A stretch of DNA of 19,782 nt from a virus (taxonomy: Duplodnaviria; Heunggongvirae; Uroviricota; Caudoviricetes). Shown here piece after piece: positions 1-19,782 of this stretch. Every line of letters begins with the position of its first letter. Positions within the stretch are counted from its first letter, which is position 1. The stretch lies in the IMG/VR virus record IMGVR_UViG_2711768053_000018, positions 1 through 19,782 of that record; one strand, given 5' to 3'. Under the pieces are notes generated by a model, which saw nothing but the letters and a program-made list of their open reading frames with translations, was not told the origin of the DNA and did not search any database. The position numbers and the translations under genes were made by a program.

Positions 1-57
1 CACCGCCGCCCCGCCGAGCGCCACAGCCGTGCCGGAACCGGATAAGGGTTCAGACAT
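1..57 (-). CDS. N-terminal fragment (19 codons in window) of an unknown protein continuing past the left edge
   Basis: ATG at 57..55 preceded by GGAG 8 nt upstream on the minus strand; reads MSEPLSGSGTAVALGGAAV. Too short to assign; its position downstream of the late region would fit a lysis gene, but that is speculation. Confidence 0.3.
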   Translation of the reverse strand, partial: MSEPLSGSGTAVALGGAAV

Positions 58-69
58 ACTTTTTTCTCC

Positions 70-98
70 TGTAAATAAAAAAGGGCCACCAGCGGCCC
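70..98 (-). terminator. Rho-independent terminator candidate
   Basis: GC stem GGGCC/GGCCC (83-87 / 94-98) with a 6-nt loop, followed on the minus strand by TTTTTTATTT. Confidence 0.45.
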
Positions 99-376
99 GT
101 AAAAAACACCCCGTCAAAAGCACCGGCATCCGCAGATGCCCTTTGCGTGGCGTTATTTGATGCGCACCAGATGTGGCGCAAAGAAATGAAATAAGACTTA
201 TCGGAAATTAAGGTTAATTTGAGGATTTAAACCACTTCTGAAGCTTAGTAGTATGAACATGTCCCCGGAAGGGGGCCAATACTTATTATTCTTCATGGAC
301 TTTGTCCCGCGGTCTTAATCCGACGACCGCGCTACTTTTCACCCTCTCGCAAATTGCTATCCAAAGGACGTTGTCC

Positions 377-409
377 CACGAGTATTCCTGGATGCTCGTG
401 TCTTTTTTT
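377..409 (+). terminator. Rho-independent terminator candidate (plus strand)
   Basis: Stem CACGAG/CTCGTG (377-382 / 395-400), extendable by two pairs, followed by TCTTTTTTT (401-409). Confidence 0.4.
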
Positions 410-423
410 GTCCTGAGAAAGGA

Positions 424-450
424 ATAAAAAAAACCGCCAGATATGGCGGT
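424..450 (-). terminator. Rho-independent terminator
   Basis: Perfect 7-bp stem ACCGCCA/TGGCGGT (433-439 / 444-450) with a 4-nt loop, followed on the minus strand by a run of eight T. Confidence 0.55.
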
Positions 451-814
451 TGGTCAATGCAAGGGATGAATTTTTTAATTGTTATTAAACCGAGGCGTCG
501 GGTGCCTCCCGAAGTATTCCGTGCTGTATGGATACTGTGGTTTCCCGCTAAACCGACTCTTTAAACCACCCTCGCACTGAGGAGCGCCTCTATGGTGCGA
601 TTTACAACACCAGAATGATGCATCACCGACCCTGCCAGGAAATACAAAATCTCCACCGATAATGCACCATTCTGCTGCCGTAAAAAAATCAGCACTGAGG
701 CTACACCCGGCCTCAAATCATAGCCAGAGAACAGAATGCTTTTTCAAAACAACCTGCTCCCACGTAATAAAAAATACGCCAGTGCCGCAATACAATAAGG
801 CTTGTTTCAAATGC

Positions 815-889
<75 letters not shown>

Positions 890-892
890 ATA

Positions 893-968
<76 letters not shown>

Positions 969-1204
969 ATTGGTTCTTCAGGGGAGCGATATCACCGAGC
1001 AAAGAAGAGTTCCCCCTCAGAACCGTTTTCGATGATACGATTTAATATTCCAATCGCAACAACACTTTGCGTCAAGTTATGTAAATTTATTTATATGTTT
1101 TTATTTTATGTGAATAATTCACTTTCACTTAAAATATACATGACAATATATAAACAAATTTATTTTGAAGGAGATTATTAAATGTCGTTTCTTATATAAC
1201 ACCG

Positions 1205-1235
1205 CAGAAACAACAAAACCCGCTCGATGGCGGGT
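1205..1235 (-). terminator. Rho-independent terminator candidate (tR'-like position downstream of the Q-like gene)
   Basis: Stem ACCCGC/GCGGGT (1218-1223 / 1230-1235) with a 6-nt loop, followed on the minus strand by TTTGTTGTTTCT. Sits about 100 nt downstream of the 1333..1869 gene in an AT-rich region. Confidence 0.4.
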
Positions 1236-1332
1236 TCTATTAAAGTTCAATTGCGCTTGATTCGCCTCGCGATACAGCTTTGCGAAGCGTACCAAAATTG
1301 AAGCAGTTTGTGGCTCATTTTGCAATGATTTT

Positions 1333-1869
1333 TTAAGCATAATCGAACGCTTCTCTCATAGGTGAATACAAAATGAACTCAGCAACACGCAACCACTGCT
1401 CAACACGACGTCGGCATGTAATCAACGCCCACTCTGGGTACTGTTCGTTTAATAACTCTGCCATCCTTCTCTTACTCATCCCTCGCCCCACATAACGCTG
1501 ACTCAGGACATTTAGTAGTCCTGGATGATCCGCCAGAACTTCACCTATAACACTATCAATTTTTAGTGCCTCTGCATCAGTGCAGTGAGTTAACCAGCTT
1601 TTTTGCTTTCCTTCGATCATCTCACGCAAAAATGCTTCCAACTCTGGTTTATCAATTCCCGCTTTTTTCAATCTGCGCAGGGCTTCATTGATGGCTGTTT
1701 TTGTCATTTTTTGGGATGCCAGCAACTGGTTAAACATATTCCCTGACCTGCCGCCGCCAATATACGACCAGCGCCCCCACATACGTAGTTTTCCCTGAAT
1801 CCAGACACTTTCCAGCGTGGTGAGACGAAGGTGTTCTCCGCTTTTTCCTGTATTCGTTGGGTAAATCAT
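1333..1869 (-). CDS. Putative late-gene regulator (Q-like antiterminator candidate)
   Basis: Start placed at the internal ATG 1869 (MIYPTNTGKSG...) because it overlaps the upstream stop as TCATGA-type coupling. The assignment is positional: last gene before an AT-rich promoter/terminator region and the tRNAs. A C-terminal segment (GMSKRRMAELL) is HTH-like. Family not recognised with certainty. Confidence 0.4.
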   Translation of the reverse strand: MIYPTNTGKSGEHLRLTTLESVWIQGKLRMWGRWSYIGGGRSGNMFNQLLASQKMTKTAINEALRRLKKAGIDKPELEAFLREMIEGKQKSWLTHCTDAEALKIDSVIGEVLADHPGLLNVLSQRYVGRGMSKRRMAELLNEQYPEWALITCRRRVEQWLRVAEFILYSPMREAFDYA

Positions 1870-2156
1870 AAATATCCCTCCTTTCTCCAGATTTCTTGTG
1901 TGCGAAAAACACCTTCTGCATGCATCAGGCGTAATTCTTCTTTGGTGTAATCGCTGGTTTTTACCCGCCCGTCGATTAAATCGTGGCACGAGCTACAGGC
2001 AATCGCTGCCTGCATATTGTGTGGCTTTATCGCTGTTCCGCACGTTCCCGCCAGTCGGTAATGCGCCAGCACAGACGTTTCCGGATCGTGATTGCAGTAG
2101 CCAGGAATTCTGACGGTGCACATCTGCCCCCGCGTCGCTTTACGTAAGTCCACCAT
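1866..2156 (-). CDS. YbcO-like Cys-rich protein (DUF1364-like, putative nuclease)
   Basis: 96 aa, MVDLRKATRGQMCTVRIPGYCNHDPETSVLAH...IACSSCHD; resembles DLP12 YbcO from memory. Start overlaps the upstream stop (TAATG). Confidence 0.65.
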   Translation of the reverse strand: MVDLRKATRGQMCTVRIPGYCNHDPETSVLAHYRLAGTCGTAIKPHNMQAAIACSSCHDLIDGRVKTSDYTKEELRLMHAEGVFRTQEIWRKEGYL

Positions 2157-2755
2157 TACGCAAACTCCAGCAGCTGCGCGGCCACATTTTCGACTTGTTC
2201 CGGAGAGGAAAATTTACGGAACAGAATCCAGTTCCACAGCACATTCAGTACAGATTTATAAACCTGCTGAAACACGGTTTCGTCCATATTCGCAAACGCG
2301 ATAGATTTCGCCCGACGCCCACGGCTACCATCAGGATAAAGATGCTCGGTGTAAAATCCGGCCTGAATGGTTACCCACTCGCGGAAAGCCTCAAACGATT
2401 TTAGCAATGCCGTATCCCGGGTTCTGCGTGTCGCAACTGTATTTAGATATTGCTCTGCGGCATCACTCAGGGCTGGTGTGTGTTCCCGACCAACTGATTC
2501 GCACAGGTAATCCACGAAACCAGACAGCAGTTCTCGTTCGCGAGGCGTGATCGCCCCACCGACCGGAGTCCAGTAATCGAATCCCAGTTGCAGGAGTTTG
2601 AAAAAACGCTTGTGGAATGCGTAGTTACGCACACGCTTAAAGTCTGCGTGTATCCACTCACCTATTTTGATTTGATGCAGAAAATCGCAACTCTCCGGCG
2701 TCGCCGGGAGAAGTAAACCAGAAGAGGTTTGTTTGACCAGTTGTATATGCGCCAT
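2156..2755 (-). CDS. nin-region phage protein (DUF1367-like)
   Basis: 199-aa ORF translationally coupled to the downstream YbcO-like gene; family assignment from memory only. Confidence 0.5.
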   Translation of the reverse strand: MAHIQLVKQTSSGLLLPATPESCDFLHQIKIGEWIHADFKRVRNYAFHKRFFKLLQLGFDYWTPVGGAITPRERELLSGFVDYLCESVGREHTPALSDAAEQYLNTVATRRTRDTALLKSFEAFREWVTIQAGFYTEHLYPDGSRGRRAKSIAFANMDETVFQQVYKSVLNVLWNWILFRKFSSPEQVENVAAQLLEFA

Positions 2756-3028
2756 TTCTCAATCTCTCGATGGCGCAGTGCAGCAGATGCCAGTTGTTCA
2801 GGCTGACGTATAAAGTATAAATAAACTGATTCCAGTGTAAAGCCCCCACATTGATGGAATAAAAACCAAACAACAAATTGCTGGGATAAAAACAACGCTT
2901 ATTATTAAAAGCGGTTAAACAAATTAAATTTTAATGTTATGCAAATCTGCCAGATCACCATAATATCTCATTTGAAAACCGCTGAAATAACAACCCTATC
3001 AGGATTAATCATATTAAGGTGAGTAAAT

Positions 3029-3115
3029 ATGGAAAACAACAAATCTGCACATTACGTTCCTTTTTTATCTGTAATACTTTTTGTTTTATGCTGTGCGTGG
3101 GCATTATTTTTATAA
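3029..3115 (+). CDS. 28-aa hydrophobic small protein candidate (MENNKSAHYVPFLSVILFVLCCAWALFL)
   Basis: ATG at 3029 preceded by AAGGTGAG with 5-nt spacing; polar N-terminus then about 19 hydrophobic residues; followed by a hairpin at 3137-3152. Below the 60-aa track cutoff. Confidence 0.3.
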   Translation: MENNKSAHYVPFLSVILFVLCCAWALFL

Positions 3116-3135
3116 AAATATTCACAGATAAAATA

Positions 3136-3153
3136 TACCCGCCGAAGCGGGTT
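3136..3153. terminator. Bidirectional terminator candidate between the convergent small ORF and the ATPase/TOPRIM cassette
   Basis: Stem ACCCGC/GCGGGT with loop CGAA (3137-3152), T-rich on the plus side and A/T-rich on the minus side. A second hairpin GCCTGAT/ATCAGGC lies at 3175-3197. Confidence 0.35.
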
Positions 3154-3218
3154 TAGTGCGGGTGCGTTGAGGATGCCTGATAAAGCTTACATCAGGCCGA
3201 TTTCACTGATTTCAGACC

Positions 3219-3752
3219 TTATTCCACCAAGCGGAAATGCCTAGCAAAATTTGACTTCATATCCGCAACAGGCTTTAACGCATCGTGTAGCCCCCGGGAA
3301 AACCACAGATGCTCTCGAATCCCCAGCTTAATTAATTTACCCAGCGAATCATTACATGCTATAAAATCCCTTTTAAAATCATTAATTCCGGATGTTTTCC
3401 TTCCGCAAAAACAATAAATCAACTGAGGAATGGATTTATTGCAGCACCAGCTCAATTCTTCTTCAAAATTACTTGTTTGCTGAAACAAATATATCCGATG
3501 CCCTCTGGAACGTAAAAATTTCACGTTTTCTATAAATCTTGCCGATTGCTCAACCTGATCTGAATCAAACACAACAAATATATCACTACCCTTTGGTATT
3601 GCCATCGCATACCTATGTATCCGATCCTGCCAGAAATTCTTCTTAACAACATCCTTCACAGCAATAATCTTATCTCTCTTCATTTTTTTGAACAGAGATA
3701 ATTCTGTTTCACCTTCAACGAAAACGATTGTAACTGTTGCTCTTGCTGCCAT
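3219..3752 (-). CDS. Small TOPRIM-like (OLD-type) nuclease-domain protein, partner of the upstream ATPase
   Basis: 177 aa. N-terminal IVFVEGETE (conserved Glu of TOPRIM strand 1) and VVFDSD (DxD motif). Start ATG lies 1 nt after the ATPase stop (TAAaATG). AT-rich by eye. Confidence 0.6.
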   Translation of the reverse strand: MAARATVTIVFVEGETELSLFKKMKRDKIIAVKDVVKKNFWQDRIHRYAMAIPKGSDIFVVFDSDQVEQSARFIENVKFLRSRGHRIYLFQQTSNFEEELSWCCNKSIPQLIYCFCGRKTSGINDFKRDFIACNDSLGKLIKLGIREHLWFSRGLHDALKPVADMKSNFARHFRLVE

Positions 3753-3753
3753 T

Positions 3754-4950
3754 TTAAAGCAACTCCGAAACTAAAGACATATCAGGCATAACGCCAAAGA
3801 TATCCCGTGCAACTGCACTTCGTATACTCCTGTCGTTTTTTTTCAGGAGTGAGCCTGCTTCAATGAACTCAGTGCAATCATTATCCTTTTTGAGAAAAAT
3901 GAACGAATGAACAGGCAAGTCAAGCTCAAAAATATCCATATTATGTGTGGTGTAGAAAAACTGAGTGTTTTCCTTAAGCCTAGAAATAATCAGCGTAACG
4001 ATTATCCGCTCCAGTTCTGAATGAGAGTAGGCTAACTTCTCATCAAGGTAATAGGTCATTGACGGAATGTTGGAGCACACACCAAGTTCTTCACAATCAG
4101 AGATTATCGCACTGACAAAATGAGCTATTGTGACAGCATCGAAGGTGCCCCGTGACATACGATCTGAGTTCGTTATGTCGCCTTTACTTGTTACGATTGA
4201 ATAATCCTTGTTTTTAAACCTTATCAAATAAACCTTGGTGGGATTTTTGCCTTCCGACTCAGGTTCAGTCATCTCAACGACGCCAACAATACTTGAATCA
4301 AAAGTGCGAATTATTCTTTCAAGAATATCTTTATTCATTCTTGAAATTTCAGCTGTACTTTCTTGAATCCCTGACAACTGGTAATACCACCCCCCCGAAA
4401 AAATAACGCTCTTGAAGGGTTCGAGAGTAACAGTATTACCATCAGAATAACTCTCATGAAAATAATATTCAGCAGAGGTTGGAGCCCCCGCAGAAAATAG
4501 TTTGTTTAGCTTTTCTGTTGTTTTAAAACAGGAGTCATTTATGTTTATTTTCACATAACCATATTTCACTTCTTTAACAAAAAGTGCACCTGTTTCATTT
4601 GCAGCAAAGCGAACATACAACCTGTGATGCAAGAAGTTCTCTGTCGCAAAATCCACTTCAAAGGAGGCATCCTGATCCCTGTGGTTAAGTCGCAGACTGG
4701 AGCGCAGCTCTTTGGTTCTGATAAAAACCTGAATCCCACACAATATTCTGCCCAGAGAGGTTTTCCCGGAAGCGTTCCCTCCAGTAATGATACAGACTTT
4801 CTTATAATAAAATTTAGGTCTGCCCGCCAGATGCTCACCCTCAAGCGGTATATTCACCTGCTTCTTGGGGTATGAAAGATTCAGTTCTGCGTTGCAGAAT
4901 GCATACAGATTTACAAGTTTTATGCGCGTGAAAATCATTTTTTCTTCCAT
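3754..4950 (-). CDS. ABC-type (AAA_21-like) ATPase of a candidate defence module
   Basis: 398 aa. Walker A ITGGNASGKTSLGRIL, Walker B-like YYLDE, H-loop FFYTTHNMD. An alternative start at 4938 (MIFTRIK) has a better-spaced GGAAG. Upstream minus-strand promoter candidate TTGTTG-17-GATAAT (plus 5000-4995 / 4977-4972). AT-rich relative to neighbours by eye. Confidence 0.8.
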   Translation of the reverse strand: MEEKMIFTRIKLVNLYAFCNAELNLSYPKKQVNIPLEGEHLAGRPKFYYKKVCIITGGNASGKTSLGRILCGIQVFIRTKELRSSLRLNHRDQDASFEVDFATENFLHHRLYVRFAANETGALFVKEVKYGYVKININDSCFKTTEKLNKLFSAGAPTSAEYYFHESYSDGNTVTLEPFKSVIFSGGWYYQLSGIQESTAEISRMNKDILERIIRTFDSSIVGVVEMTEPESEGKNPTKVYLIRFKNKDYSIVTSKGDITNSDRMSRGTFDAVTIAHFVSAIISDCEELGVCSNIPSMTYYLDEKLAYSHSELERIIVTLIISRLKENTQFFYTTHNMDIFELDLPVHSFIFLKKDNDCTEFIEAGSLLKKNDRSIRSAVARDIFGVMPDMSLVSELL

Positions 4951-5043
4951 GTTTTGGAACTAATGTTGAGTATTATCCAGAAAATCAATAACGTCAACAA
5001 AATTTACCGGGGACTTACCCCCGATCCTGTTTGGCTCGGAAAT

Positions 5044-5127
5044 TTATCCCCAGCGGCAAATCGAATACACCACCAGCGCCACCGCCATCGCAATTCCTAC
5101 CGTGGTGAATGCCTCAGGCCAAGTCAT
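5044..5127 (-). CDS. 27-aa hydrophobic small ORF candidate (MTWPEAFTTVGIAMAVALVVYSICRWG)
   Basis: ATG overlaps the stop of the DUF551 gene (ATGA) and is preceded by GGAGGTGA at 5-nt spacing; followed by a hairpin at about 5006-5023. Confidence 0.3.
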   Translation of the reverse strand: MTWPEAFTTVGIAMAVALVVYSICRWG

Positions 5128-5615
5128 TGATTCACCTCCTGCGGTGGTTCCGGTAGCGGCATCCAGTGTGATGGTATCCACGACGCACTAGGTATTACCC
5201 ACCCATCATTAGCGTCAGGATGCCCCGGGATGTAAGTCGCCCATTTCATTCTCCAGTCACCTTTCCTGTCAAACTCCCTGGCAACAAGAACGGCTGTTTT
5301 GCTATCTGGCATTCGCTCACTACAGCTTATCCAACCATCTGGAGCTACCGTCGCTGGCGGGGCGGTGTAAAGTGGAACAACTCGCCCTCCCCATTGCTTA
5401 ACACTACTCTCAGCGAACACTAAATGCTCAGTCCGATAATACCCAGGGGCATCAATATCTTTTCTTTCACTATCCCACATGTAAACCACCGGTTCAGCTT
5501 CCAGCGAGGCTAACGCTATTTCATAAGCCCGGCGCTCAATATTGTCTCGCACGTCTAGGCTGCCTATGCGCTCTTTGATTTCTTTAATCAGTTCTTTGTC
5601 GGTGAAAGTTGTCAT
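5124..5615 (-). CDS. DUF551-like phage protein
   Basis: 163 aa with C-terminal WISCSERMPD...WMPLPEPP, recalled as typical of DUF551 proteins in lambdoid nin regions. Confidence 0.65.
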   Translation of the reverse strand: MTTFTDKELIKEIKERIGSLDVRDNIERRAYEIALASLEAEPVVYMWDSERKDIDAPGYYRTEHLVFAESSVKQWGGRVVPLYTAPPATVAPDGWISCSERMPDSKTAVLVAREFDRKGDWRMKWATYIPGHPDANDGWVIPSASWIPSHWMPLPEPPQEVNQ

Positions 5616-5618
5616 GTG

Positions 5619-5906
5619 TTAGTCCTCATCCACTTCAACGCCATCTTTCAGCGTGATGCCGTGCCAATCATCAGCCCAACTGGTTAGCCCTGGCGCATCA
5701 ATGCTAGGCATATAGACGCTTGCAGTGTGGTAGCCCTTATCGTTATCAATGCTGGCAACGTGCTCGCCGTTGTATGCGCTCAGCGTGTCCAGGACGCTAT
5801 AAAACTTTCCTCCGGCTGCCCTGAAATCCTTTACAGCCTTCACAAGGCGATTCCACGCTTTTTCCTGTTCTGGCGTCAGGTCGATTAATTCCTGCAAAGT
5901 TGCCAT
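5619..5906 (-). CDS. Hypothetical phage protein
   Basis: Start set at the internal ATG 5906 (MATLQEL...) preceded by AAGGAG at 6-nt spacing. The track ORF extends to 5927. Confidence 0.55.
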   Translation of the reverse strand: MATLQELIDLTPEQEKAWNRLVKAVKDFRAAGGKFYSVLDTLSAYNGEHVASIDNDKGYHTASVYMPSIDAPGLTSWADDWHGITLKDGVEVDED

Positions 5907-5907
5907 A

Positions 5908-6420
5908 TCACTCTCCTTTGATGCCAATGTTTACAGCTTGGCAAGCCTCTTTGAGCACCCAGTCAATAGCGTCTTTCCATGCTCCGGTTTCGGCTGGCGG
6001 ATTCTCACGCTTTACCAGTTCATAGAAGCGCACTGCTTTAATCAATCCTTCTGGTGTCAGTGGCACAGGTGGAGCGGTGAATAACGCCTGAATTTCATAG
6101 TTCGGTCTGTCGTTGCAATCCTCTTTTGTCGGTACATATTTCCAGTCACCAACCCACGGCTCCCCCTGTGAGTCCGTAATGCCTTTTTTCACGTAGCGAT
6201 ATCGCCACGCTGTCGGCTCTGCTTCCAGCAATGCCAGCACAATTCGTGCCAGCTCACGCACTACTTCCGGGGGAGCGTAACGGTCATTCAGGTCATCCCA
6301 CAGGCGTAGCATGTTATCGCTACCAGGGTGAACATCCTCGTTAGTTCCGGCAAGCGCACTAATAACCTCATCGGCTGCCTCAATAATTTTCAGAGCTTGT
6401 TCTCTGGTAATAGTGGTCAT
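5908..6420 (-). CDS. Hypothetical phage protein
   Basis: 170-aa ORF in the coupled minus-strand gene run; start overlaps the upstream stop (ATGA at 6417-6420). Confidence 0.6.
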   Translation of the reverse strand: MTTITREQALKIIEAADEVISALAGTNEDVHPGSDNMLRLWDDLNDRYAPPEVVRELARIVLALLEAEPTAWRYRYVKKGITDSQGEPWVGDWKYVPTKEDCNDRPNYEIQALFTAPPVPLTPEGLIKAVRFYELVKRENPPAETGAWKDAIDWVLKEACQAVNIGIKGE

Positions 6421-6626
6421 TTGTTAACCCTCAAAACTTTATGCCCGGGCGCAAAAGCACGCGTTTTGTCTTTACTTATTCGCCACCCGTCTTTACGGGC
6501 CTCTTTTGCACAACCAGACCATGACGTACCGATATACTCACCGAAGTCTGGCACTGGATATACACCTTCCGTACACTGGCGGCAGTCACAATAGAGATGC
6601 ATGGTGTAACTTGCGGCAATAGCCAT
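6417..6626 (-). CDS. Hypothetical Cys-rich small protein
   Basis: 69 aa with YCDCRQC...SGC; AAGGAG RBS at 6-nt spacing, identical in sequence to the RBS of the gene at 5906. Confidence 0.55.
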   Translation of the reverse strand: MAIAASYTMHLYCDCRQCTEGVYPVPDFGEYIGTSWSGCAKEARKDGWRISKDKTRAFAPGHKVLRVNK

Positions 6627-6627
6627 A

Positions 6628-6816
6628 TCACTCTCCTTTAGTACGCAAGTGGTTTTTCCAGCGGTTTTGCGCCGCGCTGGGCTTGTTAAGAGAACACATC
6701 ACGATATCAGCCGTGTTTGTGAACAGCCCCATTCTGCGGTTACTGAGTTTTAACCATTGCTGGACGCCGCGAATGTTTCTACAGGTCAAAAGAATTTTTG
6801 CTTTACGGTTTTTCAT
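6628..6816 (-). CDS. Hypothetical basic small protein
   Basis: 62-aa K/R-rich ORF with GGAG about 9 nt upstream; weak support. Confidence 0.35.
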   Translation of the reverse strand: MKNRKAKILLTCRNIRGVQQWLKLSNRRMGLFTNTADIVMCSLNKPSAAQNRWKNHLRTKGE

Positions 6817-6878
6817 CGTTTTGTTCTCCGATTAGTTCAGCCATTTTTATTACCGCCCTTTCGGGCGGCATCCCGACA

Positions 6879-7091
6879 TTAATCGTTGTGGTAACTCATG
6901 GCTTCATTTGCAGCATCAACAGGATCAACCTCCCACCAGCAATAATTTGGGTCGGTTCCTTCAGGTGTCCACGGTTCTAATTCATTTTTTGCCACATTCT
7001 CGTCACCAGTTATTTTAAGAATCTGCTCAGAGAATTTTTTCACCCACTCGTTATATTTTTCAGTGTTAATGGTTTTCTGAATATTTGACAT
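6879..7091 (-). CDS. Hypothetical phage protein
   Basis: 70-aa ORF with a strong GGAGG RBS at 7-nt spacing. Confidence 0.6.
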   Translation of the reverse strand: MSNIQKTINTEKYNEWVKKFSEQILKITGDENVAKNELEPWTPEGTDPNYCWWEVDPVDAANEAMSYHND

Positions 7092-7175
7092 AGATATTCC
7101 TCCGGTTAAGGATTCTATTTTATTTACAGTGCTAAATTTAATTATTCAGATATACGTATCTGTAACCTTACGAAC

Positions 7176-7664
7176 CTACTCACTGGATGCCTCCTTCATA
7201 AAAAGAATCCAGTGGGTCTTGTCACCCTTTCCTGTTCGTTGACCGATAACAGGCTTTCTGTCGGTCAGTGCCAATATCTGGCGAACAGGTATTTGCGTTT
7301 CATTCCATTTAAAAATCAGAACGCCATGTGGCCACAACACACGAAAGGCTTCTTTAAATCCCTGCCGCAAATCATCACGCCAGGTATCTTTATTCAGCCG
7401 TCCATATTTCTTTCCCATCCAGGCATTATCACCAATACGCTCAAGATGCGGAGGGTCGAATACAACAACCGGAAACGATGCGTCTGCAAATGGTAATGCT
7501 CGAAAATCTGCTATCAGGTCAGGACAGATAATCAGGCGTCGTCCATCACACAATGTGTGCTCTTCTTTTCTGATATCGCTAAATATCGCCCGTTCGTCAT
7601 TCTTATCAAACCAGAACATGCGACTGCCACAGCACATGTCGAGAATGGTAGCCGACGCACTCAC
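7176..7664 (-). CDS. SAM-dependent methyltransferase, probably DNA N6-adenine (phage orphan MTase)
   Basis: 162 aa. Motif I-like LDMCCGSRMFW and motif IV DPPH (VVVFDPPH), in the order typical of amino-methyltransferases. No adjacent restriction-enzyme gene. Confidence 0.7.
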   Translation of the reverse strand: MSASATILDMCCGSRMFWFDKNDERAIFSDIRKEEHTLCDGRRLIICPDLIADFRALPFADASFPVVVFDPPHLERIGDNAWMGKKYGRLNKDTWRDDLRQGFKEAFRVLWPHGVLIFKWNETQIPVRQILALTDRKPVIGQRTGKGDKTHWILFMKEASSE

Positions 7665-8083
7665 AACATCACCTCCTCAAAATTCCCCTGATAAAACGCC
7701 AGTACACGCTGCATAACTTCGCTCTTCCGGCACTCACGGCAGATTATGTTCTGACGCCTGTCGTAGCGACGTATTTCTCCGTCAGGTAATGACCAGATAA
7801 GGTCAGGATCAACCACAACCGTTTTTTTCACCTTTGCCCTTGAGAGTTTTTTGCGGGCGTTTTGCCAGTCCTTACGGGCCTGTTCAGACGGGAATAACCC
7901 GTAGCCAGAGTTGTATACATCACCACTGGCAACCAGCTCCCTGGCGAGAATGCTCATCAGATATCTTGTCGCACCTGTCTTGGCTTCCAGTTGTCGTAAC
8001 GTCTCGCGACCGCTCAGACGTACAAGTTCAACAACCTGCCCTTTAATTTTTTCCCGCTCTTCTGGTGTAAATACTTTTGCCAT
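7661..8083 (-). CDS. Hypothetical phage protein
   Basis: Start set at ATG 8083 (MAKVFTPEE...) preceded by GGAGG at 5-nt spacing; the track ORF extends to 8098. Stop overlaps the MTase start. Confidence 0.55.
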   Translation of the reverse strand: MAKVFTPEEREKIKGQVVELVRLSGRETLRQLEAKTGATRYLMSILARELVASGDVYNSGYGLFPSEQARKDWQNARKKLSRAKVKKTVVVDPDLIWSLPDGEIRRYDRRQNIICRECRKSEVMQRVLAFYQGNFEEVML

Positions 8084-8098
8084 AGGTGCCTCCGGCAA

Positions 8099-8860
8099 TC
8101 ACTTTTCCGACACAATACGACTGGAGGAATCGAAAATCTGTCGAACAATATCCCGGTGCTTGTTCAGCTCCCGCAGCGCGGCGCAGACTCGCTCCCACTT
8201 CTGGACATGATTTTTCGCCCGACGCAGTTCGCGGTTTGCCATATGCAGCGATGGTAAAACCAGGTCATCTGCTCGCGTTTCAGTGAACGATGGCAGCGGC
8301 TGCACAATGTCCGCCACAGTTTCTGTTTTAATTTCTTCCTGTATTGCAGCCTCCTGTACTGGTAAAACAACACATGCAGGCTGAGGAAAGGCTTTACCAT
8401 CATTTTCCGTTACCGATGCAGCTTTCGGCTCTGCTGGTAAATTATCGCCCGGTATGCAGTAACGAAATTTACCGTTCTGGTTTACGCGAATCAGGCGTCC
8501 TTTGCAGATTGCCATTGCCAGCGTTGAAGCCACTTTGCGGGATGTTGTACCAAACAGCGTAGCCAGTTCATCCGCCGTTTGTGGTCCACGCTGCTCAATC
8601 GTCGCAGTTAAATCGCACTCTGAGATTTTCGCTACTGTTGCCGTGGTGGTTTCTTCCGGCAGTTCTGCCTGCATTGGCTGTTCCTGCTGAACGTTGTTAT
8701 CAGCCACACGCCAGGTGTACGCGCTTTTATCAACGAAACCAGCTTTTTTCAGTTCCCATAGTTCGTTCAGCACTTCTTCACGACTGATATCAAGTCGCGC
8801 AGCAAGTTCTATGGATGTGGCTTTTCCCATTGCTTTCAGTGCGTCAAAAACAGTCTCCAT
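8099..8860 (-). CDS. Phage protein with two winged-helix-like DNA-binding segments
   Basis: 253 aa. Two similar segments ([30 protein letters not shown] and [30 protein letters not shown]). GGGAGG RBS at 8-nt spacing. Confidence 0.6.
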
Positions 8861-8893
8861 TAAAATTTCCTCCCGGTAAAATTACTTATCAAC

Positions 8894-9559
8894 TCAAACA
8901 AAACCAGCCGCTTTCCGGCGTTCATATTCCTGTTTCAGCAACTCAATTGGTGTTGGCCCCGACGGGCGTTCTGGTGCTGCCAGTTGCCGCCGTACGGGCG
9001 GAACGCTGAAGCCGTCACCAACATGCTTTGCCCATTTCGCCAGTTGCCGTTCTGCAAGTCGTTTTAACTCCCCTTCGGTCATCTGGCGCTCAATCCCCTT
9101 TGAACGCATCTCGAGGCAAATGTGATACAGCACAGGCTGAGACCACGGGTATTTATCGCTTCCGTCGTATCGCCAGGACTCGTTGCGCCAGCGTCGGTAC
9201 TCCTCCATCACAGCATCCACCGTCAGACCGAATGGATTGGCCCCGCTTTCCGAAATCAGCGCCACAAACTCAGCCAGGTCCGGAGGCCATGTTTCACCCG
9301 TCCGGCAGCGGTCCATGCACTGGCGGCAGACCTGTCGGATTTGCTGCTCAGTCATCGCACCAATCTGTGCAATCCAGAGCTTCGAAGGTGCGGCCCCGTT
9401 CTTCTGGGTCCAGCGGTTCGAATAAACCTCCCCCATGAGTTCCCACAACTTCCAGGCCGTTTCCGTCGCTGATAAATCCGTTTTCACGTTCCCACTGCTC
9501 ACGTGCTGCCCGAATTTCCTGAACTGCCCGTGATGCGGTGCCACCTGGTGCTGCTGCAT
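8894..9559 (-). CDS. Replication protein P-like (helicase-loader family)
   Basis: Colinear similarity to lambda P from memory ([46 protein letters not shown]). Start uncertain: the track start 9559 overlaps the O-like ORF by 212 nt; internal ATGs are at 9436 and 9358. Confidence 0.65.
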
Positions 9560-10472
9560 GGTTCACCCCCTTGCTGACTGGTTTAACCTGCGCCCTGACG
9601 TGATTTACGTGACGGGCGAATTTCTGCTCCCACTGAACCTGCGTGAAAACTTTCCCCTCCGCTGCCCAGTAGTCCCGGAAGGCGGCAAGTTCAGCTGGTG
9701 TAAATTCCGGCTCCGGCAGAGCCACTCCCCACAGAGCTGCCCGCCGTCGAAAATCCAGCGACGGATGCCAGCCATCAGTCATCGGAAATTTCCCGATGGG
9801 TTCGTTCAGGCCTTCCAGGTAATCAGGTTCCGCTGTCTGCAACGGCACGCCATTTGCCTCACTGGCCGGAGCACTCTCGCGCACGCGCGCGTTATGTGTG
9901 GGGTTTATATATCTGTTATCTGTTATCTGGATACCGCATGACAAAGCGTTAGCCTTATCCTTAGGCTTATCCTCAGGCAAAGGGATTGCCTTATCGAATG
10001 CCATCCCCAAAGCCTCAGAAACCCCATAGGACGCGGCTCTCAGCGATTCCCTAGCCTCCCATTTGAGAGGACAATCAGGAATTAAAGCGAATGCCTTTGC
10101 CCAGGATTTAATGACATTTATCGAGTTTGGCGGATTGTGTTTCGCAGCATTCGGGAGCCAAAAAACTCTGGCTTTGATATCTGCTTTCACCATGCCAAGA
10201 TTCATGGCTTCGCCTAAGGCTAAGTCAAAGGCTTCGATATCCCACCCCAACTCTTCAGCCATTGCTGCCCGCCCGGCTTTAAACAACCCAGGAATAATCC
10301 CGGTAAATGGACTGGTCAGCAGATAAATAAACAAACTCTGTCCACTTGGAGGCAGAGGAGATAACGCCCTAAATTTGGGATCATCCCATATCGTTATTTT
10401 TACCTTGCGATAAGGCTCATTGTTTGCCTTAGTTTTTGGCATGGGATTTGGCATATTTTTAGCCTTAACCAT
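9348..10472 (-). CDS. Replication initiator (O-like) with a DnaT-like C-terminal region
   Basis: Track ORF 9348..10526 begins with a TTG; first ATG is at 10472 (MVKAKNMP...) with GAGG at 5-nt spacing. Contains an internal iteron/AT-rich region, as in lambda O. C-terminal region resembles the DnaT-type domain from memory. Confidence 0.6.
9906..9996. repeat. Putative replication origin: iteron-like repeats plus AT-rich tract inside the O-like gene
   Basis: Three copies of G(C/G)CTTATC(C/G) at 9952-9960, 9964-9972 and 9988-9996 (12- and 24-bp spacing), then an AT-rich tract with tandem ATCTGTT repeats at 9906-9933. In the direction of O translation, iterons precede the AT-rich tract, as in lambda ori. 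Confidence 0.45.
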
Positions 10473-10551
10473 AATTGCCTCATCTGGTGTCGAACCTTCC
10501 TCCGGATATAATCTGTGATTCCCCAATCAACAGAACCAAAGGAGGTTCGAC

Positions 10552-10803
10552 ATGTCTTTTACATTTGATAAGTCTGCTCCATTCCCACAAAAATTTTGGG
10601 TGGACAGTATTACTGGAACCGAGTCAAAAATTTTTAGCACCTCAGGAATGCTCAATCGCGGAGGAGTAAAAATACTTGCCCAGGAATTCCACACACAGGA
10701 GCTAAATTACGGGGCTTATCACAAACTAGAGTTGATAATGGATGCAACCCAAATTGATGAACTGATCGTTGCCCTACAAAAGCTAAAAGAAAAGATGTCA
10801 TAA
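10552..10803 (+). CDS. Hypothetical 83-aa protein, antisense to the early-right operon
   Basis: Strong AAGGAGG RBS at 7-nt spacing. AT-rich by eye. A perfect TATAAT sits at 10507-10512 upstream. Stop codon directly abuts the stop of the convergent gene at 10804. Confidence 0.5.
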   Translation: MSFTFDKSAPFPQKFWVDSITGTESKIFSTSGMLNRGGVKILAQEFHTQELNYGAYHKLELIMDATQIDELIVALQKLKEKMS

Positions 10804-11100
10804 TCACCCCCTAAAAATTACGTGGCGCAGCGGTTGAGCTTTGCTGTAGTCGATCTCATCGCCATACTCAATATCAAGAGCTTGTCCCTGCGCCAGTTCC
10901 ATCCACCGAATGTGTTCTGCGGCTTTTTCTTTATCTTTGATATTGATGAACAACAGCGTTGACGAGGGATACCCGTTAACAAGATGGCGATGCAGAGAGA
11001 GTCGTATGGCATACCAGGCAACATTTCGGGCTATACGCTGAAGCAATGTTTCGCCTTCCAGTGTTTTAAGTCGGTATTTTTTCAGTTCATATTTTTCCAT
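10804..11100 (-). CDS. Hypothetical 98-aa protein immediately downstream of ydaT
   Basis: ATG at 11100 (MEKYELKK...) with AAGGTGA 7 nt upstream; the track ORF starts at a GTG at 11106. Confidence 0.5.
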   Translation of the reverse strand: MEKYELKKYRLKTLEGETLLQRIARNVAWYAIRLSLHRHLVNGYPSSTLLFINIKDKEKAAEHIRWMELAQGQALDIEYGDEIDYSKAQPLRHVIFRG

Positions 11101-11112
11101 CACCACATCACC

Positions 11113-11535
11113 TTAATGAACAACAACAGAATCGCCGGACGAACCACCGCCGCTGAAATGCGCTTTCCGGTAAACGGCCTGGACTGCATCATCATGCGCA
11201 TCAATTGCCGTACTCAACGCTTCCTGCGCCGCCAGTAATGCACGGCGTTCCAGGGTATCGAAGATGCAGAGTCGGTGACGCAGCTCGCGCGGAAGGATTG
11301 CCAGAATTGCTGGGATCAGCTTCTGAATTTTTTCTCTTTGCGTTTTCGTTTCACCTTTCAACCAACGGTGATAGATATTCTGCTGATTGTTCCAGTCCTT
11401 GCCTGGAACCAGGGGCAATTCGCCGCCCCCCTGGCGCAGATATTCTTCAGTAATTGCATTGGCTACCCATGCCTGCCCTTTTTCGGCTGCCAGGGCAAAC
11501 AACACTGATTCGATGTGCTCATGCTTGATTTTCAT
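11113..11535 (-). CDS. ydaT: YdaT-like protein (Rac early-right operon)
   Basis: 140 aa, same length as K-12 YdaT from memory, and positioned directly after ydaS. Confidence 0.75.
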   Translation of the reverse strand: MKIKHEHIESVLFALAAEKGQAWVANAITEEYLRQGGGELPLVPGKDWNNQQNIYHRWLKGETKTQREKIQKLIPAILAILPRELRHRLCIFDTLERRALLAAQEALSTAIDAHDDAVQAVYRKAHFSGGGSSGDSVVVH

Positions 11536-11557
11536 GAATCATTTGCCTCTTGATGTT

Positions 11558-11854
11558 TCAGGTATGATCAAATGAGGATTTGTTACTGTCATTTAGTTGC
11601 TTCACTGACATATTCTGCGAACAACATGCCGAACGTCGTAAATATGACCAGTCAATATCAGGACGAAGCTCTTCGCACAGAACCTCACCTCTTGTTGCTC
11701 GTTCAATTGCTGGACATCTCTCGGCAGGCAATTGACGTACCCCTTTGATCCATTGATTTACGCTTGGAGGTGATACACCTAAAAGCCTAGCCATTGCTGA
11801 TTGCCCACCGACAACAGCACAAGCTTGCTTGAATGAATAGTTCTCTTTTTTCAT
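11558..11854 (-). CDS. ydaS: YdaS-like Cro-type HTH protein
   Basis: 98 aa with HTH segment QACAVVGGQSAMARLLGVSPPSVNQW; divergent from racR across the operator region; GGAG RBS. Confidence 0.8.
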   Translation of the reverse strand: MKKENYSFKQACAVVGGQSAMARLLGVSPPSVNQWIKGVRQLPAERCPAIERATRGEVLCEELRPDIDWSYLRRSACCSQNMSVKQLNDSNKSSFDHT

Positions 11855-11880
11855 CGAATGAACTCCAAAAACACACAGAA

Positions 11881-11955
11881 ATATTAGGCGACGCCTAATA
11901 TAAATGTCAATAGGCTATGCCTAATGCGATAAAGATAGGGATTGCCTAATGCAAT
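11881..11955. promoter_or_regulatory. OR-like operator/promoter region between racR and ydaS
   Basis: Perfect 21-bp palindrome ATATTAGGCGACGCCTAATAT (11881-11901) and further TTAGGC/GCCTAA half-sites. Minus-strand promoter candidate TTGACA (11910-11905), 18-nt spacer, TAATAT (11886-11881) aimed at ydaS. Confidence 0.55.
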
Positions 11956-11977
11956 GAGCATAGGAGAATATTAAGCA

Positions 11978-12454
11978 ATGCTTAGTGGTAAAGACTTAGG
12001 CCGAGCGATAGAGCAGGCCATTAACAAAAAAATCGCATCGGGATCCGTCAAATCAAAGGCGGAGGTCGCACGCCACTTCAAAGTCCAACCACCATCAATT
12101 TATGACTGGATTAAGAAAGGCTCCATAAGTAAAGATAAACTTCCAGAATTATGGCGTTTCTTTTCTGATGTTGTTGGTCCAGAGCATTGGGGGCTTAACG
12201 AATACCCCATACCAACCCCCACCAATTCAGATACAAAAAGTGAACTTTTAGATATAAACAACCTTTATCAAGCAGCCTCTGATGAAATTAGAGCGATTGT
12301 AGCTTTCCTGTTATCTGGAAATGCTACAGAACCAGATTGGGTTGACCACGATGTTCGCGCCTACATAGCAGCGATGGAAATGAAAGTGGGTAAGTATCTG
12401 AAAGCTCTAGAATCTGAACGGAAAAGCCAGAACATCACAAAAACTGGAACTTAA
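11978..12454 (+). CDS. racR: Prophage repressor RacR-like
   Basis: 158 aa (same length as K-12 RacR from memory). N-terminal HTH-like segment, AGGAGA RBS, flanked by operator clusters on both sides. Confidence 0.8.
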   Translation: MLSGKDLGRAIEQAINKKIASGSVKSKAEVARHFKVQPPSIYDWIKKGSISKDKLPELWRFFSDVVGPEHWGLNEYPIPTPTNSDTKSELLDINNLYQAASDEIRAIVAFLLSGNATEPDWVDHDVRAYIAAMEMKVGKYLKALESERKSQNITKTGT

Positions 12455-12529
12455 ACTTATATGGTCTGACGGAAAACTCCTGGATTCCGTTATTTAACCC
12501 CCCCATCATTTTCTCCTGTCGCCATCACC

Positions 12530-12595
12530 TATTAGGTTACGCCCAAAACATTAGGCATAGCCTATTGACAATCAATTAGGCATTACCTATAGTTC
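12530..12595 (+). promoter_or_regulatory. OL/pL-like operator and near-consensus sigma70 promoter driving the + strand operon toward int
   Basis: TTGACA (12565-12570), 17-nt spacer, TATAGT (12588-12593). TTAGGC-type half-sites at 12532, 12551 and 12576. Contains a 22-mer identical to the OR promoter module. Confidence 0.6.
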
Positions 12596-12762
12596 CAGCA
12601 TACCACCCACCCCGCCACACAGAACGCCGGGCAATACTTCGAGTTACCAGGCAGTGGTAAGGGGTTAAGTAGCCAGCCCGAGGCGTATGAACATGACGGC
12701 GGGATTCAAATTTTGCAGTGCAGCAGTTAGTTCCGCCACCCGGCGTTAAGGGGAGAGATAAG

Positions 12763-12897
12763 ATGGTGCATTACGAAGTAGTTCAGTATTTGATGGATTG
12801 TTGCGATATCACTTACAGCCAGGCTGTACAGGCTCTACGCAGCAACGACTGGGATCTCTGGCAGGCAGAAGCCTCTATCCGCAACAACAAGATGTGA
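12763..12897 (+). CDS. Small protein, YdaG-like (44 aa)
   Basis: ATG 12763 with GGGGAGAG upstream; reads MVHYEVVQYLMDCCDITYSQ...RNNKM. Position matches the Rac ydaG/ydaF pair next to racR (from memory). Below the track cutoff. Confidence 0.4.
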   Translation: MVHYEVVQYLMDCCDITYSQAVQALRSNDWDLWQAEASIRNNKM

Positions 12898-12907
12898 GGT
12901 GCGAAAA

Positions 12908-13060
12908 ATGCAAAAAATCGACCTCGGCAATAACGAATCCCTGGTGTGCGGCGTGTTCCCCAACCAGGATGGAACGTTCACCGCCATGACTTATACCAAA
13001 AGCAAAACATTTAAAACAGAAACAGGCGCACGTCGCTGGCTTGCCAGAAATACTTGCTAA
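12908..13060 (+). CDS. Small protein, YdaF-like (50 aa)
   Basis: ATG 12908 with GAGGTG 7 nt upstream; reads MQKIDLGNNESLVCGVFPNQ...ARNTC. Below the track cutoff. Confidence 0.4.
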   Translation: MQKIDLGNNESLVCGVFPNQDGTFTAMTYTKSKTFKTETGARRWLARNTC

Positions 13061-13266
13061 TCCATTATTTGGATTAATTCAATATTCTCGCTGTAGGGGT
13101 ATAGCAGAAACCACCAAAGCCCGGAGGTGGTGAAATAAAACCGGGCACAACACGAAGGCGCATTTCTGATATCCATAAAGAGTCGGTCTTGTCTGTTAAA
13201 TTTAAATGGTAGGAGTGCGCCTCCGGTTGTGAATAACAACACTGCTGTGTGTAGTCTTGGCGGCAT
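13057..13266 (-). CDS. Possible truncated SieB-like remnant
   Basis: 69-aa hydrophobic ORF at the position and strand where Rac sieB lies, with a 4-nt convergent overlap with the ydaF-like gene. The frame hits a stop at 13336-13338 upstream, so it is much shorter than the full length recalled for SieB. Confidence 0.25.
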   Translation of the reverse strand: MPPRLHTAVLLFTTGGALLPFKFNRQDRLFMDIRNAPSCCARFYFTTSGLWWFLLYPYSENIELIQIMD

Positions 13267-13480
13267 CAGTTTTTTCTTGAAGTTCGACTGATGTCCGCCC
13301 TTTTTAAAGTGAATTTTGTGATGCGGTGAATGCGGCTAAGCGCACGCGGCACAGTTAAAAGTCATGTTAGTCCTTATTGGTTTGGGTGGGAAAGCCGACT
13401 GTAATTGTTAACTGGTTGCAGTCACCTGGAGGCACCAGGCACCGCATCAACAAAGTTCATTTGTAAAAATGGAGATAATT

Positions 13481-13702
13481 ATGATTGCACATCACTTCGG
13501 AACTGATGAAATACCACGTCAGTGTGTGACTCCTGGTGACTATGTTCTTCATGAAGGCCGGACATATATTGCCTCGGCAAACAATATTAAAAAGCGAAAA
13601 CTTTATATTCGTAACCTGACCACAAAAACATGCATTACTGACTGCATGATTAAAGTCTTCCTCGGTCGTGATGGTTTACCTGTAAAGGCGGAGTCATGGT
13701 GA
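13481..13702 (+). CDS. kilR: KilR-like cell-division inhibitor
   Basis: 73 aa from ATG 13481 ([14 protein letters not shown]...) with GGAG at 7-nt spacing; recognised from memory of Rac KilR. Confidence 0.75.
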
Positions 13703-13872
13703 TGACTAAGAAAATAAAATGTGCTTACCACCTTTGCAATAAAGAAATTGAAGAAAGCAAAAGTATTAAAAGACCTCTTCATTTCATGCGTGGAGTTATC
13801 CCAACGACGGAAATGAAAAAATATTGTAGTGAAAGTTGTGCCGAAAAAGACCAGATGGCACACGAACTTTAA
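13702..13872 (+). CDS. ydaE: YdaE-like small Cys-rich protein
   Basis: 56 aa ([18 protein letters not shown]...CSESCAEKDQMAHEL); start overlaps the kilR stop. Below the track cutoff. Confidence 0.55.
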   Translation: MTKKIKCAYHLCNKEIEESKSIKRPLHFMRGVIPTTEMKKYCSESCAEKDQMAHEL

Positions 13873-13946
13873 TTAACTGACTATTCGAAACTGAATTTAT
13901 GCCAGCAATGGCAGGGATTCGCTCAACCTTAATTAAGGAGAAAAAC

Positions 13947-14192
13947 ATGAACACCAATTATGAAGCCACTGTTGCAACTACTGATAACATTGTTCACGAG
14001 GTTTACCTGGAAGGAAAGCTTATTGGCTACGTAATTAAAACAGAAAATAAAGAAACCCCATTCACTGTGGTTGATATCGACGGTCTATCAGGAAACTTTA
14101 AAACTCTTGTTGAAGGTGCCACAAAAATGTGCCTGGTTTACATCGGAAATAATCTGCCCGCAGAAAAAAAGCCGAATTTCTGGCAACTCTGA
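13947..14192 (+). CDS. racC: RacC-like protein
   Basis: ATG 13947 (MNTNYEATVATT...) with AAGGAG at 7-nt spacing; the track ORF starts further upstream at 13899. Confidence 0.65.
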   Translation: MNTNYEATVATTDNIVHEVYLEGKLIGYVIKTENKETPFTVVDIDGLSGNFKTLVEGATKMCLVYIGNNLPAEKKPNFWQL

Positions 14193-14320
14193 TTGTAATG
14201 AAATTAAAAGGTGAAATCTGAAAAAAAGAAAGCCTGCACAGTGTGCAGGCCTGAGTGAAGAACCTGGGACATTTATTCATCACTCGCAGTAATTTTAATC
14301 TGAATTGAGGTTAAAAAACA

Positions 14321-16972
14321 ATGAGCACAAAACCACTCTTCCTTTTACGGAAAGCGAAAAAATCATCCGGTGAACCTGACGTCGTCCTGTGGGCAAGCGA
14401 CGATTTTGAATCAACCTGTGCCACTCTGGACTACCTGATCGTTAAGTCAGGTAAAAAACTGAGCAACTATTTTAAAGCTGTTGCCACAAATTTTCCTGTC
14501 GTTAATGATCTTCCCCCTGAAGGTGAGATCGATTTTACCTGGAGTGAACGCTATCAACTCAGCAAAGACTCCATGACCTGGGAACTAAAACCGGGAGCAG
14601 CGCCAGACGACGTTCACCATCAGGAGGATGCACCGGAAACCGAAGAACCGACGGGAGGCCAGGAAGAAAACGCGCAGGCAGACGCCCACGAGGATTGCCA
14701 GGATTGCGAAGTCTCTGTAGCCACTTTGCGGTTCACACAGCGTCTTCTGCACATTTTTACGTATGCAGCCGGGGATCGAAAATACCTGCATCATGCCACC
14801 CGTGAACAACGCAAACACATTACTGCTCTTGAGATGGATCAGGAAAACAGCTATGTCCAGAATCTGCTGTTGGCCATACGCAGCATGGCAGAACCGACAA
14901 CTCTGGATAATGCCGCCCTGCTCCGCCTGACTGATGCAATTAAGGCAGTGTTCTCTATCACGAAAAAACATCAGCCCTATGAATTTAAGAATTTCATTTC
15001 AGCCTGGCTGGATACCGAACACATTGATCGCGGTCTTCTGACAAAAGAATGGCGAAAAGGGAATCGTGTTTCACGCATCACTCGCACGGCTTCCGGTGCT
15101 AATGCTGGCGGCGGGAACCTCACCGATCGCGGCGAAGGTTTCGTCCACGATCTGACGTCACTGGCGCGCGATGTAGCCACTGGCGTACTGGCCCGTTCAA
15201 TGGACGTGGACATCTATAACCTTCATCCGGCACACGCTAAACGCATTGAGGAAATTATCGCTGAAAATAAACCACCCTTTTCTGTTTTCCGCGACAAATT
15301 CATCACCATGCCTGGCGGGCTGGATTATTCCCGCGCCATCGTGGTTGCGTCCGTGAAAGAAGCACCAATTGGGATCGAGGTCATCCCCGCACACGTCACT
15401 GAATATCTGAACAAAGTACTGACTGAAACCGATCATGCCAACCCTGATCCGGAAATCGTGGATATTGCCTGCGGTCGCTCCTCGGCCCCGATGCCGCAGC
15501 GAGTAACAGAAGAAGGAAAACAGGACGATGAAGAAAAACCACAACCATCTGGCGCAATGGCAGATGAACAGGCAACGGCTGAAACAGTGGAACCGAATGC
15601 AACTGAACATCATCAGAACACGCAGCCGCTGGATGCTCAGTCACAGGTAAATTCTGTTGATGCGAAATATCAGGAACTGCGGGCAGAACTCCATGAAGCC
15701 CGGAAAAACATTCCATCAAAAAATCCTGTCGATGCCGATAAATTGCTTGCTGCATCACGTGGTGAATTTGTTGACGGAATTAGCGACCCGAACGATCCGA
15801 AATGGGTTAAGGGGATCCAGACTCGCGATTCTGTGTACCAGAACCAGCCAGAAACGGAAAAAATCAGCCCGGATGCGAAACAACCTGAGCCAGTAGTGCA
15901 ACAGGAACCGGAAATAGTCTGCAATGCCTGCGGTCAGACTGGCGGGGATAACTGCCCTGACTGTGGTGCGGTGATGGGCGACGCAACATACCAGGAAACA
16001 TTCGGTGAAGAGAATCAGGTTGAAGCTAAGGAAAAAGATCCGGAGGAAATGGAAGGCGCTGAACATCCGCACAATGAGAATGCTGGCAGCGATCCGCATC
16101 GCGATTGCAGTGATGAAACTGGCGAAGTCGCAGATCCCGTAATCGTAGAAGACATAGAGCCAGGTATTTATTACGGAATTTCGAATGAGAATTACCACGC
16201 GGGTCCCGGTGTCAGTAAGTCTCAGCTCGATGACATTGCTGATACTCCGGCACTGTATTTGTGGCGTAAAAATGCCCCCGTGGACACTACAAAGACAAAA
16301 ACGCTCGATTTAGGAACCGCTTTCCACTGCCGGGTACTTGAACCGGAAGAATTCAGTAACCGCTTTATCGTAGCACCTGAATTTAACCGCCGTACAAACG
16401 CCGGAAAAGAAGAAGAGAAAGCGTTTCTGATGGAATGCGCAAGCACAGGAAAAACGGTTATCACTGCGGAAGAAGGCCGGAAAATTGAACTCATGTATCA
16501 AAGCGTTATGGCTTTGCCGCTGGGGCAATGGCTTGTTGAAAGCGCCGGACACGCTGAATCATCAATTTACTGGGAAGATCCGGAAACAGGAATTTTGTGT
16601 CGGTGCCGTCCGGACAAAATTATTCCTGAATTTCACTGGATCATGGACGTGAAAACCACAGCGGATATTCAACGATTCAAAACGGCTTATTACGACTACC
16701 GCTATCACGTTCAGGATGCATTCTACAGTGACGGTTATGAAGCACAGTTTGGTGTGCAGCCAACTTTCGTTTTTCTGGTTGCCAGCACAACTGTTGAATG
16801 CGGACGTTATCCGGTTGAGATTTTCATGATGGGCGAAGAAGCAAAACTGGCAGGCCAGCAGGAATATCACCGCAATCTGCGGACCCTGGCTGACTGCCTA
16901 AATACCGATGAATGGCCAGCTATTAAGACGTTATCACTGCCCCGCTGGGCTAAGGAGTATGCAAATGACTAA
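14321..16972 (+). CDS. recE: Exodeoxyribonuclease VIII (RecE)
   Basis: 883 aa; N-terminus [26 protein letters not shown] and C-terminal nuclease region closely match K-12 RecE from memory; followed by recT with an 8-nt overlap. Confidence 0.9.
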
Positions 16973-17798
16973 GCAACCACCTATCGCAAAAGCCGATCTG
17001 CAAAAAACTCAGGGAAACCGTGCACCAGCAGCAGTTAACGATAAGGATGTGCTGTGCGTGATTAACAGCCCGGCAATGAAAGCGCAACTGGCAGCAGCTC
17101 TGCCACGTCACATGACAGCGGAACGCATGATCCGCATTGCTACAACAGAAATCCGTAAAGTACCGGAACTAAGAAACTGTGACTCGACGAGTTTTATCGG
17201 TGCCATCGTACAGTGTTCACAGCTCGGACTTGAGCCAGGTAGCGCCCTCGGTCATGCATATCTGCTACCGTTCGGCAACGGAAAAGCAAAAAACGGTAAG
17301 AAGAACGTACAGCTGATCATCGGTTATCGCGGCATGATCGACCTTGCCCGTCGATCAGGTCAAATCATCAGTCTGTCAGCTCGTGTTGTCCGTGAATGTG
17401 ATGAATTCAGCTATGAACTTGGCCTTGATGAAAAACTGGTTCATCGTCCCGGTGAAAACGAAGATGCCCCTATAACCCATGTCTATGCTGTTGCAAAACT
17501 GAAAGACGGAGGAGTGCAGTTTGAAGTCATGACCCGCAAACAAGTAGAAAAAGTTCGCGACACGCACAGCAAGGCGGCAAAAAACGCAGCGTCAAAAGGG
17601 GCGTCGTCCATCTGGGATGAACACTTTGAAGACATGGCCAAAAAGACAGTGATACGAAAACTGTTCAAGTATCTGCCGGTATCTATTGAAATCCAGCGTG
17701 CAGTATCGATGGATGGAAAAGAGGTGGAAACAATTAATCCAGACGACATATCGGTTATAGCCGGGGAATACAGTGTAATCGATAATCCAGAAGAATAA
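16965..17798 (+). CDS. recT: Single-strand annealing recombinase RecT
   Basis: Start at ATG 16965 ([24 protein letters not shown]...), overlapping the recE stop; matches K-12 RecT from memory. Confidence 0.9.
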
Positions 17799-17839
17799 TC
17801 CAGCCTGGCGGTGTAATGCACCGCCAACGTGAGATAGTT

Positions 17840-18049
17840 TTTATGACAAAAACTTTGAGATATGACGATGTTAAACCATGTCCGTTTTGTGGTTGTCCAT
17901 CAGTAACGGTGAAAGACATTTCAGGATATTACCGGGCAAAATGCAACGGATGCGAATCCCGAACTGGCTATGGTGGAAGTGAAAAAGAAGCGCTCGAAAG
18001 ATGGAATAAACGAACTACTGAAAATATTAATGGAGGCGTTCATGTATAA
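17840..18049 (+). CDS. ralR: Restriction alleviation protein RalR (Lar)
   Basis: Start at ATG 17840 (MTKTLRYDDVKPCPFCGCPS...); Cys-rich; matches Rac RalR from memory. Confidence 0.8.
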   Translation, partial: FMTKTLRYDDVKPCPFCGCPSVTVKDISGYYRAKCNGCESRTGYGGSEKEALERWNKRTTENINGGVHV

Positions 18050-18230
18050 AATTACCGCTACAATTGAAAAGGAAGGTGGCACTCCTACTAACTGGACAAG
18101 ATATTCAAAATCTAAACTAACGAAATCAGAATGCGAAAAAATGCTCTCAGGTAAAAAAGAAGCAGGCGTTTCCAGAGAGCAGAAAGTAAAACTGATAAAT
18201 TTTAATTGCGAGAAACTTCAGTCCTCGTGA
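18042..18230 (+). CDS. ydaC: YdaC-like protein
   Basis: ATG 18042 (MYKITATIEKEGG...) overlapping the ralR 3' end, with GGAGG 6 nt upstream. Confidence 0.6.
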   Translation: MYKITATIEKEGGTPTNWTRYSKSKLTKSECEKMLSGKKEAGVSREQKVKLINFNCEKLQSS

Positions 18231-18329
18231 ATTGCATTGTATTCAAATTAAAACTTCATAGCTGATTATTAATAATCAACATCAGGCGTCAATTTCAGTC
18301 TAACATTGGCGCCTGCCAGAGGTGATGCG

Positions 18330-18545
18330 ATGGCACAAGTAATCTTTAATGAAGAGTGGATGGTTGAATACGGCCTGATGCTTCGCACTGGTCTGGGGGC
18401 CAGACAAATTGAAGCATACCGCCAGAACTGTTGGGTGGAGGGCTTCCACTTCAAACGAGTATCTCCTTTAGGTAAGCCAGACAGCAAACGAGGGATTATC
18501 TGGTACAACTATCCAAAGATAAATCAGTTTATCAAAGACTCATGA
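18330..18545 (+). CDS. xisR: Excisionase (XisR/YdaQ-like)
   Basis: Start at ATG 18330 ([16 protein letters not shown]...) with GAGGTGA RBS; sits immediately upstream of int, 1 nt from its ATG. Confidence 0.75.
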
Positions 18546-18546
18546 T

Positions 18547-19782
18547 ATGTCTAAATTACCAACAGGTGTCGAGATTAGAGGTAGAAACATTCGCATCTGG
18601 TTCATGTTTCGAGGAAAACGATGTCGGGAAACATTAAAAGGCTGGGAGATTACAAACAGTAATATTAAAAAGGCCGGAAATTTAAGAGCGCTGATAGTTC
18701 ATGAAATAAACTCCGGTGAATTTGAGTATTTAAGACGTTTTCCCCAGTCCAGCACTGGGGCAAAAATGGTGACAACGAGAGTCATAAAAACATTCGGGGA
18801 GCTTTGTGATATCTGGGCAAAAATTAAAGAGACAGAGTTAACAACAAACACAATGAAGAAAACGAAATCACAATTAAAAACACTCAGGATAATAATTTCT
18901 GAAAGTACCCCGATATCACATATTCGTTATAGCGATATCTTAAATTACCGGAATGAACTGTTGCATGGAGAAACGCTTTACCTGGATAATCCAAGATCTA
19001 ACAAAAAAGGAAGAACAGTGCGCACAGTTGATAACTATATCGCCCTGCTCTGTTCTTTGTTACGTTTTGCTTATCAGTCGGGATTTATATCAAACAAACC
19101 ATTTGAAGGAGTAAAAAAATTACAGCGAAACAGAATAAAGCCAGATCCGTTATCTAAAACAGAATTCAATGCATTAATGGAAAGTGAAAAAGGACAGAGC
19201 CAGAACTTGTGGAAATTTGCCGTTTACTCCGGGCTTCGTCACGGGGAACTGGCAGCTCTGGCGTGGGAGGATGTGGATTTCGAGAAGGGAACTGTGAATG
19301 TCAGAAGAAACCTGACGATACTGGATATGTTCGGTCCCCCAAAAACAAATGCCGGGATCCGGACGGTAACATTACTGCAGCCTGCTCTTGAAGCACTGAA
19401 GGAGCAATACAAACTGACCGGGCATCATCGCAAAAGCGAAATCACCTTTTATCATCGGGAGTACGGCAGAACCGAAAAGCAAAAACTGCATTTTGTTTTC
19501 ATGCCCAGGGTGTGTAACGGAAAACAGAAACCTTATTACTCGGTAAGCAGTTTGGGGGCAAGGTGGAATGCAGCAGTAAAACGTGCTGGTATTCGCCGCC
19601 GTAATCCGTACCATACGCGGCATACTTTTGCCTGCTGGCTGTTGACGGCAGGAGCGAACCCGGCATTTATAGCCAGCCAGATGGGGCATGAAACTGCGCA
19701 GATGGTGTATGAAATTTACGGTATGTGGATTGATGACATGAACGACGAACAGGTAGCCATGTTGAATGCGCGGCTATCGTAG
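18547..19782 (+). CDS. intR: Tyrosine-type phage integrase (IntR-like)
   Basis: 411 aa with C-terminal catalytic region (...HTRHTFACWLLTAGANPAFIASQMGHE...MVYEIYGMW); matches Rac IntR from memory. Stop codon is the last 3 nt of the window. Confidence 0.9.
   Translation: MSKLPTGVEIRGRNIRIWFMFRGKRCRETLKGWEITNSNIKKAGNLRALIVHEINSGEFEYLRRFPQSSTGAKMVTTRVIKTFGELCDIWAKIKETELTTNTMKKTKSQLKTLRIIISESTPISHIRYSDILNYRNELLHGETLYLDNPRSNKKGRTVRTVDNYIALLCSLLRFAYQSGFISNKPFEGVKKLQRNRIKPDPLSKTEFNALMESEKGQSQNLWKFAVYSGLRHGELAALAWEDVDFEKGTVNVRRNLTILDMFGPPKTNAGIRTVTLLQPALEALKEQYKLTGHHRKSEITFYHREYGRTEKQKLHFVFMPRVCNGKQKPYYSVSSLGARWNAAVKRAGIRRRNPYHTRHTFACWLLTAGANPAFIASQMGHETAQMVYEIYGMWIDDMNDEQVAMLNARLS

Follow-up and report, generated by a model that had tools for sequence, protein, structure and literature searches.

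A predicted phage 21-like late-gene switch behind a DUF1133 gene in a Rac-type lambdoid prophage of Escherichia coli

The stretch of DNA analyzed here, 19,782 nucleotides long and referred to as the window, probably carries on its minus strand, from position 1869 to 1207, the late-gene switch of a Rac-type lambdoid E. coli prophage, built in the manner of phage 21. An antiterminator gene is followed by its own predicted promoter, a predicted protein-binding site, a pause signal and a terminator (Table 1), and we are fairly confident that this order represents an ordinary lambdoid late on-switch. Judged from its sequence, the DUF1133 protein encoded here is a divergent branch of the phage 21 Q family, which has already been studied, and is not a new kind of regulator. 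Only two points appear mildly new: a layout with a single recognizable subsite for the protein and a pattern in which two residues go together with DNA specificity. The accepted picture of Q antitermination is unchanged by the present findings.

Bases 2-2200 of the window show an identity of 99.9% to NZ_LR778147 and of 97% to E. coli W; 80% or more of this part is present in 169 complete genomes. The window also encodes RecE, YdaT, a lambda-P-like protein and the RalA antitoxin RNA. The gene order around the switch is DUF1367, YbcO, Q, tRNAs, two holins and endolysin. The stop codon of the 178-aa gene (1335..1333) is followed by a gene-free stretch of 364 nt and then by tRNA-Thr and tRNA-Gly, the first genes past the switch, while about 750 nt without genes lie between the tRNA pair and the holin start near 57 (minus strand). 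The holin annotation comes from E. coli W, where the first holin is followed by a second holin and then by an M15 endolysin. A first-pass annotation of this DNA had described the stretch behind the Q-like gene as poor in ORFs, and indeed we found no credible gene in it: a 71-aa ORF (1125..1340) has no Pfam or PHROG match and overlaps the terminator, and a plus-strand ORF of five codons (ATG at 1183) with a strong Shine-Dalgarno sequence is absent from the related E. ruysiae locus L008 and was treated as a chance occurrence.

Table 1. Positions of genes, predicted signals and other features of the window
Feature	Position	Strand	Basis or remark
DUF1367/NinB-like gene	2755..2156	minus	
YbcO gene	2156..1866	minus	
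Q-like antiterminator gene, 178 aa + stop	1869..1333	minus	DUF1133, distant Q21 homologue
Helix-turn-helix codons (S132 K133 R134 ... I150 T151 C152 R153 R154 R155)	1405..1476	minus	alignments
Predicted pR' -35, TTGCAA	1320..1325	minus	7 nt after stop codon
Predicted Q-binding element, single subsite TGAGCCAC	1310..1317	minus	Q21 half-site TGAGCA
Predicted extended -10: TG 1305..1304, C, TTCAAT 1302..1297	1297..1305	minus	17 bp after -35
Predicted sigma-dependent pause element TACGCT (1291..1286) with invariant early transcribed block TACGCTTCGCAAAGCTGTATC	1271..1291	minus	
tR'-like intrinsic terminator	1207..1237	minus	GAACCCGC-catcga-GCGGGTT-TTGTTGTTTC
AT-rich spacer, 19-23% GC	1050..1200		composition; downstream of terminator
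Candidate sigma-70 promoter for tRNA pair, TTGCGA-N16-TATCAT	1032..1059	minus	promoter scan
tRNA-Thr(TGT)	968..893	minus	ARAGORN; Rfam 73.8 bits
tRNA-Gly(TCC)	889..815	minus	ARAGORN; Rfam 65.6 bits
Second strong intrinsic terminator, late leader	432..451	minus	-12.4 kcal/mol, z -3.96
Third terminator-like hairpin, just upstream of holin gene	83..98	minus	-10.8 kcal/mol, z -1.9

The DUF1133 protein and the Q21 family

The gene product had at first been taken for a possible non-canonical antiterminator of an unrecognized family, to be checked by a profile search against Q families. That search gave it a name and does not support such a reading. The protein matches Pfam DUF1133 (PF06576) with residues 1-175 on profile positions 1-175 of 176 (E 1.2e-101, 337.9 bits vs a gathering score of 23.1) and, again above the gathering score, PF06530, the Q21/Q933W family (30.0 bits vs 26, E 5.4e-7, residues 69-139 only). 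Precomputed PF06530 matches are recorded for nearly all members of the DUF1133 family. DUF1133 can be regarded as a divergent branch of the Q21 family, one which has already been called Q-like or antitermination protein: PHROG 753, "anti-termination protein Q-like", is matched with E 1e-76, the UniRef name of the exact same protein in E. coli W is "Antitermination protein", and a survey of Stx phages lists DUF1133 as "Q antiterminator (HHPred)" (PMC8136144). NCBIfam holds no model or name for the 178-aa protein, and neither the lambda Q profile PF03589 nor any third Q family was matched in Pfam at E up to 0.1. Members of DUF1133 come from enterobacteria and are few: there are 71 clusters when the family is grouped at 50% identity, mostly fragments.

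Comparisons with known structures point in the same direction. Q21 gave the only significant phmmer matches among PDB sequences (E 2e-4), and hhalign of a DUF1133 profile built from 20 sequences aligned 133 columns with Q21 residues 6-151 (96.6% probability, E 6e-10), a match which reaches the N-terminal segment that forms the exit-channel ring. The AF2 model, made from an alignment of 42 sequences, is of moderate quality (pLDDT 71; >85 in the C-terminal half and <50 at the N-terminus and the insertion). Searched with Foldseek, this model found Q21 in all of its top 11 PDB matches (probability 1.00, TM 0.59-0.68 on target), and the next match had an E above 4. According to the model, the 178-aa protein would therefore have the Q21 fold, that is, an N-terminal helix and a sigma-R4-like helical body.

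The closest known system is that of phage 21, with Q21, pR'21, QBE, pause element and tR' (PDB 6P18, 6P19, 6P1A, 6JNX, 6JNY; PMC6606751; bioRxiv 10.1101/651190). The two proteins are homologous by sequence, profile and predicted fold, while the window protein has only about 20% identity to Q21 and about 29 aa inserted after the N-terminal helix. In Q21 the DNA-reading HT[loop]H motif comprises S93/K94/H95, loop residue R113 and A124/T125/R127/R128, and R127 and R128 are among the base-reading residues (PMC6606751). S132, K133, T151, R153 and R154 of the window protein keep the corresponding residues, H95 is replaced by R134 and A124 by I150, and R153 and R154 align with the base-contacting R127 and R128. 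The recognition helix reads LITCRRR in the window (L-I150-T151-C-R153-R154) vs LATCRRE in Q21 (L-A124-T125-C-R127-R128), with xTCRR in common. The loop which carries R113, and which in Q21 contacts the minor groove and the second protomer, is 13 residues shorter in the window protein.

The predicted late promoter, binding site and pause element

Past the stop codon the minus strand of the window reads stop, aaaatca, TTGCAA-aa-TGAGCCAC-aaacTGc-TTCAAT-tttgg-TACGCT. The first-pass annotation had proposed that a promoter be looked for on the minus strand of 1236-1340, and a simple sigma-70 consensus scan gave none there; because of this, the promoter assignment rests on the relatives and on the comparison with phage 21. 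We recovered the phage-21-type late region from viral contigs containing the published QBE. Its pR' reads Q stop, aacgtg, TTGACA-tcat-TGAGCAAA-TGAGCAAC-actattcgcA-TAAGCT-terminator and fits the published numbering: C occurs at -21 and -13, and replacement of the C's at +1 to +20 leaves a C-less RNA of 20 nt whose first C is at +21. Since this numbering is reproduced, TAAGCT at +2 to +7 is the -10-like pause element of phage 21.

The window shares with phage 21 the half-site TGAGC, the pause element TAnGCT, a promoter which starts shortly past the Q stop (6 nt in phage 21, 7 nt in the window), a terminator within 100 nt and the possibility that tRNAs follow. TGAGC begins exactly 26 nt before TAnGCT in the window and likewise in phage 21, if the distance is taken from the upstream Q21 subsite; the protomer bound there makes up the RNA exit-channel ring and is thought to travel with the polymerase. 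The combination TGAGC-N21-TAnGCT occurs once in the window vs 0.03 expected. At the level of the sequence, a predicted -10-like pause element lies at a fixed distance from the predicted binding element and is followed by a terminator. In other respects the two regions differ: the window promoter lies 2 bp closer to the pause element, its -10 is TG-n-TTCAAT and not AACACT, and the predicted short RNA is about 80 nt long instead of about 50 nt.

A further difference concerns the number of subsites. Phage 21 has a direct repeat of two, TGAGCA(AA) and TGAGCA(AC), and both are required (PMC6606751). When two directly repeated subsites 8 bp apart were sought between the -35 and the -10, the window offered one TGAGC-type 8-mer (1317..1310), and no second TGAGC subsite, direct or 8 bp away, was found. 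The 8 bp after the 8-mer (AAACTGCT) hold the conserved TG of the extended -10 and are constant across the classes of recognition helix described below. A TGAGCA in the transcribed region of one branch was also considered as a subsite and rejected, being present whatever the helix class. A search of the literature with the literal conserved 17-18-mers matched no paper.

The start of transcription is predicted at A1290, in which case the pause element would overlap the start site (-1 to +5) and be closer to it than in lambda (+1 to +6) or phage 21 (+2 to +7). The same switch could have another anatomy, with the TG-preceded TACGCT (1291..1286) as promoter -10 and a start near 1279, so that TGAGCCAC would lie at about -38 to -31, over the -35 position, and TATCGC (1274..1269) would be the pause element; Q would engage polymerase in a scrunched initial transcribing complex, with sigma region 2 still on the promoter -10, or might be a class-II-like activator too. 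The A at -11 is the most conserved base of sigma-70 promoters, and the -10 proposed by us (TTCAAT; T-T-n-A-A-T in relatives) never has it, whereas TAnGCT has T, A and T at the equivalents of -12, -11 and -7. A TG is found one base upstream of TAnGCT in the window, in the branch with 192-aa proteins and in some other E. coli-type variants; many E. coli variants, however, have CGG and not TGn at this place, which in the absence of a -35 would make a very poor promoter. With the 26-nt offset, Q would be positioned with respect to a sigma-bound TAnGCT just as it is in the loading complex of Q21, which fits either role. On the other hand, this anatomy does not account for the near-invariant TTG, for the 17-bp spacing or for TG and TTnAAT, later -10-like hexamers stand at a variable distance (40-43 nt) from the 8-mer, and the homologous TAAGCT of phage 21 is transcribed (+2 to +7). 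We consider such an anatomy improbable and retain TTCAAT as the predicted -10.

With this assignment, and with the biochemical steps taken from Q21, the switch could operate in the following way. The late promoter would fire constitutively and, as long as Q is missing, polymerase would stop at 1237..1207 after about 80 nt. Once accumulated, Q would bind TGAGCCAC (1317..1310) through its helix-turn-helix (T151, C152, R153, R154), while sigma-70 region 2 would re-bind the -10-like TACGCT (1291..1286) and make the young complex pause about 12 nt into the transcript. Q could then move onto the polymerase and render it resistant to terminators; if the nozzle mechanism applies here by analogy with Q21, Q would narrow the RNA exit channel and so block the formation of the terminator hairpin. 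Polymerase would thus pass three terminators (1237..1207, 451..432 and 98..83) and reach the tRNAs, the holin and endolysin genes and the late genes.

Conservation and co-variation in related loci

For comparison we fetched 37 genome loci and 80 viral-contig loci encoding relatives of 37-100% identity. A layout with fixed spacing, consisting of TTGnnn, 2 nt, an 8-mer, 7 nt usually ending in TGn, T-T-n-A-A-T, 5 nt and TAnGCT, is present in 92 of the 113 Q-bearing loci (45 distinct variants). It is found after the stop codon, as in the window, or within the last codons of a longer, 192-aa protein, and as it is kept inside and outside the reading frame, a DNA signal is favored over a coding constraint. 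In the 45 promoter variants the TTG of the -35 is invariant at any position with respect to the stop codon (-24 to +22), TG is found in nearly all of them and the -10 hexamer follows the pattern T-T-n-A-A-T. Even where the later transcript is unalignable between lineages, its first 21 nucleotides (TAyGCTTCGCAAAGCTGTATC) do not vary, which points to a possible role at the DNA level, such as pausing.

In these 92 loci the sequence of the 8-mer changes together with the two variable residues in the recognition helix (T-C-x-x-R). Proteins with RR at these positions go with TGAGC(C/A), apart from one locus with TGAACC and one with TGCACC, while the 8-mer begins with TGACG when the helix has ER, with TTACG when it has EK, with TTGCGCGG when it has ES or EN and with TTATCC when it has RN. 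The helix codons and the 8-mer are only about 100 bp apart, and part of this co-variation could be simple linkage. Linkage is nevertheless insufficient as a full explanation, because the type of early transcribed region does not follow the helix classes, although this region is closer to the 8-mer than are the helix codons. The window itself is a mosaic in relation to E. ruysiae L008: the two are mostly 85-100% identical over 2200-1600 and 1280-961, vs 58-68% over 1520-1321, and it is in this interval that the helix-turn-helix codons lie, together with the -35 and the 8-mer.

Tentatively, and with somewhat more doubt than confidence, we propose that DUF1133 antiterminators load from a single subsite, equivalent to the Q21 subsite of the ring-forming protomer, and that residues 153 and 154 constitute a simple recognition code (RR-TGAGC, ER-TGACG, EK-TTACG, ES/EN-TTGCGCGG, RN-TTATCC). 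If this is true, there would be at least five natural late-switch specificities, possibly mutually orthogonal, and the cassette of helix plus site (for example 1520..1310 in the window) would appear to have been swapped between near-identical prophages. The co-variation predicts which two residues would set the specificity of Q for DNA, and the question is raised of whether one subsite is sufficient. For annotation, thousands of enterobacterial prophage genes listed as "DUF1133 family protein" may be read as Q21-type late antiterminators, whose late promoter, binding site, pause element and terminator could be found by a simple spacing rule.

Terminators, predicted short RNA and the tRNA region

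The claim of a minus-strand terminator about 100 nt past the Q-like gene stands: the hairpin at 1237..1207 starts 96 nt after the stop codon and has a folding energy of -17.4 kcal/mol (z -4.86), which none of 200 shuffled sequences equalled. It escaped a pattern scan only because A's located upstream are able to pair with the U-tract. A AACCCGCC...GCGGGTTTT hairpin is present at a similar place in nearly all relatives. Further terminators downstream, also claimed at the outset, were found on the minus strand at 451..432 and 98..83.

Without Q, RNA starting at 1290 is predicted to end at 1237..1207, giving a transcript of about 80 nt which folds at -35.9 kcal/mol (z -3.7). In lysogens such an RNA (1290..~1210) might have a function of its own as a small RNA, as StxS or IsrK have, and not be a by-product. 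This is a separate matter, compatible with the late switch preferred here, and we hold it to be unlikely, if less so than the alternative promoter anatomy. Precedents are StxS of Stx phages (PMC7547250) and IsrK of Gifsy-1, whose family maps to the equivalent place after DUF1133 genes of relatives; the predicted RNA folds well, and many prophages share the module between -10 and terminator at 78-94% identity. However, the transcript past +21 is unalignable between lineages and the terminator is the only structure shared, the 5' stem of the window not being kept in relatives; in the aligned relatives this stem has no two-sided compensatory change, and no RNA covariation was seen. Nor does the RNA belong to any Rfam family at threshold, the best being a Trp_leader match at 1210-1300 (22 bits vs 41, E 0.28), which we take for a chance match to a terminator-like fold. 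A match of STnc100 at 422-618 is likewise below threshold, and isrK (RF01394) has no match in 1-3200 at E up to 1 nor in the whole window at the gathering score.

Some relatives do carry isrK. Rfam RF01394 is matched with 67-76 bits directly downstream of 184-aa DUF1133 genes in Salmonella and E. coli relatives (loci L006, L009 from Salmonella, and L072), and the match starts 7 nt after a TATATT hexamer; isrJ has no match in the relatives. In Gifsy-1, isrK is preceded by antQ, whose Q-like product is experimentally toxic and whose expression interferes with termination, and IsrK is a short terminated RNA which partly reads through into downstream genes (PMC4825925). We found no Gifsy-1 record in the phage collection at megablast sensitivity; from the position of the genes we infer that AntQ belongs to DUF1133 and that IsrK represents the short RNA made from the late promoter in this subgroup, which would link this Salmonella small RNA to the family. 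The arrangement of Q-like gene, promoter, short terminated RNA and read-through downstream is the same as that predicted for the window, IsrK taking the place of the predicted RNA. The differences lie in the helix class (CS/RN), the 8-mer (TTATCCGG), the promoter (TTGACT-N18-TATATT), the sequence of the RNA and the C4/antirepressor module which follows, absent from the window. The only -10-like hexamer of isrK-type promoters lies at 30 nt, and not at 26 nt, from the matched 8-mer.

It could also be supposed that the terminator just ends the early (pR-nin-Q) operon and that DUF1133 has some other DNA-binding role, as repressor or activator, with no Q-dependent promoter. This would agree with the consensus scan, which passes no promoter, and with the fact that DUF1133 has no NCBIfam name and that the Q activity of the 178-aa protein is predicted. 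Against it stand the full-length homology and the fold match to Q21, including the exit-channel ring segment, the conserved promoter-like block with a Q21-type half-site and a pause element at Q21 spacing, the isrK-type relatives, in which a known RNA starts right after the gene and ends at a terminator (PMC4825925), and the position of the late lysis genes, which three terminators precede and for which no other late promoter is obvious. We find this explanation very hard to accept and continue with the late switch.

The switch had originally been compared with the pR'/qut/tR' unit of lambda. As far as geometry is concerned the comparison is good, since a Q-like gene is followed by a predicted late promoter containing a predicted Q site, then by a terminator, more terminators, tRNAs and lysis genes; the protein, however, is outside the lambda Q family, and lambda is an analogy only. 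The lambda system (Q, pR', qut, 6S RNA, tR') agrees with the window in its logic and in the order of the genes: the binding element is situated between the -35 and -10 hexamers, the transcript opens with a -10-like pause element, and a short, terminated RNA is made constitutively. It differs in having no sequence relationship to the window (PF03589 is unmatched), in an RNA of 194 nt and in the need for an extra -35-like element. The late region of Stx phages, with Q933 or Q21, pR', StxS, tR', a tRNA promoter, tRNAs, stx and lysis genes (PMC7547250), resembles the window in its terminator, separate promoter and tRNA genes between Q and the lysis genes, and its short pR' RNA can be a regulator. 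In contrast to Stx phages, where this RNA is 258 nt long and processed, the window has no toxin genes, other tRNAs (Thr and Gly) and another Q subfamily.

The region had been called an AT-rich late-control region, a label which merged two things. Its terminator and geometry are as described, while the control unit itself (1325..1207) has 43-48% GC, and AT-rich is true only of about 1050-1200 (19-23% GC), which lies downstream of the terminator and outside the switch. This block is common to close relatives only, in contrast to the widely shared module from the -10 to the terminator. It probably forms the upstream part of a promoter that would serve the tRNA pair independently of Q; the candidate promoter is situated at the downstream edge of the block. 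A start has been mapped between tR' and the tRNAs in a Stx2a phage (PMC7547250). In C. braakii L004, the most divergent of the compared set, the candidate is kept as TTGAAA-N16-TATTAT.

Divergence and tandem arrangement of Q-type modules

Comparison of the window with the related DUF1133 locus of E. ruysiae (L008) revealed a divergent cassette at 1310-1520, where identity is 58-68% within surrounding DNA that is mostly 85-100% identical. This cassette spans the predicted DNA-reading helices of the Q protein, the predicted -35 and the predicted binding 8-mer, and it looks like a swapped specificity module. In three other relatives (L006, L072 and the Salmonella locus L009) an isrK match lies 3' of a 184-aa DUF1133 gene and is followed by a C4 antisense RNA with a1/b1 targets. 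In L072 these are followed by a 203-aa ORF, which from its position and N-terminal sequence we take to be a putative antirepressor, and further on by a second late-promoter-like module (TTGCAA-tt-TTAGCCAT-...-TACGCT-...-terminator). L072 would therefore carry two tandem Q-type cassettes, one on each side of a P1-like c4/ant module. Two DUF1133 loci (L010 and L021) were found on contigs labelled Candidatus Nanosynbacter (MAG) and Vagococcus, and most likely represent enterobacterial contamination or mis-binning of these assemblies.

Coordinates of features in the window and in the L072 relative
Feature	Location	Strand	Evidence or motif
isrK/C4 region	L072 3052-4060 (also in L006, L009)		
Two-gene AbiL-type candidate anti-phage system	window 3219-4950	minus	PADLOC matches
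RalA antitoxin small RNA	window 18048-18226	minus	Rfam, 218 bits vs 170
Five-codon ORF MSFLI, ATG at 1183	window 1166-1200	plus	strong Shine-Dalgarno GAAGGAG
Candidate tRNA promoter	window 1032-1076	minus	TTGCGA-N16-TATCAT
Terminator-like hairpin	window 377-400	plus	

Other prophage systems

The candidate AbiL-type system, flanked by the nin region on one side and by replication genes on the other, consists of a 398-aa ATPase (AbiLi, E 8e-23) and, next after it, a 177-aa partner whose match is weak (AbiLii, E 8e-4). RalA belongs to the RalR/RalA type I toxin-antitoxin system of the Rac prophage.

Small features around the tRNA genes

The MSFLI ORF is antisense to late transcription; since L008 keeps neither its Shine-Dalgarno sequence nor its stop codon, it is probably a chance occurrence. 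Between tRNA-Gly and the holin, approximately 750 nt (100-815) are without credible genes and contain minus-strand terminators in addition to the plus-strand hairpin, and a match to STnc100 at 422-618 is sub-threshold (18 bits vs 47). Upstream of the candidate tRNA promoter by 32 nt there is a second conserved hexamer, TTGACG, with AT-rich DNA above, and the C. braakii locus (L004) retains both the hexamers and the spacing of the candidate promoter.

Follow-up and report, generated by a model that had tools for sequence, protein, structure and literature searches.

AcrZ, MgtS, KdpF, and CydX are single-helix peptides of about 30 to 50 residues that long went unannotated and that bind larger membrane proteins; their genes are chromosomal and are usually cotranscribed or coregulated with the gene of the partner. 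In the type I toxins Ibs and ShoB, a head that is short and polar or charged precedes a hydrophobic segment reaching the end of the peptide. Among the optional genes inserted between conserved phage genes, known as morons, are bor and lom of lambda and gp15 of HK97, the last of which reportedly acts in superinfection exclusion. Here we compare with these systems a 28-codon open reading frame (ORF; here called the sORF) of an Escherichia coli prophage. The best overall explanation, to which we assign a probability of roughly 0.6, is that the sORF is a genuine, translated gene for a single-pass inner membrane peptide that forms a moron module of its own and is not part of the defense cassette beside it.

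The window, i.e., the whole 19,782-nt stretch that was analyzed (IMG/VR virus record IMGVR_UViG_2711768053_000018), is a Rac/lambda-like E. coli prophage with its early-right operon on the minus strand. The sORF lies on the plus strand at positions 3029 to 3115, from an ATG at 3029 to a TAA at 3113 to 3115, and a Shine-Dalgarno (SD) sequence, AAGGTGAG, is located at 3016 to 3023, 5 nt upstream of the start codon. Its predicted product, MENNKSAHYVPFLSVILFVLCCAWALFL, has a polar head (residues 1 to 9) followed by an unbroken 19-residue hydrophobic stretch (residues 10 to 28; GRAVY, 2.62) that continues to the C terminus. A first-pass annotation of this DNA had placed a well-initiated 28-amino-acid ORF of membrane-peptide composition at 3029 to 3115, convergent with an ATPase/TOPRIM cassette. 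The coordinates, the ATG, and the SD all agree with the sequence, the polar head and the hydrophobic residues 10 to 28 are there, and both cassette genes are indeed on the minus strand. From this composition, we infer that the peptide would cross the inner membrane once. A lipoprotein signal was considered and rejected: Cys21 is invariant, but the residue at the −1 position is L, F, C, S, or G, so that most variants of the peptide have no lipobox.

Taken by itself, the sORF of the window is only marginally unusual compared to chance. In the 463-nt intergenic region that contains it, 15 ORFs reach 20 codons or more, and 4.7% of dinucleotide shuffles of that region yielded an ATG-initiated ORF that was 28 codons or longer and had an SD core. 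The case for a gene must therefore come from the comparison of related sequences. Copies were gathered by pattern scans of IMG/VR, and since the first pattern fixed codons 1 to 13, integrity was retested on samples that left the ORF unconstrained. The ORF was intact at exactly 28 codons in all 141 copies collected by the scans and in the 41 sORF-bearing copies of a sample anchored on the neighboring DUF1367 gene (41/41), and it was intact in 119 of 119 copies from a sample anchored solely on the conserved block upstream. Among the more than 180 copies, none proved to be disrupted, and no tandem or duplicated copies turned up. Among the 19 nucleotide haplotypes recovered, the sORF frame is the sole one of the six that is stop free in every haplotype, and the two overlapping ORFs of the window are broken or variable in length.

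The changes among these haplotypes are those expected of a coding sequence under constraint. Because the selection test draws on 19 closely related ORF haplotypes, all from Escherichia or Shigella, it is of limited depth; within that depth, parsimony on a neighbor-joining tree gave 23 synonymous and 25 nonsynonymous changes, against a random expectation for the synonymous share of 0.20 to 0.27 (binomial P value = 1.6e-5 to 1.9e-3). By codon position, the changes numbered 8, 13, and 27, and pairwise pN/pS ratios between the main clades ranged from 0.12 to 0.49. The synonymous skew persists in codons 14 to 28, which are free of the constraint imposed by the search pattern (hand count of events). 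Replacements in the peptide are mostly of one hydrophobic residue for another (exchanges among V, I, A, L, F, and C), and 16 residues were invariant in the first 17 haplotypes (M1, E2, N3, N4, H8, P11, L13, S14, I16, L17, F18, C21, W24, A25, F27, and L28); the anchored samples contributed the further variants A7V and F12S. These patterns strongly indicate purifying selection on the peptide, with the polar head conserved as well, and we conclude that the peptide is presumably made.

The same data bear on whether the sORF could be untranslated, or lack a function as a protein, and owe its conservation to a constraint on DNA or RNA such as a junction for mosaic recombination or a minus-strand RNA. 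The conservation profile is high at 2896 to 2944 and at 3014 to 3118 and low in the leader between them, and the adjacent block at 2896 to 2944 is at least as conserved as the sORF itself, which a constraint of this kind would accommodate, as it would the shortness of the ORF, its marginal significance in a single sequence, and its absence from the annotations inspected and from one large protein collection (see below). Against such a constraint stands the finding that changes in the sORF frame are enriched for synonymous and third-position ones. It also fits poorly with the state of the overlapping minus-strand ORF, which is broken in many copies and whose third positions, coinciding with the second positions of the sORF, vary less. 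Moreover, the exact length, the start, the SD (AAGGTG, AAAGTG, or AAGGTA across haplotypes), and the stop codon have all been kept while the flanks carry indels, and conservation is lost directly after the stop codon. We therefore consider a noncoding origin of the conservation to be quite improbable, and it is very likely, judging from comparative sequence data, that the sORF is a real, previously unannotated gene for a tiny membrane peptide of lambda-like prophages.

Searches for relatives of the peptide returned little beyond the sORF itself. The first-pass annotation had proposed a small-protein homology search as a check; sequence searches of Pfam, NCBIfam, PHROGs, PADLOC, and PDB with the peptide gave no credible match, and no family could be assigned from them. 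Exact look-up of the peptide and two of its variants found none of them in a collection of 15 billion proteins, and a pattern scan for distant homologues that excluded the known codon usage gave zero matches. With tblastn, the peptide matched only four E. coli phages and two chromosome-sized records filed under plasmids. The latter, NZ_CP141089.1 and NZ_OL790696.1, are about 4.8 to 4.9 Mb in length and look like chromosomes despite their place in a plasmid collection. Rfam searches at the gathering threshold and at E values of up to 10 yielded nothing above chance level around the sORF. The peptide was not found by full-text search or in the supplements of the small-gene paper on the Sakai strain (PMC5597208), and a literature search for a described lambdoid hotspot at this place turned up nothing specific. 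Because the peptide matches no family in the databases searched, its mode of action has to be read from its composition.

At the level of DNA, the locus is common. A 341-bp query around the sORF had megablast matches in 829 of 5,426 complete E. coli genomes, and a more sensitive blastn search with the 227-bp module (2894 to 3120) had matches in 1,177 of the 5,426, at 74 to 99% identity and with at least 80% query coverage in all but five (1,172 of 1,177); these genomes hold roughly 1,250 matching places in total. Natural carriers include E. coli W (NC_017664.1, at about 1512814 to 1513114) and ATCC 8739. In a scan of species-representative genomes, Shigella flexneri and Escherichia ruysiae were the sole matches. 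Nevertheless, the 94 records inspected (90 E. coli records listed and four phage records) had no annotated feature at the matching place. Two of the genomes carrying the prophage module as E. coli W does, NZ_CP026085.1 and NZ_CM135829.1, are 4.83 Mb in length and labeled DH5alpha, and they may therefore be mislabeled. The sORF is absent from Qin, DLP12, and Rac of K-12, so that small-protein screens in K-12 are unlikely to have seen it.

The sORF is part of a replaceable segment of about 330 bp (2806 to 3136; 29% GC), delimited by an alignment to E. coli strain 401651 that breaks after about position 2805 and resumes at 3137. To its left is the DUF1367 gene (2156 to 2755; Pfam E value = 8e-96; 50% GC), beyond which are genes annotated in homologous loci as DUF1364, Q-like DUF1133, and lysis genes. 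Two tRNA genes (818 to 889 and 896 to 968, minus strand; tRNA-Gly and tRNA-Thr in homologous loci) are located between the Q-like and lysis genes. In 38 of 102 loci, the left neighbor of the sORF is a different nin gene. When loci were instead selected for a DUF1367 protein with no less than 97% identity to that of the window, 41 of 65 carried the sORF and 24 carried other sequence in its place; those 24 have a gene for a 57-residue rem-like protein or an 83-residue gene in the slot, codirectional with the nin genes, and hok is retained upstream of it. In loci L006 (5686 to 5763; E. coli 401651), L146, and L164, the alternative is the 57-residue protein, whose N terminus resembles that of Rem of K-12 Qin; RefSeq has only a pseudogene fragment at the 401651 slot. 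In K-12 Qin, rem itself occupies the position of the sORF. hok also occurs without the sORF, and the sORF occurs without hok.

Across Escherichia and Shigella prophages, then, the module has a fixed slot between the 3′ end of hok/sok and the nin/Q genes, and it is oriented against the early-right operon. The presence or absence of the module in a fixed slot, its distinct base composition, and its orientation against the operon together identify it as a moron. These features are best read as those of an autonomous moron, whose expression in the lysogen could proceed regardless of phage development. Rac/lambda-like prophages have, between their replication and nin/Q genes, a hypervariable hotspot for cargo.

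Since every gene neighboring the sORF upstream is encoded on the other strand, the sORF would need a promoter of its own. The most conserved noncoding block of the locus, free of indels, spans 2896 to 2944, and the homology of the most divergent copy (L104) starts at this block. It contains an AT tract, TAAACA at 2916 to 2921, a 16-nt spacer, and TGtTATGCA at 2935 to 2943, together with other overlapping, weak sigma-70-like candidates. No promoter site in the block reached the threshold of the scanner, and the strand layout and the conservation are what lead us to place the putative promoter of the sORF within 2896 to 2944. The candidate with the best position weight matrix score, TTGCTG-16-TATTAT, was discarded, as clade-specific insertions of 2 or 8 nt alter its spacing. 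No LexA box was seen by eye in the upstream block. An inverted repeat, ATGTTATG-N17-CATAAYAT, is present at 2934 to 2966 with its left arm inside the conserved block, and it may act as an operator or form an RNA hairpin at the 5′ end. The top sigma-70-like site of the region, TTTACA-16-TATACT (10/12 matches), reads on the minus strand from 2841 to 2814, inside the sORF module and directed toward the DUF1367 and nin/Q genes; almost all copies with the sORF have kept it, and loci with another segment in place of the module lack it.

The sORF leader (2945 to 3013) has kept its length while its sequence has diverged, about as fast as synonymous sites when judged by eye from the alignments. RNAalifold predicted a small 5′ hairpin in the leader and no conserved structure. 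Sequestration of the SD was also considered and rejected: the predicted fold of the window sequence pairs UCACC with the SD, but this pairing is not conserved, and shuffled leaders pair just as well. Within the upstream block, a 5-bp hairpin at 2896 to 2913 has variants that mostly retain pairing only as minus-strand RNA, by way of G-U pairs.

These features bear on whether the locus is a type I toxin-antitoxin system, in which an Ibs/ShoB-like, membrane-damaging toxin would be paired with a cis-antisense RNA of about 110 nt running on the minus strand from a promoter-like site at 3035 to 3008 to the hairpin at 2913 to 2896. The architecture of the peptide resembles that of Ibs and ShoB, being short, with a polar head and hydrophobic residues to the C terminus, and its gene is prophage cargo that sits beside hok/sok in 58% of loci, in a window that also contains RalR/RalA. 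The latter pair, at the other end of the prophage, is indicated by a match to the RalA antitoxin small RNA at 18048 to 18226 on the minus strand (Rfam, 218 bits). The minus-strand promoter-like site overlaps the start codon, and in one clade (26 copies) the hairpin variants pair only on the minus strand, via G-U pairs; however, two singleton hairpin variants favor the plus strand, the L104 copy has no U tract after the hairpin, and three promoter-like sites were found where shuffles lead one to expect 2.5. Furthermore, the SD is strong and its pairing probability, 0.75, falls within the range of shuffled-leader controls (0.62 to 0.78; 40 leader haplotypes), the leader has neither a conserved structure nor a slower rate of change than synonymous sites, Rfam has no match at the locus, and none of the more than 180 copies is disrupted or tandemly repeated. 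The composition of type I toxins that the first-pass annotation had noted is thus borne out insofar as the product is a small hydrophobic membrane peptide, but the leader that occludes the SD, the conserved leader structure, and the RNA family that would go with such a toxin were not found. On this balance of evidence, we regard a type I locus as unlikely.

Each of the three types of sequence found downstream of the sORF has a hairpin after the ORF. In the window, it is part of an orphaned 3′ end of a hok mRNA on the minus strand (3137 to 3180), which comprises a terminator hairpin at 3137 to 3152 and the fold-back element, fbi, at 3153 to 3180. This remnant aligns with the 3′ end of the Qin hokD gene of K-12 at 97.7% identity, and pairing of its fbi element to the 5′ end of a hok sequence is calculated at −44.8 kcal/mol. 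By itself, the 44-bp remnant matches many phage records. The terminator hairpin was scored on the minus strand only; on the plus strand it is followed by just three U residues, and it is weak as a terminator for the sORF in the window. It had been proposed that the ORF and the cassette share a terminator; a hairpin does lie between them, but it belongs to the minus-strand 3′ end of hok. The remnant is nonetheless likely to be the physical 3′ limit of the sORF transcript. In other loci, the neighbor is complete: a convergent hok is found about 110 nt past the sORF stop codon in 76 of 132 loci (58%), and E. coli W has an intact hok/sok at the corresponding place (Rfam sok match, 112.8 bits).

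A hairpin after a short ORF, along with an Rfam match to Phe_leader at 3048 to 3157 (23.9 bits; E value = 0.12), might recall the leader peptide of a transcription attenuator. The match is far under the 55-bit gathering threshold of that family, though, the peptide has no tandem run of Phe residues, and no codirectional gene follows downstream in the window or in other contexts, which leaves an attenuator scarcely credible.

The relation of the sORF to the adjacent cassette was the remaining proposal of the first-pass annotation, which had put both in one AT-rich insertion and suggested that the ORF may belong to the ATPase/TOPRIM module. The cassette is a minus-strand pair of genes (3219 to 3752 and 3754 to 4950) comprising an AbiL-like ATPase and an RloB-like partner; PADLOC gave matches to AbiLi (8e-23) and AbiLii (8e-4), and the Pfam match to RloB is weak. 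Adjacency, convergent orientation, a hairpin in between, and the AT richness of both segments would all suit a third component of the cassette, for instance, a membrane effector or sensor. Base composition nevertheless separates the two, as the 29% GC sORF module and the 39% GC cassette are split by the hok remnant, which is 64% GC, and a single insertion does not describe this arrangement. The cassette junction is at 3180/3181, and the match to other genomes stops at 3180. From the hok 3′ end left at this junction, we conclude that the AbiL-like cassette replaced the body of a hok locus, of which the last ~44 nt remain.

Occurrence across genomes separates them further. The cassette (3181 to 5000) is present in 1 of the 5,426 complete E. 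coli genomes, that of strain 401651, at 99.7% identity. That strain has the identical cassette junction and 44-bp remnant but no sORF; in the interval from the remnant to DUF1367, it has unrelated sequence with a gene for a rem-like protein. The sORF is likewise missing from six contigs of IMG/VR that have a related two-gene cassette (72%/63% identity), located elsewhere in the prophage, after rusA and a 185-residue ORF. Conversely, the cassette is missing from more than 1,100 loci that carry the sORF, compared to seven cassette loci that lack the sORF. The downstream side of the sORF is highly variable, with at least 30 unrelated cargo sets in 101 loci, including an S8 peptidase with an FtsH-like ATPase, large NTPases, transposases, and convergent hok. 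The ORF is thus not conserved where the cassette is, either in 401651 or in the six contigs, and it occurs mostly without the cassette, so that the proposed membership in the cassette does not hold. The comparative data clearly indicate that the sORF is independent of the AbiL-like ATPase/RloB-like cassette, and a role as its third component is very improbable. Adjacency to a defense cassette does not by itself make a gene a component of it.

Given an independent module of this kind, a plausible course of events can be proposed. The sORF would be transcribed from a promoter in 2896 to 2944, constitutively or in the lysogen, and the peptide would insert as one helix into the inner membrane of the lysogen. 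There, it might bind and modulate a membrane protein, which could be a host transporter or sensor or the route by which phage DNA enters. The AbiL-like cassette is a separate and much rarer cargo that took the place of the neighboring hok gene body. Our best guess from the sequence data is that the peptide is more likely a modulator of a membrane protein than a tightly repressed killer toxin. A more specific proposal, possible but doubtful, is that the peptide is a new prophage effector, either a very small superinfection exclusion or abortive infection factor or a new type I toxin whose cis-antisense antitoxin would run from the region of the start codon to the hairpin at 2913 to 2896.

About 22% of complete E. 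coli genomes, from pathogens and commensals, carry the sORF, and it is missing from all annotations inspected. It marks the fixed edge of a highly variable cargo and defense hotspot and could therefore guide the mining of this hotspot. Should the peptide exclude phages, modulate a host membrane protein, or be a toxin, it would be a very small addition to the known factors of lysogenic conversion.

Compared to the type I toxins of the Ibs/Sib and ShoB/OhsC loci, the sORF is alike in its size, its polar or charged head, and its hydrophobic end, and it is also unannotated, intergenic, and near other type I loci. It differs from them in having no sequence similarity, no detected antitoxin RNA, no occluded SD, no conserved leader, and no tandem copies. 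With hok/sok, its commonest neighbor, it has an intergenic hairpin in common in 58% of loci, and the products of both would be small membrane peptides carried as prophage cargo; the sORF, however, has no Hok/Gef match in Pfam or NCBIfam, is on the opposite strand, and lies outside the hok mRNA. The rem gene of K-12 Qin and the rem-like genes are found in the slot of the sORF, flanked by the 3′ end of hok and nin/Q, but rem encodes 83 residues, is not hydrophobic, is codirectional with the nin genes, and has no sequence relation to the sORF.

The closest parallels in layout and in product are of two other kinds. Like AcrZ, MgtS, KdpF, and CydX, the sORF product would be a single-helix peptide missed by annotation, and action through a larger membrane protein, as in their case, is the mode that we consider the most likely, although no partner is evident for it. 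Like the phage morons lambda bor and lom and HK97 gp15, the sORF is an optional gene inserted between conserved phage genes, with a GC content lower than that of its neighbors (29% versus 50%) and with its presence or absence polymorphic among close prophages; from its orientation and layout, it should be expressed independently of the phage operon, and its product is predicted to be located in the membrane. It is far smaller than those morons, at 28 residues and one helix, and its promoter and terminator are putative. The sORF is, in sum, a new, unannotated representative of the small membrane proteins and of the phage morons, a kind of gene that is itself already known.

What the first reader, a model, noticed from the sequence alone, without database searches (positions are those of the whole stretch)
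3136..5043. Autonomous AT-rich cassette: ABC ATPase plus minimal TOPRIM protein, a candidate defence system
A 398-aa ABC ATPase (Walker A, Walker B-like YYLDE, TTHN H-loop) is translationally coupled to a 177-aa protein with TOPRIM hallmarks (VEGETE, FDSD). The pair is AT-rich by eye, with a terminator hairpin and promoter candidate upstream and a terminator downstream, inserted between conserved nin genes. ATPase plus TOPRIM is the shared logic of OLD, Gabija GajA, PARIS and AbiL. Both proteins are smaller than I recall for PARIS AriA/AriB, so this may be an undescribed variant.
Basis: partly seen in the sequence, partly recalled or inferred. Interest (0 to 1): 0.85.

Follow-up and report, generated by a model that had tools for sequence, protein, structure and literature searches.

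The report
Prophage ATPase plus mini-TOPRIM nuclease cassette
A self-contained two-gene cassette in an E. coli Rac-like prophage encodes an ABC ATPase and a very small OLD-type TOPRIM nuclease; it is most likely an untested, compact relative of the AbiL/PARIS anti-phage systems rather than a wholly new kind of system.

Summary
On the minus strand, a 394-aa ABC ATPase (398 aa from the first ATG) is followed one base later by a 177-aa protein. The unit is AT-rich (GC 0.40; flanks 0.49) and has hairpins at both ends.

It behaves as a discrete module. Window 3137-5127 is 99.0-99.6% identical in five other E. coli prophages whose flanks are diverged or unrelated. Sister prophages carry hok in the same slot.

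The gene pair is conserved in 111 of 123 related loci from many phyla. These include the P2 tin/old hotspot, integrase-proximal prophage ends and a site beside a CBASS nuclease gene.

The ATPase best matches PADLOC AbiLi (8e-23), and its model resembles SMC, Rad50 and PtuA heads. The small protein carries the full OLD catalytic set in order: E13, E17, D63xD65, E97xE99 and K127. It only weakly matches AbiLii, RloB and OLD-TOPRIM profiles, and fold searches could not separate TOPRIM from other Rossmann-like folds.

It is not PARIS, Gabija or a fused OLD protein. Homologues were already listed, unnamed and with no test recorded, in the P2-hotspot table of Rousset et al. 2022.

Verdict: a probable defence module and a compact AbiL-like variant. 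Its function and mechanism are inferred, not shown.

The parts
3137..5127 (-). The whole mobile module: upstream junction, insulating hairpin, promoter-like site, two genes and terminator.
   Evidence: It is 99.0-99.6% identical over q3137-5127/5168 in five other E. coli prophages (L131, L132, L134, L135, L136). Their flanks are only 74-90% identical or unrelated. GC is 0.399 against 0.47 for the rest of the window.
5006..5025 (-). Upstream terminator-like hairpin that would insulate the cassette from early-operon read-through.
   Evidence: Scan result: 8-bp stem with 5 GC pairs, followed by AAATTTTGTT. It lies inside the cassette-specific segment 3181-5042.
4969..4997 (-). Candidate sigma-70 promoter (TTGACG, 17 nt, AATACT).
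   Evidence: It matches 9 of 12 consensus positions. The number of such sites in the region is not above the shuffle expectation, so this is only a candidate.
3754..4938 (-). ABC-type (SMC/Rad50/PtuA-like) ATPase of 394 aa; the longest ORF reaches 4950 (398 aa).
   Evidence: Invariant across 101 homologues: Walker A N-x-x-GKT, S-x-GT signature, Walker B DE, H-loop H and a C-terminal DR. PADLOC AbiLi 8.2e-23. The AF2 model has pLDDT 89.3. Foldseek hits SMC head, PtuA and Rad50 at E about 1e-10.
3219..3752 (-). Minimal 177-aa OLD-type TOPRIM protein, the predicted nuclease effector.
   Evidence: Invariant across 68 homologues: E13, G14, E17, D63, D65, Q92, E97, E99, K127. The AF2 model has pLDDT 94.3, with a four-strand alpha/beta core and a helical tail. 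Weak but recurrent hits to AbiLii, ATPase-Toprim_I-B, OLD-like_TOPRIM and RloB. Residue order matches the BpOLD catalytic set.
3127..3152 (-). Downstream intrinsic terminator (ACCCGCTTCGGCGGGT followed by a T-run).
   Evidence: Found by the scan. The 44 bp at 3137-3180 are 100% identical to the sequence downstream of hok in sister prophages, so this is the shared right-hand junction.

Best explanation
This is a prophage-borne, two-gene anti-phage (abortive-infection / toxin-antitoxin-like) module of the OLD superfamily. Its closest named relative is AbiL. The cassette is insulated by terminators and probably expressed from its own promoter in the lysogen. It makes an ABC ATPase and, by translational coupling, a 20-kDa TOPRIM nuclease. 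The ATPase dimerises through its ATP-sandwich head. Its poorly conserved middle region (about residues 100-200) is the candidate sensor. It holds or licenses the nuclease. When a competing phage infects, the ATPase state changes and the nuclease cuts nucleic acid by two-metal catalysis (E13/E17, D63xD65, E97xE99, K127). The target would be DNA, as for OLD and GajA, or tRNA/RNA, as for AriB and RNase M5. Cutting stops the infected cell from producing phage. What is shown here: the gene anatomy, the motifs, the strict pairing, the modular mobility and the hotspot locations. What is inferred: the defence function, physical complex formation, the trigger, the substrate and the direction of control (sequestration or activation).
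For: Strict pairing: 111 of 123 loci with the ATPase have the small gene immediately downstream on the same strand, and most exceptions are truncated contigs. The two proteins co-diverge (r = 0.79 over 1939 locus pairs). The ATPase is an ABC head. Its best defence-HMM match is AbiLi (8e-23; 35/35 members, best 2e-30), followed by mad3, AriA and PtuA. In the small protein, invariant acidic residues and a lysine sit after beta1, after beta3, at the start of the helix following beta4 and in a later helix. This is the same order as BpOLD E400, E404, D455xD457, T506xE508 and K562, a layout shared with RNase M5 and DnaG but not with RecR or topoisomerases (PMC6755086). The only recurrent Pfam and PADLOC hits across the family are TOPRIM-clan models: AbiLii 57/68, ATPase-Toprim_I-B best 1.2e-7, OLD-like_TOPRIM 9/68, RloB 9/68. 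Location also supports defence. It is a discrete 2-kb module moving between lambdoid backbones. It replaces hok in sister prophages. Homologues occupy the P2 portal-gpA (tin/old) hotspot, integrase-proximal ends of an E. coli and an Acinetobacter prophage, and a site beside a Cap4 nuclease gene. Rousset et al. list the family among P2-hotspot cargo with 37 occurrences. By analogy, related AAA + TOPRIM_OLD/RloB-like pairs behave as toxin (TOPRIM) and antitoxin (AAA) in E. coli (PMC10440598), and PARIS uses ATPase sequestration of a TOPRIM tRNase (PMC11464382).
Confidence: 0.7

Rival explanations
1. It is a pure addiction (post-segregational killing) toxin-antitoxin module that stabilises the prophage. 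The TOPRIM protein is the toxin and the ATPase is the antitoxin, and there is no dedicated phage-sensing role.
For: It occupies exactly the slot that holds the type I TA gene hok in sister prophages. Related AAA + TOPRIM_OLD pairs score as toxin-antitoxin pairs in neutralisation assays (PMC10440598). One related AAA-neutralised pair in that study, whose toxin is RNase-like rather than TOPRIM, gave no hits in a phage screen.
Against: TA behaviour and defence are not exclusive, since PARIS shows both. An energy-consuming ABC ATPase with a hypervariable insert is more than simple neutralisation needs. The family recurs in hotspots whose characterised cargo is anti-phage, such as P2 tin/old.
Confidence: 0.12
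2. It is a phage DNA-metabolism pair working for the prophage itself. One form would be a RecF/RecR-like recombination mediator (ABC ATPase plus TOPRIM protein). Another would be a replication or repair accessory of the nin region.
For: RecF is an ABC/SMC-like ATPase and RecR carries a TOPRIM domain. The ATPase gives faint recF/SMC_N matches (E 0.05 and 0.0075). The nin region of lambdoid phages encodes recombination functions, and RecE/RecT lie in this prophage.
Against: The module is foreign in composition, insulated by terminators and swapped between unrelated backbones. It also sits at integrase ends and in the P2 old/tin slot, which are not replication contexts. Its best matches are defence ATPases: AbiLi, mad3, AriA and PtuA. 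The E, E+4, DxD, ExE, K layout is the OLD/RNase M5/DnaG type that the literature distinguishes from RecR. No helix-hairpin-helix or zinc-finger element of RecR is seen.
Confidence: 0.05
3. The small protein is not a TOPRIM enzyme. It is a different Rossmann-like or flavodoxin-like adaptor (for example CheY- or SIS-like) that merely shares acidic loops, and the pair has some other ATP-driven function.
For: Fold searches place CpaE/CheY-like, SIS and designed Rossmann proteins above TOPRIM structures. No PDB sequence match was found.
Against: Nine invariant residues, including six acidic ones and a lysine, fall in the order and secondary-structure positions of the OLD active site. The only recurrent profile hits are TOPRIM-clan families. 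One family member carries a precomputed OLD-like_TOPRIM Pfam hit and an NCBI TOPRIM name (P0172). The obligate partner is an OLD/AbiL-type ATPase.
Confidence: 0.08

Closest known systems
AbiL (AbiLi + AbiLii) of Lactococcus and the broader AAA_21 + RloB two-gene class
   Same: The operon has two genes, ATPase first and TOPRIM/OLD-like partner second. The ATPase's best defence-HMM match is AbiLi (8e-23; all 35 family members tested). AbiLii is the commonest defence-HMM hit of the partner family (57/68). The review PMC13064643 describes AbiL as an ABC ATPase plus a TOPRIM/OLD nuclease of unknown mechanism.
   Different: The partner matches AbiLii only marginally (8e-4, 24 profile positions) and scores below the Pfam RloB cut-off. 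Both proteins are compact (394 and 177 aa). The ATPase match covers only profile positions 47-288 of 326. The carrier is a Gram-negative prophage rather than a lactococcal plasmid. No phenotype is known. A direct comparison with the lactococcal proteins was not possible because their sequences could not be obtained.
PARIS (AriA + AriB)
   Same: The ABC ATPase and TOPRIM effector are split into two genes, and the system is carried by phages and satellites in hotspots. It is the best mechanistic template: AriA holds AriB inactive, a phage protein triggers release, and AriB cleaves tRNA-Lys (PMC11464382).
   Different: No DUF4435 hit was found in the window protein or in any of 68 relatives. AAA_15 (21.2 bits) and AAA_21 (23 bits) fall below the PARIS detection thresholds of 32 and 27. 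The proteins are about 45 and 20 kDa against 53-55 and 35 kDa. The ATPase model shows no long coiled-coil insert.
OLD-family nucleases, class 1 (P2 Old, TsOLD) and class 2 (GajA, BpOLD)
   Same: The two-domain logic is the same. The catalytic residue set and its order are the same: E, E+4, DxD, ExE and a helical-domain Lys. Homologues of the cassette sit in the very P2 locus that holds old and tin.
   Different: Here the ATPase and TOPRIM are separate polypeptides. There is no GajB helicase partner. The TOPRIM plus helical region is about 170 aa with much shorter spacers. Sequence similarity to P2 Old is negligible.
Septu and retron PtuA ATPases
   Same: PtuA heads are among the best structural matches of the ATPase model (E about 2e-10, TM 0.39-0.48).
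   Different: Their partner is an HNH nuclease (PtuB), not a TOPRIM protein. The PADLOC PtuA hits are weak.
Unnamed P2-hotspot candidate 'AAA_15/AAA_21/SMC_N | RloB' (Rousset et al. 2022, supplementary table, row 90)
   Same: It belongs to the same protein family: 39% identity over the whole ATPase (E 3e-96) and 41% identity for the small protein (E 3e-39). The architecture is the same.
   Different: It is a different sub-lineage carried by a P2-like phage rather than a lambdoid one. The table entry has no name, and no test of it is recorded in that row or in the passages read.

Membership tests
ABC ATPase (SMC/Rad50/OLD-type head) | Walker A, ABC signature, Walker B with catalytic Glu, and H-loop, in that order. 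| tested here: met
   GGNASGKT (K63), MSRGT (S266, G268, T269), YYLDE (D303, E304) and TTHN (H336) are invariant in 35 and 101 homologues.
ABC ATPase (SMC/Rad50/OLD-type head) | The fold resembles solved ABC heads. | tested here: met
   The AF2 model has pLDDT 89.3. Foldseek finds SMC head 4i99 at 1.3e-10, plus PtuA, Rad50 and retron ATPases.
TOPRIM domain (OLD/RNase M5/DnaG subgroup) | A conserved Glu after strand 1 and DxD after strand 3 of a four-strand alpha/beta core, plus E+4, a C-terminal acidic residue and a Lys. | tested here: met
   E13, E17, D63, D65, E97, E99 and K127 are invariant in 68 sequences. They lie after b1 (8-12), after b3 (57-63), at the start of helix 96-104 and in helix 123-132. 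The order matches BpOLD. This is a motif-level match only, with no superposition.
TOPRIM domain (OLD/RNase M5/DnaG subgroup) | Fold search retrieves TOPRIM structures specifically. | tested here: inconclusive
TOPRIM domain (OLD/RNase M5/DnaG subgroup) | A profile match to curated TOPRIM-clan families. | tested here: inconclusive
   The window protein scores 16.7 bits on RloB, below the cut-off of 31.5. Across the family the hits are OLD-like_TOPRIM 9/68, RloB 9/68, DUF3226 3/68 and DUF4276 1/68, all weak. P0172 has a precomputed PF20469 hit.
AbiL | A two-gene operon with the ATPase gene followed by the TOPRIM-like gene. | tested here: met
   Shown. The arrangement is conserved in 111 of 123 loci.
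AbiL | An AbiLi-type ATPase by HMM. | tested here: met
   PADLOC PDLC02335 gives 8.2e-23 and 79 bits over profile positions 47-288 of 326. It hits 35/35 relatives, best 2.1e-30.
AbiL | An AbiLii-type partner by HMM. | tested here: inconclusive
   PADLOC PDLC02337 gives 7.9e-4 and 18 bits, with the best stretch covering only profile positions 30-53 of 170. It hits 57/68 relatives, best 2.8e-6.
AbiL | Confers abortive infection against phages. | not testable with these tools
   This needs plaque and infection-dynamics assays.
PARIS | AriB contains DUF4435 (PF14491). | tested here: not met
   No DUF4435 hit at E <= 1 for the window protein, nor at E <= 0.01 in any of 68 relatives.
PARIS | AriA passes the AAA_15 (32 bits) or AAA_21 (27 bits) threshold used to define PARIS. 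| tested here: not met
   AAA_15 scores 21.2 bits and AAA_21 scores 23 bits. The thresholds are taken from PMC9122126.
OLD class 1 / Gabija GajA (class 2) | ATPase and TOPRIM are fused in one polypeptide; for Gabija there is also an adjacent UvrD-like GajB. | tested here: not met
   There are two separate ORFs. The neighbouring genes are DUF551 and DUF1367, with no helicase. The best 150 relatives of the small protein are 114-195 aa long, so none is a fusion.
MADS (mad1-8) | A multi-gene mad cluster lies around the mad3-like ATPase. | tested here: not met
   mad3 gives 6.4e-10 on the ATPase only. The small protein has no mad hit, and the window flanks hold no other mad genes.

The most novel reading that the evidence does not exclude
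The pair may represent a distinct, fifth arrangement of OLD-family immunity. In this reading the smallest known self-contained OLD-type nuclease (about 170 aa, complete two-metal-plus-lysine site) is controlled in trans by a compact ABC ATPase without a coiled coil. The ATPase's hypervariable 100-residue insert would sense a trigger different from those of PARIS (anti-restriction proteins) or P2 Old (RecBCD inhibition). The target and assembly state would differ from the AriA6:AriB3 complex. The family is large, with at least 815 clusters at 50% identity across Proteobacteria, Clostridia, Fusobacteria, Spirochaetes and others, and it is carried by lambdoid, P2-like and Acinetobacter prophages.
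Probability: 0.3. Interest if true: 0.65.

Novelty: new variant of a known kind. Interest (0 to 1): 0.45.

Why it matters
Many bacterial immune systems combine an ABC ATPase with a TOPRIM nuclease: Old, Gabija, retron Eco8, PARIS and AbiL. Only PARIS has a worked-out chain from sensing to effector, and the mechanism of AbiL is still unknown.

This family is a compact version of that logic, at 394 + 177 aa. It is widespread and phage-borne, and every predicted catalytic residue can be identified. That makes it a tractable model for three questions:
- How does an ABC ATPase gate a TOPRIM nuclease?
- What is the minimal OLD-type nuclease?
- What do lambdoid prophages exchange at the hok slot of the nin region?

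If it protects against phages, annotation tools would gain a family they currently miss or only half-detect. Its carriage in prophages of gut E. coli strains would also bear on phage therapy and on competition between prophages.

Tried and rejected
- **PDB sequence searches.** Profiles of both proteins found nothing useful.
- **afdb50.** This library was unavailable.
- **hhalign against P2 Old.** Both family profiles gave only short, low-probability alignments: 5% on VEGETE/LVEGKTE and 16% on the signature-to-H-loop segment. A single-sequence template is too weak for this test.
- **Nucleotide search of the phage collection.** No match was found. The protein search found two phages at about 33% identity.
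- **Plasmid search.** There was one distant Acinetobacter hit, so this is not a plasmid-borne family in that collection.
- **NCBIfam.** Nothing meaningful came up.
- **Rfam on 2500-5400.** No RNA family was found, hence no sok-like RNA.
- **Neighbourhood census.** The four nearest ORFs in 38 diverse loci showed no conserved third gene and only scattered defence genes, so guilt by association is modest outside the prophage hotspots.
- **NetFlax pairs.** I could not test whether the validated Clostridium algidicarnis or Streptococcus agalactiae pairs belong to this family, because only accession numbers were available.
- **Lactococcal AbiL.** I could not obtain the protein sequences for a direct comparison.
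- **Families considered and rejected.** PARIS, Gabija, fused OLD, MADS and Septu each fail a defining feature.
- **Apparent loss of the ATPase gene.** L132 and L136 seemed to lack the ATPase gene, but this was a gap in the gene calls. The ORF is intact in both.
Full report
**1. What is in the sequence**

The finding's coordinates hold two minus-strand ORFs. One is 3754-4950 (398 aa) and the other is 3219-3752 (177 aa). They are separated by TAA-A-ATG, and a GGAG lies upstream of the second start.

The ATPase has GGNASGKTS, MSRGT, TYYLDE and YTTHN. The small protein has FVEGETE and VFDSD.

All homologues begin at the fifth codon (MIFTR...). The NCBI and collection gene calls give 394 aa. The real ATPase gene is therefore probably 3754-4938.

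GC content is 0.399 for the cassette and 0.38 for the small gene. The flanks are 0.488 and 0.486, and the rest of the window is 0.471. Together with the 380-bp spacer at 2756-3136 (GC 0.325), this is the lowest-GC part of the window.

Terminator-like hairpins bracket the genes at 5025-5006 and 3152-3137. Six such sites occur in the region against 2.2 expected. A TTGACG-17-AATACT promoter-like site lies at 4997-4969, but such sites are not enriched over shuffles.

**2. Genomic setting**

The window is a Rac-like lambdoid prophage. Its annotated genes are:
- integrase, RecE and RecT
- YdaS/Cro-like and YdaT
- DnaT-like and lambda-P-like replication genes
- DUF1627, DUF977 and DUF551
- the cassette
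- DUF1367 (YbcN-like), YbcO and a DUF1133 Q-like gene
- tRNA-Gly and tRNA-Thr

The cassette points the same way as the early-right operon but is insulated from it.

**3. It is a discrete mobile module**

Only 1 of 5426 complete E. coli genomes carries the cassette (99.7% identity, annotated as 'ATP-binding protein' plus 'hypothetical protein'). Another 82 genomes match only a 44-bp piece, window 3137-3180.

In those sister prophages the 44 bp lie just downstream of a Hok/Gef gene. That gene sits in the same slot, between DUF551 and DUF1367.

blastn shows that window 3181-5042 (1862 bp) replaces a 581-bp hok segment. The replacement lies between the shared terminator and a shared 128-bp upstream stretch of 74% identity.

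Window 3137-5127 is also 99.0-99.6% identical in five other E. coli prophages. Their flanks are only 74-90% identical, or are different modules such as DUF968-RusA-Antiterm.

**4. The pair is an obligate, widespread unit**

The ATPase has about 200 detected relatives, and the small protein has 326 after a profile search. An exhaustive profile search found 815 clusters at 50% identity for the small protein (558 at E <= 1e-10). The best 150 are all 114-195 aa long, so none is a fusion.

Scans recovered 37 viral and 80 genomic loci. They come from Gamma- and Betaproteobacteria, Lachnospiraceae and other Clostridia, Fusobacteria, Spirochaetes, Verrucomicrobia, Campylobacteraceae and Acholeplasmatales.

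In 111 of 123 loci with the ATPase, the small gene follows immediately on the same strand. Most exceptions are truncated contigs. Divergence of the two proteins is correlated (r = 0.79), as expected for partners that evolve together.

No third gene is conserved. The nearest neighbours are heterogeneous, with a scattering of defence genes (mad2/3/8, GajA/Old, BrxH, DpdF, PsyrT) and P2 packaging genes.

**5. Where homologues sit**
- A 45%-identical pair in Klebsiella lies between the portal gene and gpA of P2-like prophages. This is the locus that holds tin and old in P2 itself.
- A 55%-identical E. coli pair lies between host genes and the integrase of a lambdoid prophage.
- The pair in Acinetobacter phage Ab105-3phi is also next to the integrase.
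- A Psychrobacter pair lies near a Cap4-nuclease gene beside a cI-like repressor.

Rousset et al. 2022 list 'AAA_15/AAA_21/SMC_N | RloB' among P2-hotspot cargo, with 37 occurrences. The sequences given there are 39% and 41% identical to the window proteins (E 3e-96 and 3e-39). That entry carries no name, and no test of it is recorded in that row or in the passages read.

**6. The ATPase**

Pfam gives only sub-threshold AAA_21, AAA_15 and SMC_N matches. The PADLOC AbiLi model matches at 8.2e-23 and hits all 35 relatives (best 2e-30). Next come mad3, AriA, PDC-M12A and PtuA.

Walker A, signature, Walker B and H-loop residues are invariant in 101 sequences. So is a C-terminal K-N-D-R motif.

The AlphaFold model (pLDDT 89.3, pTM 0.89) matches SMC heads, Septu and retron PtuA, and Rad50, at E about 1e-10 and TM 0.39-0.48. 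The region between lobe I and the signature helix is a compact alpha/beta insert rather than a long coiled coil.

Residues about 100-200, 221-240 and 281-300 are the least conserved. The nucleotide-binding elements and the C-terminus are the most conserved. I take the variable insert as the candidate sensor surface. This is an inference.

**7. The small protein**

The model is confident (pLDDT 94.3). It shows b1 8-12, a helix, b2 34-37, b3 57-63, a helix, b4 86-92, then six helices.

Nine residues are invariant in 68 diverse sequences: E13, G14, E17, D63, D65, Q92, E97, E99 and K127. They fall after b1, after b3, at the start of the helix following b4, and in a later helix.

This is the order of the Burkholderia OLD active site: E400, E404, D455xD457, T506xE508 and K562. 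The authors show that this layout is shared with RNase M5 and DnaG and is distinct from RecR and topoisomerases (PMC6755086).

Profile evidence points the same way but is weak:
- For the window protein, RloB scores 16.7 bits (cut-off 31.5) and AbiLii gives 7.9e-4.
- Across the family, AbiLii hits 57/68, ATPase-Toprim_I-B reaches 1.2e-7, OLD-like_TOPRIM hits 9/68, RloB 9/68 and DUF3226 3/68. No competing family recurs.
- Sources name individual members 'RloB domain-containing', 'DUF4276' and 'TOPRIM nucleotidyl transferase/hydrolase'.

I therefore regard TOPRIM as well supported by motifs and profiles but not proven by structure comparison.

**8. Mechanism**

The most likely reading is an OLD-superfamily immune module. 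An ATP-driven ABC dimer senses infection and controls a two-metal TOPRIM nuclease, and nuclease activity aborts the infection.

PARIS provides the worked example. AriA sequesters AriB, Ocr triggers release, and AriB dimers cleave tRNA-Lys (PMC11464382). RloB-like TOPRIM proteins paired with AAA ATPases have been shown to act as toxins neutralised by the ATPase (PMC10440598).

Four things remain unknown for this family:
- whether the ATPase restrains or activates the nuclease
- whether the substrate is DNA or RNA
- what the trigger is
- whether a stable complex forms

Replacement of hok at the same locus fits a toxic, conditionally lethal cargo. It also keeps a pure addiction role alive as a rival.

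**9. Comparison and membership**
- It works like AbiL, PARIS and OLD.
- It is not PARIS: there is no DUF4435, the ATPase scores are below the PARIS thresholds, the proteins are smaller, and no coiled coil is predicted.
- It is not a fused OLD or Gabija protein: there are two polypeptides and no helicase.
- It is not MADS or Septu.
- It meets the AbiL architecture and the AbiLi HMM test. The AbiLii test is only marginal and the phenotype is untested.
- I could not compare it directly with the lactococcal proteins.

I file it as an AbiL-like compact variant rather than a confirmed AbiL member.

**10. Novelty and score**

A specialist would expect an ATPase plus TOPRIM pair in a prophage hotspot to be a defence system. 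The family is already visible in a published supplementary table. The surprise is therefore limited.

The value lies elsewhere. The family is large and phage-borne, has no reported test in the literature searched here, and is only half-recognised by current models. It has an unusually small and complete nuclease, and the module has cleanly defined boundaries ready to clone.

Interest is 0.45. Novelty is 'new variant of a known kind'.

Noticed in passing
window 815-889 and 893-968 (minus strand): tRNA-Gly(UCC) and tRNA-Thr(UGU) genes lie downstream of the Q-like gene, about 2 kb from the cassette. Prophage tRNAs are common at this position. Because PARIS-type TOPRIM effectors cleave tRNAs and phage tRNAs can neutralise them, a link to the cassette's target would be worth testing.
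   Followed up: no
window 2756-3136: This is a 380-bp non-coding-looking spacer with the lowest GC of the window (0.325), between the cassette terminator and DUF1367. It holds promoter-like and terminator-like sites. At the equivalent place, the closest genome has a pseudogene fragment annotated, and one sister prophage (L131) has a 57-aa 'Rem' (PF27490) ORF. No Rfam family matched the part scanned.
   Followed up: partly
L129 5045-5625 and L130 5045-5625 (sister prophages of O157:H7 7.1_Anguil and ML35); equivalent to window 3181-5042: The same slot between DUF551 and DUF1367 carries a Hok/Gef toxin gene instead of the ATPase-TOPRIM cassette. The nin-region slot is therefore an exchange point for toxic or conditionally lethal cargo.
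   Followed up: yes
L001 1-1122 (E. coli 401651 prophage, beyond the window's left end): The one complete genome that carries the cassette annotates an 'anti-CBASS protein Acb1 family protein' next to the terminase genes of the same prophage. That would make one phage carry both a counter-defence gene and a candidate defence cassette.
   Followed up: no
window 11113-11854 (minus strand): YdaS (Cro-like HTH) and YdaT 'toxin' family genes occupy the immunity region, as in Rac. A 158-aa divergent ORF at 11978-12454 has no Pfam match. It stands where L001 annotates a helix-turn-helix protein (repressor position).
   Followed up: no
L002 1672-4523 (Psychrobacter prophage): A Cap4_nuclease-domain gene and a 570-aa gene with no Pfam hit lie about 1.5 kb upstream of the homologous pair, with two unannotated genes on the opposite strand in between. 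This looks like a small defence cluster next to the cI-like repressor.
   Followed up: no

Follow-up and report, generated by a model that had tools for sequence, protein, structure and literature searches.

A small open reading frame in the early region of this prophage encodes a protein with the motifs of a methyltransferase, and the locus raises the question of what such an enzyme methylates and whether it helps phage DNA to evade restriction. Orphan methyltransferases are commonplace in prophage early regions, and in this respect the finding is ordinary. Novelty is also low; the protein and its family already have entries in RefSeq, PHROGs and PADLOC, with names that are generic or computational, and the source databases name the protein simply 'class I SAM-dependent methyltransferase'. 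The point of wider interest is that this is a common, tiny, domain-less enzyme with a DPPH motif for which no experimental paper was found in the literature, where the term 'DPPH' mostly retrieves papers on antioxidant assays. The window, as used here, is the whole stretch of DNA that was analysed (19,782 nucleotides).

Gene boundaries and genomic setting

The methyltransferase reading frame occupies exactly 7176..7664 on the minus strand in the list of open reading frames and encodes 162 aa. Its GTG start codon, at 7662-7664, overlaps the TGA stop codon of the upstream DUF977 gene as GTGA, and an identical 4-nt start/stop overlap is annotated in strain 2013C-3342. This overlap suggests that translation of the DUF977 gene and the methyltransferase is coupled. 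The Shine-Dalgarno sequence, GGAGGTGAT, is nearly fully complementary to the 3' end of 16S rRNA. By homology, the reading frame is a real and intact gene, far beyond chance; the best homologue has an E value of 3e-102, and the clusters at 90% identity that match the protein number more than 7800.

The start codon is annotated differently in E. coli SC418, which has the identical gene. There the PGAP product starts at Met16 and is 147 aa long (WP_263576085.1, H1D11_RS15935, NZ_LR778147.1), a start that deletes motif I. The 15 residues dropped by PGAP are conserved from E. coli to Enterococcus and across phyla in the 34-member alignment described below, and in other strains the annotated start is the position equivalent to the GTG, with the 4-nt overlap. 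The GTG is therefore the correct start, and the PGAP start in SC418 should be corrected. Comparable truncated calls, of 142-148 aa, occur among the clusters of the methyltransferase protein.

Positions 6800-8200 of the window are 100% identical to SC418 (NZ_LR778147.1). The SC418 copy lies in a Rac-like prophage integrated beside ttcA, with intR, xisR, ralR, recT, recE and kilR on one side and the lysis and terminase genes on the other, and the remainder of the window is a mosaic relative of this prophage. The placement of the gene in the early region, made by the sequence-only reading, is borne out by the order of the neighbouring genes (Table 1). The YdaS/Cro-like, YdaT, DnaT-domain and lambda-P-like genes precede the methyltransferase on its strand, and the Q-like gene follows it. 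This gene order assigns the methyltransferase to the early rightward operon, after the lambda-P-like replication gene and before the Q-like antiterminator, in the equivalent of the lambda ren-nin region. A scan around the gene gave promoter-like matches at chance level, and seven scattered terminator-like matches were found against 2.4 expected, none of them at the ends of the gene. As these scans gave no dedicated promoter or terminator signal, transcription from the early promoter most likely runs through the methyltransferase.

Table 1. Coordinates in the window of the methyltransferase gene, its motifs and the surrounding prophage features.
Feature	Position	Strand	Basis or remark
Two tRNAs, tRNA-Gly(TCC) and tRNA-Thr(TGT)	815..968	-	between Q-like antiterminator and lysis genes
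DUF1133 / Q-like antiterminator	1333..1989	-	Pfam/PHROG scans
YbcO	1866..2156	-	Pfam/PHROG scans
DUF1367	2156..2755	-	Pfam/PHROG scans
AbiL-like pair	3219..4950	-	PADLOC
DUF551	5124..5615	-	Pfam/PHROG scans
Five small or unknown ORFs	5619..7091	-	Pfam/PHROG scans
Predicted orphan SAM-dependent amino-methyltransferase CDS	7176..7664	-	GTG start; PHROG 954, PADLOC, homologues, AlphaFold model
Motif IV DPPH, residues 70-73 (GAC CCT CCG CAT)	7446..7457	-	predicted catalytic tetrapeptide after strand beta-4
Motif I (SAM-binding loop) LDMCCGSR, residues 8-15	7620..7643	-	read from sequence
Shine-Dalgarno GGAGGTGAT	7668..7676	-	7 nt 5' of GTG, inside 3' end of DUF977 gene; read from sequence
DUF977 / Ren-like	7661..8098	-	Pfam DUF977 1.2e-29; PHROG 142 'Ren-like exclusion protein'
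DUF1627	8099..8860	-	Pfam/PHROG scans
Lambda-P-like	8894..9559	-	Pfam
DnaT-domain initiator	9348..10526	-	Pfam
YdaT	11113..11535	-	Pfam
YdaS/Cro-like	11558..11854	-	Pfam; start of early operon
RalR/Lar restriction-alleviation gene	17816..18049	+	Pfam Lar_restr_allev 53.8 bits, E = 2.2e-14

Two further observations concern the mosaic structure of the region. Alignments to other E. coli prophages begin exactly in the AT-rich spacer 3' of the methyltransferase stop codon, at about 7092..7096 (query positions 293-297 of 6800-8200), so that DUF1627, DUF977 and the methyltransferase form a block that moves together, as a single mosaic unit, while the cargo downstream of it differs. The replication module has also been exchanged, with the DnaT-domain initiator and lambda-P-like gene in the window (8894..10526) versus ydaU/ydaV in SC418 (L001 16084..17694), in prophages that are otherwise near-identical.

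The gene was also said to have no partner restriction gene, and this holds. The flanking genes in the window, DUF1627, DUF977, four small phage ORFs with no assigned function and DUF551, have no nuclease domain in the Pfam and PHROG scans, and the methyltransferase is therefore an orphan. The adjacent cognate restriction endonuclease of a type II restriction-modification system is absent. A survey of the immediate upstream and downstream ORFs in more than 75 species (150 proteins scanned against Pfam) gave the same picture for the family, with no restriction-enzyme family among the neighbours and one HNH_2 match. No neighbour family recurs more than three times. The neighbours are prophage early genes (integrase, TraR zinc finger, PAPS reductase, RecT, ERF, replication O, CII, NinX and AlpA), and N6_N4, MT-A70 and C5 DNA methylases occur once each. 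As far as gene neighbourhoods indicate, the family is orphan throughout and has no fixed partner. DUF977 was considered as a specificity partner and rejected; only 2 of 75 other species have it immediately upstream, and in other prophages DUF977 occurs alone.

In phiFL1A (Enterococcus), Gordonia phage Bosnia and pneumococcal phiARI0031, the methyltransferase is in the replication/recombination module near RecT, SSB, a replication initiator and RusA. Methylase clusters, in which the small methyltransferase adjoins an N6_N4, MT-A70 or C5 methylase, are found in Bosnia (L005 2469..4468) and at three of loci L009-L088. In Bosnia the small methyltransferase overlaps a 508-aa 'DNA methylase' gene by 4 nt. 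The 508-aa protein was rejected as a relative, since profile comparison gave nothing (probability 0.35%).

The prophage carries other candidate counter-defence and defence genes. A ralR gene had been placed at 17840..18049. The gene itself is confirmed, its Lar_restr_allev score exceeding the cut-off of 28.6 bits for the ORF at 17816..18049, and it is annotated ralR in the closest genome, SC418, but 17840 is a few bases off as a start. Likely starts are Met10 (17843) or the PGAP codon (about 17855), the in-frame Met1 is at 17816, and the RefSeq form is 64 aa. The minus-strand pair at 3219..4950 encodes a 398-aa ATPase (PADLOC AbiLi, 8.2e-23, with weak AriA, AAA_21 and AAA_15 matches) followed by a 177-aa protein with weak AbiLii/RloB-like matches (8e-4 and 8.5e-3). 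This looks like an AbiL-type abortive-infection or defence pair, probably prophage cargo inserted between DUF551 and DUF1367. In SC418 the AbiL-like segment is replaced by a hokD-containing stretch. The SC418 prophage also encodes, outside the window (L001 1..858), an anti-CBASS Acb1-family protein and a ParB/Srx-domain gene near the terminase, and the element therefore has several counter-defence candidates besides RalR.

A minimal methyltransferase core

Motif I and a DPPH motif IV had been recognised from the letters alone, and both are present at the positions given in Table 1. An alignment of 34 members from phages of Proteobacteria, Firmicutes and Actinobacteria has 41 invariant columns. 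These include L8, D9, G13, S14, D30, R32, D53, F54, V67, F69-D-P-P-H-L74, G78, Y87, G88, W95, G102, R108-V-L110, G114, F118-K-W120, P138 and T150-H-W152, and for D30, D53, F54 and D70-P-P-H73 the invariance holds in both alignments, A1 and A2. All predicted SAM-contacting positions (D9/G13, D30 and D53-F54) and the predicted catalytic DPPH are conserved. The wider family was sampled with 124 representatives at 50% identity, which share a median of 44% identity in pairwise comparison. Of 123 representatives, 122 retain DPPH, and the sole common insertion is about 6 residues after position 40. No variable segment able to serve as a target-recognition domain was found in the 124 representatives; the family is a bare SAM-binding core of about 155 aa, lacking such a domain.

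Longer homologues have N- or C-terminal extensions that are mutually unrelated, and the single recognisable domain among them is an ASCH domain in homologue P0334. The N-terminal extensions look like start mis-calls or chance fusions. The 229-position PHROG 954 profile had raised the idea that the window methyltransferase is N-terminally truncated, which was rejected because the N-terminal extensions of homologues are unrelated to each other. A recurrent 248-aa form in Enterobacteriaceae (P0013, P0017, P0119 and others) has a conserved C-terminal extension of about 90 aa, and the N-terminus of homologue P0270 is ASCH-like by eye only.

The AlphaFold model of the protein, a confident one (pLDDT 84.6, pTM 0.84), has the class I methyltransferase fold. 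The model contains strands at residues 7-10, 26-30, 34-37, 43-46, 64-69, 110-121, 140-144 and 150-156 and only three helices, at residues 82-87, 95-109 and 127-131. As modelled, it is a class I sheet minus the usual helices A to C, and the protein terminates at the last core strand, beta-7. The features of a class I (Rossmann-fold) SAM-dependent methyltransferase are all found, namely a seven-stranded sheet, the glycine loop of motif I, an acidic residue at the end of beta-2 and the D/E-aromatic pair of motif III. The signature of an amino-methyltransferase, (D/N/S)PP(Y/F/W/H) right after beta-4, is also found, with D70-P-P-H73 following strand 64-69. A (D/N/S)PPx motif right after strand 4 is characteristic of enzymes that methylate exocyclic or amide nitrogens, including DNA m6A and m4C enzymes, RNA m2G and m6A enzymes, and HemK.

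The protein does not fit readily into the classes of DNA amino-methyltransferases. Motif I (residues 8-15) precedes motif IV (70-73), which is not the beta-class order of motifs IV-VIII, target-recognition domain and motifs I-III. The order of I before IV fits the gamma class (M.TaqI and HsdM type), but the C-terminal target-recognition domain or specificity subunit of that class is absent; the protein ends at beta-7, insertions are at most about 6 aa, and there is no conserved neighbour.

The enzyme is common. At a threshold of at least 80% nucleotide identity, 1006 of 5426 complete E. coli genomes (about 1 in 5) carry the gene, in as many as five copies. When 1.84 billion cluster representatives were searched exhaustively, 2014 matched at E <= 0.001 and 1112 at E <= 1e-10. 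With tblastn, relatives with 46-65% identity over the full length were found in 254 phage records, whose hosts include Streptococcus (68), Vibrio (38), Acinetobacter (19), Porphyromonas (15), Listeria (12), Gordonia (11), Lactobacillus (11), Enterococcus (11) and Staphylococcus (10), as well as Bacteroides, Fusobacterium and Corynebacterium. A scan of one genome per species found a relative in at least 575 species. Judging from these searches, it is a very widespread family of temperate phages that spans many bacterial phyla.

Substrate and role of the enzyme

Assignment to a methyltransferase family by HMM had been proposed as a check. It succeeded with the phage and defence profiles, but the Pfam matches are below threshold. 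The protein gives full-length matches to PHROG 954 'DNA methyltransferase' (E = 2.4e-87) and to PADLOC PDLC03288 (MTase_II, 2.1e-73) and PDLC03730 (oMTase, 4e-49); the PHROG/PADLOC (REBASE-derived) families are computational, and the label 'DNA methyltransferase' is at the level of annotation. In Pfam, the window protein has only two matches, to the generic models Methyltransf_11 (20.1 bits against a cut-off of 21.2) and Methyltransf_25, and it has no match to N6_N4_Mtase (PF01555) at E <= 1.

A more specific signal comes from 39 family members, among which N6_N4_Mtase is the only specific Pfam family that recurs. It is matched by 25 of the 39, with a best E value of 9.3e-5. The matches are always colinear, aligning residues ~62-128 with profile positions 2-65, from DPPx through the 'RVLKPxG' strand (the motif IV-VIII region), and the six that were inspected score 15.1-20.8 bits, below the gathering cut-off of 26.7 bits. 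Dam-type PF02086, phage PF05869 and MT-A70 gave no match at E <= 1 in the 39 members. Searches of PDB sequences, run with the protein alone and with a profile of 34 sequences, found no solved DNA methyltransferase, the one marginal match being to the generic PH0226 protein (E = 4.8e-4). In the Foldseek search the first DNA methyltransferase is M.TaqI, at rank 33 (E = 1.3e-4). The nearest solved folds are generic or RNA methyltransferases, with fold scores that are typical of any class I methyltransferase and do not discriminate between substrates. Beyond the annotation labels, the support for a DNA substrate is weak.

The balance tips, if only slightly, towards a DNA methyltransferase with a protective role. 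This explanation is the standard one; its anti-restriction part is something that we purely infer, and it is plausible. On this view an orphan phage methyltransferase most likely transfers methyl groups to the exocyclic amino nitrogen of a DNA base, N6 of adenine or N4 of cytosine. The gene would be silent in the lysogen under repressor control, and after induction the enzyme would be made together with the replication proteins. It would then methylate replicating phage DNA before packaging, and the progeny DNA would enter the next host already modified and escape some restriction systems, giving partial protection. The sequence-only reading held that target specificity cannot be read from the sequence, and we agree. 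Because members lack a target-recognition domain and are 46-65% identical across phyla, all should share either one very short target or little specificity.

A bolder reading, to which we attach a small probability, is that the family is the smallest natural type of DNA methyltransferase, with little or no specificity, or else a non-DNA enzyme with a new phage-specific class of substrate. A helix-depleted core of about 155 aa with an invariant DPPH could methylate adenine or cytosine, possibly in single-stranded or replicating DNA. If so, temperate phages of Proteobacteria, Firmicutes, Actinobacteria, Bacteroidetes and Fusobacteria would share one broad anti-restriction shield. Non-specific methylation of DNA, if true, would also explain the strong conservation of the family, and a non-specific enzyme of 155 aa would make an attractive compact alternative to M.EcoGII or Hia5, which are now used in footprinting.

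The same evidence for a DNA substrate would apply if the enzyme methylated DNA for a purpose other than anti-restriction, such as a mark that times replication or packaging, gene regulation, or a decoy or trigger for host defences. Near-identical enzymes are found across hosts with differing restriction systems, which is a poor fit to protection against one enzyme, and regulatory effects of phage Dam-type enzymes have been documented (PamA, PMC12435837). However, low-specificity phage methyltransferases are generally taken as protective (PMC4659465; PMC3299994), and no data point to a regulatory target. The gene is also dispensable, being absent from most Rac-like prophages and from 4420 of the 5426 complete E. 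coli genomes. A role of this kind is considered unlikely.

It is also improbable that the substrate is RNA. An RNA amino-methyltransferase (m2G, m6A or m4C on tRNA or rRNA), like the small domain-less RsmD or Trm11, would alter host or phage RNA during lytic growth, for example by shielding tRNAs from anticodon nucleases. The (D/N)PP(F/Y/H) motif is found also in RNA m2G enzymes, the N-terminal ASCH domain of homologue P0334 is of a kind usually read as RNA- or modified-base-binding, and the prophage has two tRNA genes. However, the RNA m2G families MTS (PF05175) and Cons_hypoth95 (RsmD, PF03602) gave no match at E <= 1 among the 39 members, and UPF0020 (PF01170) was matched by only 2 of 39 (E = 0.24), versus 25 of 39 for N6_N4_Mtase. 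The fixed site of the gene in phage replication and recombination modules, sometimes beside DNA methylases, is moreover the usual place of a phage DNA methyltransferase.

The generic Pfam matches leave some room for a methylase of proteins or small molecules, either of the Methyltransf_11 type or an amide or lysine methylase like HemK or EEF1AKMT1, with for example a host factor or a signalling nucleotide as its target. Methyltransf_11 and Methyltransf_25 are the only Pfam families common to all 39 members, and the window protein has a weak NCBIfam match to a HemK-like putative methyltransferase. Two of the 39 members also match N6-adenineMlase (PF10237, E = 0.13), a family now regarded as protein-lysine methylases. 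Such a substrate is nevertheless quite unlikely. The strict DPPH that follows beta-4 and the many invariant residues with aromatic or basic side chains (W82, K85, K86, Y87, W95, W120, H151 and W152) are more usual in base-flipping enzymes, no neighbour is conserved that might act as a protein substrate, and the genomic position is typical of DNA methyltransferases. Finally, an inactive remnant or mis-called ORF, which the PGAP product without motif I in an identical genome and the fold without helices A to C might suggest, is highly improbable in view of the conservation of the PGAP-removed residues across phyla, the near-perfect ribosome-binding site of the GTG and the thousands of full-length homologues that retain every catalytic position.

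Comparison with known methyltransferases

The RNA methyltransferases Trm11, TrmN, RsmC and RsmD differ from the window protein in several ways. They keep helices A to C, and they usually have THUMP or other RNA-binding domains or else act on assembled ribosomes. They are encoded by housekeeping genes rather than by early genes of phages, and have no HMM-level similarity to the window methyltransferase.

The beta-class DNA methyltransferases of PF01555 share one segment with the family. The DPPx-helix-'RVLKPxG' segment is colinear with the first 65 profile positions in 25 of 39 members, at sub-threshold scores where inspected. In the beta class, motif I is C-terminal and a target-recognition domain lies between the two halves, whereas the window enzyme has an N-terminal motif I and no such domain.

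In its presumed role, the protective DNA methyltransferase favoured here most resembles M.EcoGII, M.EcoGI and the Hia5/Hin1523/Nme1821 group, which are prophage-borne and partnerless, are not expressed in the lysogen and are presumed to give phage DNA broad protection (PMC5778455, PMC3299994, PMC4659465). Their motif IV is likewise of the (D)PPx form and their motif I of the FxGxG type, and like the window methyltransferase they have no restriction partner. However, their activity has been demonstrated, whereas the window methyltransferase is a predicted enzyme. The Hia5 group are proteins of 33-38 kDa and M.EcoGII is of the beta class, compared with the 162 aa of the window protein. M.EcoGI/II and the Hia5 group have a recognisable, if divergent, target-recognition region and DPPY; the window enzyme has neither, and has DPPH. 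Their motif order is alpha or beta, whereas in the window enzyme motif I comes before motif IV and nothing follows motif VIII. No sequence similarity to M.EcoGI/II or the Hia5 group was detected. M.EcoGIX, M.EcoGI, M.EcoGII and Hia5 were rejected as characterised relatives, as they belong to different classes.

In size and setting, there is a parallel with PamA of S. aureus phage mPhi11, a 141-aa phage Dam with NPPY that is an active GATC methylase (PMC12435837). PamA and the small phage Dam enzymes (PF05869 type) are likewise tiny orphan methyltransferases from the early region of temperate phages, with the catalytic tetrapeptide at about residue 65-70. PamA was rejected as a characterised relative on account of its NPPY and Dam-type homology, and it is a different family because the 39 members have no PF05869 or PF02086 match at E <= 1. 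It is nonetheless instructive, since the activity of a 141-aa enzyme means that small size alone does not exclude activity on DNA.

Follow-up and report, generated by a model that had tools for sequence, protein, structure and literature searches.

A probable replication origin within the linker-coding part of a DnaT-like initiator gene in a Rac-like lambdoid prophage

Genomic context of the initiator gene

The DNA analyzed here, called the window below, is a stretch of 19,782 nucleotides of a Caudoviricetes virus (IMG/VR record IMGVR_UViG_2711768053_000018, positions 1 to 19,782). A RalA sRNA found elsewhere in the window marks it as a Rac-like prophage. The initiator gene sits in an early operon of the cro/cII-like kind, with a YdaT/cII-like gene, a YdaS/Cro-like gene and a divergent repressor-like gene located upstream. 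The genes and domains under study are the following:

8894-9355, minus strand: lambda-P-like helicase loader gene (PF06992, E 2.5e-16; phrog_109 'P-like helicase loader')
9348-10472, minus strand: initiator gene, 374 aa from the ATG at 10472, with a predicted winged-helix N-domain, a predicted disordered linker and a DnaT-like C-domain
9588-9788, minus strand: DnaT-like ssDNA-binding domain of the initiator, aa 247-313 (PF17948, E 2e-17)
9987-10415, minus strand: region coding for the N-terminal winged-helix domain, the putative origin-binding domain, without a Pfam family

The mechanically called ORF of the initiator extends to 10526 (9348-10526). Its likely start is the ATG at 10472, which has a GAGG ribosome-binding site in front of it and is also the start annotated in the 98% identical record PP818812. 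The gene has a G+C content of 52%, its product belongs to PHROG 1408 ('replication initiation protein') and its stop codon is overlapped by the start of the helicase loader gene. The only Pfam match of the initiator was the DnaT DNA-binding domain at aa 247-313. This domain is a relative of the primosomal protein DnaT and not DnaT itself, since the NCBIfam DnaT equivalog (NF002770), whose cut-off is 201, was matched with 96.5 bits and along aa 239-324 only. The Pfam search revealed no match to the RepA_N family, no PDB chain was a meaningful match to the family profile in a sequence search, and Rfam matched no RNA element within the gene. The linker showed pLDDT values of 50-59 between a confidently folded winged-helix domain and the DnaT-like domain; it is predicted to be disordered, and the N-domain is predicted to adopt a winged-helix fold.

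The first-pass annotation had described this locus as the lambda ori layout inside gene O. The layout is indeed that of lambda, with repeats in the linker-coding region, a meltable tract and a P-like loader gene, but the gene is not a homologue of O: it has no PF04492 match, whereas lambda O itself matches this family (Phage_rep_O) at E 6e-36, and an hhalign comparison of the family profile with lambda O gave a probability of 0.02%.

Repeats and 12-bp-periodic arrays in the initiator gene

Three repeats are located in the initiator gene, on the plus strand GCCTTATCC at 9952-9960, GGCTTATCC at 9964-9972 and GCCTTATCG at 9988-9996, with spacings of 12 and 24 bp; on the coding strand they read GATAAGGC, GATAAGCC and GATAAGGC, with spacings of 24 and then 12 bp. 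These are the repeats that the first-pass annotation had placed at helical-phase spacing. Their positions agree with it, but the phasing is not strict, as the period of 12 bp is a codon multiple and corresponds to about 1.14 helical turns. The AT-rich tract with tandem 7-mers that it had placed after the repeats was also found (66% A+T across 9901-9935) and, because the gene is on the minus strand, translation reaches it after the repeats. The run reads, on the coding strand, ...GCATTC GATAAGGC AATCCCTTTGCCTGAG GATAAGCC TAAG GATAAGGC TAACGCTTTGTCATGCGGTATC, followed by CAGATAA CAGATAA CAGATAT and then by ATAAACCCCACACATAACGCGCGCGTGCGCGAG. The features of this region, and two further arrays of the same motif upstream in the gene, are listed here:

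9876-9908, minus strand: conserved joint ATAAACCCCACACATAACGCGCGCGTGCGCGAG, the start of the shared C-terminal module, containing a GC-rich palindrome
9909-9929, minus strand: tandem 7-mers CAGATAA CAGATAA CAGATAT, detected by TRF, the proposed DNA unwinding element
9930-10001, minus strand: array C, proposed to be the iterons and made up of six 12-bp units in register, GCATTCGATAAG GCAATCCCTTTG CCTGAGGATAAG CCTAAGGATAAG GCTAACGCTTTG TCATGCGGTATC
10183-10231, minus strand: array B, 12-bp-periodic with the same motif, within the N-domain coding region, GAAGCCTTTGAC TTAGCCTTAGGC GAAGCC...
10403-10463, minus strand: array A, 12-bp-periodic, at the 5' end of the gene, GCTAAAAATATG CCAAATCCCATG CCAAAAACTAAG GCAAACAATGAG CCTTATCGCAAG

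Each unit of array C shows S-C-W at its start and W-W-G at its end, and the three GCCTTATCC-type repeats are the unit junctions (GATAAG|SC), that is, the best-matching members of the six units. The core of the 12-bp units is the quasi-palindrome WWAAG-S-CTWW; the conserved part has a length of just 7-9 bp, and the units in enterics are degenerate. Taken by itself, the cluster of three copies is only modestly improbable, since codon shuffling of the gene gave three copies of a 9-mer, with at most one mismatch, within 50 bp in 2 of 200 trials.

A 12-mer matrix was built from the units of 11 relatives, which included neither the window nor its close Salmonella relative, and was used to scan both strands of the whole 19.8-kb window for four consecutive units, with 30 shuffled windows as the control. 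The top score, 49.2, corresponded to 9942-9989 in array C, against a maximum of 14.1 in the shuffled windows. Array A scored 30.5 on the plus strand and 23.7 on the minus strand, and array B, where TRF also detected a period of 12 at 10206-10236, scored 22.0. Only arrays A, B and C exceeded the shuffle maximum, and nothing in the 19.8-kb window outside the initiator gene did so. Array B is a conserved feature of the family; it precedes the tandem tract by about 290-310 nt, and its AAGCCTT is in codon phase 1 and not 0. Array A is present in enteric relatives, including units identical to those of the linker, and was not seen in the high-GC clade of relatives; it may be an auxiliary or autoregulatory site. 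The AT-rich flanking intergenic DNA upstream of the gene (10527-11110) was considered as another place for an origin and rejected, as its repeats were all two-copy and at chance level.

The tandem 7-mer tract and the GC-rich palindrome

On the plus strand, TRF reported TATCTGT in 2.9 tandem copies at 9910-9929, and a 20-nt run of period 7 was found in none of 1000 shuffles. The 31 bp of lowest stability in the initiator gene begin at 9903 and correspond to the 7-mer tract. Their nearest-neighbour dG is -32.3, whereas the window averages -41.3 (sd 3.7), and within the window they rank at the 99.3rd percentile. With about 23-30 bp, the AT tract is short. Directly after the 7-mers comes a hairpin-like, GC-rich palindrome, CGCGCACGCGCGCG, at 9878-9891 on the plus strand.

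In relatives, the position of the tandem tract is occupied by CAGnnnn 7-mers in enterics and by three to ten copies of CAGGAR, (CAGGAR)n, in high-GC hosts, where the tract has 50% G+C and its stability is low only relative to its surroundings. Among 38 relatives, the gene reaches its lowest stability within the tandem tract in 18; in the other 20 the absolute minimum is elsewhere, and in most of these the tract lies in the top few percent. A reading of (CAGGAR)n as 'DnaA-trio'-like trinucleotides was dropped because the enteric 7-mers keep no 3-nt period.

An extra CAGATAA unit was observed in two of 32 IMG/VR contigs, where it shifts the frame of the initiator just after the N-domain, and a tract one unit shorter was observed in none of the 32. 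The two contigs with the additional unit indicate that the 7-mer tract slips. IMGVR_UViG_2690316123_000001 represents the allele with three CAGATAA copies.

Modular exchange and distribution

The segment 7660-9932 is 93% identical to phage Rac-SA53, and the segment 8144-9910 is 91% identical to PPompW prophages; the homologies stop at 9932 and 9910, so that the mosaic joint with both coincides with the 7-mer tract. The DnaT-like domain belongs to the module common to Rac-SA53 and PPompW. The N-terminal halves of their initiators are unrelated to the present one (DUF1376 and HTH_36). Just upstream of the shared joint, PPompW carries about six ACCCAAA-type copies, and Rac-SA53 carries TGTTCAAACA inverted repeats together with GATACA tandems. 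The helicase loader gene is co-inherited with the C-terminal half of the initiator. Elsewhere in the family, other C-terminal halves pair with other downstream partners (DnaC/IstB-like, Toprim-DnaB_C and DnaB), and four C-terminal types correspond to four partners, the P-like one included. The N-domain with its own repeats is thus one unit, and the C-domain with the loader another, as each pair co-varies and is exchanged in this way. This exchange of N-domain and repeats against a shared C-module gives indirect support to the earlier suggestion that the repeats would define the replication specificity of the phage.

The first-pass annotation had made its proposal of an origin depend on the repeats being kept in closely related functional phages. 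The array element is present in 30 near-identical IMG/VR contigs and in the deposited phage vB_Apl-pPE4, and it is found, diverged but in register, in Citrobacter phage Chris1 and likewise across the whole protein family; this check therefore did not refute the proposal. The N-domain is carried by only three deposited phage genomes, and the module was found in 37 of 5,426 complete E. coli genomes.

Selection on the DNA of the linker-coding region

The arrays were compared in about 130 related loci. The N-domain family extends over enterics, Xanthomonadales, Burkholderiales, Acidobacteria and others, and in nearly all its members the conserved AFDKAF motif is followed by 12-bp-periodic AAG[C/G]CT units and then by the tandem tract. 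Spacings between AAGSCT copies among these relatives were 12 bp (n=51), 24 bp (n=17) and 36 bp (n=6), the 12-bp units being in register throughout the family. Distant family members show different 11- or 12-bp arrays at the equivalent place.

Four independent signs, given in turn here, speak for selection on the DNA itself and not on the peptide. In 13 enteric relatives, each with less than 93% DNA identity, the fraction of the dominant synonymous codon was 0.96 for 33 linker codons and 0.66 for 127 N-domain codons (p 7e-12, a value overstated, as are the p-values below, because the related loci share descent and are not phylogenetically independent). Synonymous sites are likewise fixed across the 7-mers and the GC palindrome. 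Since the protein sequences of the N-domains diverge by up to 50%, synonymous sites free of constraint should be saturated. In 22 high-GC relatives, where CCT and GCT are rare codons, CCT accounted for 70% of the proline codons in the linker against 14% elsewhere in the same genes (p 1e-19), GCT for 63% of the alanine codons against 14% (p 3e-24), and AAG for 97% of the lysine codons against 69%.

The palindromic heptamer AAGSCTT showed a density of 9.6 per kb in the 5' half of the initiator genes and of 0.13 per kb in 138 kb of flanking DNA, a 74-fold difference. In the linker, 75 of 77 copies are in codon phase 0, where they encode K-P-S or K-A-S, and 55 of the 56 copies in array B are in phase 1 and encode E-A-F inside a folded helix, so that one DNA motif encodes different peptides. 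Other periods are not codon multiples, namely the 7 bp of the enteric tandem tract and the 11 bp of one distant relative. An overlapping or antisense gene as the cause of the synonymous conservation was rejected, since none of the alternative frames compared, all but one sense frame, was consistently open in 45 relatives.

A replication origin in the initiator gene and its alternatives

Because the repeats and an easily melted tract are kept by selection at the DNA level, we consider that the region 9876-10001, within the linker-coding part of the initiator gene, is very probably the replication origin of this Rac-like lambdoid prophage, with a probability of roughly 0.7.

The repeats could instead be sites at which the initiator binds for autoregulation or copy control, as an operator or in a handcuffing-type arrangement, the true origin being elsewhere in the phage. 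The motif forms three separate arrays in the gene, so that a function in regulation instead of initiation is conceivable; one of the arrays (10403-10463) overlaps the translation start region, and gp38 of SPP1 binds a second, distant site too (PMC6316719). However, only array C adjoins a low-stability tandem tract and a GC clamp, a pairing that is kept family-wide, and the module joint falls exactly at array C and the tract, as at ori-lambda. In addition, the flanking intergenic DNA contains no further repeat cluster, and the matrix picks out nothing else in the 19.8-kb window. We therefore regard a purely regulatory role as unlikely.

The conserved DNA could also be chiefly a recombination joint for the exchange of initiator halves, its conservation being due to recent exchange and not to origin function. 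The homologies with Rac-SA53 and PPompW end inside the tract, and the sequence ...AGAT(C/A)T..TAAACCCCACACAT is common to three unrelated N-domains. Exchange of this kind accounts for the joint (9876-9908) but not for the 12-bp arrays upstream of it, which are specific for the type of N-domain and are conserved, with rare codons, across phyla at 50% protein identity. As the chief reason for the conservation it is thus very unlikely; a recombination joint and an origin are nevertheless compatible at this place, because the lambda paradigm predicts a joint at the origin.

Similarly, the repeats could lack any function as DNA and result from a low-complexity flexible peptide linker, rich in K-P and K-A here and in Q-E in relatives, whose length is driven by slippage. 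The linker is predicted to be disordered, its peptide is repetitive (DKPKDKA), and both the number of units and the length of (QE)n differ among relatives. Nevertheless, there is hardly any variation at its synonymous sites, relatives in high-GC hosts retain the rare codons CCT and GCT, the same heptamer is found in a second phase where it encodes E-A-F in a folded helix, and the 7- and 11-bp periods yield no peptide repeats. Codon usage thus argues strongly against this explanation, which is largely refuted and which we rate as a slight chance.

Finally, the GATAAGG repeats are hardly credible as host DnaA boxes (TTATCC on the opposite strand) of a DnaA-dependent origin: TTATCCTCA at 9967-9975 is one position off TTATCCACA, but it is the single such site in the region, where no cluster of DnaA boxes (TTATNCACA) was found, the 17 one-mismatch boxes in the window do not exceed the 18.6 that chance would give, and the array is kept without any TTATCC in high-GC relatives.

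Proposed mechanism of initiation

Origins inside the initiator gene have been established in three cases: lambda (PMC7466680), SPP1, with oriL in gene 38 (PMC6316719), and pSK41 Rep, in which the linker encoded by ori is dispensable (PMC5703833). By analogy with lambda, SPP1 gp38/oriL and pSK41 Rep, we infer that the initiator would bind the repeats of the prophage origin, that the duplex would melt in the adjoining tract and that replication would start at the array. The winged-helix N-domain would recognize the array of 12-bp-periodic sites, the three GGATAAGSC units being the best copies, and several initiator protomers would assemble on it side by side. This assembly would strain and open the low-stability 7-mer tract (CAGATAA x2-3), with the GC-rich palindrome as the boundary at its far end. 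The DnaT-like C-domain would then hold the opened strand, recruit the lambda-P-like loader with host DnaB, or both. Arrays A and B, upstream in the gene, are probably extra sites for a larger nucleoprotein complex or for autoregulation.

Comparison with known replication origins

The element belongs to a well-known class, that of the origin inside a two-domain initiator gene, with a lambda-like layout in a different protein family. [quoted passage not shown] A P-family helicase loader gene lies immediately downstream in both cases, and in both the N-terminal half with the repeats is one exchangeable specificity unit and the C-terminal half with the loader is another. In contrast to lambda, the initiator described here has no detectable homology to O and its C-domain is DnaT-like, its meltable tract is a 7-mer (or 6-mer) microsatellite, and its gene contains two further arrays of the motif. 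Nor are its repeats the lambda-type iterons that the first-pass annotation implied, since lambda has four to six 18-bp dyad iterons whose starts are 20-24 bp apart, whereas the unit here has a 12-bp period with a 7-9-bp core.

[quoted passage not shown] That module consists of the replisome organizer gp38, the loader gp39 and the helicase gp40, and its proteins and repeats are unrelated to those described here; moreover, SPP1 has its second origin elsewhere in the genome, whereas the extra arrays of the prophage lie within the same gene. In pSK41-type RepA_N plasmids, the ori consists of Rep boxes located centrally within rep. These are Gram-positive plasmids whose partner is the DnaG primase, while here a phage initiator has a P-like helicase loader as its partner, and the repeat sequence and period also differ.

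The ydaU/ydaV region of the Rac prophage (oriJ replicon) shares the DnaT-like C-module and the downstream genes (93% identity in Rac-SA53). However, Rac YdaU has a DUF1376 N-domain and repeats unlike the present ones. DopC combines an O-like N-terminus with a DnaT-like C-terminus and adjoins a P-like protein (the DopC/DopE pair; PMC5509034), and iteron-like sequences were reported not to be detected in dopC (PMC5509034). In the searchable literature on oriJ, YdaU, DUF1376 and iteron-bearing DnaT-type initiators we found no description of the present origin. The new parts are the uncharacterised winged-helix family, the short sites with a 12-bp period, which form up to three arrays and are read in two codon phases, and the microsatellite-like meltable tract.

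These observations can be combined in a broader proposal, which we offer tentatively, the odds in our estimate being somewhat against it as a whole. The prophage initiator would be the type example of a widespread undescribed initiator family with 11-12-bp quasi-palindromic origin sites (AAG-S-CTT) in its own gene, in two codon phases, and with a microsatellite-like unwinding element. The sites may lie both in the folded helix, as E-A-F repeats, and in the linker, as K-P-S repeats, with a (CAGGAR)n or CAGnnnn element adjoining the linker array. The enteric period of 7 bp could serve as a slippage-prone frameshift point, switching between the full-length initiator and a form consisting of the N-domain only. 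If this broader proposal is true, the binding sites would dictate part of the protein sequence of the initiator.

Implications for prophage replication modules

An origin at 9876-10001 would serve a replication module of Rac-like E. coli and Salmonella prophages and would also determine its specificity. The same module is present in many prophages of other Proteobacteria and of Acidobacteria, and no origin has been described for any of them. It would represent a case in which a protein-coding sequence is constrained by the sites for its own product, with one heptamer read in two phases and rare codons in high-GC hosts. It would also mean that lambdoid phages recombine initiator halves exactly at the origin. 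The signature of a 12-mer array followed by a tandem tract would be usable for origin annotation in this initiator family, and it could predict replication incompatibility or specificity groups among prophages.

Prophage type and flanking DNA

The window carries an sRNA gene and, toward the opposite end, two tRNA genes:

18048-18226 (-), RalA antitoxin sRNA (218 bits)
818-889 (-), tRNA
896-968 (-), tRNA

The RalA gene is a marker of Rac-type prophages. The record deposited as Actinobacillus phage vB_Apl-pPE4 (PP818812.1, locus L001) shares 91-98% identity with the E. coli Rac-like region across several kilobases; its Actinobacillus host label looks doubtful.

The 580 bp separating the YdaT-like gene from the initiator gene (10527-11112) contain unsupported ORFs only, the second of which showed no match in Pfam or PHROG:

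10552-10803 (+), unsupported ORF
10804-11106 (-), unsupported ORF

A counterpart of this segment is missing from both Rac-SA53 and PPompW, which carry the same C-terminal initiator module, and vB_Apl-pPE4 has just its first ~30 bp (to 10559).

Repeats within the initiator gene

Two other 12-bp-periodic arrays and a palindrome accompany the linker array of the initiator gene:

10403-10463 (-), array A, a third array with the linker motif, at the extreme 5' end of the gene
10183-10231 (-), array B, AAGCCTT(C) repeats spaced 12 bp
9878-9891, GC-only palindrome CGCGCACGCGCGCG, immediately past the AT tract

Array A codes for the disordered N-terminal tail of the initiator and may be an autoregulatory site. 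It is common to the enteric relatives, with certain units identical to linker units, and absent in the high-GC relatives. Array B sits within the folded N-domain, where it encodes the peptide EAFDxAFGEAF in a codon phase different from that of the linker array; it is kept family-wide, occupying the equivalent position in loci L010-L041. The palindrome is reminiscent of the inverted repeat located to the right of the AT-rich region in lambda. Synonymous-site fixation extends across it, and one allele (L077 group) lacks GTGCGC.

At the linker position, distant family members carry tandem arrays quite unlike that of the window:

L035 2963-3121, AACGGTTCGGGT, ~12 copies
L056 2891-3000, GTATCGAAACG, 11-bp period, ~10 copies
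L048 2925-2984, ATTTAAAGAATG
L042 2948-2971, ACGCCGTTCGGT

Copy number of the 7-mer tract (9909-9929) also varies. Of the 32 IMG/VR contigs with the element, two contain a third CAGATAA unit in addition to the usual pair (IMGVR_UViG_2690316123_000001, loci L087/L143; IMGVR_UViG_2563366804_000001, locus L144), and none falls a unit short. In both three-unit contigs the extra unit shifts the initiator frame directly past the winged-helix domain. This allele could represent prophage decay by slippage, or an on/off switch.

Follow-up and report, generated by a model that had tools for sequence, protein, structure and literature searches.

A moron is an extra, independently expressed gene lying between two conserved phage genes, a concept of Hendrix and Juhala. 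In phage lambda, OOP is an antisense RNA that is made from pO between cII and O, overlaps the 3' end of cII and is RNase III-dependent; it is 77 nt long, encodes no protein and ends at a terminator of its own. Hairpins processed by RNase III are known from phage early transcripts, including the T7 R-sites, the lambda N-leader and the sib sites. An RNA at the OOP position has been seen in prophage BTP1 (PMC7067206), YdaT has been described as a cII-analogue transcription factor (PMC9986795, PMC11879457), and ECs1072 is among the genes with growth-phase-dependent expression in uninduced E. coli O157:H7 Sakai (PMC2241611).

Here we describe an accessory cassette of 630 bp inside a Rac-like E. coli prophage, found in the window (the whole stretch of 19,782 nucleotides that was analysed, from IMG/VR record IMGVR_UViG_2711768053_000018). 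The cassette is flanked on one side by ydaT, the analogue of cII, and on the other by the replication genes; it consists of a 98-aa gene (the partner), an 83-aa gene (the cargo) and a conserved hairpin leader of ~70 nt (Table 1). We see an even chance that the cassette is moron-like and that its two genes would be expressed reciprocally, with the cargo made in lysogens and the partner made from pR once the prophage is induced.

Results

Table 1. Positions of the cassette, its parts and its neighbours in the window.
Feature	Position	Strand	Details
O-like / DnaT-domain replication initiator, right neighbour	9348-10472	-	Pfam PF17948; phrog_1408
Accessory cassette	10483-11112
Promoter-like hexamers	10484-10512	+	cTGGTG (10484-10489), 17 nt, TATAAT (10507-10512); from the sequence
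Conserved leader, long imperfect inverted repeat	10488-10552		Contains the cargo SD and start codon
Apical hairpin P2, CTGTGATT-CCCC-AATCA-ACAG	10512-10534		C-rich loop on the + strand
Cargo SD, AAGGAGG	10539-10545	+	6 nt before the ATG
83-aa cargo gene	10552-10803	+	ATG start; stop TAA at 10801-10803; antisense to the early-right operon
Stop-to-stop junction, TAA/TCA	10801-10806		Convergent genes; read from the sequence
98-aa partner gene	10804-11100	-	ATG at 11100; TGA stop at 10804-10806 (TCA on the + strand)
ydaT stop overlapping an SD-like AAGGTGA	11101-11115	-	ydaT stop TAA at 11113-11115; read from the sequence
ydaT, cII-analogue transcription factor, left neighbour	11113-11535	-	Pfam PF06254 (3.9e-11); phrog_163 'CII-like'

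The cassette is additional DNA at a conserved junction. The Rac prophage of K-12 lacks it entirely and runs from ydaT to ydaU across ~45 nt. Syntenic prophages of the L002 type have the same flanks and the same leader up to ATGTCTTT, followed by a different cargo. The longest ORF of the O-like gene starts with a TTG at 10526, but the PHROG match starts at residue 38 of this ORF and a phage record (PP818812) annotates a 374-aa form, so the ATG at 10472, which is preceded by GAGG, is most likely the start. With this start there are 79 nt between the start codons of the O-like and 83-aa genes, a gap that is filled by the leader, and the 83-aa gene does not abut the 5' end of the O-like gene as an earlier note on this DNA had proposed.

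The two small genes are convergent and their stop codons touch. The ORFs and the sequence confirmed the tail-to-tail pair antisense in the early-right operon that the earlier note had described, except that the spacing between the stops is 0 nt and not 1 nt. The same junction (TAA/TCA or TGA/TCA) was found in six other loci (L004, L007, L021, L023, L025 and L026), and the exceptions were an overlap of 21 nt in L022 and a gap of 3 nt in L042. The GC content of the pair (0.41-0.47) differs modestly from that of the replication genes (0.47-0.60) and of ydaT (0.50-0.56). The pair, whose 83-aa gene had been called AT-rich, indeed has a lower GC content than its flanks, but with these values it is just mildly AT-rich. 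We found no terminator-like sites inside either gene on either strand, as the earlier note had expected, and the natural inference is that the convergent transcripts overlap.

Both genes are real, being no chance ORFs, and are under purifying selection. In comparisons with orthologues from Citrobacter and metagenomes, dN/dS was 0.18-0.34 for the 83-aa gene and 0.09-0.14 for the 98-aa gene. Both are annotated as hypothetical proteins in RefSeq (WP_000010975.1 and WP_000417086.1, respectively). The 83-aa family is small (~15 clusters, including the distant members P0018-P0022) and is maintained down to ~35% identity, with indels that are in-frame. The partner family has 22 clusters, all from Enterobacteriaceae and all unnamed; its conserved motifs are ET(L/V)xQRIARN(V/I)AW(Y/H)A(I/L)R and, at the C terminus, HVIFRG. 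The partner closes the ydaS-ydaT transcription unit, ahead of the antisense part of the cassette. Its SD-like sequence is 7 nt ahead of the ATG, and the overlap of this sequence with the stop codon of ydaT is typical of operon coupling. An alternative GTG start at 11106 would make the partner 100 aa.

Neither protein belongs to a described family. There was no family match to either one in Pfam, PHROG, NCBIfam or PADLOC, in agreement with the earlier statement that neither is recognised. The 83-aa protein is predicted to be soluble with a pI of 6.0, and its AF2 model (pLDDT 75.5) shows a beta-meander and, after it, a helix at the C terminus. Fold searches with this model gave weak, generic matches only; a COMM-domain-like fold consists of a three-stranded sheet and a C-terminal helix and forms obligate dimers. 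Sequence-profile searches of the PDB found nothing, and the cargo profile had no confirmed match in the genome contig collection. The 83-aa protein had no match among the defence models of PADLOC-DB 2.0. The partner is basic (pI 9.2), and its AF2 model was unusable (pLDDT 43).

We considered homology of the 83-aa family to two other cargos because their layout is similar. A relationship to BssS (PF13991), whose family supplies an alternative cargo of similar size (L041), was not supported: the hhalign probability was 0.9%, and none of 13 proteins of the 83-aa family and its look-alikes matched the Pfam model of BssS, even with E values up to 10. A relationship to a 75-aa cargo was not supported either (hhalign probability 0.2%). 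A 70-aa protein in L073 is a true relative of the 83-aa family (hhalign 95.8%).

The 83-aa and 98-aa genes are inherited together. The partner was present in all 18 distinct contexts that have an 83-aa family member of at least 77 aa, and also next to one frameshifted 67-aa copy of the cargo. In 16 of the 18 contexts the offset between the stops was 0; the other two had offsets of -21 and +3. The pairing was seen in Citrobacter, Salmonella, Enterobacter and metagenomic loci, at 35-57% identity for the cargo and 37-45% for the partner, and at two insertion sites, ydaT/replication and cro/cII (lambda-type cII). The reverse query starting from the partner gave the same picture of co-occurrence, and scans of viral, genome and metagenome collections with the partner profile returned essentially only the loci already found. 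Every partner-family gene examined was adjoined by an antisense small gene, and relatives of the cargo were sometimes alone, as in the divergent L024 and L073. Judged by these contexts, the two genes are a conserved, co-inherited two-gene module. The 98-aa gene is a real gene following ydaT, as the earlier note described it, but it is the dedicated partner of the 83-aa gene and not an independent neighbour.

The strict co-occurrence of two small proteins could point to a toxin and an antidote in an addiction or abortive-infection-like system. The basic partner would be harmful when made by leaky early-right transcription or during phage infection, a cargo that the lysogen makes constitutively would neutralize it (or the roles would be reversed), and convergent transcription would set the ratio. 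The presence of an antisense small gene beside every partner, and not the reverse, would be expected if the partner were the dangerous component. However, the genes are convergent and not in an operon as in type II toxin-antitoxin systems, and neither has a toxin or antitoxin domain in Pfam, NCBIfam or PADLOC; the single match of the partner in PADLOC-DB 2.0 was weak and covered 45 residues of HEC-05 (E=0.0027). Neither protein has a hydrophobic segment like those of the small membrane toxins of type I systems (highest Kyte-Doolittle 19-residue window: cargo 0.69, partner 0.51). Further, frameshifted cargo copies were found beside an intact partner (L019/L020 and L147), and in a Salmonella locus (L023) a partner that is 92% identical accompanies a cargo that is just 46% identical, which counts against a highly specific protein-protein match. 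We consider a toxin and its antidote unlikely.

The leader is much more widespread than the pair that follows it here. It occupies the ~70 nt before the cargo ATG, and it was invariant in five loci whose coding parts differ by 13-20% and was present in all of the distant loci of the pair. We found it in 93 viral contigs (40 distinct variants); of 5426 complete E. coli genomes, 635 (12%) also have it. It precedes at least eight unrelated cargo families, which are always antisense to the early-right operon. One of these is the ECs1072-type cargo (NF033230) in CP-933P of E. coli O157:H7, which has the same leader in the same slot, antisense between ydaT and the replication genes. ECs1072 is unlike the 83-aa protein in that its sequence is unrelated and it is ~151 aa long; no gene is annotated between it and ydaT in CP-933P, and the partner-family HMM had no match beside ECs1072-type cargos in viral contigs. 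The other cargos of the slot had no match to PADLOC defence models. Neither the leader sequence nor an antisense gene located at the ydaT/replication junction turned up in literature searches. To our knowledge, the cII/replication junction of lambdoid phages has not been described as an accessory-gene hotspot. The leader marks a slot of general use for antisense cargo, located where lambda has its OOP RNA. The AAGGAGG and TATAAT upstream of the 83-aa gene, which had been attributed to that gene, are both present, but they belong to this widespread leader and do not make up a private promoter. The AAGGAGG was invariant in all leaders, in part since the search pattern required it.

The likeness to OOP raises the possibility that the + transcript functions chiefly as an antisense RNA. 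It would be an extended OOP analogue that continues unterminated through the partner and ydaT and lowers expression of the cII analogue via RNase III, with a lesser role for the 83-aa protein. On the map, the cargo lies in the same place as lambda pO/OOP and points the same way, running from beside the replication initiator towards the cII analogue, and there was no terminator-like site on the + strand beyond the 83-aa gene, from 10803 to 12600, and thus none before ydaT. Further, in the same loci the cargo has diverged far less at synonymous sites (dS 0.33-0.44) than the partner (dS 0.83-1.26), as if these sites were under an extra constraint, although recombination history may equally account for this. 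In contrast to OOP, the cassette transcript would have no terminator and would encode a protein under purifying selection that is kept to 35% identity with in-frame indels and has a near-perfect SD. Unrelated protein-coding cargos share the leader, which argues that the slot delivers proteins. Visual inspection of the lambda sequence found no similarity between the leader region and the OOP region. We regard a chiefly antisense function as quite unlikely.

The leader folds into a hairpin of ~26 bp that is supported by covariation. In the outer stem, GTCGAACCTTCC.. pairs with ..GGAGGTTCGAC-AT. RNAalifold, given the + strand as aligned by MAFFT, did not recover the long hairpin, so we took the structure from folds of single sequences and then tested it by counting pairs. 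There were 42 double-change cells compared to 15 expected, and none of 500 shuffles reached 42. Compensatory changes were found in P2 (UA 21 and GC 13 at one pair; UA 19, GC 9 and AU 7 at another). Searches of Rfam with the leader region gave nothing significant (best E value 0.27, far below gathering scores).

The hairpin pairs better in the rightward early (-) transcript than in the + strand. Folding z-scores were -3.4 to -7.4 for the - strand and -1.8 to -5.4 for the + strand, with the - strand better in all eight cases, and the mean MFE was -31.2 versus -24.1 kcal/mol, lower on the - strand in 37 of 38. For the same 26 pairs, 91.1% of cells were paired on the - strand versus 78.3% on the + strand, and slid controls had 39-52%. 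Part of this bias could come from the G+U richness of the - strand, though the z-scores control for composition. With its length of about two turns of double-stranded RNA, its internal loops, its conservation by covariation and its location between early polycistronic genes, the hairpin resembles known RNase III processing sites and is a candidate for such a site; it is unlike them in that its other strand encodes the translation start of a gene.

The leader also contains promoter-like signals that overlap the hairpin. Most of 38 leader variants have TTGGTG-N16-18-TAnnnT, ending 36-40 nt before the ATG. These hexamers match the consensus weakly (6-9 of 12 positions, with a poor -35), and their conservation could not be separated from the constraint that the hairpin puts on the same bases. 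A putative transcription start ~7 nt past the TATAAT would fall inside P2 and would leave the SD unpaired. We rejected a pO-like promoter, TTGGCA-16-CATAAT (10448-10475), that, like its lambda counterpart, overlaps the start codon of the O-like gene; it was not conserved in other contexts, and its CATAAT is the complement of AATTATG, which is found also in K-12. We also rejected a YdaT operator at TGATT-CCCC-AATCA (10516-10529), shortly downstream of the TATAAT. The half-sites resemble those of the YdaT box, but the spacer is 4 nt and not 6, and at the equivalent place in other leaders complementarity is kept and sequence is not, with loops of 4-11 nt; we therefore read this motif as the RNA hairpin P2. 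The true YdaT box of the window, TTGATTTTCATGAATCAT (11525-11542), is identical to the footprinted box of K-12.

That the two genes are functionally unrelated hitch-hikers, tightly packed behind a leader that is a recombination linker with no RNA function, would fit the unassigned function of both proteins, the mosaic exchange exactly at the leader and apparently also at the stop-stop junction (L023), and the short conserved boundary sequences that are a known feature of lambdoid mosaicism, but it is very unlikely, given that the pairing and the abutting stops survive at 35-40% identity and move to a different operon junction, and that a pure DNA linker needs neither compensatory changes nor a strand bias.

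Discussion

The cassette is similar to a moron in several ways and differs from one in others. The earlier note had suggested a moron, and this reading is consistent with the DNA being extra at the same junction relative to K-12 Rac, with the GC content that sets it apart from its flanks, and with its promoter-like signals, strong RBS and exchange for unrelated genes in syntenic prophages; a terminator of its own was not found. Expression may also be coupled to early transcription, as the earlier note had suggested. Unlike a moron, the cassette is antisense inside an essential early operon, has a structured leader that is common to many cargos and, in this allele, has a dedicated convergent partner.

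We suggest that reciprocal expression of the two genes would work as follows. In the lysogen, the early-right promoter would be repressed and the cargo would be made from the predicted promoter inside the leader. An indirect pointer to expression from a repressed prophage is that ECs1072, a cargo of this slot, responds to growth phase in uninduced Sakai (PMC2241611). On induction, the partner would be made from the early-right promoter together with ydaS-ydaT, and this transcription would collide with, and be complementary to, the + transcript of the cargo, so that the cargo would be shut off. If expression is reciprocal in this way, then it is most likely one and the same process that the two proteins act on. 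Early in lytic growth, the partner would undo whatever effect the cargo has in the lysogen, and the cassette would combine a factor for the lysogen phase with a built-in antidote for the lytic phase. The poorly matched pair in L023, the cargo relatives L024 and L073 that have no partner, and the frameshifted cargo copies next to intact partners count against this reading. The hairpin in the rightward transcript is probably an RNA processing or stabilizing element (an RNase III-type substrate), and it would allow expression of the replication genes after polymerase has crossed the antisense gene.

We also put forward, tentatively and as a doubtful proposal, a broader interpretation of the leader and the pair. 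The leader might be a docking platform for swappable, antisense, lysogen-expressed cargo, providing a promoter, an RBS and a start codon on one strand and, on the other, a hairpin for RNA processing or insulation that rescues the replication genes. The pair would then be a self-contained switch, a lysogen factor with its lytic antidote, wired by convergent transcription.

Genes for defence, virulence and regulation tend to be located in accessory-gene hotspots of prophages, and the leader offers a simple sequence tag by which at least eight families of uncharacterized small proteins can be catalogued. The hairpin, which has a translation start on one strand and gives a structured RNA from the opposite one, is a testable example of overlapping constraints. 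The pair is a compact, spacer-free, tail-to-tail example of two protein genes, and a natural test case for whether convergent transcription may confine one of two proteins to lysogeny and the other to lytic growth.

The antisense gene pair is part of a Rac-like prophage

The window is a Rac-like lambdoid prophage of E. coli, an affinity confirmed by the RalA sRNA, which marks a Rac-type left arm. The immunity region is followed by a convergent gene pair, an 83-aa gene (the cargo) and a 98-aa gene (the partner), and then by replication genes.

Features of the prophage around the cargo/partner pair
Feature	Position	Strand	Remarks
racR-like repressor	11978-12454	+	immunity region
ydaS/cro analogue	11558-11854	-	immunity region
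ydaT/cII analogue	11113-11535	-	immunity region
YdaT box	11525-11542		TTGATTTTCATGAATCAT; over ydaT start codon
98-aa partner gene	10804-11100	-	stop read as TCA
83-aa cargo gene	10552-10803	+	stop TAA
O-like DnaT-domain replication gene		-	downstream of pair
lambda-P-like gene		-	downstream of pair
DUF1627 gene		-	downstream of pair
YdaT-box look-alike	5576-5590		TGATTTCTTTAATCA; 5-nt spacer
RalA sRNA, antitoxin of RalR/RalA	18048-18226	-	Rfam RF02694, 218 bits
YdaT-box look-alike	18262-18279		CTGATTATTAATAATCAA; 6-nt spacer, 1 mismatch, 36 nt from RalA sRNA
tRNA-Gly(UCC) and tRNA-Thr(UGU)	815-968	-	adjacent, inside prophage

The YdaT box is the reverse complement of the 'YdaT-box' ATGATTCATGAAAATCAA footprinted in K-12 Rac (PMC11879457). 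Because the two are identical, the Rac YdaT autoregulatory site has been kept in this prophage. The pattern TGATT-N2-10-AATCA occurs four times in the window versus 0.47 expected, and the two look-alike sites of the table may be further YdaT targets, by analogy with the cII-activated pI and paQ promoters of lambda.

Both genes are real coding genes, as judged from their low dN/dS against orthologues 80-87% identical from Citrobacter and a metagenomic contig (0.18-0.34 for the cargo and 0.09-0.14 for the partner). An earlier note had described them as a tail-to-tail pair separated by one nucleotide; the pair is confirmed, but its stops touch with zero spacer (TAA|TCA). Also confirmed were the two signals that the note placed upstream of the cargo, AAGGAGG at a distance of 6 nt from the ATG and TATAAT at 10507-10512. 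The AT-richness of the pair proved mild, the GC content of the pair (0.41-0.47) being slightly below that of the flanks. No terminator-like sites were found within or between the genes. AAGGTGA overlaps the ydaT stop ahead of the partner, an arrangement that indicates coupling of the partner to ydaT in the operon.

As the note had stated, neither protein is recognised: there were no matches in Pfam, PHROGs, NCBIfam or PADLOC, and RefSeq labels both as hypothetical proteins in the 19 complete E. coli genomes with a copy of the region at least 98% identical. The partner is basic, with a strongly conserved ETLxQRIARNxAWYAxR helix and HVIFRG C-terminus; the cargo protein is near neutral, and neither has a membrane segment.

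The cargo probably does not sit against the 5' end of the O-like gene, as had been proposed. For the O-like gene, ATG 10472 (374 aa), which is backed by a PHROG match and a phage record, is a likelier start than the TTG that opens its longest ORF, and therefore 79 nt separate the two genes. RefSeq uses an internal ATG (window 10262, 304 aa; window 9348-10526, - strand; L001 2049-2963), and this start in PGAP records looks like a mis-annotation. The annotated start of ydaU in K-12 MG1655 is an ATG that lies 12 nt past the ydaT stop (ydaT-ydaU junction, L127 1808-1880). This start may be too far upstream, because relatives keep GGGGCAATT-ATGGCCGCAT as RBS and start ~55 nt downstream.

A conserved leader defines a slot for antisense cargos

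The 70 nt before the cargo ATG (the leader) were invariant among loci whose coding parts differed by 13-20%. In otherwise syntenic prophages, identity spans the leader up to ATGTCTTT, beyond which a different 151-aa ORF follows. A pattern built from the 3' half of the leader matched 93 viral contigs, and the ORFs behind it belong to at least eight unrelated families: the 83-aa family, two of ~151-157 aa (one being the NCBIfam 'ECs1072 family'), one of 97-99 aa (phrog_4753), a BssS-family protein, and proteins of 75, 78, 72 and 88 aa. None of these cargo families matched PADLOC defence models.

Of 5426 complete E. coli genomes, 635 contain the leader. One of its sites is O157:H7 prophage CP-933P, where the stretch from ydaT to the replication genes holds ECs1072 in antisense orientation, a gene left undiscussed in published maps of the region. 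K-12 Rac has neither leader nor cassette, and junction alignment with it gave cassette limits of ~10483-11112 (630 bp).

An alternative cassette (L002 3253-3886, E. coli 06-00048; L125 3577-4210) has a 151-aa + strand ORF behind the leader that overlaps a 137-aa - strand ORF by 236 nt. Only the latter is in the RefSeq annotation. The 151-aa ORF is probably the real gene or a missed one, as it is kept across divergent relatives together with its C-terminal LPELRWSDLPNELF motif. The record 'Actinobacillus phage vB_Apl-pPE4' (L125, PP818812.1) has a 100% identical leader copy and a Rac-like immunity region, and looks like enterobacterial sequence under another host label.

Cargo and partner are inherited together as a module

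Few distant cargo relatives (35-57% identity) came out of a full-library profile search, and each is preceded by the leader. All five that we looked up (P0018-P0022) belong to lambdoid prophages and are antisense within the early-right operon. Four of them have a convergent partner homologue whose stop abuts or overlaps; in two loci the pair lies between cro and a lambda-type cII rather than after ydaT. A systematic scan gave 18 distinct contexts whose family member has at least 77 aa, and every one had the partner; the stops were offset by 0 in 16 of them, by -21 in another and by +3 in the last. The partner family comprises 22 unnamed clusters, all of them from Enterobacteriaceae, and a search begun from it showed this arrangement again in Enterobacter, Citrobacter and other genomes.

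A strict cognate-pair reading is limited by two divergent cargo relatives that lack the partner (L024 and L073), by frameshifted cargos next to an intact partner, and by a Salmonella locus in which the partner is 92% identical and the cargo only 46%. A different 75-aa antisense gene replaces the cargo in two partner-bearing loci. A weak partner paralogue (ETRLQRIRFNLAWYALRL) overlaps the 3' 170-176 nt of 75-/72-aa antisense cargos (L028 3785-4151, Yokenella; L029, L100, L066), and may embody this two-gene logic in an overlapping convergent form. Another cargo relative (P0011) is encoded on a 253-bp contig labelled 'Acinetobacter baumannii', which looks like enterobacterial sequence under the wrong host name.

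Covariation supports a leader hairpin favoured on the - strand

One long hairpin was predicted in each of 38 distinct leader variants. In the outer stem, bases ahead of the -10-like element are paired with those around the Shine-Dalgarno and the start codon, and at the tip of the structure is a variable apical hairpin, P2, that retains complementarity despite changing sequence and loop length. With a fixed 26-pair structure, 91.1% of cells were paired on the - strand (39-52% in slid controls); double-change cells numbered 42 versus 15 expected, a count reached in none of 500 shuffles. The + strand mirror structure was 78.3% paired, because G·U positions on the - strand become C·A mismatches; at one stem position, 33 of the 38 variants have U·G. 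The - strand had the better folding z-score in all 8 cases (mean -5.3 vs -3.7) and the lower minimum free energy in 37 of 38 variants. We rejected an intrinsic terminator because neither strand has a U-tract after the hairpin. Rfam gave nothing significant for it (lowest E 0.27, well short of the gathering scores), and the leader sequence was not found in the literature searched.

A promoter is expected inside the conserved block, because the cassette moves between unrelated flanks. In most variants, TTGGTG-N16-18-TAnnnT stops 36-40 nt short of the ATG; the best version is that of the window (cTGGTG-17-TATAAT), although only 6-9 of 12 hexamer positions match the consensus. A putative start ~7 nt past the -10 would fall inside P2. 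With such a start, the 5' arm would be missing from the cargo mRNA, whose Shine-Dalgarno would be free, and the complete hairpin would be confined to the rightward transcript; this inferred scheme agrees with the strand bias.

Proposed working of the cassette

The earlier reading of the pair as a moron is partly supported. We propose reciprocal expression: cargo would be produced in the lysogen and, on induction, partner would be produced together with ydaS-ydaT, with cargo silenced by convergent transcription and sense-antisense pairing. The partner would be a lytic-phase counter to the cargo, and the hairpin an RNase III-type processing or stabilising element of the early transcript. The only hint about expression comes from a different cargo of the slot, ECs1072, which is growth-phase regulated in uninduced Sakai (PMC2241611).

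Alternatively, the cassette might function mainly through antisense RNA, with which the lower synonymous divergence of the cargo is compatible. In window 10552-11100 compared with L004 and L007, dS was 2-4 times lower in the cargo (0.33-0.44) than in the adjoining partner (0.83-1.26) within the same loci, indicating either recombination at the stop-stop junction or extra constraint on the cargo RNA. The pair might also be a toxin-antidote module, or two unrelated hitch-hikers whose linker is purely recombinational.

The unit has the position and direction of lambda pO/OOP but, unlike it, encodes proteins and has no terminator. What is new is a dedicated convergent partner together with a conserved dual-strand hairpin leader that defines a widespread antisense cargo slot.

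Follow-up and report, generated by a model that had tools for sequence, protein, structure and literature searches.

[quoted passage not shown] In K-12, the repressor RacR silences the strong promoter PydaST, and deletion of racR is possible only in a ΔydaST background (PMC5700373, PMC11014345). Work published after 2017 describes RacR, YdaS and YdaT as forming an immunity switch of the CI/Cro/CII type in a lambdoid prophage (PMC11014345, PMC11879457). YdaS is the Cro analogue and YdaT the CII analogue, and both are DNA-binding regulators (PMC5917428, PMC8630535, PMC11879457) for which, together with RacR, no toxin-antitoxin behaviour has been reported (PMC5917428, PMC11879457). YdaT alone is toxic, through host RcsA and in a strain-dependent manner, strain ER2566 being insensitive (PMC11014345). 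Its analogy with CII is incomplete because YdaT had no effect on excision in K-12 (PMC11014345). RacR octamerises through a C-terminal domain that is unrelated to that of CI (PMC11014345), and both its operator consensus and an operator over the racR start codon have been published (PMC9638921). Depletion of RacR raises xisR/intR roughly 100-fold (PMC11014345). The paaR2/ydaS/ydaT region of the CP-933P type from E. coli O157:H7 is built in the same way from a repressor, a Cro analogue and a YdaT-type CII analogue (PMC8630535; structure 8bt1, PMC9986795).

Here, we compared these systems with a stretch of 19,782 nucleotides from a virus record of the Caudoviricetes (IMGVR_UViG_2711768053_000018), referred to as the window. 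The minus strand of positions 11113-11854 holds ydaT and ydaS, which face racR across a 123-bp region:

11113-11535, minus strand: ydaT, CII analogue of 140 aa (138/140 identical to E. coli K-12 MG1655 Rac; PF06254, phrog_163)
11558-11854, minus strand: ydaS, Cro analogue of 98 aa (98/98 identical to K-12; PF15943, P22_Cro, phrog_35)
11978-12454, plus strand: racR, CI-like prophage repressor of 158 aa (158/158 identical to K-12; NCBIfam equivalog NF049929)
11525-11542, minus strand: YdaT-box ATGATTCATGAAAATCAA, overlapping the ydaT start codon (pattern match)
11881-11910, minus strand: PydaST, the PR analogue, TTGACA-18-TAATAT (promoter scan)
11732-11764, plus strand: PracR4, a PRE-like reverse promoter inside ydaS, hexamers TTGACG and TACGCT (sequence identical to K-12)

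The limits of the ydaS and ydaT ORFs given in a preliminary description of this DNA were confirmed, and the two genes are co-oriented and divergent from racR. YdaS scored 107.7 bits against YdaS_toxin PF15943 (cut-off 30; 2.6e-31) and also matched P22_Cro (3.4e-09), HTH_3 and phrog_35, annotated as 'transcriptional repressor'. YdaT scored 43.7 bits against YdaT_toxin PF06254 (cut-off 21) and matched phrog_163, 'CII-like transcriptional activator' (2.4e-37), as well as the solved structures 8bt1 (CP-933P YdaT) and 3c4r. Its two changes relative to K-12, at residues 134 and 138, fall in the C-terminal tail; H56, R57, W58, L107 and A110 are kept, the DNA-binding residues H56 and R57 among them. 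The box over the ydaT start codon is identical to the site footprinted in K-12 (PMC11879457). CP-933P-type prophages share the YdaT motif TTGATT-N6-AATCAA, and cross-binding has been shown (PMC11879457); their YdaT, however, is only about 30% identical and reportedly non-toxic (PMC11014345), and their repressor is PaaR2, followed by a ParE toxin-antitoxin pair. RacR scored 244.6 bits against NF049929 (cut-off 200), which identifies it as a RacR orthologue. Pfam returned no Peptidase_S24 match in RacR, that is, no LexA-like autocleavage domain for SOS induction, and a weak HTH_17 match alone.

The similarity to K-12 extends to the non-coding DNA. The 123-bp ydaS-racR region aligned with K-12 without gaps, the genes are spaced alike (ydaS and ydaT 22 nt apart, ydaS and racR 123 nt), and PydaST, the RacR operators, the YdaT-box and the PracR4 hexamers are all kept in the alignment of this region and ydaS/ydaT. 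PydaST is identical to the promoter mapped by experiment in K-12, and the function of PracR4 is known from that strain (PMC11879457). Also shared with K-12 Rac (b1356-b1358) are the leftward operon with ydaG, ydaF, kilR (71/73), recET, xisR and intR and the ttcA integration side. The earlier statement that the ydaS-ydaT operon is intact under an OR-like promoter is thus borne out by near-identical proteins and by conservation of PydaST and its operators. Judged by this identity, the region very probably governs immunity (lysis-lysogeny) in a Rac-like lambdoid prophage at ttcA and is essentially K-12 DNA at this place.

RacR-type operators were located with the pattern (T/A)TAGGC-N3-GCCTA(T/A). 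Chance alone would give 0.59 such sites in the window; seven were found, and they fall into two clusters that flank racR:

11884-11985, no strand assigned: OR-like cluster of four RacR inverted repeats (pattern search; conserved relative to K-12)
11884-11898: OR-like operator 1, a perfect TTAGGC-N3-GCCTAA between the -35 and -10 elements of PydaST
11910-11924 and 11935-11949: OR-like operators 2 and 3
11971-11985: OR-like operator 4, across the racR ATG
12532-12593, plus strand: OL/PL-like region with operators at 12532-12546, 12551-12565 and 12576-12590 and a promoter TTGACA-17-TATAGT (promoter scan, pattern search)

The first cluster overlaps both PydaST and the start of racR. The promoter in the second matches the consensus at 11 of 12 positions and points towards ydaG-ydaF-kilR-recET-xis-int; two of its three operators recur at the corresponding site in K-12. 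This arrangement is consistent with the rise of xisR/intR upon depletion of RacR (PMC11014345). Each of the two clusters thus lies over a promoter directed away from racR, as in a lambda-type switch. Lambda cI-cro-cII shares with this locus the divergent repressor and cro genes, operators over PR/PRM, a second cluster at the leftward promoter (PMC11014345), a CII-type activator of a reverse promoter in or near cro and replication genes downstream. In contrast to lambda, no homology between RacR and CI is detectable beyond the HTH, RacR lacks the S24 autocleavage domain, and YdaT does not share the CII fold but is a POU-like tetramer (PMC9986795). In addition, the place taken by protein-coding reverse genes in this phage is occupied in lambda by the short oop antisense RNA. 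The likeness to a lambda-type switch is one of apparent working and not of homology.

If the locus works as in K-12, RacR would be a CI-type repressor occupying operators in two clusters, the OR-like one covering the very strong PydaST and the OL-like one the PL-like promoter for kilR-recET-xis-int. With RacR present, the rightward operon of ydaS, ydaT and a downstream gene, orf98, and on towards the replication genes, would be silent. A drop in RacR would lead to synthesis of YdaS, which would oppose RacR and favour excision, and of YdaT, which on the box over its own start codon would activate the PRE-like reverse promoter inside ydaS and feed back on racR. At high level, YdaT would act as a toxin via the rcsA promoter of the host. 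Experiments demonstrating these steps come from K-12 only, and the steps are carried over to the present locus on the basis of sequence identity. The host rcsA site needed for YdaT toxicity lies outside the window.

The preliminary description had taken ydaS/ydaT as a module that is toxic when derepressed and may lock racR in. The dependence itself stands for K-12, where racR was removable only together with ydaS-ydaT and not in a ΔkilR background (PMC5700373, PMC11014345), but the toxin module does not, since only YdaT is toxic and the two proteins are regulators of the Cro and CII type (PMC11014345, PMC11879457, PMC5917428, PMC8630535). In its strongest form this reading would make ydaS-ydaT, perhaps with orf98, a dedicated toxin operon and racR the indispensable part of a toxin-antitoxin-like addiction module. 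The Pfam names of both families still carry the word 'toxin', and gene distribution could be read in the same sense. The repressor gene always accompanied ydaS in 154 genomes (PMC5700373). In our own counts over 5426 complete E. coli genomes, 555 had a ydaS-ydaT pair of the K-12 type (coverage at least 80%) and 555 had the pair together with racR, so that apparently no genome has the pair but lacks racR, which supports an essential racR indirectly; racR itself (identity at least 95%) was found in 582 and in about 27 genomes is not accompanied by the complete pair. Linkage alone, however, gives co-occurrence of adjacent genes. YdaS and YdaT are HTH regulators that bind DNA and have relatives of the Cro-like and CII-like kinds, YdaS by itself was not toxic in later work (PMC11014345), YdaT activates transcription of racR (PMC11879457), and the control exerted by RacR extends to the PL-like promoter and xis/int. 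The same ydaT allele and box occur with unrelated repressors and Cro-like genes, and orf98 follows cro, without ydaT, in other phages. An earlier study, as far as its citation in PMC5917428 conveys, saw no toxin-antitoxin activity. Nor does the layout resemble a type II toxin-antitoxin system: racR is divergent, RacR acts at operators, and YdaS and YdaT are HTH regulators. We therefore regard an addiction module as improbable and favour the CI/Cro/CII-type immunity switch. In such a switch RacR would be hard to lose, like any prophage repressor, and the lock would be conditional, because cells depleted of RacR also induce xisR/intR and are rescued when the prophage excises (PMC11014345).

Downstream of the switch the locus departs from K-12. 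Homology ends directly after the ydaT stop codon (window position 11112), where a different module begins:

10804-11100, minus strand: orf98, small protein co-oriented with ydaT (dN/dS; RefSeq hypothetical protein)
10552-10803, plus strand: orf83, convergent partner whose stop codon abuts that of orf98 (dN/dS; strong Shine-Dalgarno AAGGAGGT)
10485-10554, plus strand: leader of orf83 of about 70 nt, promoter-like and hairpin-capable, including the Shine-Dalgarno (conserved across loci)
8894-10262, minus strand: replication module in place of K-12 ydaU/ydaV (Pfam, phrog_1408, RefSeq annotation of a near-identical locus)
9348-10262, minus strand: DnaT-domain initiator (Pfam DnaT, 2e-17)
8894-9355, minus strand: lambda-P-like protein (Pfam Phage_lambda_P, 2.5e-16)

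In K-12, ydaU-ydaV-ydaW lie 3' of ydaT, whereas here orf98, the convergent orf83 with its leader, the DnaT-domain initiator and the lambda-P-like protein take this place. The PHROG match of the replication module is phrog_1408, 'replication initiation protein'. Iteron-like repeats are present at 9942-9995. The overall order is lambdoid, with int-xis-recET-kilR on one side of racR and ydaS-ydaT, the replication genes, a nin region and a Q-like gene on the other. Unlike K-12 Rac, which is heavily deleted, the window retains the nin region, the Q-like gene and the lysis-gene border; sieB, in turn, is missing. Since the window stops at the lysis-gene border, completeness of the prophage is inferred from its closest relative, SC418, a prophage of full size that includes lysis genes and terminase. 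With such a relative, loss of racR may be lethal here for the ordinary reasons that apply to a prophage repressor.

The preliminary description had also seen the operon as extended by an extra 98-aa gene. The gene is real: it begins 12 nt past the ydaT stop with a Shine-Dalgarno AAGGTGAT, its dN/dS is 0.09-0.14 against Citrobacter and metagenome copies (about 0.1), and an indel of two codons is in frame. The notion of an extension fares less well, as ydaU follows ydaT at an equal distance of 12 nt in K-12. On sequence grounds, we place orf98 outside the K-12 module and do not count it as a toxin-operon gene alongside ydaS and ydaT. Together with orf83 it makes up a rare convergent cassette, inserted downstream of the CII-like gene and ahead of the replication genes. 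This cassette was found in 19 of 5426 complete E. coli genomes. It is a mosaic element that occurs alongside immunity regions of several types and more than one kind of replication module. Only nine representatives of the orf98 family were found among 1.84 billion proteins, and Pfam, NCBIfam, PHROG and PDB held no relatives. PADLOC gave HEC-05 as sole match of orf98 (14.6 bits, E 0.0027), which was dismissed as chance, and none for orf83. A simple scan detected no terminator between ydaT and orf98 or past orf83.

The position of orf98 raised the idea of a third switch regulator, a CIII-like protein co-transcribed with the CII analogue that would stabilise YdaT, for example by inhibition of FtsH. 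The invariant core of the family, E-T-L-[LIV]-Q-R-I-A-R-N-[VI]-A-W, is reminiscent of the lambda CIII functional helix, E-S-L-L-E-R-I-T-R-K-L, and exactly these segments were paired by hhalign. The gene lies 12 nt past ydaT in the window and in loci L003-L006, L012 and L016, with a gap of 36-37 nt in L007-L010 and L015, and no cIII-family gene was found among the ten largest leftward-operon ORFs scanned. However, when the actual lambda sequence and a CIII profile of 20 members were used, the hhalign probability was 3-5% (E 0.007-0.016, 13-16 columns), and all nine family members failed to match Pfam Lambda_CIII (PF02061) at E up to 10. Membership of orf98 in the lambda CIII family was thus rejected. 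Both are small proteins with the 11-residue core, linked to a CII-type regulator by gene neighbourhood, but this similarity to the FtsH-inhibiting lysogeny factor is not significant; orf98 is twice as long, its flanks differ, and it belongs to the PR operon and not, like CIII, to the PL operon. Moreover, K-12 Rac and most YdaT prophages lack orf98, and strict linkage to YdaT was rejected, since the gene lies directly after cro in L014 and between cro and a lambda-type cII in L017. Its strict co-occurrence with a small orf83-like partner suggests a role specific to the pair. A CIII-like role is hence highly improbable and survives as no more than a lead.

For orf83, dN/dS was 0.18-0.34, and in L015-L017 its homologues (47-51% identity) converge on those of orf98; searches of Pfam, NCBIfam, PHROGs, PADLOC and PDB returned no match for orf83. 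The leader in front of it hardly varies among loci at which protein identity is no more than 13-50%. In this leader, a -35-like TTGGTG and a -10-like TAnnCT are separated by 18 nt, and a hairpin-capable segment could base-pair with the leader's own Shine-Dalgarno. The predicted folding energy is -27.3 kcal/mol (z = -3.95), and RNAalifold gave 11 pairs for the possible hairpin, with zero compensatory changes. A search of Rfam over 10200-12700 returned nothing at E up to 1 except a chance snoRNA match elsewhere, hence no match for the leader. The leader was found in 635 of 5426 E. coli genomes (about 12% of the complete genomes, O157:H7 prophages included) and also precedes unrelated genes at the same slot, its cargo comprising orf83-like proteins, the ECs1072 family, phrog_5286 and phrog_4753. 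A sigma-70 promoter at 10448-10475 (TTGGCA-16-CATAAT) was rejected as the general orf83 promoter because it is not conserved in ydaU-context or Citrobacter loci. In CP-933P-type prophages, the same leader and a reverse cargo gene lie between ydaT and the replication genes, but the cargo is an ECs1072-family protein and orf98 is lacking.

One reading of these data, possible but tentative, is that orf98 and orf83 together constitute an accessory module complete in itself, a moron with an exclusion, defence or toxin-antidote-like function, in which orf83 would be expressed from its own leader in the lysogen and orf98 only when PR fires. Their transcripts would necessarily overlap in antisense because the stop codons abut. 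The pair is kept as a unit from 33-50% protein identity up, with abutting or overlapping stops except for a 108-nt gap in L014; it moves independently of immunity type and replication module, and both genes are under purifying selection. The orf83 leader is common to other cargo genes at this position, the orf98 family was seen only with small cargo, and expression of an ECs1072-family cargo gene was detected in uninduced O157 cultures (PMC2241611). On the other hand, neither protein has a family, structure or defence-database match, the AlphaFold2 models of orf98 and orf83 from shallow alignments are unreliable (pLDDT 43 and 50), and the hairpin shows no compensatory changes. As in other phage morons, orf83 and the alternative cargo genes run opposite to the surrounding operon behind their own promoter-like leader and a strong Shine-Dalgarno, and the cargo varies among otherwise syntenic prophages. 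Unlike in morons, a single leader serves at least four unrelated cargo families at a fixed slot, and orf83 has a co-evolving partner on the PR strand.

A broader and frankly speculative proposal is an accessory-gene slot of lambdoid prophages in which a portable leader of about 70 nt would drive varied cargo against PR, giving oop-like antisense into ydaT/orf98, with orf98 as the PR-side partner (antidote or regulator) specific to orf83-like cargo. An accessory function, possibly exclusion or defence, would thereby be coupled to the RacR switch. Our literature search found no description of one leader being reused for unrelated cargo at one slot, with a partner gene on the PR strand in the orf83 case. 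The RacR-YdaS-YdaT core is already known, and the leader downstream of it is the only novel lead. For the core, the value of the comparison lies in correct annotation and in the warning that the Pfam/RefSeq label 'toxin' for YdaS and YdaT is outdated. If the cassette is expressed in the lysogen and antisense to the CII-like gene, it would constitute a new layer of interplay between prophage and host and a source of uncharacterised phage functions.

The ydaS-ydaT operon that the preliminary description had placed at 11113-11854 was confirmed in both coordinates and gene identities, as its reading frames and the divergent racR are almost completely identical to those of the Rac prophage of E. 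coli K-12:

11558-11854, minus strand: ydaS, 98 aa, 98/98 residues identical to K-12 MG1655 Rac
11113-11535, minus strand: ydaT, 140 aa, 138/140 residues identical to K-12 MG1655 Rac
11978-12454, plus strand (divergent from ydaS-ydaT): racR, 158 aa, 158/158 residues identical to K-12 Rac

The spacing between ydaS and ydaT is 22 nt, racR and ydaS lie 123 bp apart, and YdaT differs from its K-12 counterpart only at residues 134 and 138, both in the tail. The Pfam models YdaS_toxin (107.7 bits) and YdaT_toxin (43.7 bits) were matched above threshold and the NCBIfam RacR equivalog scored 244.6 bits against a cut-off of 200. Given these scores and the K-12 identities, chance is of no concern for the gene identities. 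YdaS also matches P22_Cro and HTH_3, and YdaT matches both PHROG 163, labelled 'CII-like transcriptional activator', and a solved YdaT structure, 8bt1.

The surrounding regulatory DNA aligned with K-12 without gaps, and the following elements are kept relative to K-12:

11881-11910, minus strand: PydaST, the ydaS-ydaT promoter, TTGACA-18-TAATAT, found by promoter scan
11884-11898, 11910-11924 and 11935-11949: RacR inverted repeats that fit the published consensus
11971-11985: RacR operator spanning the racR ATG
11525-11542: YdaT-box (the YdaT binding site), ATGATTCATGAAAATCAA, across the ydaT start, found by pattern match (PMC11879457)
11732-11764, plus strand: hexamers of PracR4, a PRE-like reverse promoter inside ydaS, -35 TTGACG and -10 TACGCT (PMC11879457)

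PydaST has been mapped experimentally in K-12 (PMC9638921, PMC11879457). By sequence, the PracR4 hexamers are separated by 21 nt in the window and K-12 alike, a spacer unusually long for a sigma-70 promoter, which may be the reason for silence without YdaT. A search with the RacR operator consensus, (T/A)TAGGC-N3-GCCTA(T/A) (PMC9638921), returned seven sites in the window against 0.59 expected, and a second cluster was found beyond racR:

12532-12590 (with its promoter, 12532-12593): three RacR-type operators on the far (3') side of racR

This cluster overlaps a promoter with 11/12 consensus positions, TTGACA-17-TATAGT, aimed at ydaG-ydaF-kilR-recET-xisR-intR, and two of its three operators have counterparts at the matching position in K-12 (9630-9669 of the Rac locus). 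Cluster and promoter make up an OL/PL-like arrangement, which is consistent with the roughly 100-fold rise of xisR/intR upon RacR depletion in K-12 (PMC11014345). No mention of it was found in the RacR literature examined.

The preliminary description took racR to be essential because derepressed ydaS/ydaT is toxic, as reported in 2017 (PMC5700373, PMC5700377), and suggested that the repressor of this operon, held silent by RacR, may be similarly locked in. A K-12 ΔracR strain has indeed been obtained only in a ΔydaST background (PMC5700373, PMC11014345). However, the toxin framing is outdated. RacR is an octameric CI analogue that binds four operators, and YdaS, an analogue of Cro, favours excision when expressed (PMC11014345). 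YdaT is analogous to CII; it binds the YdaT-box and switches on PracR4 and hence racR, a positive feedback (PMC11879457). Jobling described ydaS/ydaT as this prophage's equivalents of Cro and CII (PMC5917428). Viability is lowered by YdaT alone, not by YdaS, via the host rcsA promoter and in a strain-dependent manner, while RacR depletion at the same time triggers excision, and cells are rescued once the non-replicating Rac circle is lost (PMC11014345). Hence the lock in K-12 is real yet conditional, a by-product of the lysis-lysogeny switch and not the purpose of a toxin operon. The racR-ydaS-ydaT module is known and thoroughly studied; it had been recognized correctly, with a mechanistic reading that is partly outdated.

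For comparison, 5426 complete E. coli genomes were searched. The K-12-type ydaS-ydaT pair (at least 80% coverage) was present in 555/5426 and the pair together with racR in one contiguous piece likewise in 555/5426, so that no genome with the pair and without racR was apparent. At a minimum of 95% identity racR occurred in 582/5426 genomes, and the excess includes one genome with ydaS cut to its first 67 nt as well as genomes with a different ydaT allele. This co-occurrence, which extends an earlier observation on 154 genomes (PMC5700373), is in line with the lock but equally expected from tight linkage by itself. The segment comprising ydaT and the YdaT-box (11113-11541) was found in 1833 genomes, alongside several unrelated Cro-like and repressor genes, as compared with only 555 for K-12-type ydaS. 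The mosaic junction 5' of ydaT coincides exactly with the outer limit of the YdaT-box, so that gene and binding site travel together among prophages whose Cro-like and repressor genes are unrelated. This distribution argues for YdaT as a general module of the switch rather than a toxin specific to RacR.

A Rac-like lambdoid prophage is represented in the window by its early half. The window ends with intR beside ttcA and continues leftward through replication genes, DUF1627/DUF977, a nin-like region, a Q-like DUF1133 gene and two tRNAs to the border of the lysis cassette. The tRNA genes, tRNA-Gly(UCC) and tRNA-Thr(UGU), lie at 815-968 (minus strand) between the DUF1133 gene and that border. 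Strain SC418, the closest relative among complete genomes (99.8% identity over 2-3180), runs on into genes for holins, endolysin, terminase and structural proteins, so that the prophage studied here may, in the region beyond the window, have decayed far less than K-12 Rac. Relative to SC418, the nin region carries a two-gene insertion (3219-4950, minus strand) encoding a 398-aa AAA-type ATPase (PADLOC AbiLi, 8.2e-23) and a 177-aa protein (weak AbiLii match, 8e-4), probably an abortive-infection system of the AbiL type that the prophage acquired as a moron. The early-right operon contains a 162-aa ORF (7176-7664, minus strand) that matches the PADLOC MTase_II model (Type II/orphan DNA methyltransferase; 2.1e-73). 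Whereas K-12 Rac has the superinfection exclusion gene sieB between ydaF and kilR, the window lacks it, about 550 bp (8626-9178 of the Rac locus) being replaced by about 40 bp (13043-13086).

Homology to K-12 ends right after the ydaT stop codon, at 11112, and a convergent gene pair with a leader follows:

10804-11100, minus strand: orf98, a 98-aa gene starting 12 nt after ydaT, behind AAGGTGAT
10552-10803, plus strand: orf83, its stop codon abutting that of orf98, with a strong AAGGAGGT Shine-Dalgarno
10485-10554, plus strand: leader, a conserved element of about 70 nt directly 5' of the orf83 ATG, also in L005, L007-L009, L012, L014-L036 and L038 (comparison loci from other genomes and prophages)

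In K-12, ydaU begins at the identical 12-nt distance from ydaT; the operon is therefore not extended by orf98, as had been proposed, but its PR-type continuation has been replaced. On the operon side the pair is followed by a 289-bp gap, a DnaT-domain initiator gene and a lambda-P-like gene. Three iteron-like direct repeats within the initiator gene (9942-9995; CTTATC-containing 18-mers, spacing 12 and 24 nt) are reminiscent of the lambda ori within gene O.

Compared with copies from Citrobacter freundii and metagenomes (about 80% amino acid identity), orf98 has a dN/dS of 0.09-0.14 and an in-frame two-codon indel as the only length difference; it is a real gene. It is rare: 5.8 billion proteins contained six clusters of it and a set of 1.84 billion contained nine representatives. 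It gave no family, defence-system or PDB match in Pfam, NCBIfam, PHROG, PADLOC and PDB searches. For orf83 dN/dS is 0.18-0.34. Purifying selection acts on both genes, and neither could be assigned to a family. The cassette of both occurs in 19/5426 complete E. coli genomes, always directly 3' of a ydaT-family gene, accompanying at least three immunity types and either replication module. Other lambdoid prophages carry homologues of orf98 with 33-50% identity at the corresponding early-right position, either after YdaT (L012, L015, L016), directly after cro (L014) or between cro and a lambda-type cII (L017). In L015-L017 a convergent orf83 homologue (47-51% identity) has a stop abutting or overlapping that of the orf98 homologue. 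Convergent pairs with stop codons that abut or overlap lie at:

window 10552-11100
L007 5001-5543
L015 3001-3513
L016 1722-2276
L017 1243-1725

This conserved arrangement points to a co-evolving pair whose transcripts would necessarily overlap in antisense. In some prophages the YdaT or cro gene is followed by two orf98-family paralogues in tandem (L012 4001-4321 and 4312-4662), and L014 has two hmmsearch matches to the family. AlphaFold models of both proteins are unreliable. Between the invariant core of orf98 and the functional helix of lambda CIII there is a resemblance, which is not significant (hhalign probability 3-5%), and orf98 has no match to CIII in Pfam; the likeness is kept solely as a low-probability lead.

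The leader is nearly invariant across the compared loci, also where identity between the flanking proteins falls to 13-50%, and was detected in 19 viral contigs (pattern scan) and 635/5426 complete E. coli genomes (blastn). Where flanks were recovered, leader and cargo (the gene that it heads) run against PR (PydaST in the window), between Cro/CII-like and replication genes. The cargo belongs to at least four unrelated families, none with known function: orf83-like small proteins, the ECs1072 family, phrog_5286 and phrog_4753. In the O157:H7 EDL933 prophage with paaR2-paaA2-parE2/ydaS/ydaT, the leader precedes an 'ECs1072 family' gene. Across the loci, the orf98 family is found solely where the cargo is small and orf83-like. 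The leader carries the most informative positions of a sigma-70 promoter (consensus TTGGTG, 18 nt, TAnnCT) and is predicted to fold as a long hairpin that pairs the Shine-Dalgarno and AUG (-27.3 kcal/mol, z = -3.95). It has neither an Rfam match nor compensatory base changes, and hence no covariation support, and may act either as DNA, as a promoter, or as RNA, as a translational hairpin. No description of it was found in the literature searched. While the immunity module itself is already known, the orf98-orf83 cassette, together with the portable leader, offers a modest but real lead.

Follow-up and report, generated by a model that had tools for sequence, protein, structure and literature searches.

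RacR-type operator dyads at both promoters flanking racR in a Rac-type Escherichia coli prophage: a probable lambda-style immunity region

Genes at the locus

The window (the whole stretch of 19,782 nucleotides analysed here) covers a Rac-type E. coli prophage with ydaT, ydaS (cro-like), racR, ydaG, ydaF, kilR, recET and xis-int. The prophage repressor gene racR (11978..12454, + strand) encodes a 158 amino acid protein with an N-terminal HTH domain and a C-terminal oligomerisation domain. On one side, ydaS (11558..11854, - strand; predicted ORF and Pfam) encodes a Cro-like regulator; it stands at the head of the rightward (PR-type) operon, in which the cII-like ydaT (11113-11535) comes next. 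YdaS matches YdaS_toxin (PF15943; 2.6e-31) and P22_Cro (3.4e-9), and a YdaS-family gene is divergent from racR in all distant relatives; the divergent Cro-type regulator that opens the rightward operon of a lambdoid immunity region is hence seen both in the Pfam matches and in the gene order kept in these relatives. On the other side, the leftward operon starts with ydaG (12763-12897, + strand) and ydaF (DUF1391; 12908-13060, + strand), and continues with kilR, ydaE, a racC-like gene, recE, recT, ralR, xisR and intR.

For RacR the Pfam search returned a weak match to HTH_17 (E 0.002) and no Peptidase_S24 domain (PF00717). RacR consequently does not have the HTH plus S24 composition of the self-cleaving CI/LexA-type family, and without the S24 domain it would be CI-like in its action at the DNA while standing outside that protein family. 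RacR has been reported to be an octamer by SEC, with the recognition helix at residues 38-47 (PMC11014345), and residues 1-75 are nearly invariant among the relatives that share the dyad described below. Just after the racR stop codon there is a hairpin (12467..12492, + strand; AACGGAA...UUCCGUU followed by AUUU; -11 kcal/mol, z -1.7), which could possibly be a weak terminator insulating racR from the promoter downstream. In the locus L001 both arms of this hairpin carry an insertion, a G on one and a C on the other.

The repeated 22-mer, the palindrome and the dyad consensus

An earlier note on this DNA claimed that one 22-mer occurs at both promoters flanking racR, and CATTAGGCATAGCCTATTGACA is indeed present as exact copies at 12549-12570 (+) and 11905-11926 (-), with no third site in the window at ≤3 mismatches. 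No match was obtained in any of 200 dinucleotide shuffles, which excludes a chance origin of the pair. Each copy was said to supply a -35 hexamer; TTGACA ends both copies and the promoter scan pairs both with a -10 hexamer. The perfect palindrome noted at 11881-11901 reads ATATTAGGCG-A-CGCCTAATAT, i.e. two fully (100%) complementary 10-nt arms on either side of a single central base (10+1+10), and it lies over the -10 of the ydaS promoter, TAATAT being the complement of 11881-11886.

A dyad with the consensus ATTAGGC-n3-GCCTAAT is found at both promoters; the bare half-site TTAGGC is not enriched across the window (10 observed vs 8.3 expected), and the signal therefore resides in the dyads and their clustering. 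When the whole window was scanned for TAGGC-n3-GCCTA and mismatches were counted, five dyads had ≤1 mismatch, all of them within the two clusters flanking racR. Dyads with two mismatches at 9962 and 10204 were discarded, being inside a replication-gene ORF and as many as chance predicts.

Among 86 Rac-type loci the two 22-mers are identical (22/22) in 29, differ at one position in 50 and at 2-3 positions in seven. In K-12 MG1655 the pair differs at one spacer base, and the palindrome is reduced to the 15-bp core TTAGGCGACGCCTAA. The exact 22-bp identity and the full 21-bp palindrome are thus an allele of this strain and not conserved properties. We also considered concerted evolution of the two copies, for which a C->T change at both copies in L001 is suggestive, but changes are uncoordinated across the 86 loci and the idea was dropped. 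The shared 22-mer is a "-35 dyad plus TTGACA" unit, placed at both promoters in opposite orientation.

Operators on the ydaS side

The promoter scan identified PydaS on the - strand as TTGACA-18-TAATAT (11910 to 11881; 10/12). The operator that the earlier note composed of the 22-mer and the palindrome was confirmed on this side, and its anatomy is fuller than described, with four dyads whose centres lie at 11891, 11917, 11942 and 11978; the one at 11978 covers the racR ATG. Specifically, OR dyad 1 (11881..11901; core TTAGGC-GAC-GCCTAA, centre 11891) covers the PydaS -10 TAATAT and corresponds to the published O1, where protection appears first, at the lowest RacR concentration; moreover, PydaS is abolished when TAATAT is changed to CCCGGG (PMC9638921). 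OR dyad 2 (11905..11926, - strand, centre 11917) is the 22-mer copy fused to the -35 TTGACA (complement of 11905-11910), and the site is present in 86/86 Rac-type loci. OR dyad 3 (11934..11950; TAGGG-ATT-GCCTA, centre 11942, one mismatch) constitutes an extra 25-bp unit relative to the distant relatives and is part of a direct repeat (11910-11934 / 11935-11959); in the distant relatives the racR side has no more than three dyads, at -60, -35 and 0. OR dyad 4 (11970..11986; TTAAGC-AAT-GCTTAG, centre 11978, two mismatches) lies over the racR start codon as a putative autoregulatory site. All relatives keep a dyad at position 0, and in the distant ones its left half is perfect; the dyad over the racR ATG is a published operator that is also an off-target site of the Csp231I C-protein (PMC9638921).

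This half of the region is already published for K-12 Rac (PMC5700373, PMC9638921), including the kinds of RacR experiments that the earlier note had suggested (EMSA, footprint and reporter). On the K-12 ydaS side, EMSA with three complexes, ChIP-qPCR and repression of gfp by RacR have been reported (PMC5700373), as have TSS mapping, a RacR DNase I footprint and an ATTAGGC logo, with the half-site ATTAGGC arranged as [T/A]TAGGC-n3-GCCTA[T/A] (PMC9638921). In that study RacR occupied O1 and O2 at about 30-250 nM. K-12 YdaS is an autorepressor at the racR-ydaS intergenic region (IGR) and is reported not to repress racR (PMC9638921). The K-12 element is the same as the one in the window: it consists of TTAGGC/GCCTAA repeats, four inverted repeats in total, with O1 covering PydaS and another operator covering the racR ATG. 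The two sequences differ only in linker and flank bases.

Operators and a candidate promoter downstream of racR

Downstream of racR the promoter scan gave a PL-type site on the + strand, TTGACA-17-TATAGT (12565 to 12593; 11/12), which is the sole 11/12 sigma-70 match in the 19.8-kb window, with 0.27 expected per shuffle. This site and PydaS are the two best promoter matches, and they coincide with the two dyad clusters. Judging from the spacing, transcription is predicted to start near A12600. OL dyad 2 (12549..12570, + strand, centre 12558) is the other 22-mer copy, fused to the -35 TTGACA (12565-12570), and OL dyad 1 (12575..12593, + strand; TTAGGC-ATT-ACCTAT, centre 12583) overlaps the -10 TATAGT (12588-12593). 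Both are present in 86/86 Rac-type loci and are identical in K-12, and they match the published RacR consensus with zero (OL2) and one (OL1) mismatches. The right half of OL1, ACCTAT, is non-consensus and may be a compromise with the -10 hexamer. OL dyad 3 (12531..12547; TTAGGT-TAC-GCCCAA, centre 12539, two mismatches) is degenerate and was rejected as a third left operator: its right half is variable, it passes a 2-mismatch cut-off in 25/86 loci, and it is absent in K-12 and in the distant relatives, so that a function for it is doubtful. From the sequence, we infer RacR binding at the OL dyads, activity of the PL-type promoter and YdaS binding at OL.

The K-12 Rac papers (Krishnamurthi 2017; Wisniewska 2022; Gucwa 2023) are limited to the racR-ydaS intergenic region, and we found the downstream dyads and promoter mentioned in none of them. 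We found no description of a Rac PL/OL promoter and dyads downstream of racR in the literature, although an earlier one may exist. Depletion of RacR is reported to derepress ydaG, ydaF, kilR, xisR and intR 40-100-fold, and racC is among the genes derepressed on RacR loss (PMC6765115, PMC11014345). A RacR-repressed PL would explain the derepression of ydaG, ydaF, kilR, xisR and intR. Derepression as seen by RNA-seq/qPCR could also be indirect, via YdaS or YdaT or by racR read-through; a Rho-dependent terminator lies within racR, and read-through past it may be an alternative source of leftward RNA (PMC4150792).

Conservation of the two operator clusters

None of the 86 Rac-type loci lacks any of the four OR dyads, OL1 or OL2, whereas the intergenic DNA around them is polymorphic; variable columns make up 13/72 in the half-sites vs 75/196 elsewhere (Fisher p=0.002). 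The spacing between OR1 and OL1 is 690-693 bp in these loci. More distantly, the downstream OL module is present in 5/6 RacR relatives with 57-75% identity, where TAGGC-n3-GCCTATTGAC follows the repressor gene in Mixta, Morganella, Proteus, Achromobacter and Pigmentiphaga. At both promoters of the distant relatives the arrangement is TTAGGC-n3-xCCTA|TTGAC ... TTAGGC-n3-GCC|TAATAT, and this module is accompanied by a RacR N-domain that hardly varies and by a gene of the YdaS family. It is kept even though the OL-OR distance varies from 641 to 2204 bp. The Klebsiella locus L009 has OR dyads and no OL pair within 2.5 kb.

In the Achromobacter relative, PF00717 (1.2e-13) lies behind the RacR-type N-domain. 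One DNA-binding domain and operator set is consequently common to non-cleavable (E. coli RacR) and S24 self-cleaving (Achromobacter) repressors, a tidy example of modular repressor evolution.

The leader and the boundary of the immunity cassette

Between the PL-type site and ydaG lies a conserved untranslated leader of the leftward operon (12597..12762, + strand), where the immunity cassette has its left mosaic boundary. This leader follows at least ten different promoter/operator types, including the validated promoter PL933P of prophage CP-933P (see below), and in all of dozens of different cassettes a TTGAC-type promoter sits at the leader junction. Loci with other cassettes (L002 and at least nine other types) have a different repeat, with its own copy at both ends, and it is exactly at the PL -10/TSS that they become homologous to the window again. 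The repressor and its operators are thus passed on together, as a single specificity cassette with PL and PR as its limits.

The leader has no Rfam match even at E≤10; its MFE z-score is -1.5, and covariation does not support a structure (covariation term -0.08; 1/35 pairs compensatory). A 20-codon ORF in the leader was rejected, its frame being shifted by an indel in a common variant while the nucleotides stay conserved.

Interpretation and alternatives

The proposal of an OL/OR-type bipartite immunity region agrees with our data: racR lies between two outward, consensus-like promoters, and the -35 and -10 of each are embedded in dyads of one consensus. Outward early promoters flanking the repressor gene, as in lambdoid phages, are present at the sequence level, with PydaS alone mapped experimentally, and several dyads of the same consensus overlap the -35 and -10 at both promoters. 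We consider it very probable that the region is a lambda-style immunity region of a Rac-type lambdoid prophage, with RacR sites at both promoters. PydaS, the PR equivalent, would drive ydaS (cro-like) and ydaT (cII-like), and the PL equivalent, 95-140 bp past the racR stop, would drive ydaG, ydaF, kilR, recET and xis-int. At each promoter a 17-bp RacR-type dyad shares its final two bases with the start of the -35 hexamer, and another dyad, 25-26 bp from the first, holds the -10 hexamer within its right half. With the two hexamers embedded in two dyads, two RacR dimers per promoter would occlude RNA polymerase, and the two further racR-side dyads, one of which covers the racR ATG, would serve autoregulation. 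The layout is the ordinary lambda design with a different repressor, and no new principle; the OR half is known and the OL half is an expected new instance.

It could be argued that the downstream cluster is an auxiliary operator only, i.e. a loop anchor that tightens PydaS repression and tunes racR, with the leftward genes transcribed by racR read-through. That Rho-dependent termination in racR is reported to protect cells from kilR implies that read-through exists (PMC4150792), and an octameric RacR would suit a loop anchor. We nevertheless regard this as very unlikely, given that TTGACA-17-TATAGT is the best sigma-70 match of the window, that the -35/-10 hexamers are conserved with the dyads in distant relatives, that PL933P, its positional homologue, is active as a promoter and can be repressed, and that dozens of cassettes put a TTGAC-type promoter at the leader junction. 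Mainly YdaS, rather than RacR in the lysogen, might be what the downstream dyads are for, as a lytic shut-off of the leftward operon; CP-933P YdaS represses PL933P ~100-fold and K-12 YdaS autorepresses in the racR-ydaS IGR (PMC9638921). The dyad sequence is the same as in the RacR footprints at OR (PMC9638921), however, lysogens express RacR but no detectable YdaS with the leftward genes silent (PMC5700373), and these genes are derepressed when RacR falls (PMC6765115, PMC11014345), which leaves a predominantly YdaS-directed role highly improbable. By analogy with lambda, RacR and YdaS most likely both bind the downstream dyads.

Two other readings concern the 22-mer itself. An accidental origin, through recent gene conversion or duplication or by chance, with no function beyond the individual operators, would fit the exact identity in only 29/86 loci, and also the differences, which affect spacer positions and the outermost two bases and are uncoordinated between the copies. 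It is likewise highly improbable: besides the shuffles, which exclude chance, ~19 constrained positions (TTAGGC, GCCTA, TTGACA) are kept at both sites in relatives of 57-75% protein identity, so that functional constraint accounts for the core similarity. In this strain no more than the final 2-3 identical bases are incidental, in keeping with the immunity-region reading. That perfect inverted repeats lie 622 nt apart with one gene between them could also bring to mind a long-range RNA stem around racR, or recombination sites at the ends of an invertible segment. This we find barely credible. Both promoters fire outward, and a transcript would therefore carry at most one 22-mer arm; moreover, arm mismatches are common and uncompensated, racR has the same orientation with respect to ydaS and the leader in 86/86 loci, and there is no adjacent invertase gene.

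Within the immunity-region reading, we tentatively suggest, as a possibility to which we give less than even weight, that RacR octamers bridge OL1-OL2 and OR1-OR2 in a putative, very short ~0.65-0.69 kb loop around racR alone. The Mruk group ascribed the octamer to the four IGR repeats and called the RacR regulon, including the ydaFG operon, uncharacterised (PMC11014345). If the loop forms, the reported octamer would reflect OL-OR looping and not occupancy of the four IGR repeats, and the loop would set how tightly PydaS and PL are repressed as well as racR autoregulation via the dyads at -36 and the ATG. PL, as one direct target of RacR, would then explain the "distant" control of kilR, recET and xisR-intR, and the RacR level would be linked to Rac excision.

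Rac is carried by E. coli K-12, and RacR, YdaS and YdaT are being actively studied for their toxicity, for their cross-talk with controllers of restriction-modification and in connection with prophage excision; in recent papers RacR control of kilR, ydaFG and xisR-intR appears as remote or uncharacterised. A candidate RacR-operated PL 100 bp past racR offers a direct, testable explanation for this control, and with OL-OR looping it adds another way to interpret the RacR octamer.

Comparison with known systems

The region resembles that of lambda: the repressor gene has an outward early promoter on either side, several 17-bp dyads sharing one consensus overlap the -35 and -10 at both, a cro-like gene is divergent, the repressor mRNA is leaderless and the repressor forms octamers. 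Operators in lambda are spaced 23-24 bp centre to centre, and the 25-26 bp found here is near that value. It differs from lambda in that RacR has no Peptidase_S24 and is reported to be SOS-insensitive and Gifsy-type, in that Rac has four OR dyads, one of them over the start codon, and in the OL-OR distance, ~0.65-0.69 kb vs ~2.4 kb in lambda. In addition, no N/nut system is evident in Rac, where a conserved 165-nt leader takes its place, and YdaS is reported not to repress racR.

Another counterpart is CP-933P of E. coli O157:H7 (PaaR2 / YdaS / YdaT; PR933P, PRM933P, PL933P), a sister Rac-like prophage with an octameric repressor. Its PL933P has the same junction and the same conserved leader as the PL of the window, and the reverse primer used to clone PL933P exactly matches the promoter type preceding this leader. 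PL933P has been validated experimentally as an active promoter and is repressed ~100-fold by PaaR2 and by YdaS. CP-933P differs in having another repressor and another operator (GTTTAGTAA repeats), and its immunity cassette adds the paaA2-parE2 toxin-antitoxin pair, which places OL and OR further apart.

Finally, the repressor in the DicA/DicC system of Qin is likewise non-cleavable and belongs to the same broad group (Gifsy/DicA/RacR). There, the leftward dicBp lies just past the repressor gene with repressor dyads and with a DUF1391 gene read first, and one dyad type is present on both sides of dicA. The Qin operator is of the TGTTAGC/GCTAACA type, which sets it apart from that of Rac, and K-12 Qin retains only the last ~45 nt of the shared leader.

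Locus and gene order

The window represents a Rac-type lambdoid prophage of E. coli, and its segment 11400-13000 shares 99.4% identity with strain EC11 and approximately 97.7% with other racR-bearing strains. The genes ydaT (11113-11535) and ydaS (11558-11854; YdaS_toxin 2.6e-31, P22_Cro 3.4e-9) are located on the minus strand, and racR (11978-12454; weak HTH_17 match only), ydaG (12763-12897) and ydaF (ending at 13060; DUF1391) on the plus strand. Downstream of ydaF, on the same strand, kilR, ydaE, a racC-like gene, recE, recT, ralR, xisR and intR follow, adjoining ttcA. In K-12 MG1655 the arrangement is the same, with the orientation reversed.

Two prophage-borne tRNA genes, tRNA-Gly(tcc) (815-889) and tRNA-Thr(tgt) (893-968), both on the minus strand, are present at the late-region end of the window; in the matching stretch the closest genome match, EC11, carries lysis genes and no annotated tRNAs, so the window differs there. 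Opposite ralR is a full-length RalA antitoxin sRNA gene (18048-18226, minus strand; Rfam RF02694, 218 bits), and the two constitute a type I toxin-antitoxin pair inside the leftward operon. Directly 3' of the racR stop codon, a hairpin at 12467-12492 (+; AACGGAA...UUCCGUU followed by AUUU, with an MFE z of only -1.7) might serve as a weak terminator and insulate racR from the predicted downstream promoter; in one diverged locus (L001) the hairpin past racR has an extra G and an extra C on opposing arms, and the stem is kept.

Dyads and promoter matches on both sides of racR

Two exact copies of the 22-mer CATTAGGCATAGCCTATTGACA are present, at 12549-12570 (+) and 11905-11926 (-); no third copy with up to three mismatches was found in the window and no match in 200 shuffles. 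The segment 11881-11901 is a perfect palindrome (10+1+10). A promoter scan gave TTGACA, a 17-bp spacer and TATAGT (11/12) on the plus strand, the sole 11/12 match in the 19.8-kb window (expected 0.27 per shuffle), and TTGACA, an 18-bp spacer and TAATAT (10/12) on the minus strand, one of six such matches (expected 4.0). Hence, the coordinates and descriptions in the earlier note are correct and far beyond chance.

Alignment of the repeats resulted in a 17-bp consensus dyad, ATTAGGC-n3-GCCTAAT. With at most one mismatch, TAGGC-n3-GCCTA is found at five sites in the window, every one within the two clusters; a two-mismatch cut-off adds 11978 and 12539, plus two sites elsewhere at chance level. 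The racR-ydaS cluster (OR) has dyads centred at 11891 (-87, counted, as for all dyads, relative to the racR ATG), 11917 (-61), 11942 (-36) and 11978 (0), which overlap the -10 of the ydaS promoter (PydaS), its -35, neither element, and the racR start codon, respectively. Downstream of racR (OL), OL1 (12583, +605) overlaps the -10 and OL2 (12558, +580) the -35 of the PL-type promoter, and OL3 (12539, +561) is a weak site. The -35 hexamer of either promoter begins in the final two dyad bases (GCCTA-TTGACA), and the -10 hexamer falls within the right half-site of the neighbouring dyad, 25-26 bp off (GCC-TAATAT and ACC-TATAGT). The 22-mer corresponds to this '-35 dyad plus TTGACA' unit, with one copy in each orientation. 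Given this geometry, one dimer per dyad would exclude RNA polymerase at both promoters.

The number of OR dyads is four in E. coli Rac (-87, -61, -36, 0) and three in distant relatives (-60, -35, 0). The extra dyad fits duplication of a 25-bp unit, given the direct repeat 11910-11934/11935-11959 (25-bp units, 72% identical), and judged from the sequence the extra unit looks like a tandem duplication.

The racR-ydaS side in K-12

The OR half is already known experimentally. In K-12, the 123-bp racR-ydaS intergenic region has three GCCTAA/TTAGGC repeats, and RacR forms three EMSA complexes on it, is enriched there in ChIP-qPCR and represses a fusion of the region to gfp (Krishnamurthi et al. 2017, PMC5700373). 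A single ydaS start site with TTGACA/TAATAT was mapped, mutation of TAATAT abolishes its activity, and three racR promoters were mapped, one of them leaderless; RacR footprints protected the ydaS promoter first, at the lowest concentration, an ATTAGGC logo was derived, and the operators were named, one having the racR ATG as spacer (Wisniewska et al. 2022, PMC9638921). Four inverted repeats, RacR octamers (by SEC) and a recognition helix at residues 38-47 were subsequently reported (Gucwa et al. 2023, PMC11014345). For this half, the experiments proposed in the earlier note have thus been published, with results as predicted (PMC5700373, PMC9638921).

Conservation of the dyads

Among 86 Rac-type loci, drawn from genomes and IMG/VR, OL1, OL2 and all four OR dyads are kept in every one (86/86). 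The DNA around the dyads is polymorphic, with 40 OR sequence variants and 31 OL variants, and variable columns amount to 13/72 in half-sites versus 75/196 in other intergenic positions (Fisher p=0.002). OL1 and OL2 of K-12 are identical to those of the window. The two 22-mer copies are identical (22/22) in 29 of the 86 loci, and differ by one mismatch in 50 and by two or three in seven; differences fall at the centre of the spacer or in the outermost two bases, and changes in one copy are not coordinated with changes in the other. The K-12 copies disagree at a single spacer base, and the palindromic part of O1 there is limited to TTAGGCGACGCCTAA. The degenerate OL3 passes in 25/86 loci; neither K-12 nor the distant relatives have it. 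The OR linkers (within 11855-11977; loci L003-L095) are hypervariable (the 40 sequences being 123-bp intergenic regions), despite RacR proteins that are 92-100% identical and fixed half-sites and PydaS hexamers; this may reflect promoter-strength tuning or simply relaxed constraint.

RacR relatives (57-75% identity) in Mixta, Morganella, Proteus, Achromobacter and Pigmentiphaga have upstream dyads at -60, -35 and 0 and, past the repressor gene, a pair 25 bp apart, TTAGGC-n3-GCCTATTGAC ... TTAGGC-n3-GCCTAATAT. In distant relatives the OL-OR distance ranges from 641 to 2204 bp, and a divergent YdaS-family gene accompanies the dyad module. Where the module occurs the RacR N-terminal domain is nearly invariant, with P39, S40, I41, D43, W44, I45 and K47 invariant. 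In Klebsiella sp. R390 (L009; RacR relative 62% identical) three OR dyads are present at 2435-2501, and a search of the 2.5 kb downstream gave no OL pair; the left operator of this locus is either further away or lost. A racR locus encoding a 100% identical RacR protein is also present on a 5.2-kb contig binned as 'Candidatus Nanosynbacter' (JARKOR010000130.1); this contig almost certainly comes from E. coli and was wrongly binned into the MAG.

The predicted downstream promoter and the leader

In the Rac literature searched we found no mention of dyads or a promoter downstream of racR, and an earlier description may exist; ydaG is named in the Rac papers only among derepressed genes, and the RacR regulon including the ydaFG operon was called uncharacterised in 2023 (PMC11014345). 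The OL/PL half of Rac thus appears to be an expected, so far undescribed instance of a textbook arrangement. RacR depletion raises ydaF, ydaG, ydaE and racC ~40-fold and kilR, ydaC and ralA >70-fold (PMC6765115), and xisR and intR ~100-fold (PMC11014345). Every one of these genes is downstream of the PL-type promoter and, with the exception of the antisense sRNA gene ralA, on its strand. OL/PL would directly explain the reported 'distant' RacR control.

A conserved leader (12597-12762, +; ~165 nt) separates the PL-type promoter from ydaG. Segment 11400-13000, used as query, matched 3836/5426 E. coli genomes, most of them at the leader. Among 194 leader-bearing stretches, at least ten unrelated promoter/operator types, each around a TTGAC -35, join the leader at one shared position; in E. 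coli prophages the leader follows at least ten unrelated repressor/operator cassettes. For CP-933P, PL933P was cloned with a reverse primer that exactly matches the 'GTTTAGT' type preceding the same leader; PL933P is active, and PaaR2 and YdaS each repress it ~100-fold. In another locus (L002), the repressor between ydaT and ydaF is a different one, and the repeat flanking it on either side also differs (GTAC type). For the leader we detected no Rfam family, significant MFE or covariation support; its C-rich, G-poor 5' end (ACCACCCACCCCGCCACACAGAAC) could, speculatively, be a Rho-loading site. K-12 Qin keeps only the final ~45 nt, before ydfA.

Model and alternatives

The immunity region is very probably a lambda-style switch. 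In this model, RacR dimers bound at OR1/OR2 and OL1/OL2 would block access to PydaS and PL, racR would be autoregulated through the dyad at -36 and the one over its ATG, and YdaS probably acts on the same sites as RacR. RacR binding at OL and a start site near A12600 are predicted from the sequence. The earlier note's interpretation as a bipartite OL/OR-type region is supported by dyads at both promoters, the published OR data and the comparative OL evidence.

We disfavour the alternatives that the downstream cluster is a loop anchor devoid of promoter activity, that the 22-bp identity is incidental (gene conversion or chance), that the 22-mers form an RNA stem or bound an invertible segment, and that the sites serve YdaS only. 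Against these rivals argue conservation of the -35/-10 hexamers and homology to PL933P, as well as uncompensated arm mismatches between the 22-mers, uniform orientation in the 86 loci, and RacR-dependent silencing in lysogens having no detectable YdaS.

The OL/PL half also allows the RacR octamer to be read differently, as one that may hold an OL-OR loop of ~0.65-0.69 kb; the OR1-OL1 spacing is 690-693 bp in Rac-type loci.

Relation to known systems

RacR has been grouped with SOS-insensitive, antirepressor-controlled repressors (Gifsy, DicA, RacR), and it differs from the CI/LexA family, of which it is no member, in having no S24 domain. In an Achromobacter MAG (L011) and in Pigmentiphaga (L012), the repressors combine a RacR-type DNA-binding domain at the N-terminus (74-75% identical over 77 aa) with a non-RacR C-terminus, and the same TTAGGC dyads flank both promoters. 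Since the L011 repressor (2501-3598, 365 aa) carries a C-terminal Peptidase_S24 self-cleavage domain (PF00717, 1.2e-13), one DNA-specificity module is common to cleavable and non-cleavable repressors. An Actinobacillus phage, vB_Apl-pPE4 (PP818812.1; recorded host Actinobacillus), has a Rac/Qin-like early region with ydaT, an HTH regulator, a DicA-type repressor, the leader (76% identity), Kil and exonuclease VIII, and its own repeat, of the CACGATATGTGAG type, at both promoters. The layout around racR matches that of CP-933P and Qin (dicA-dicBp), and the region would work like lambda OL/OR.
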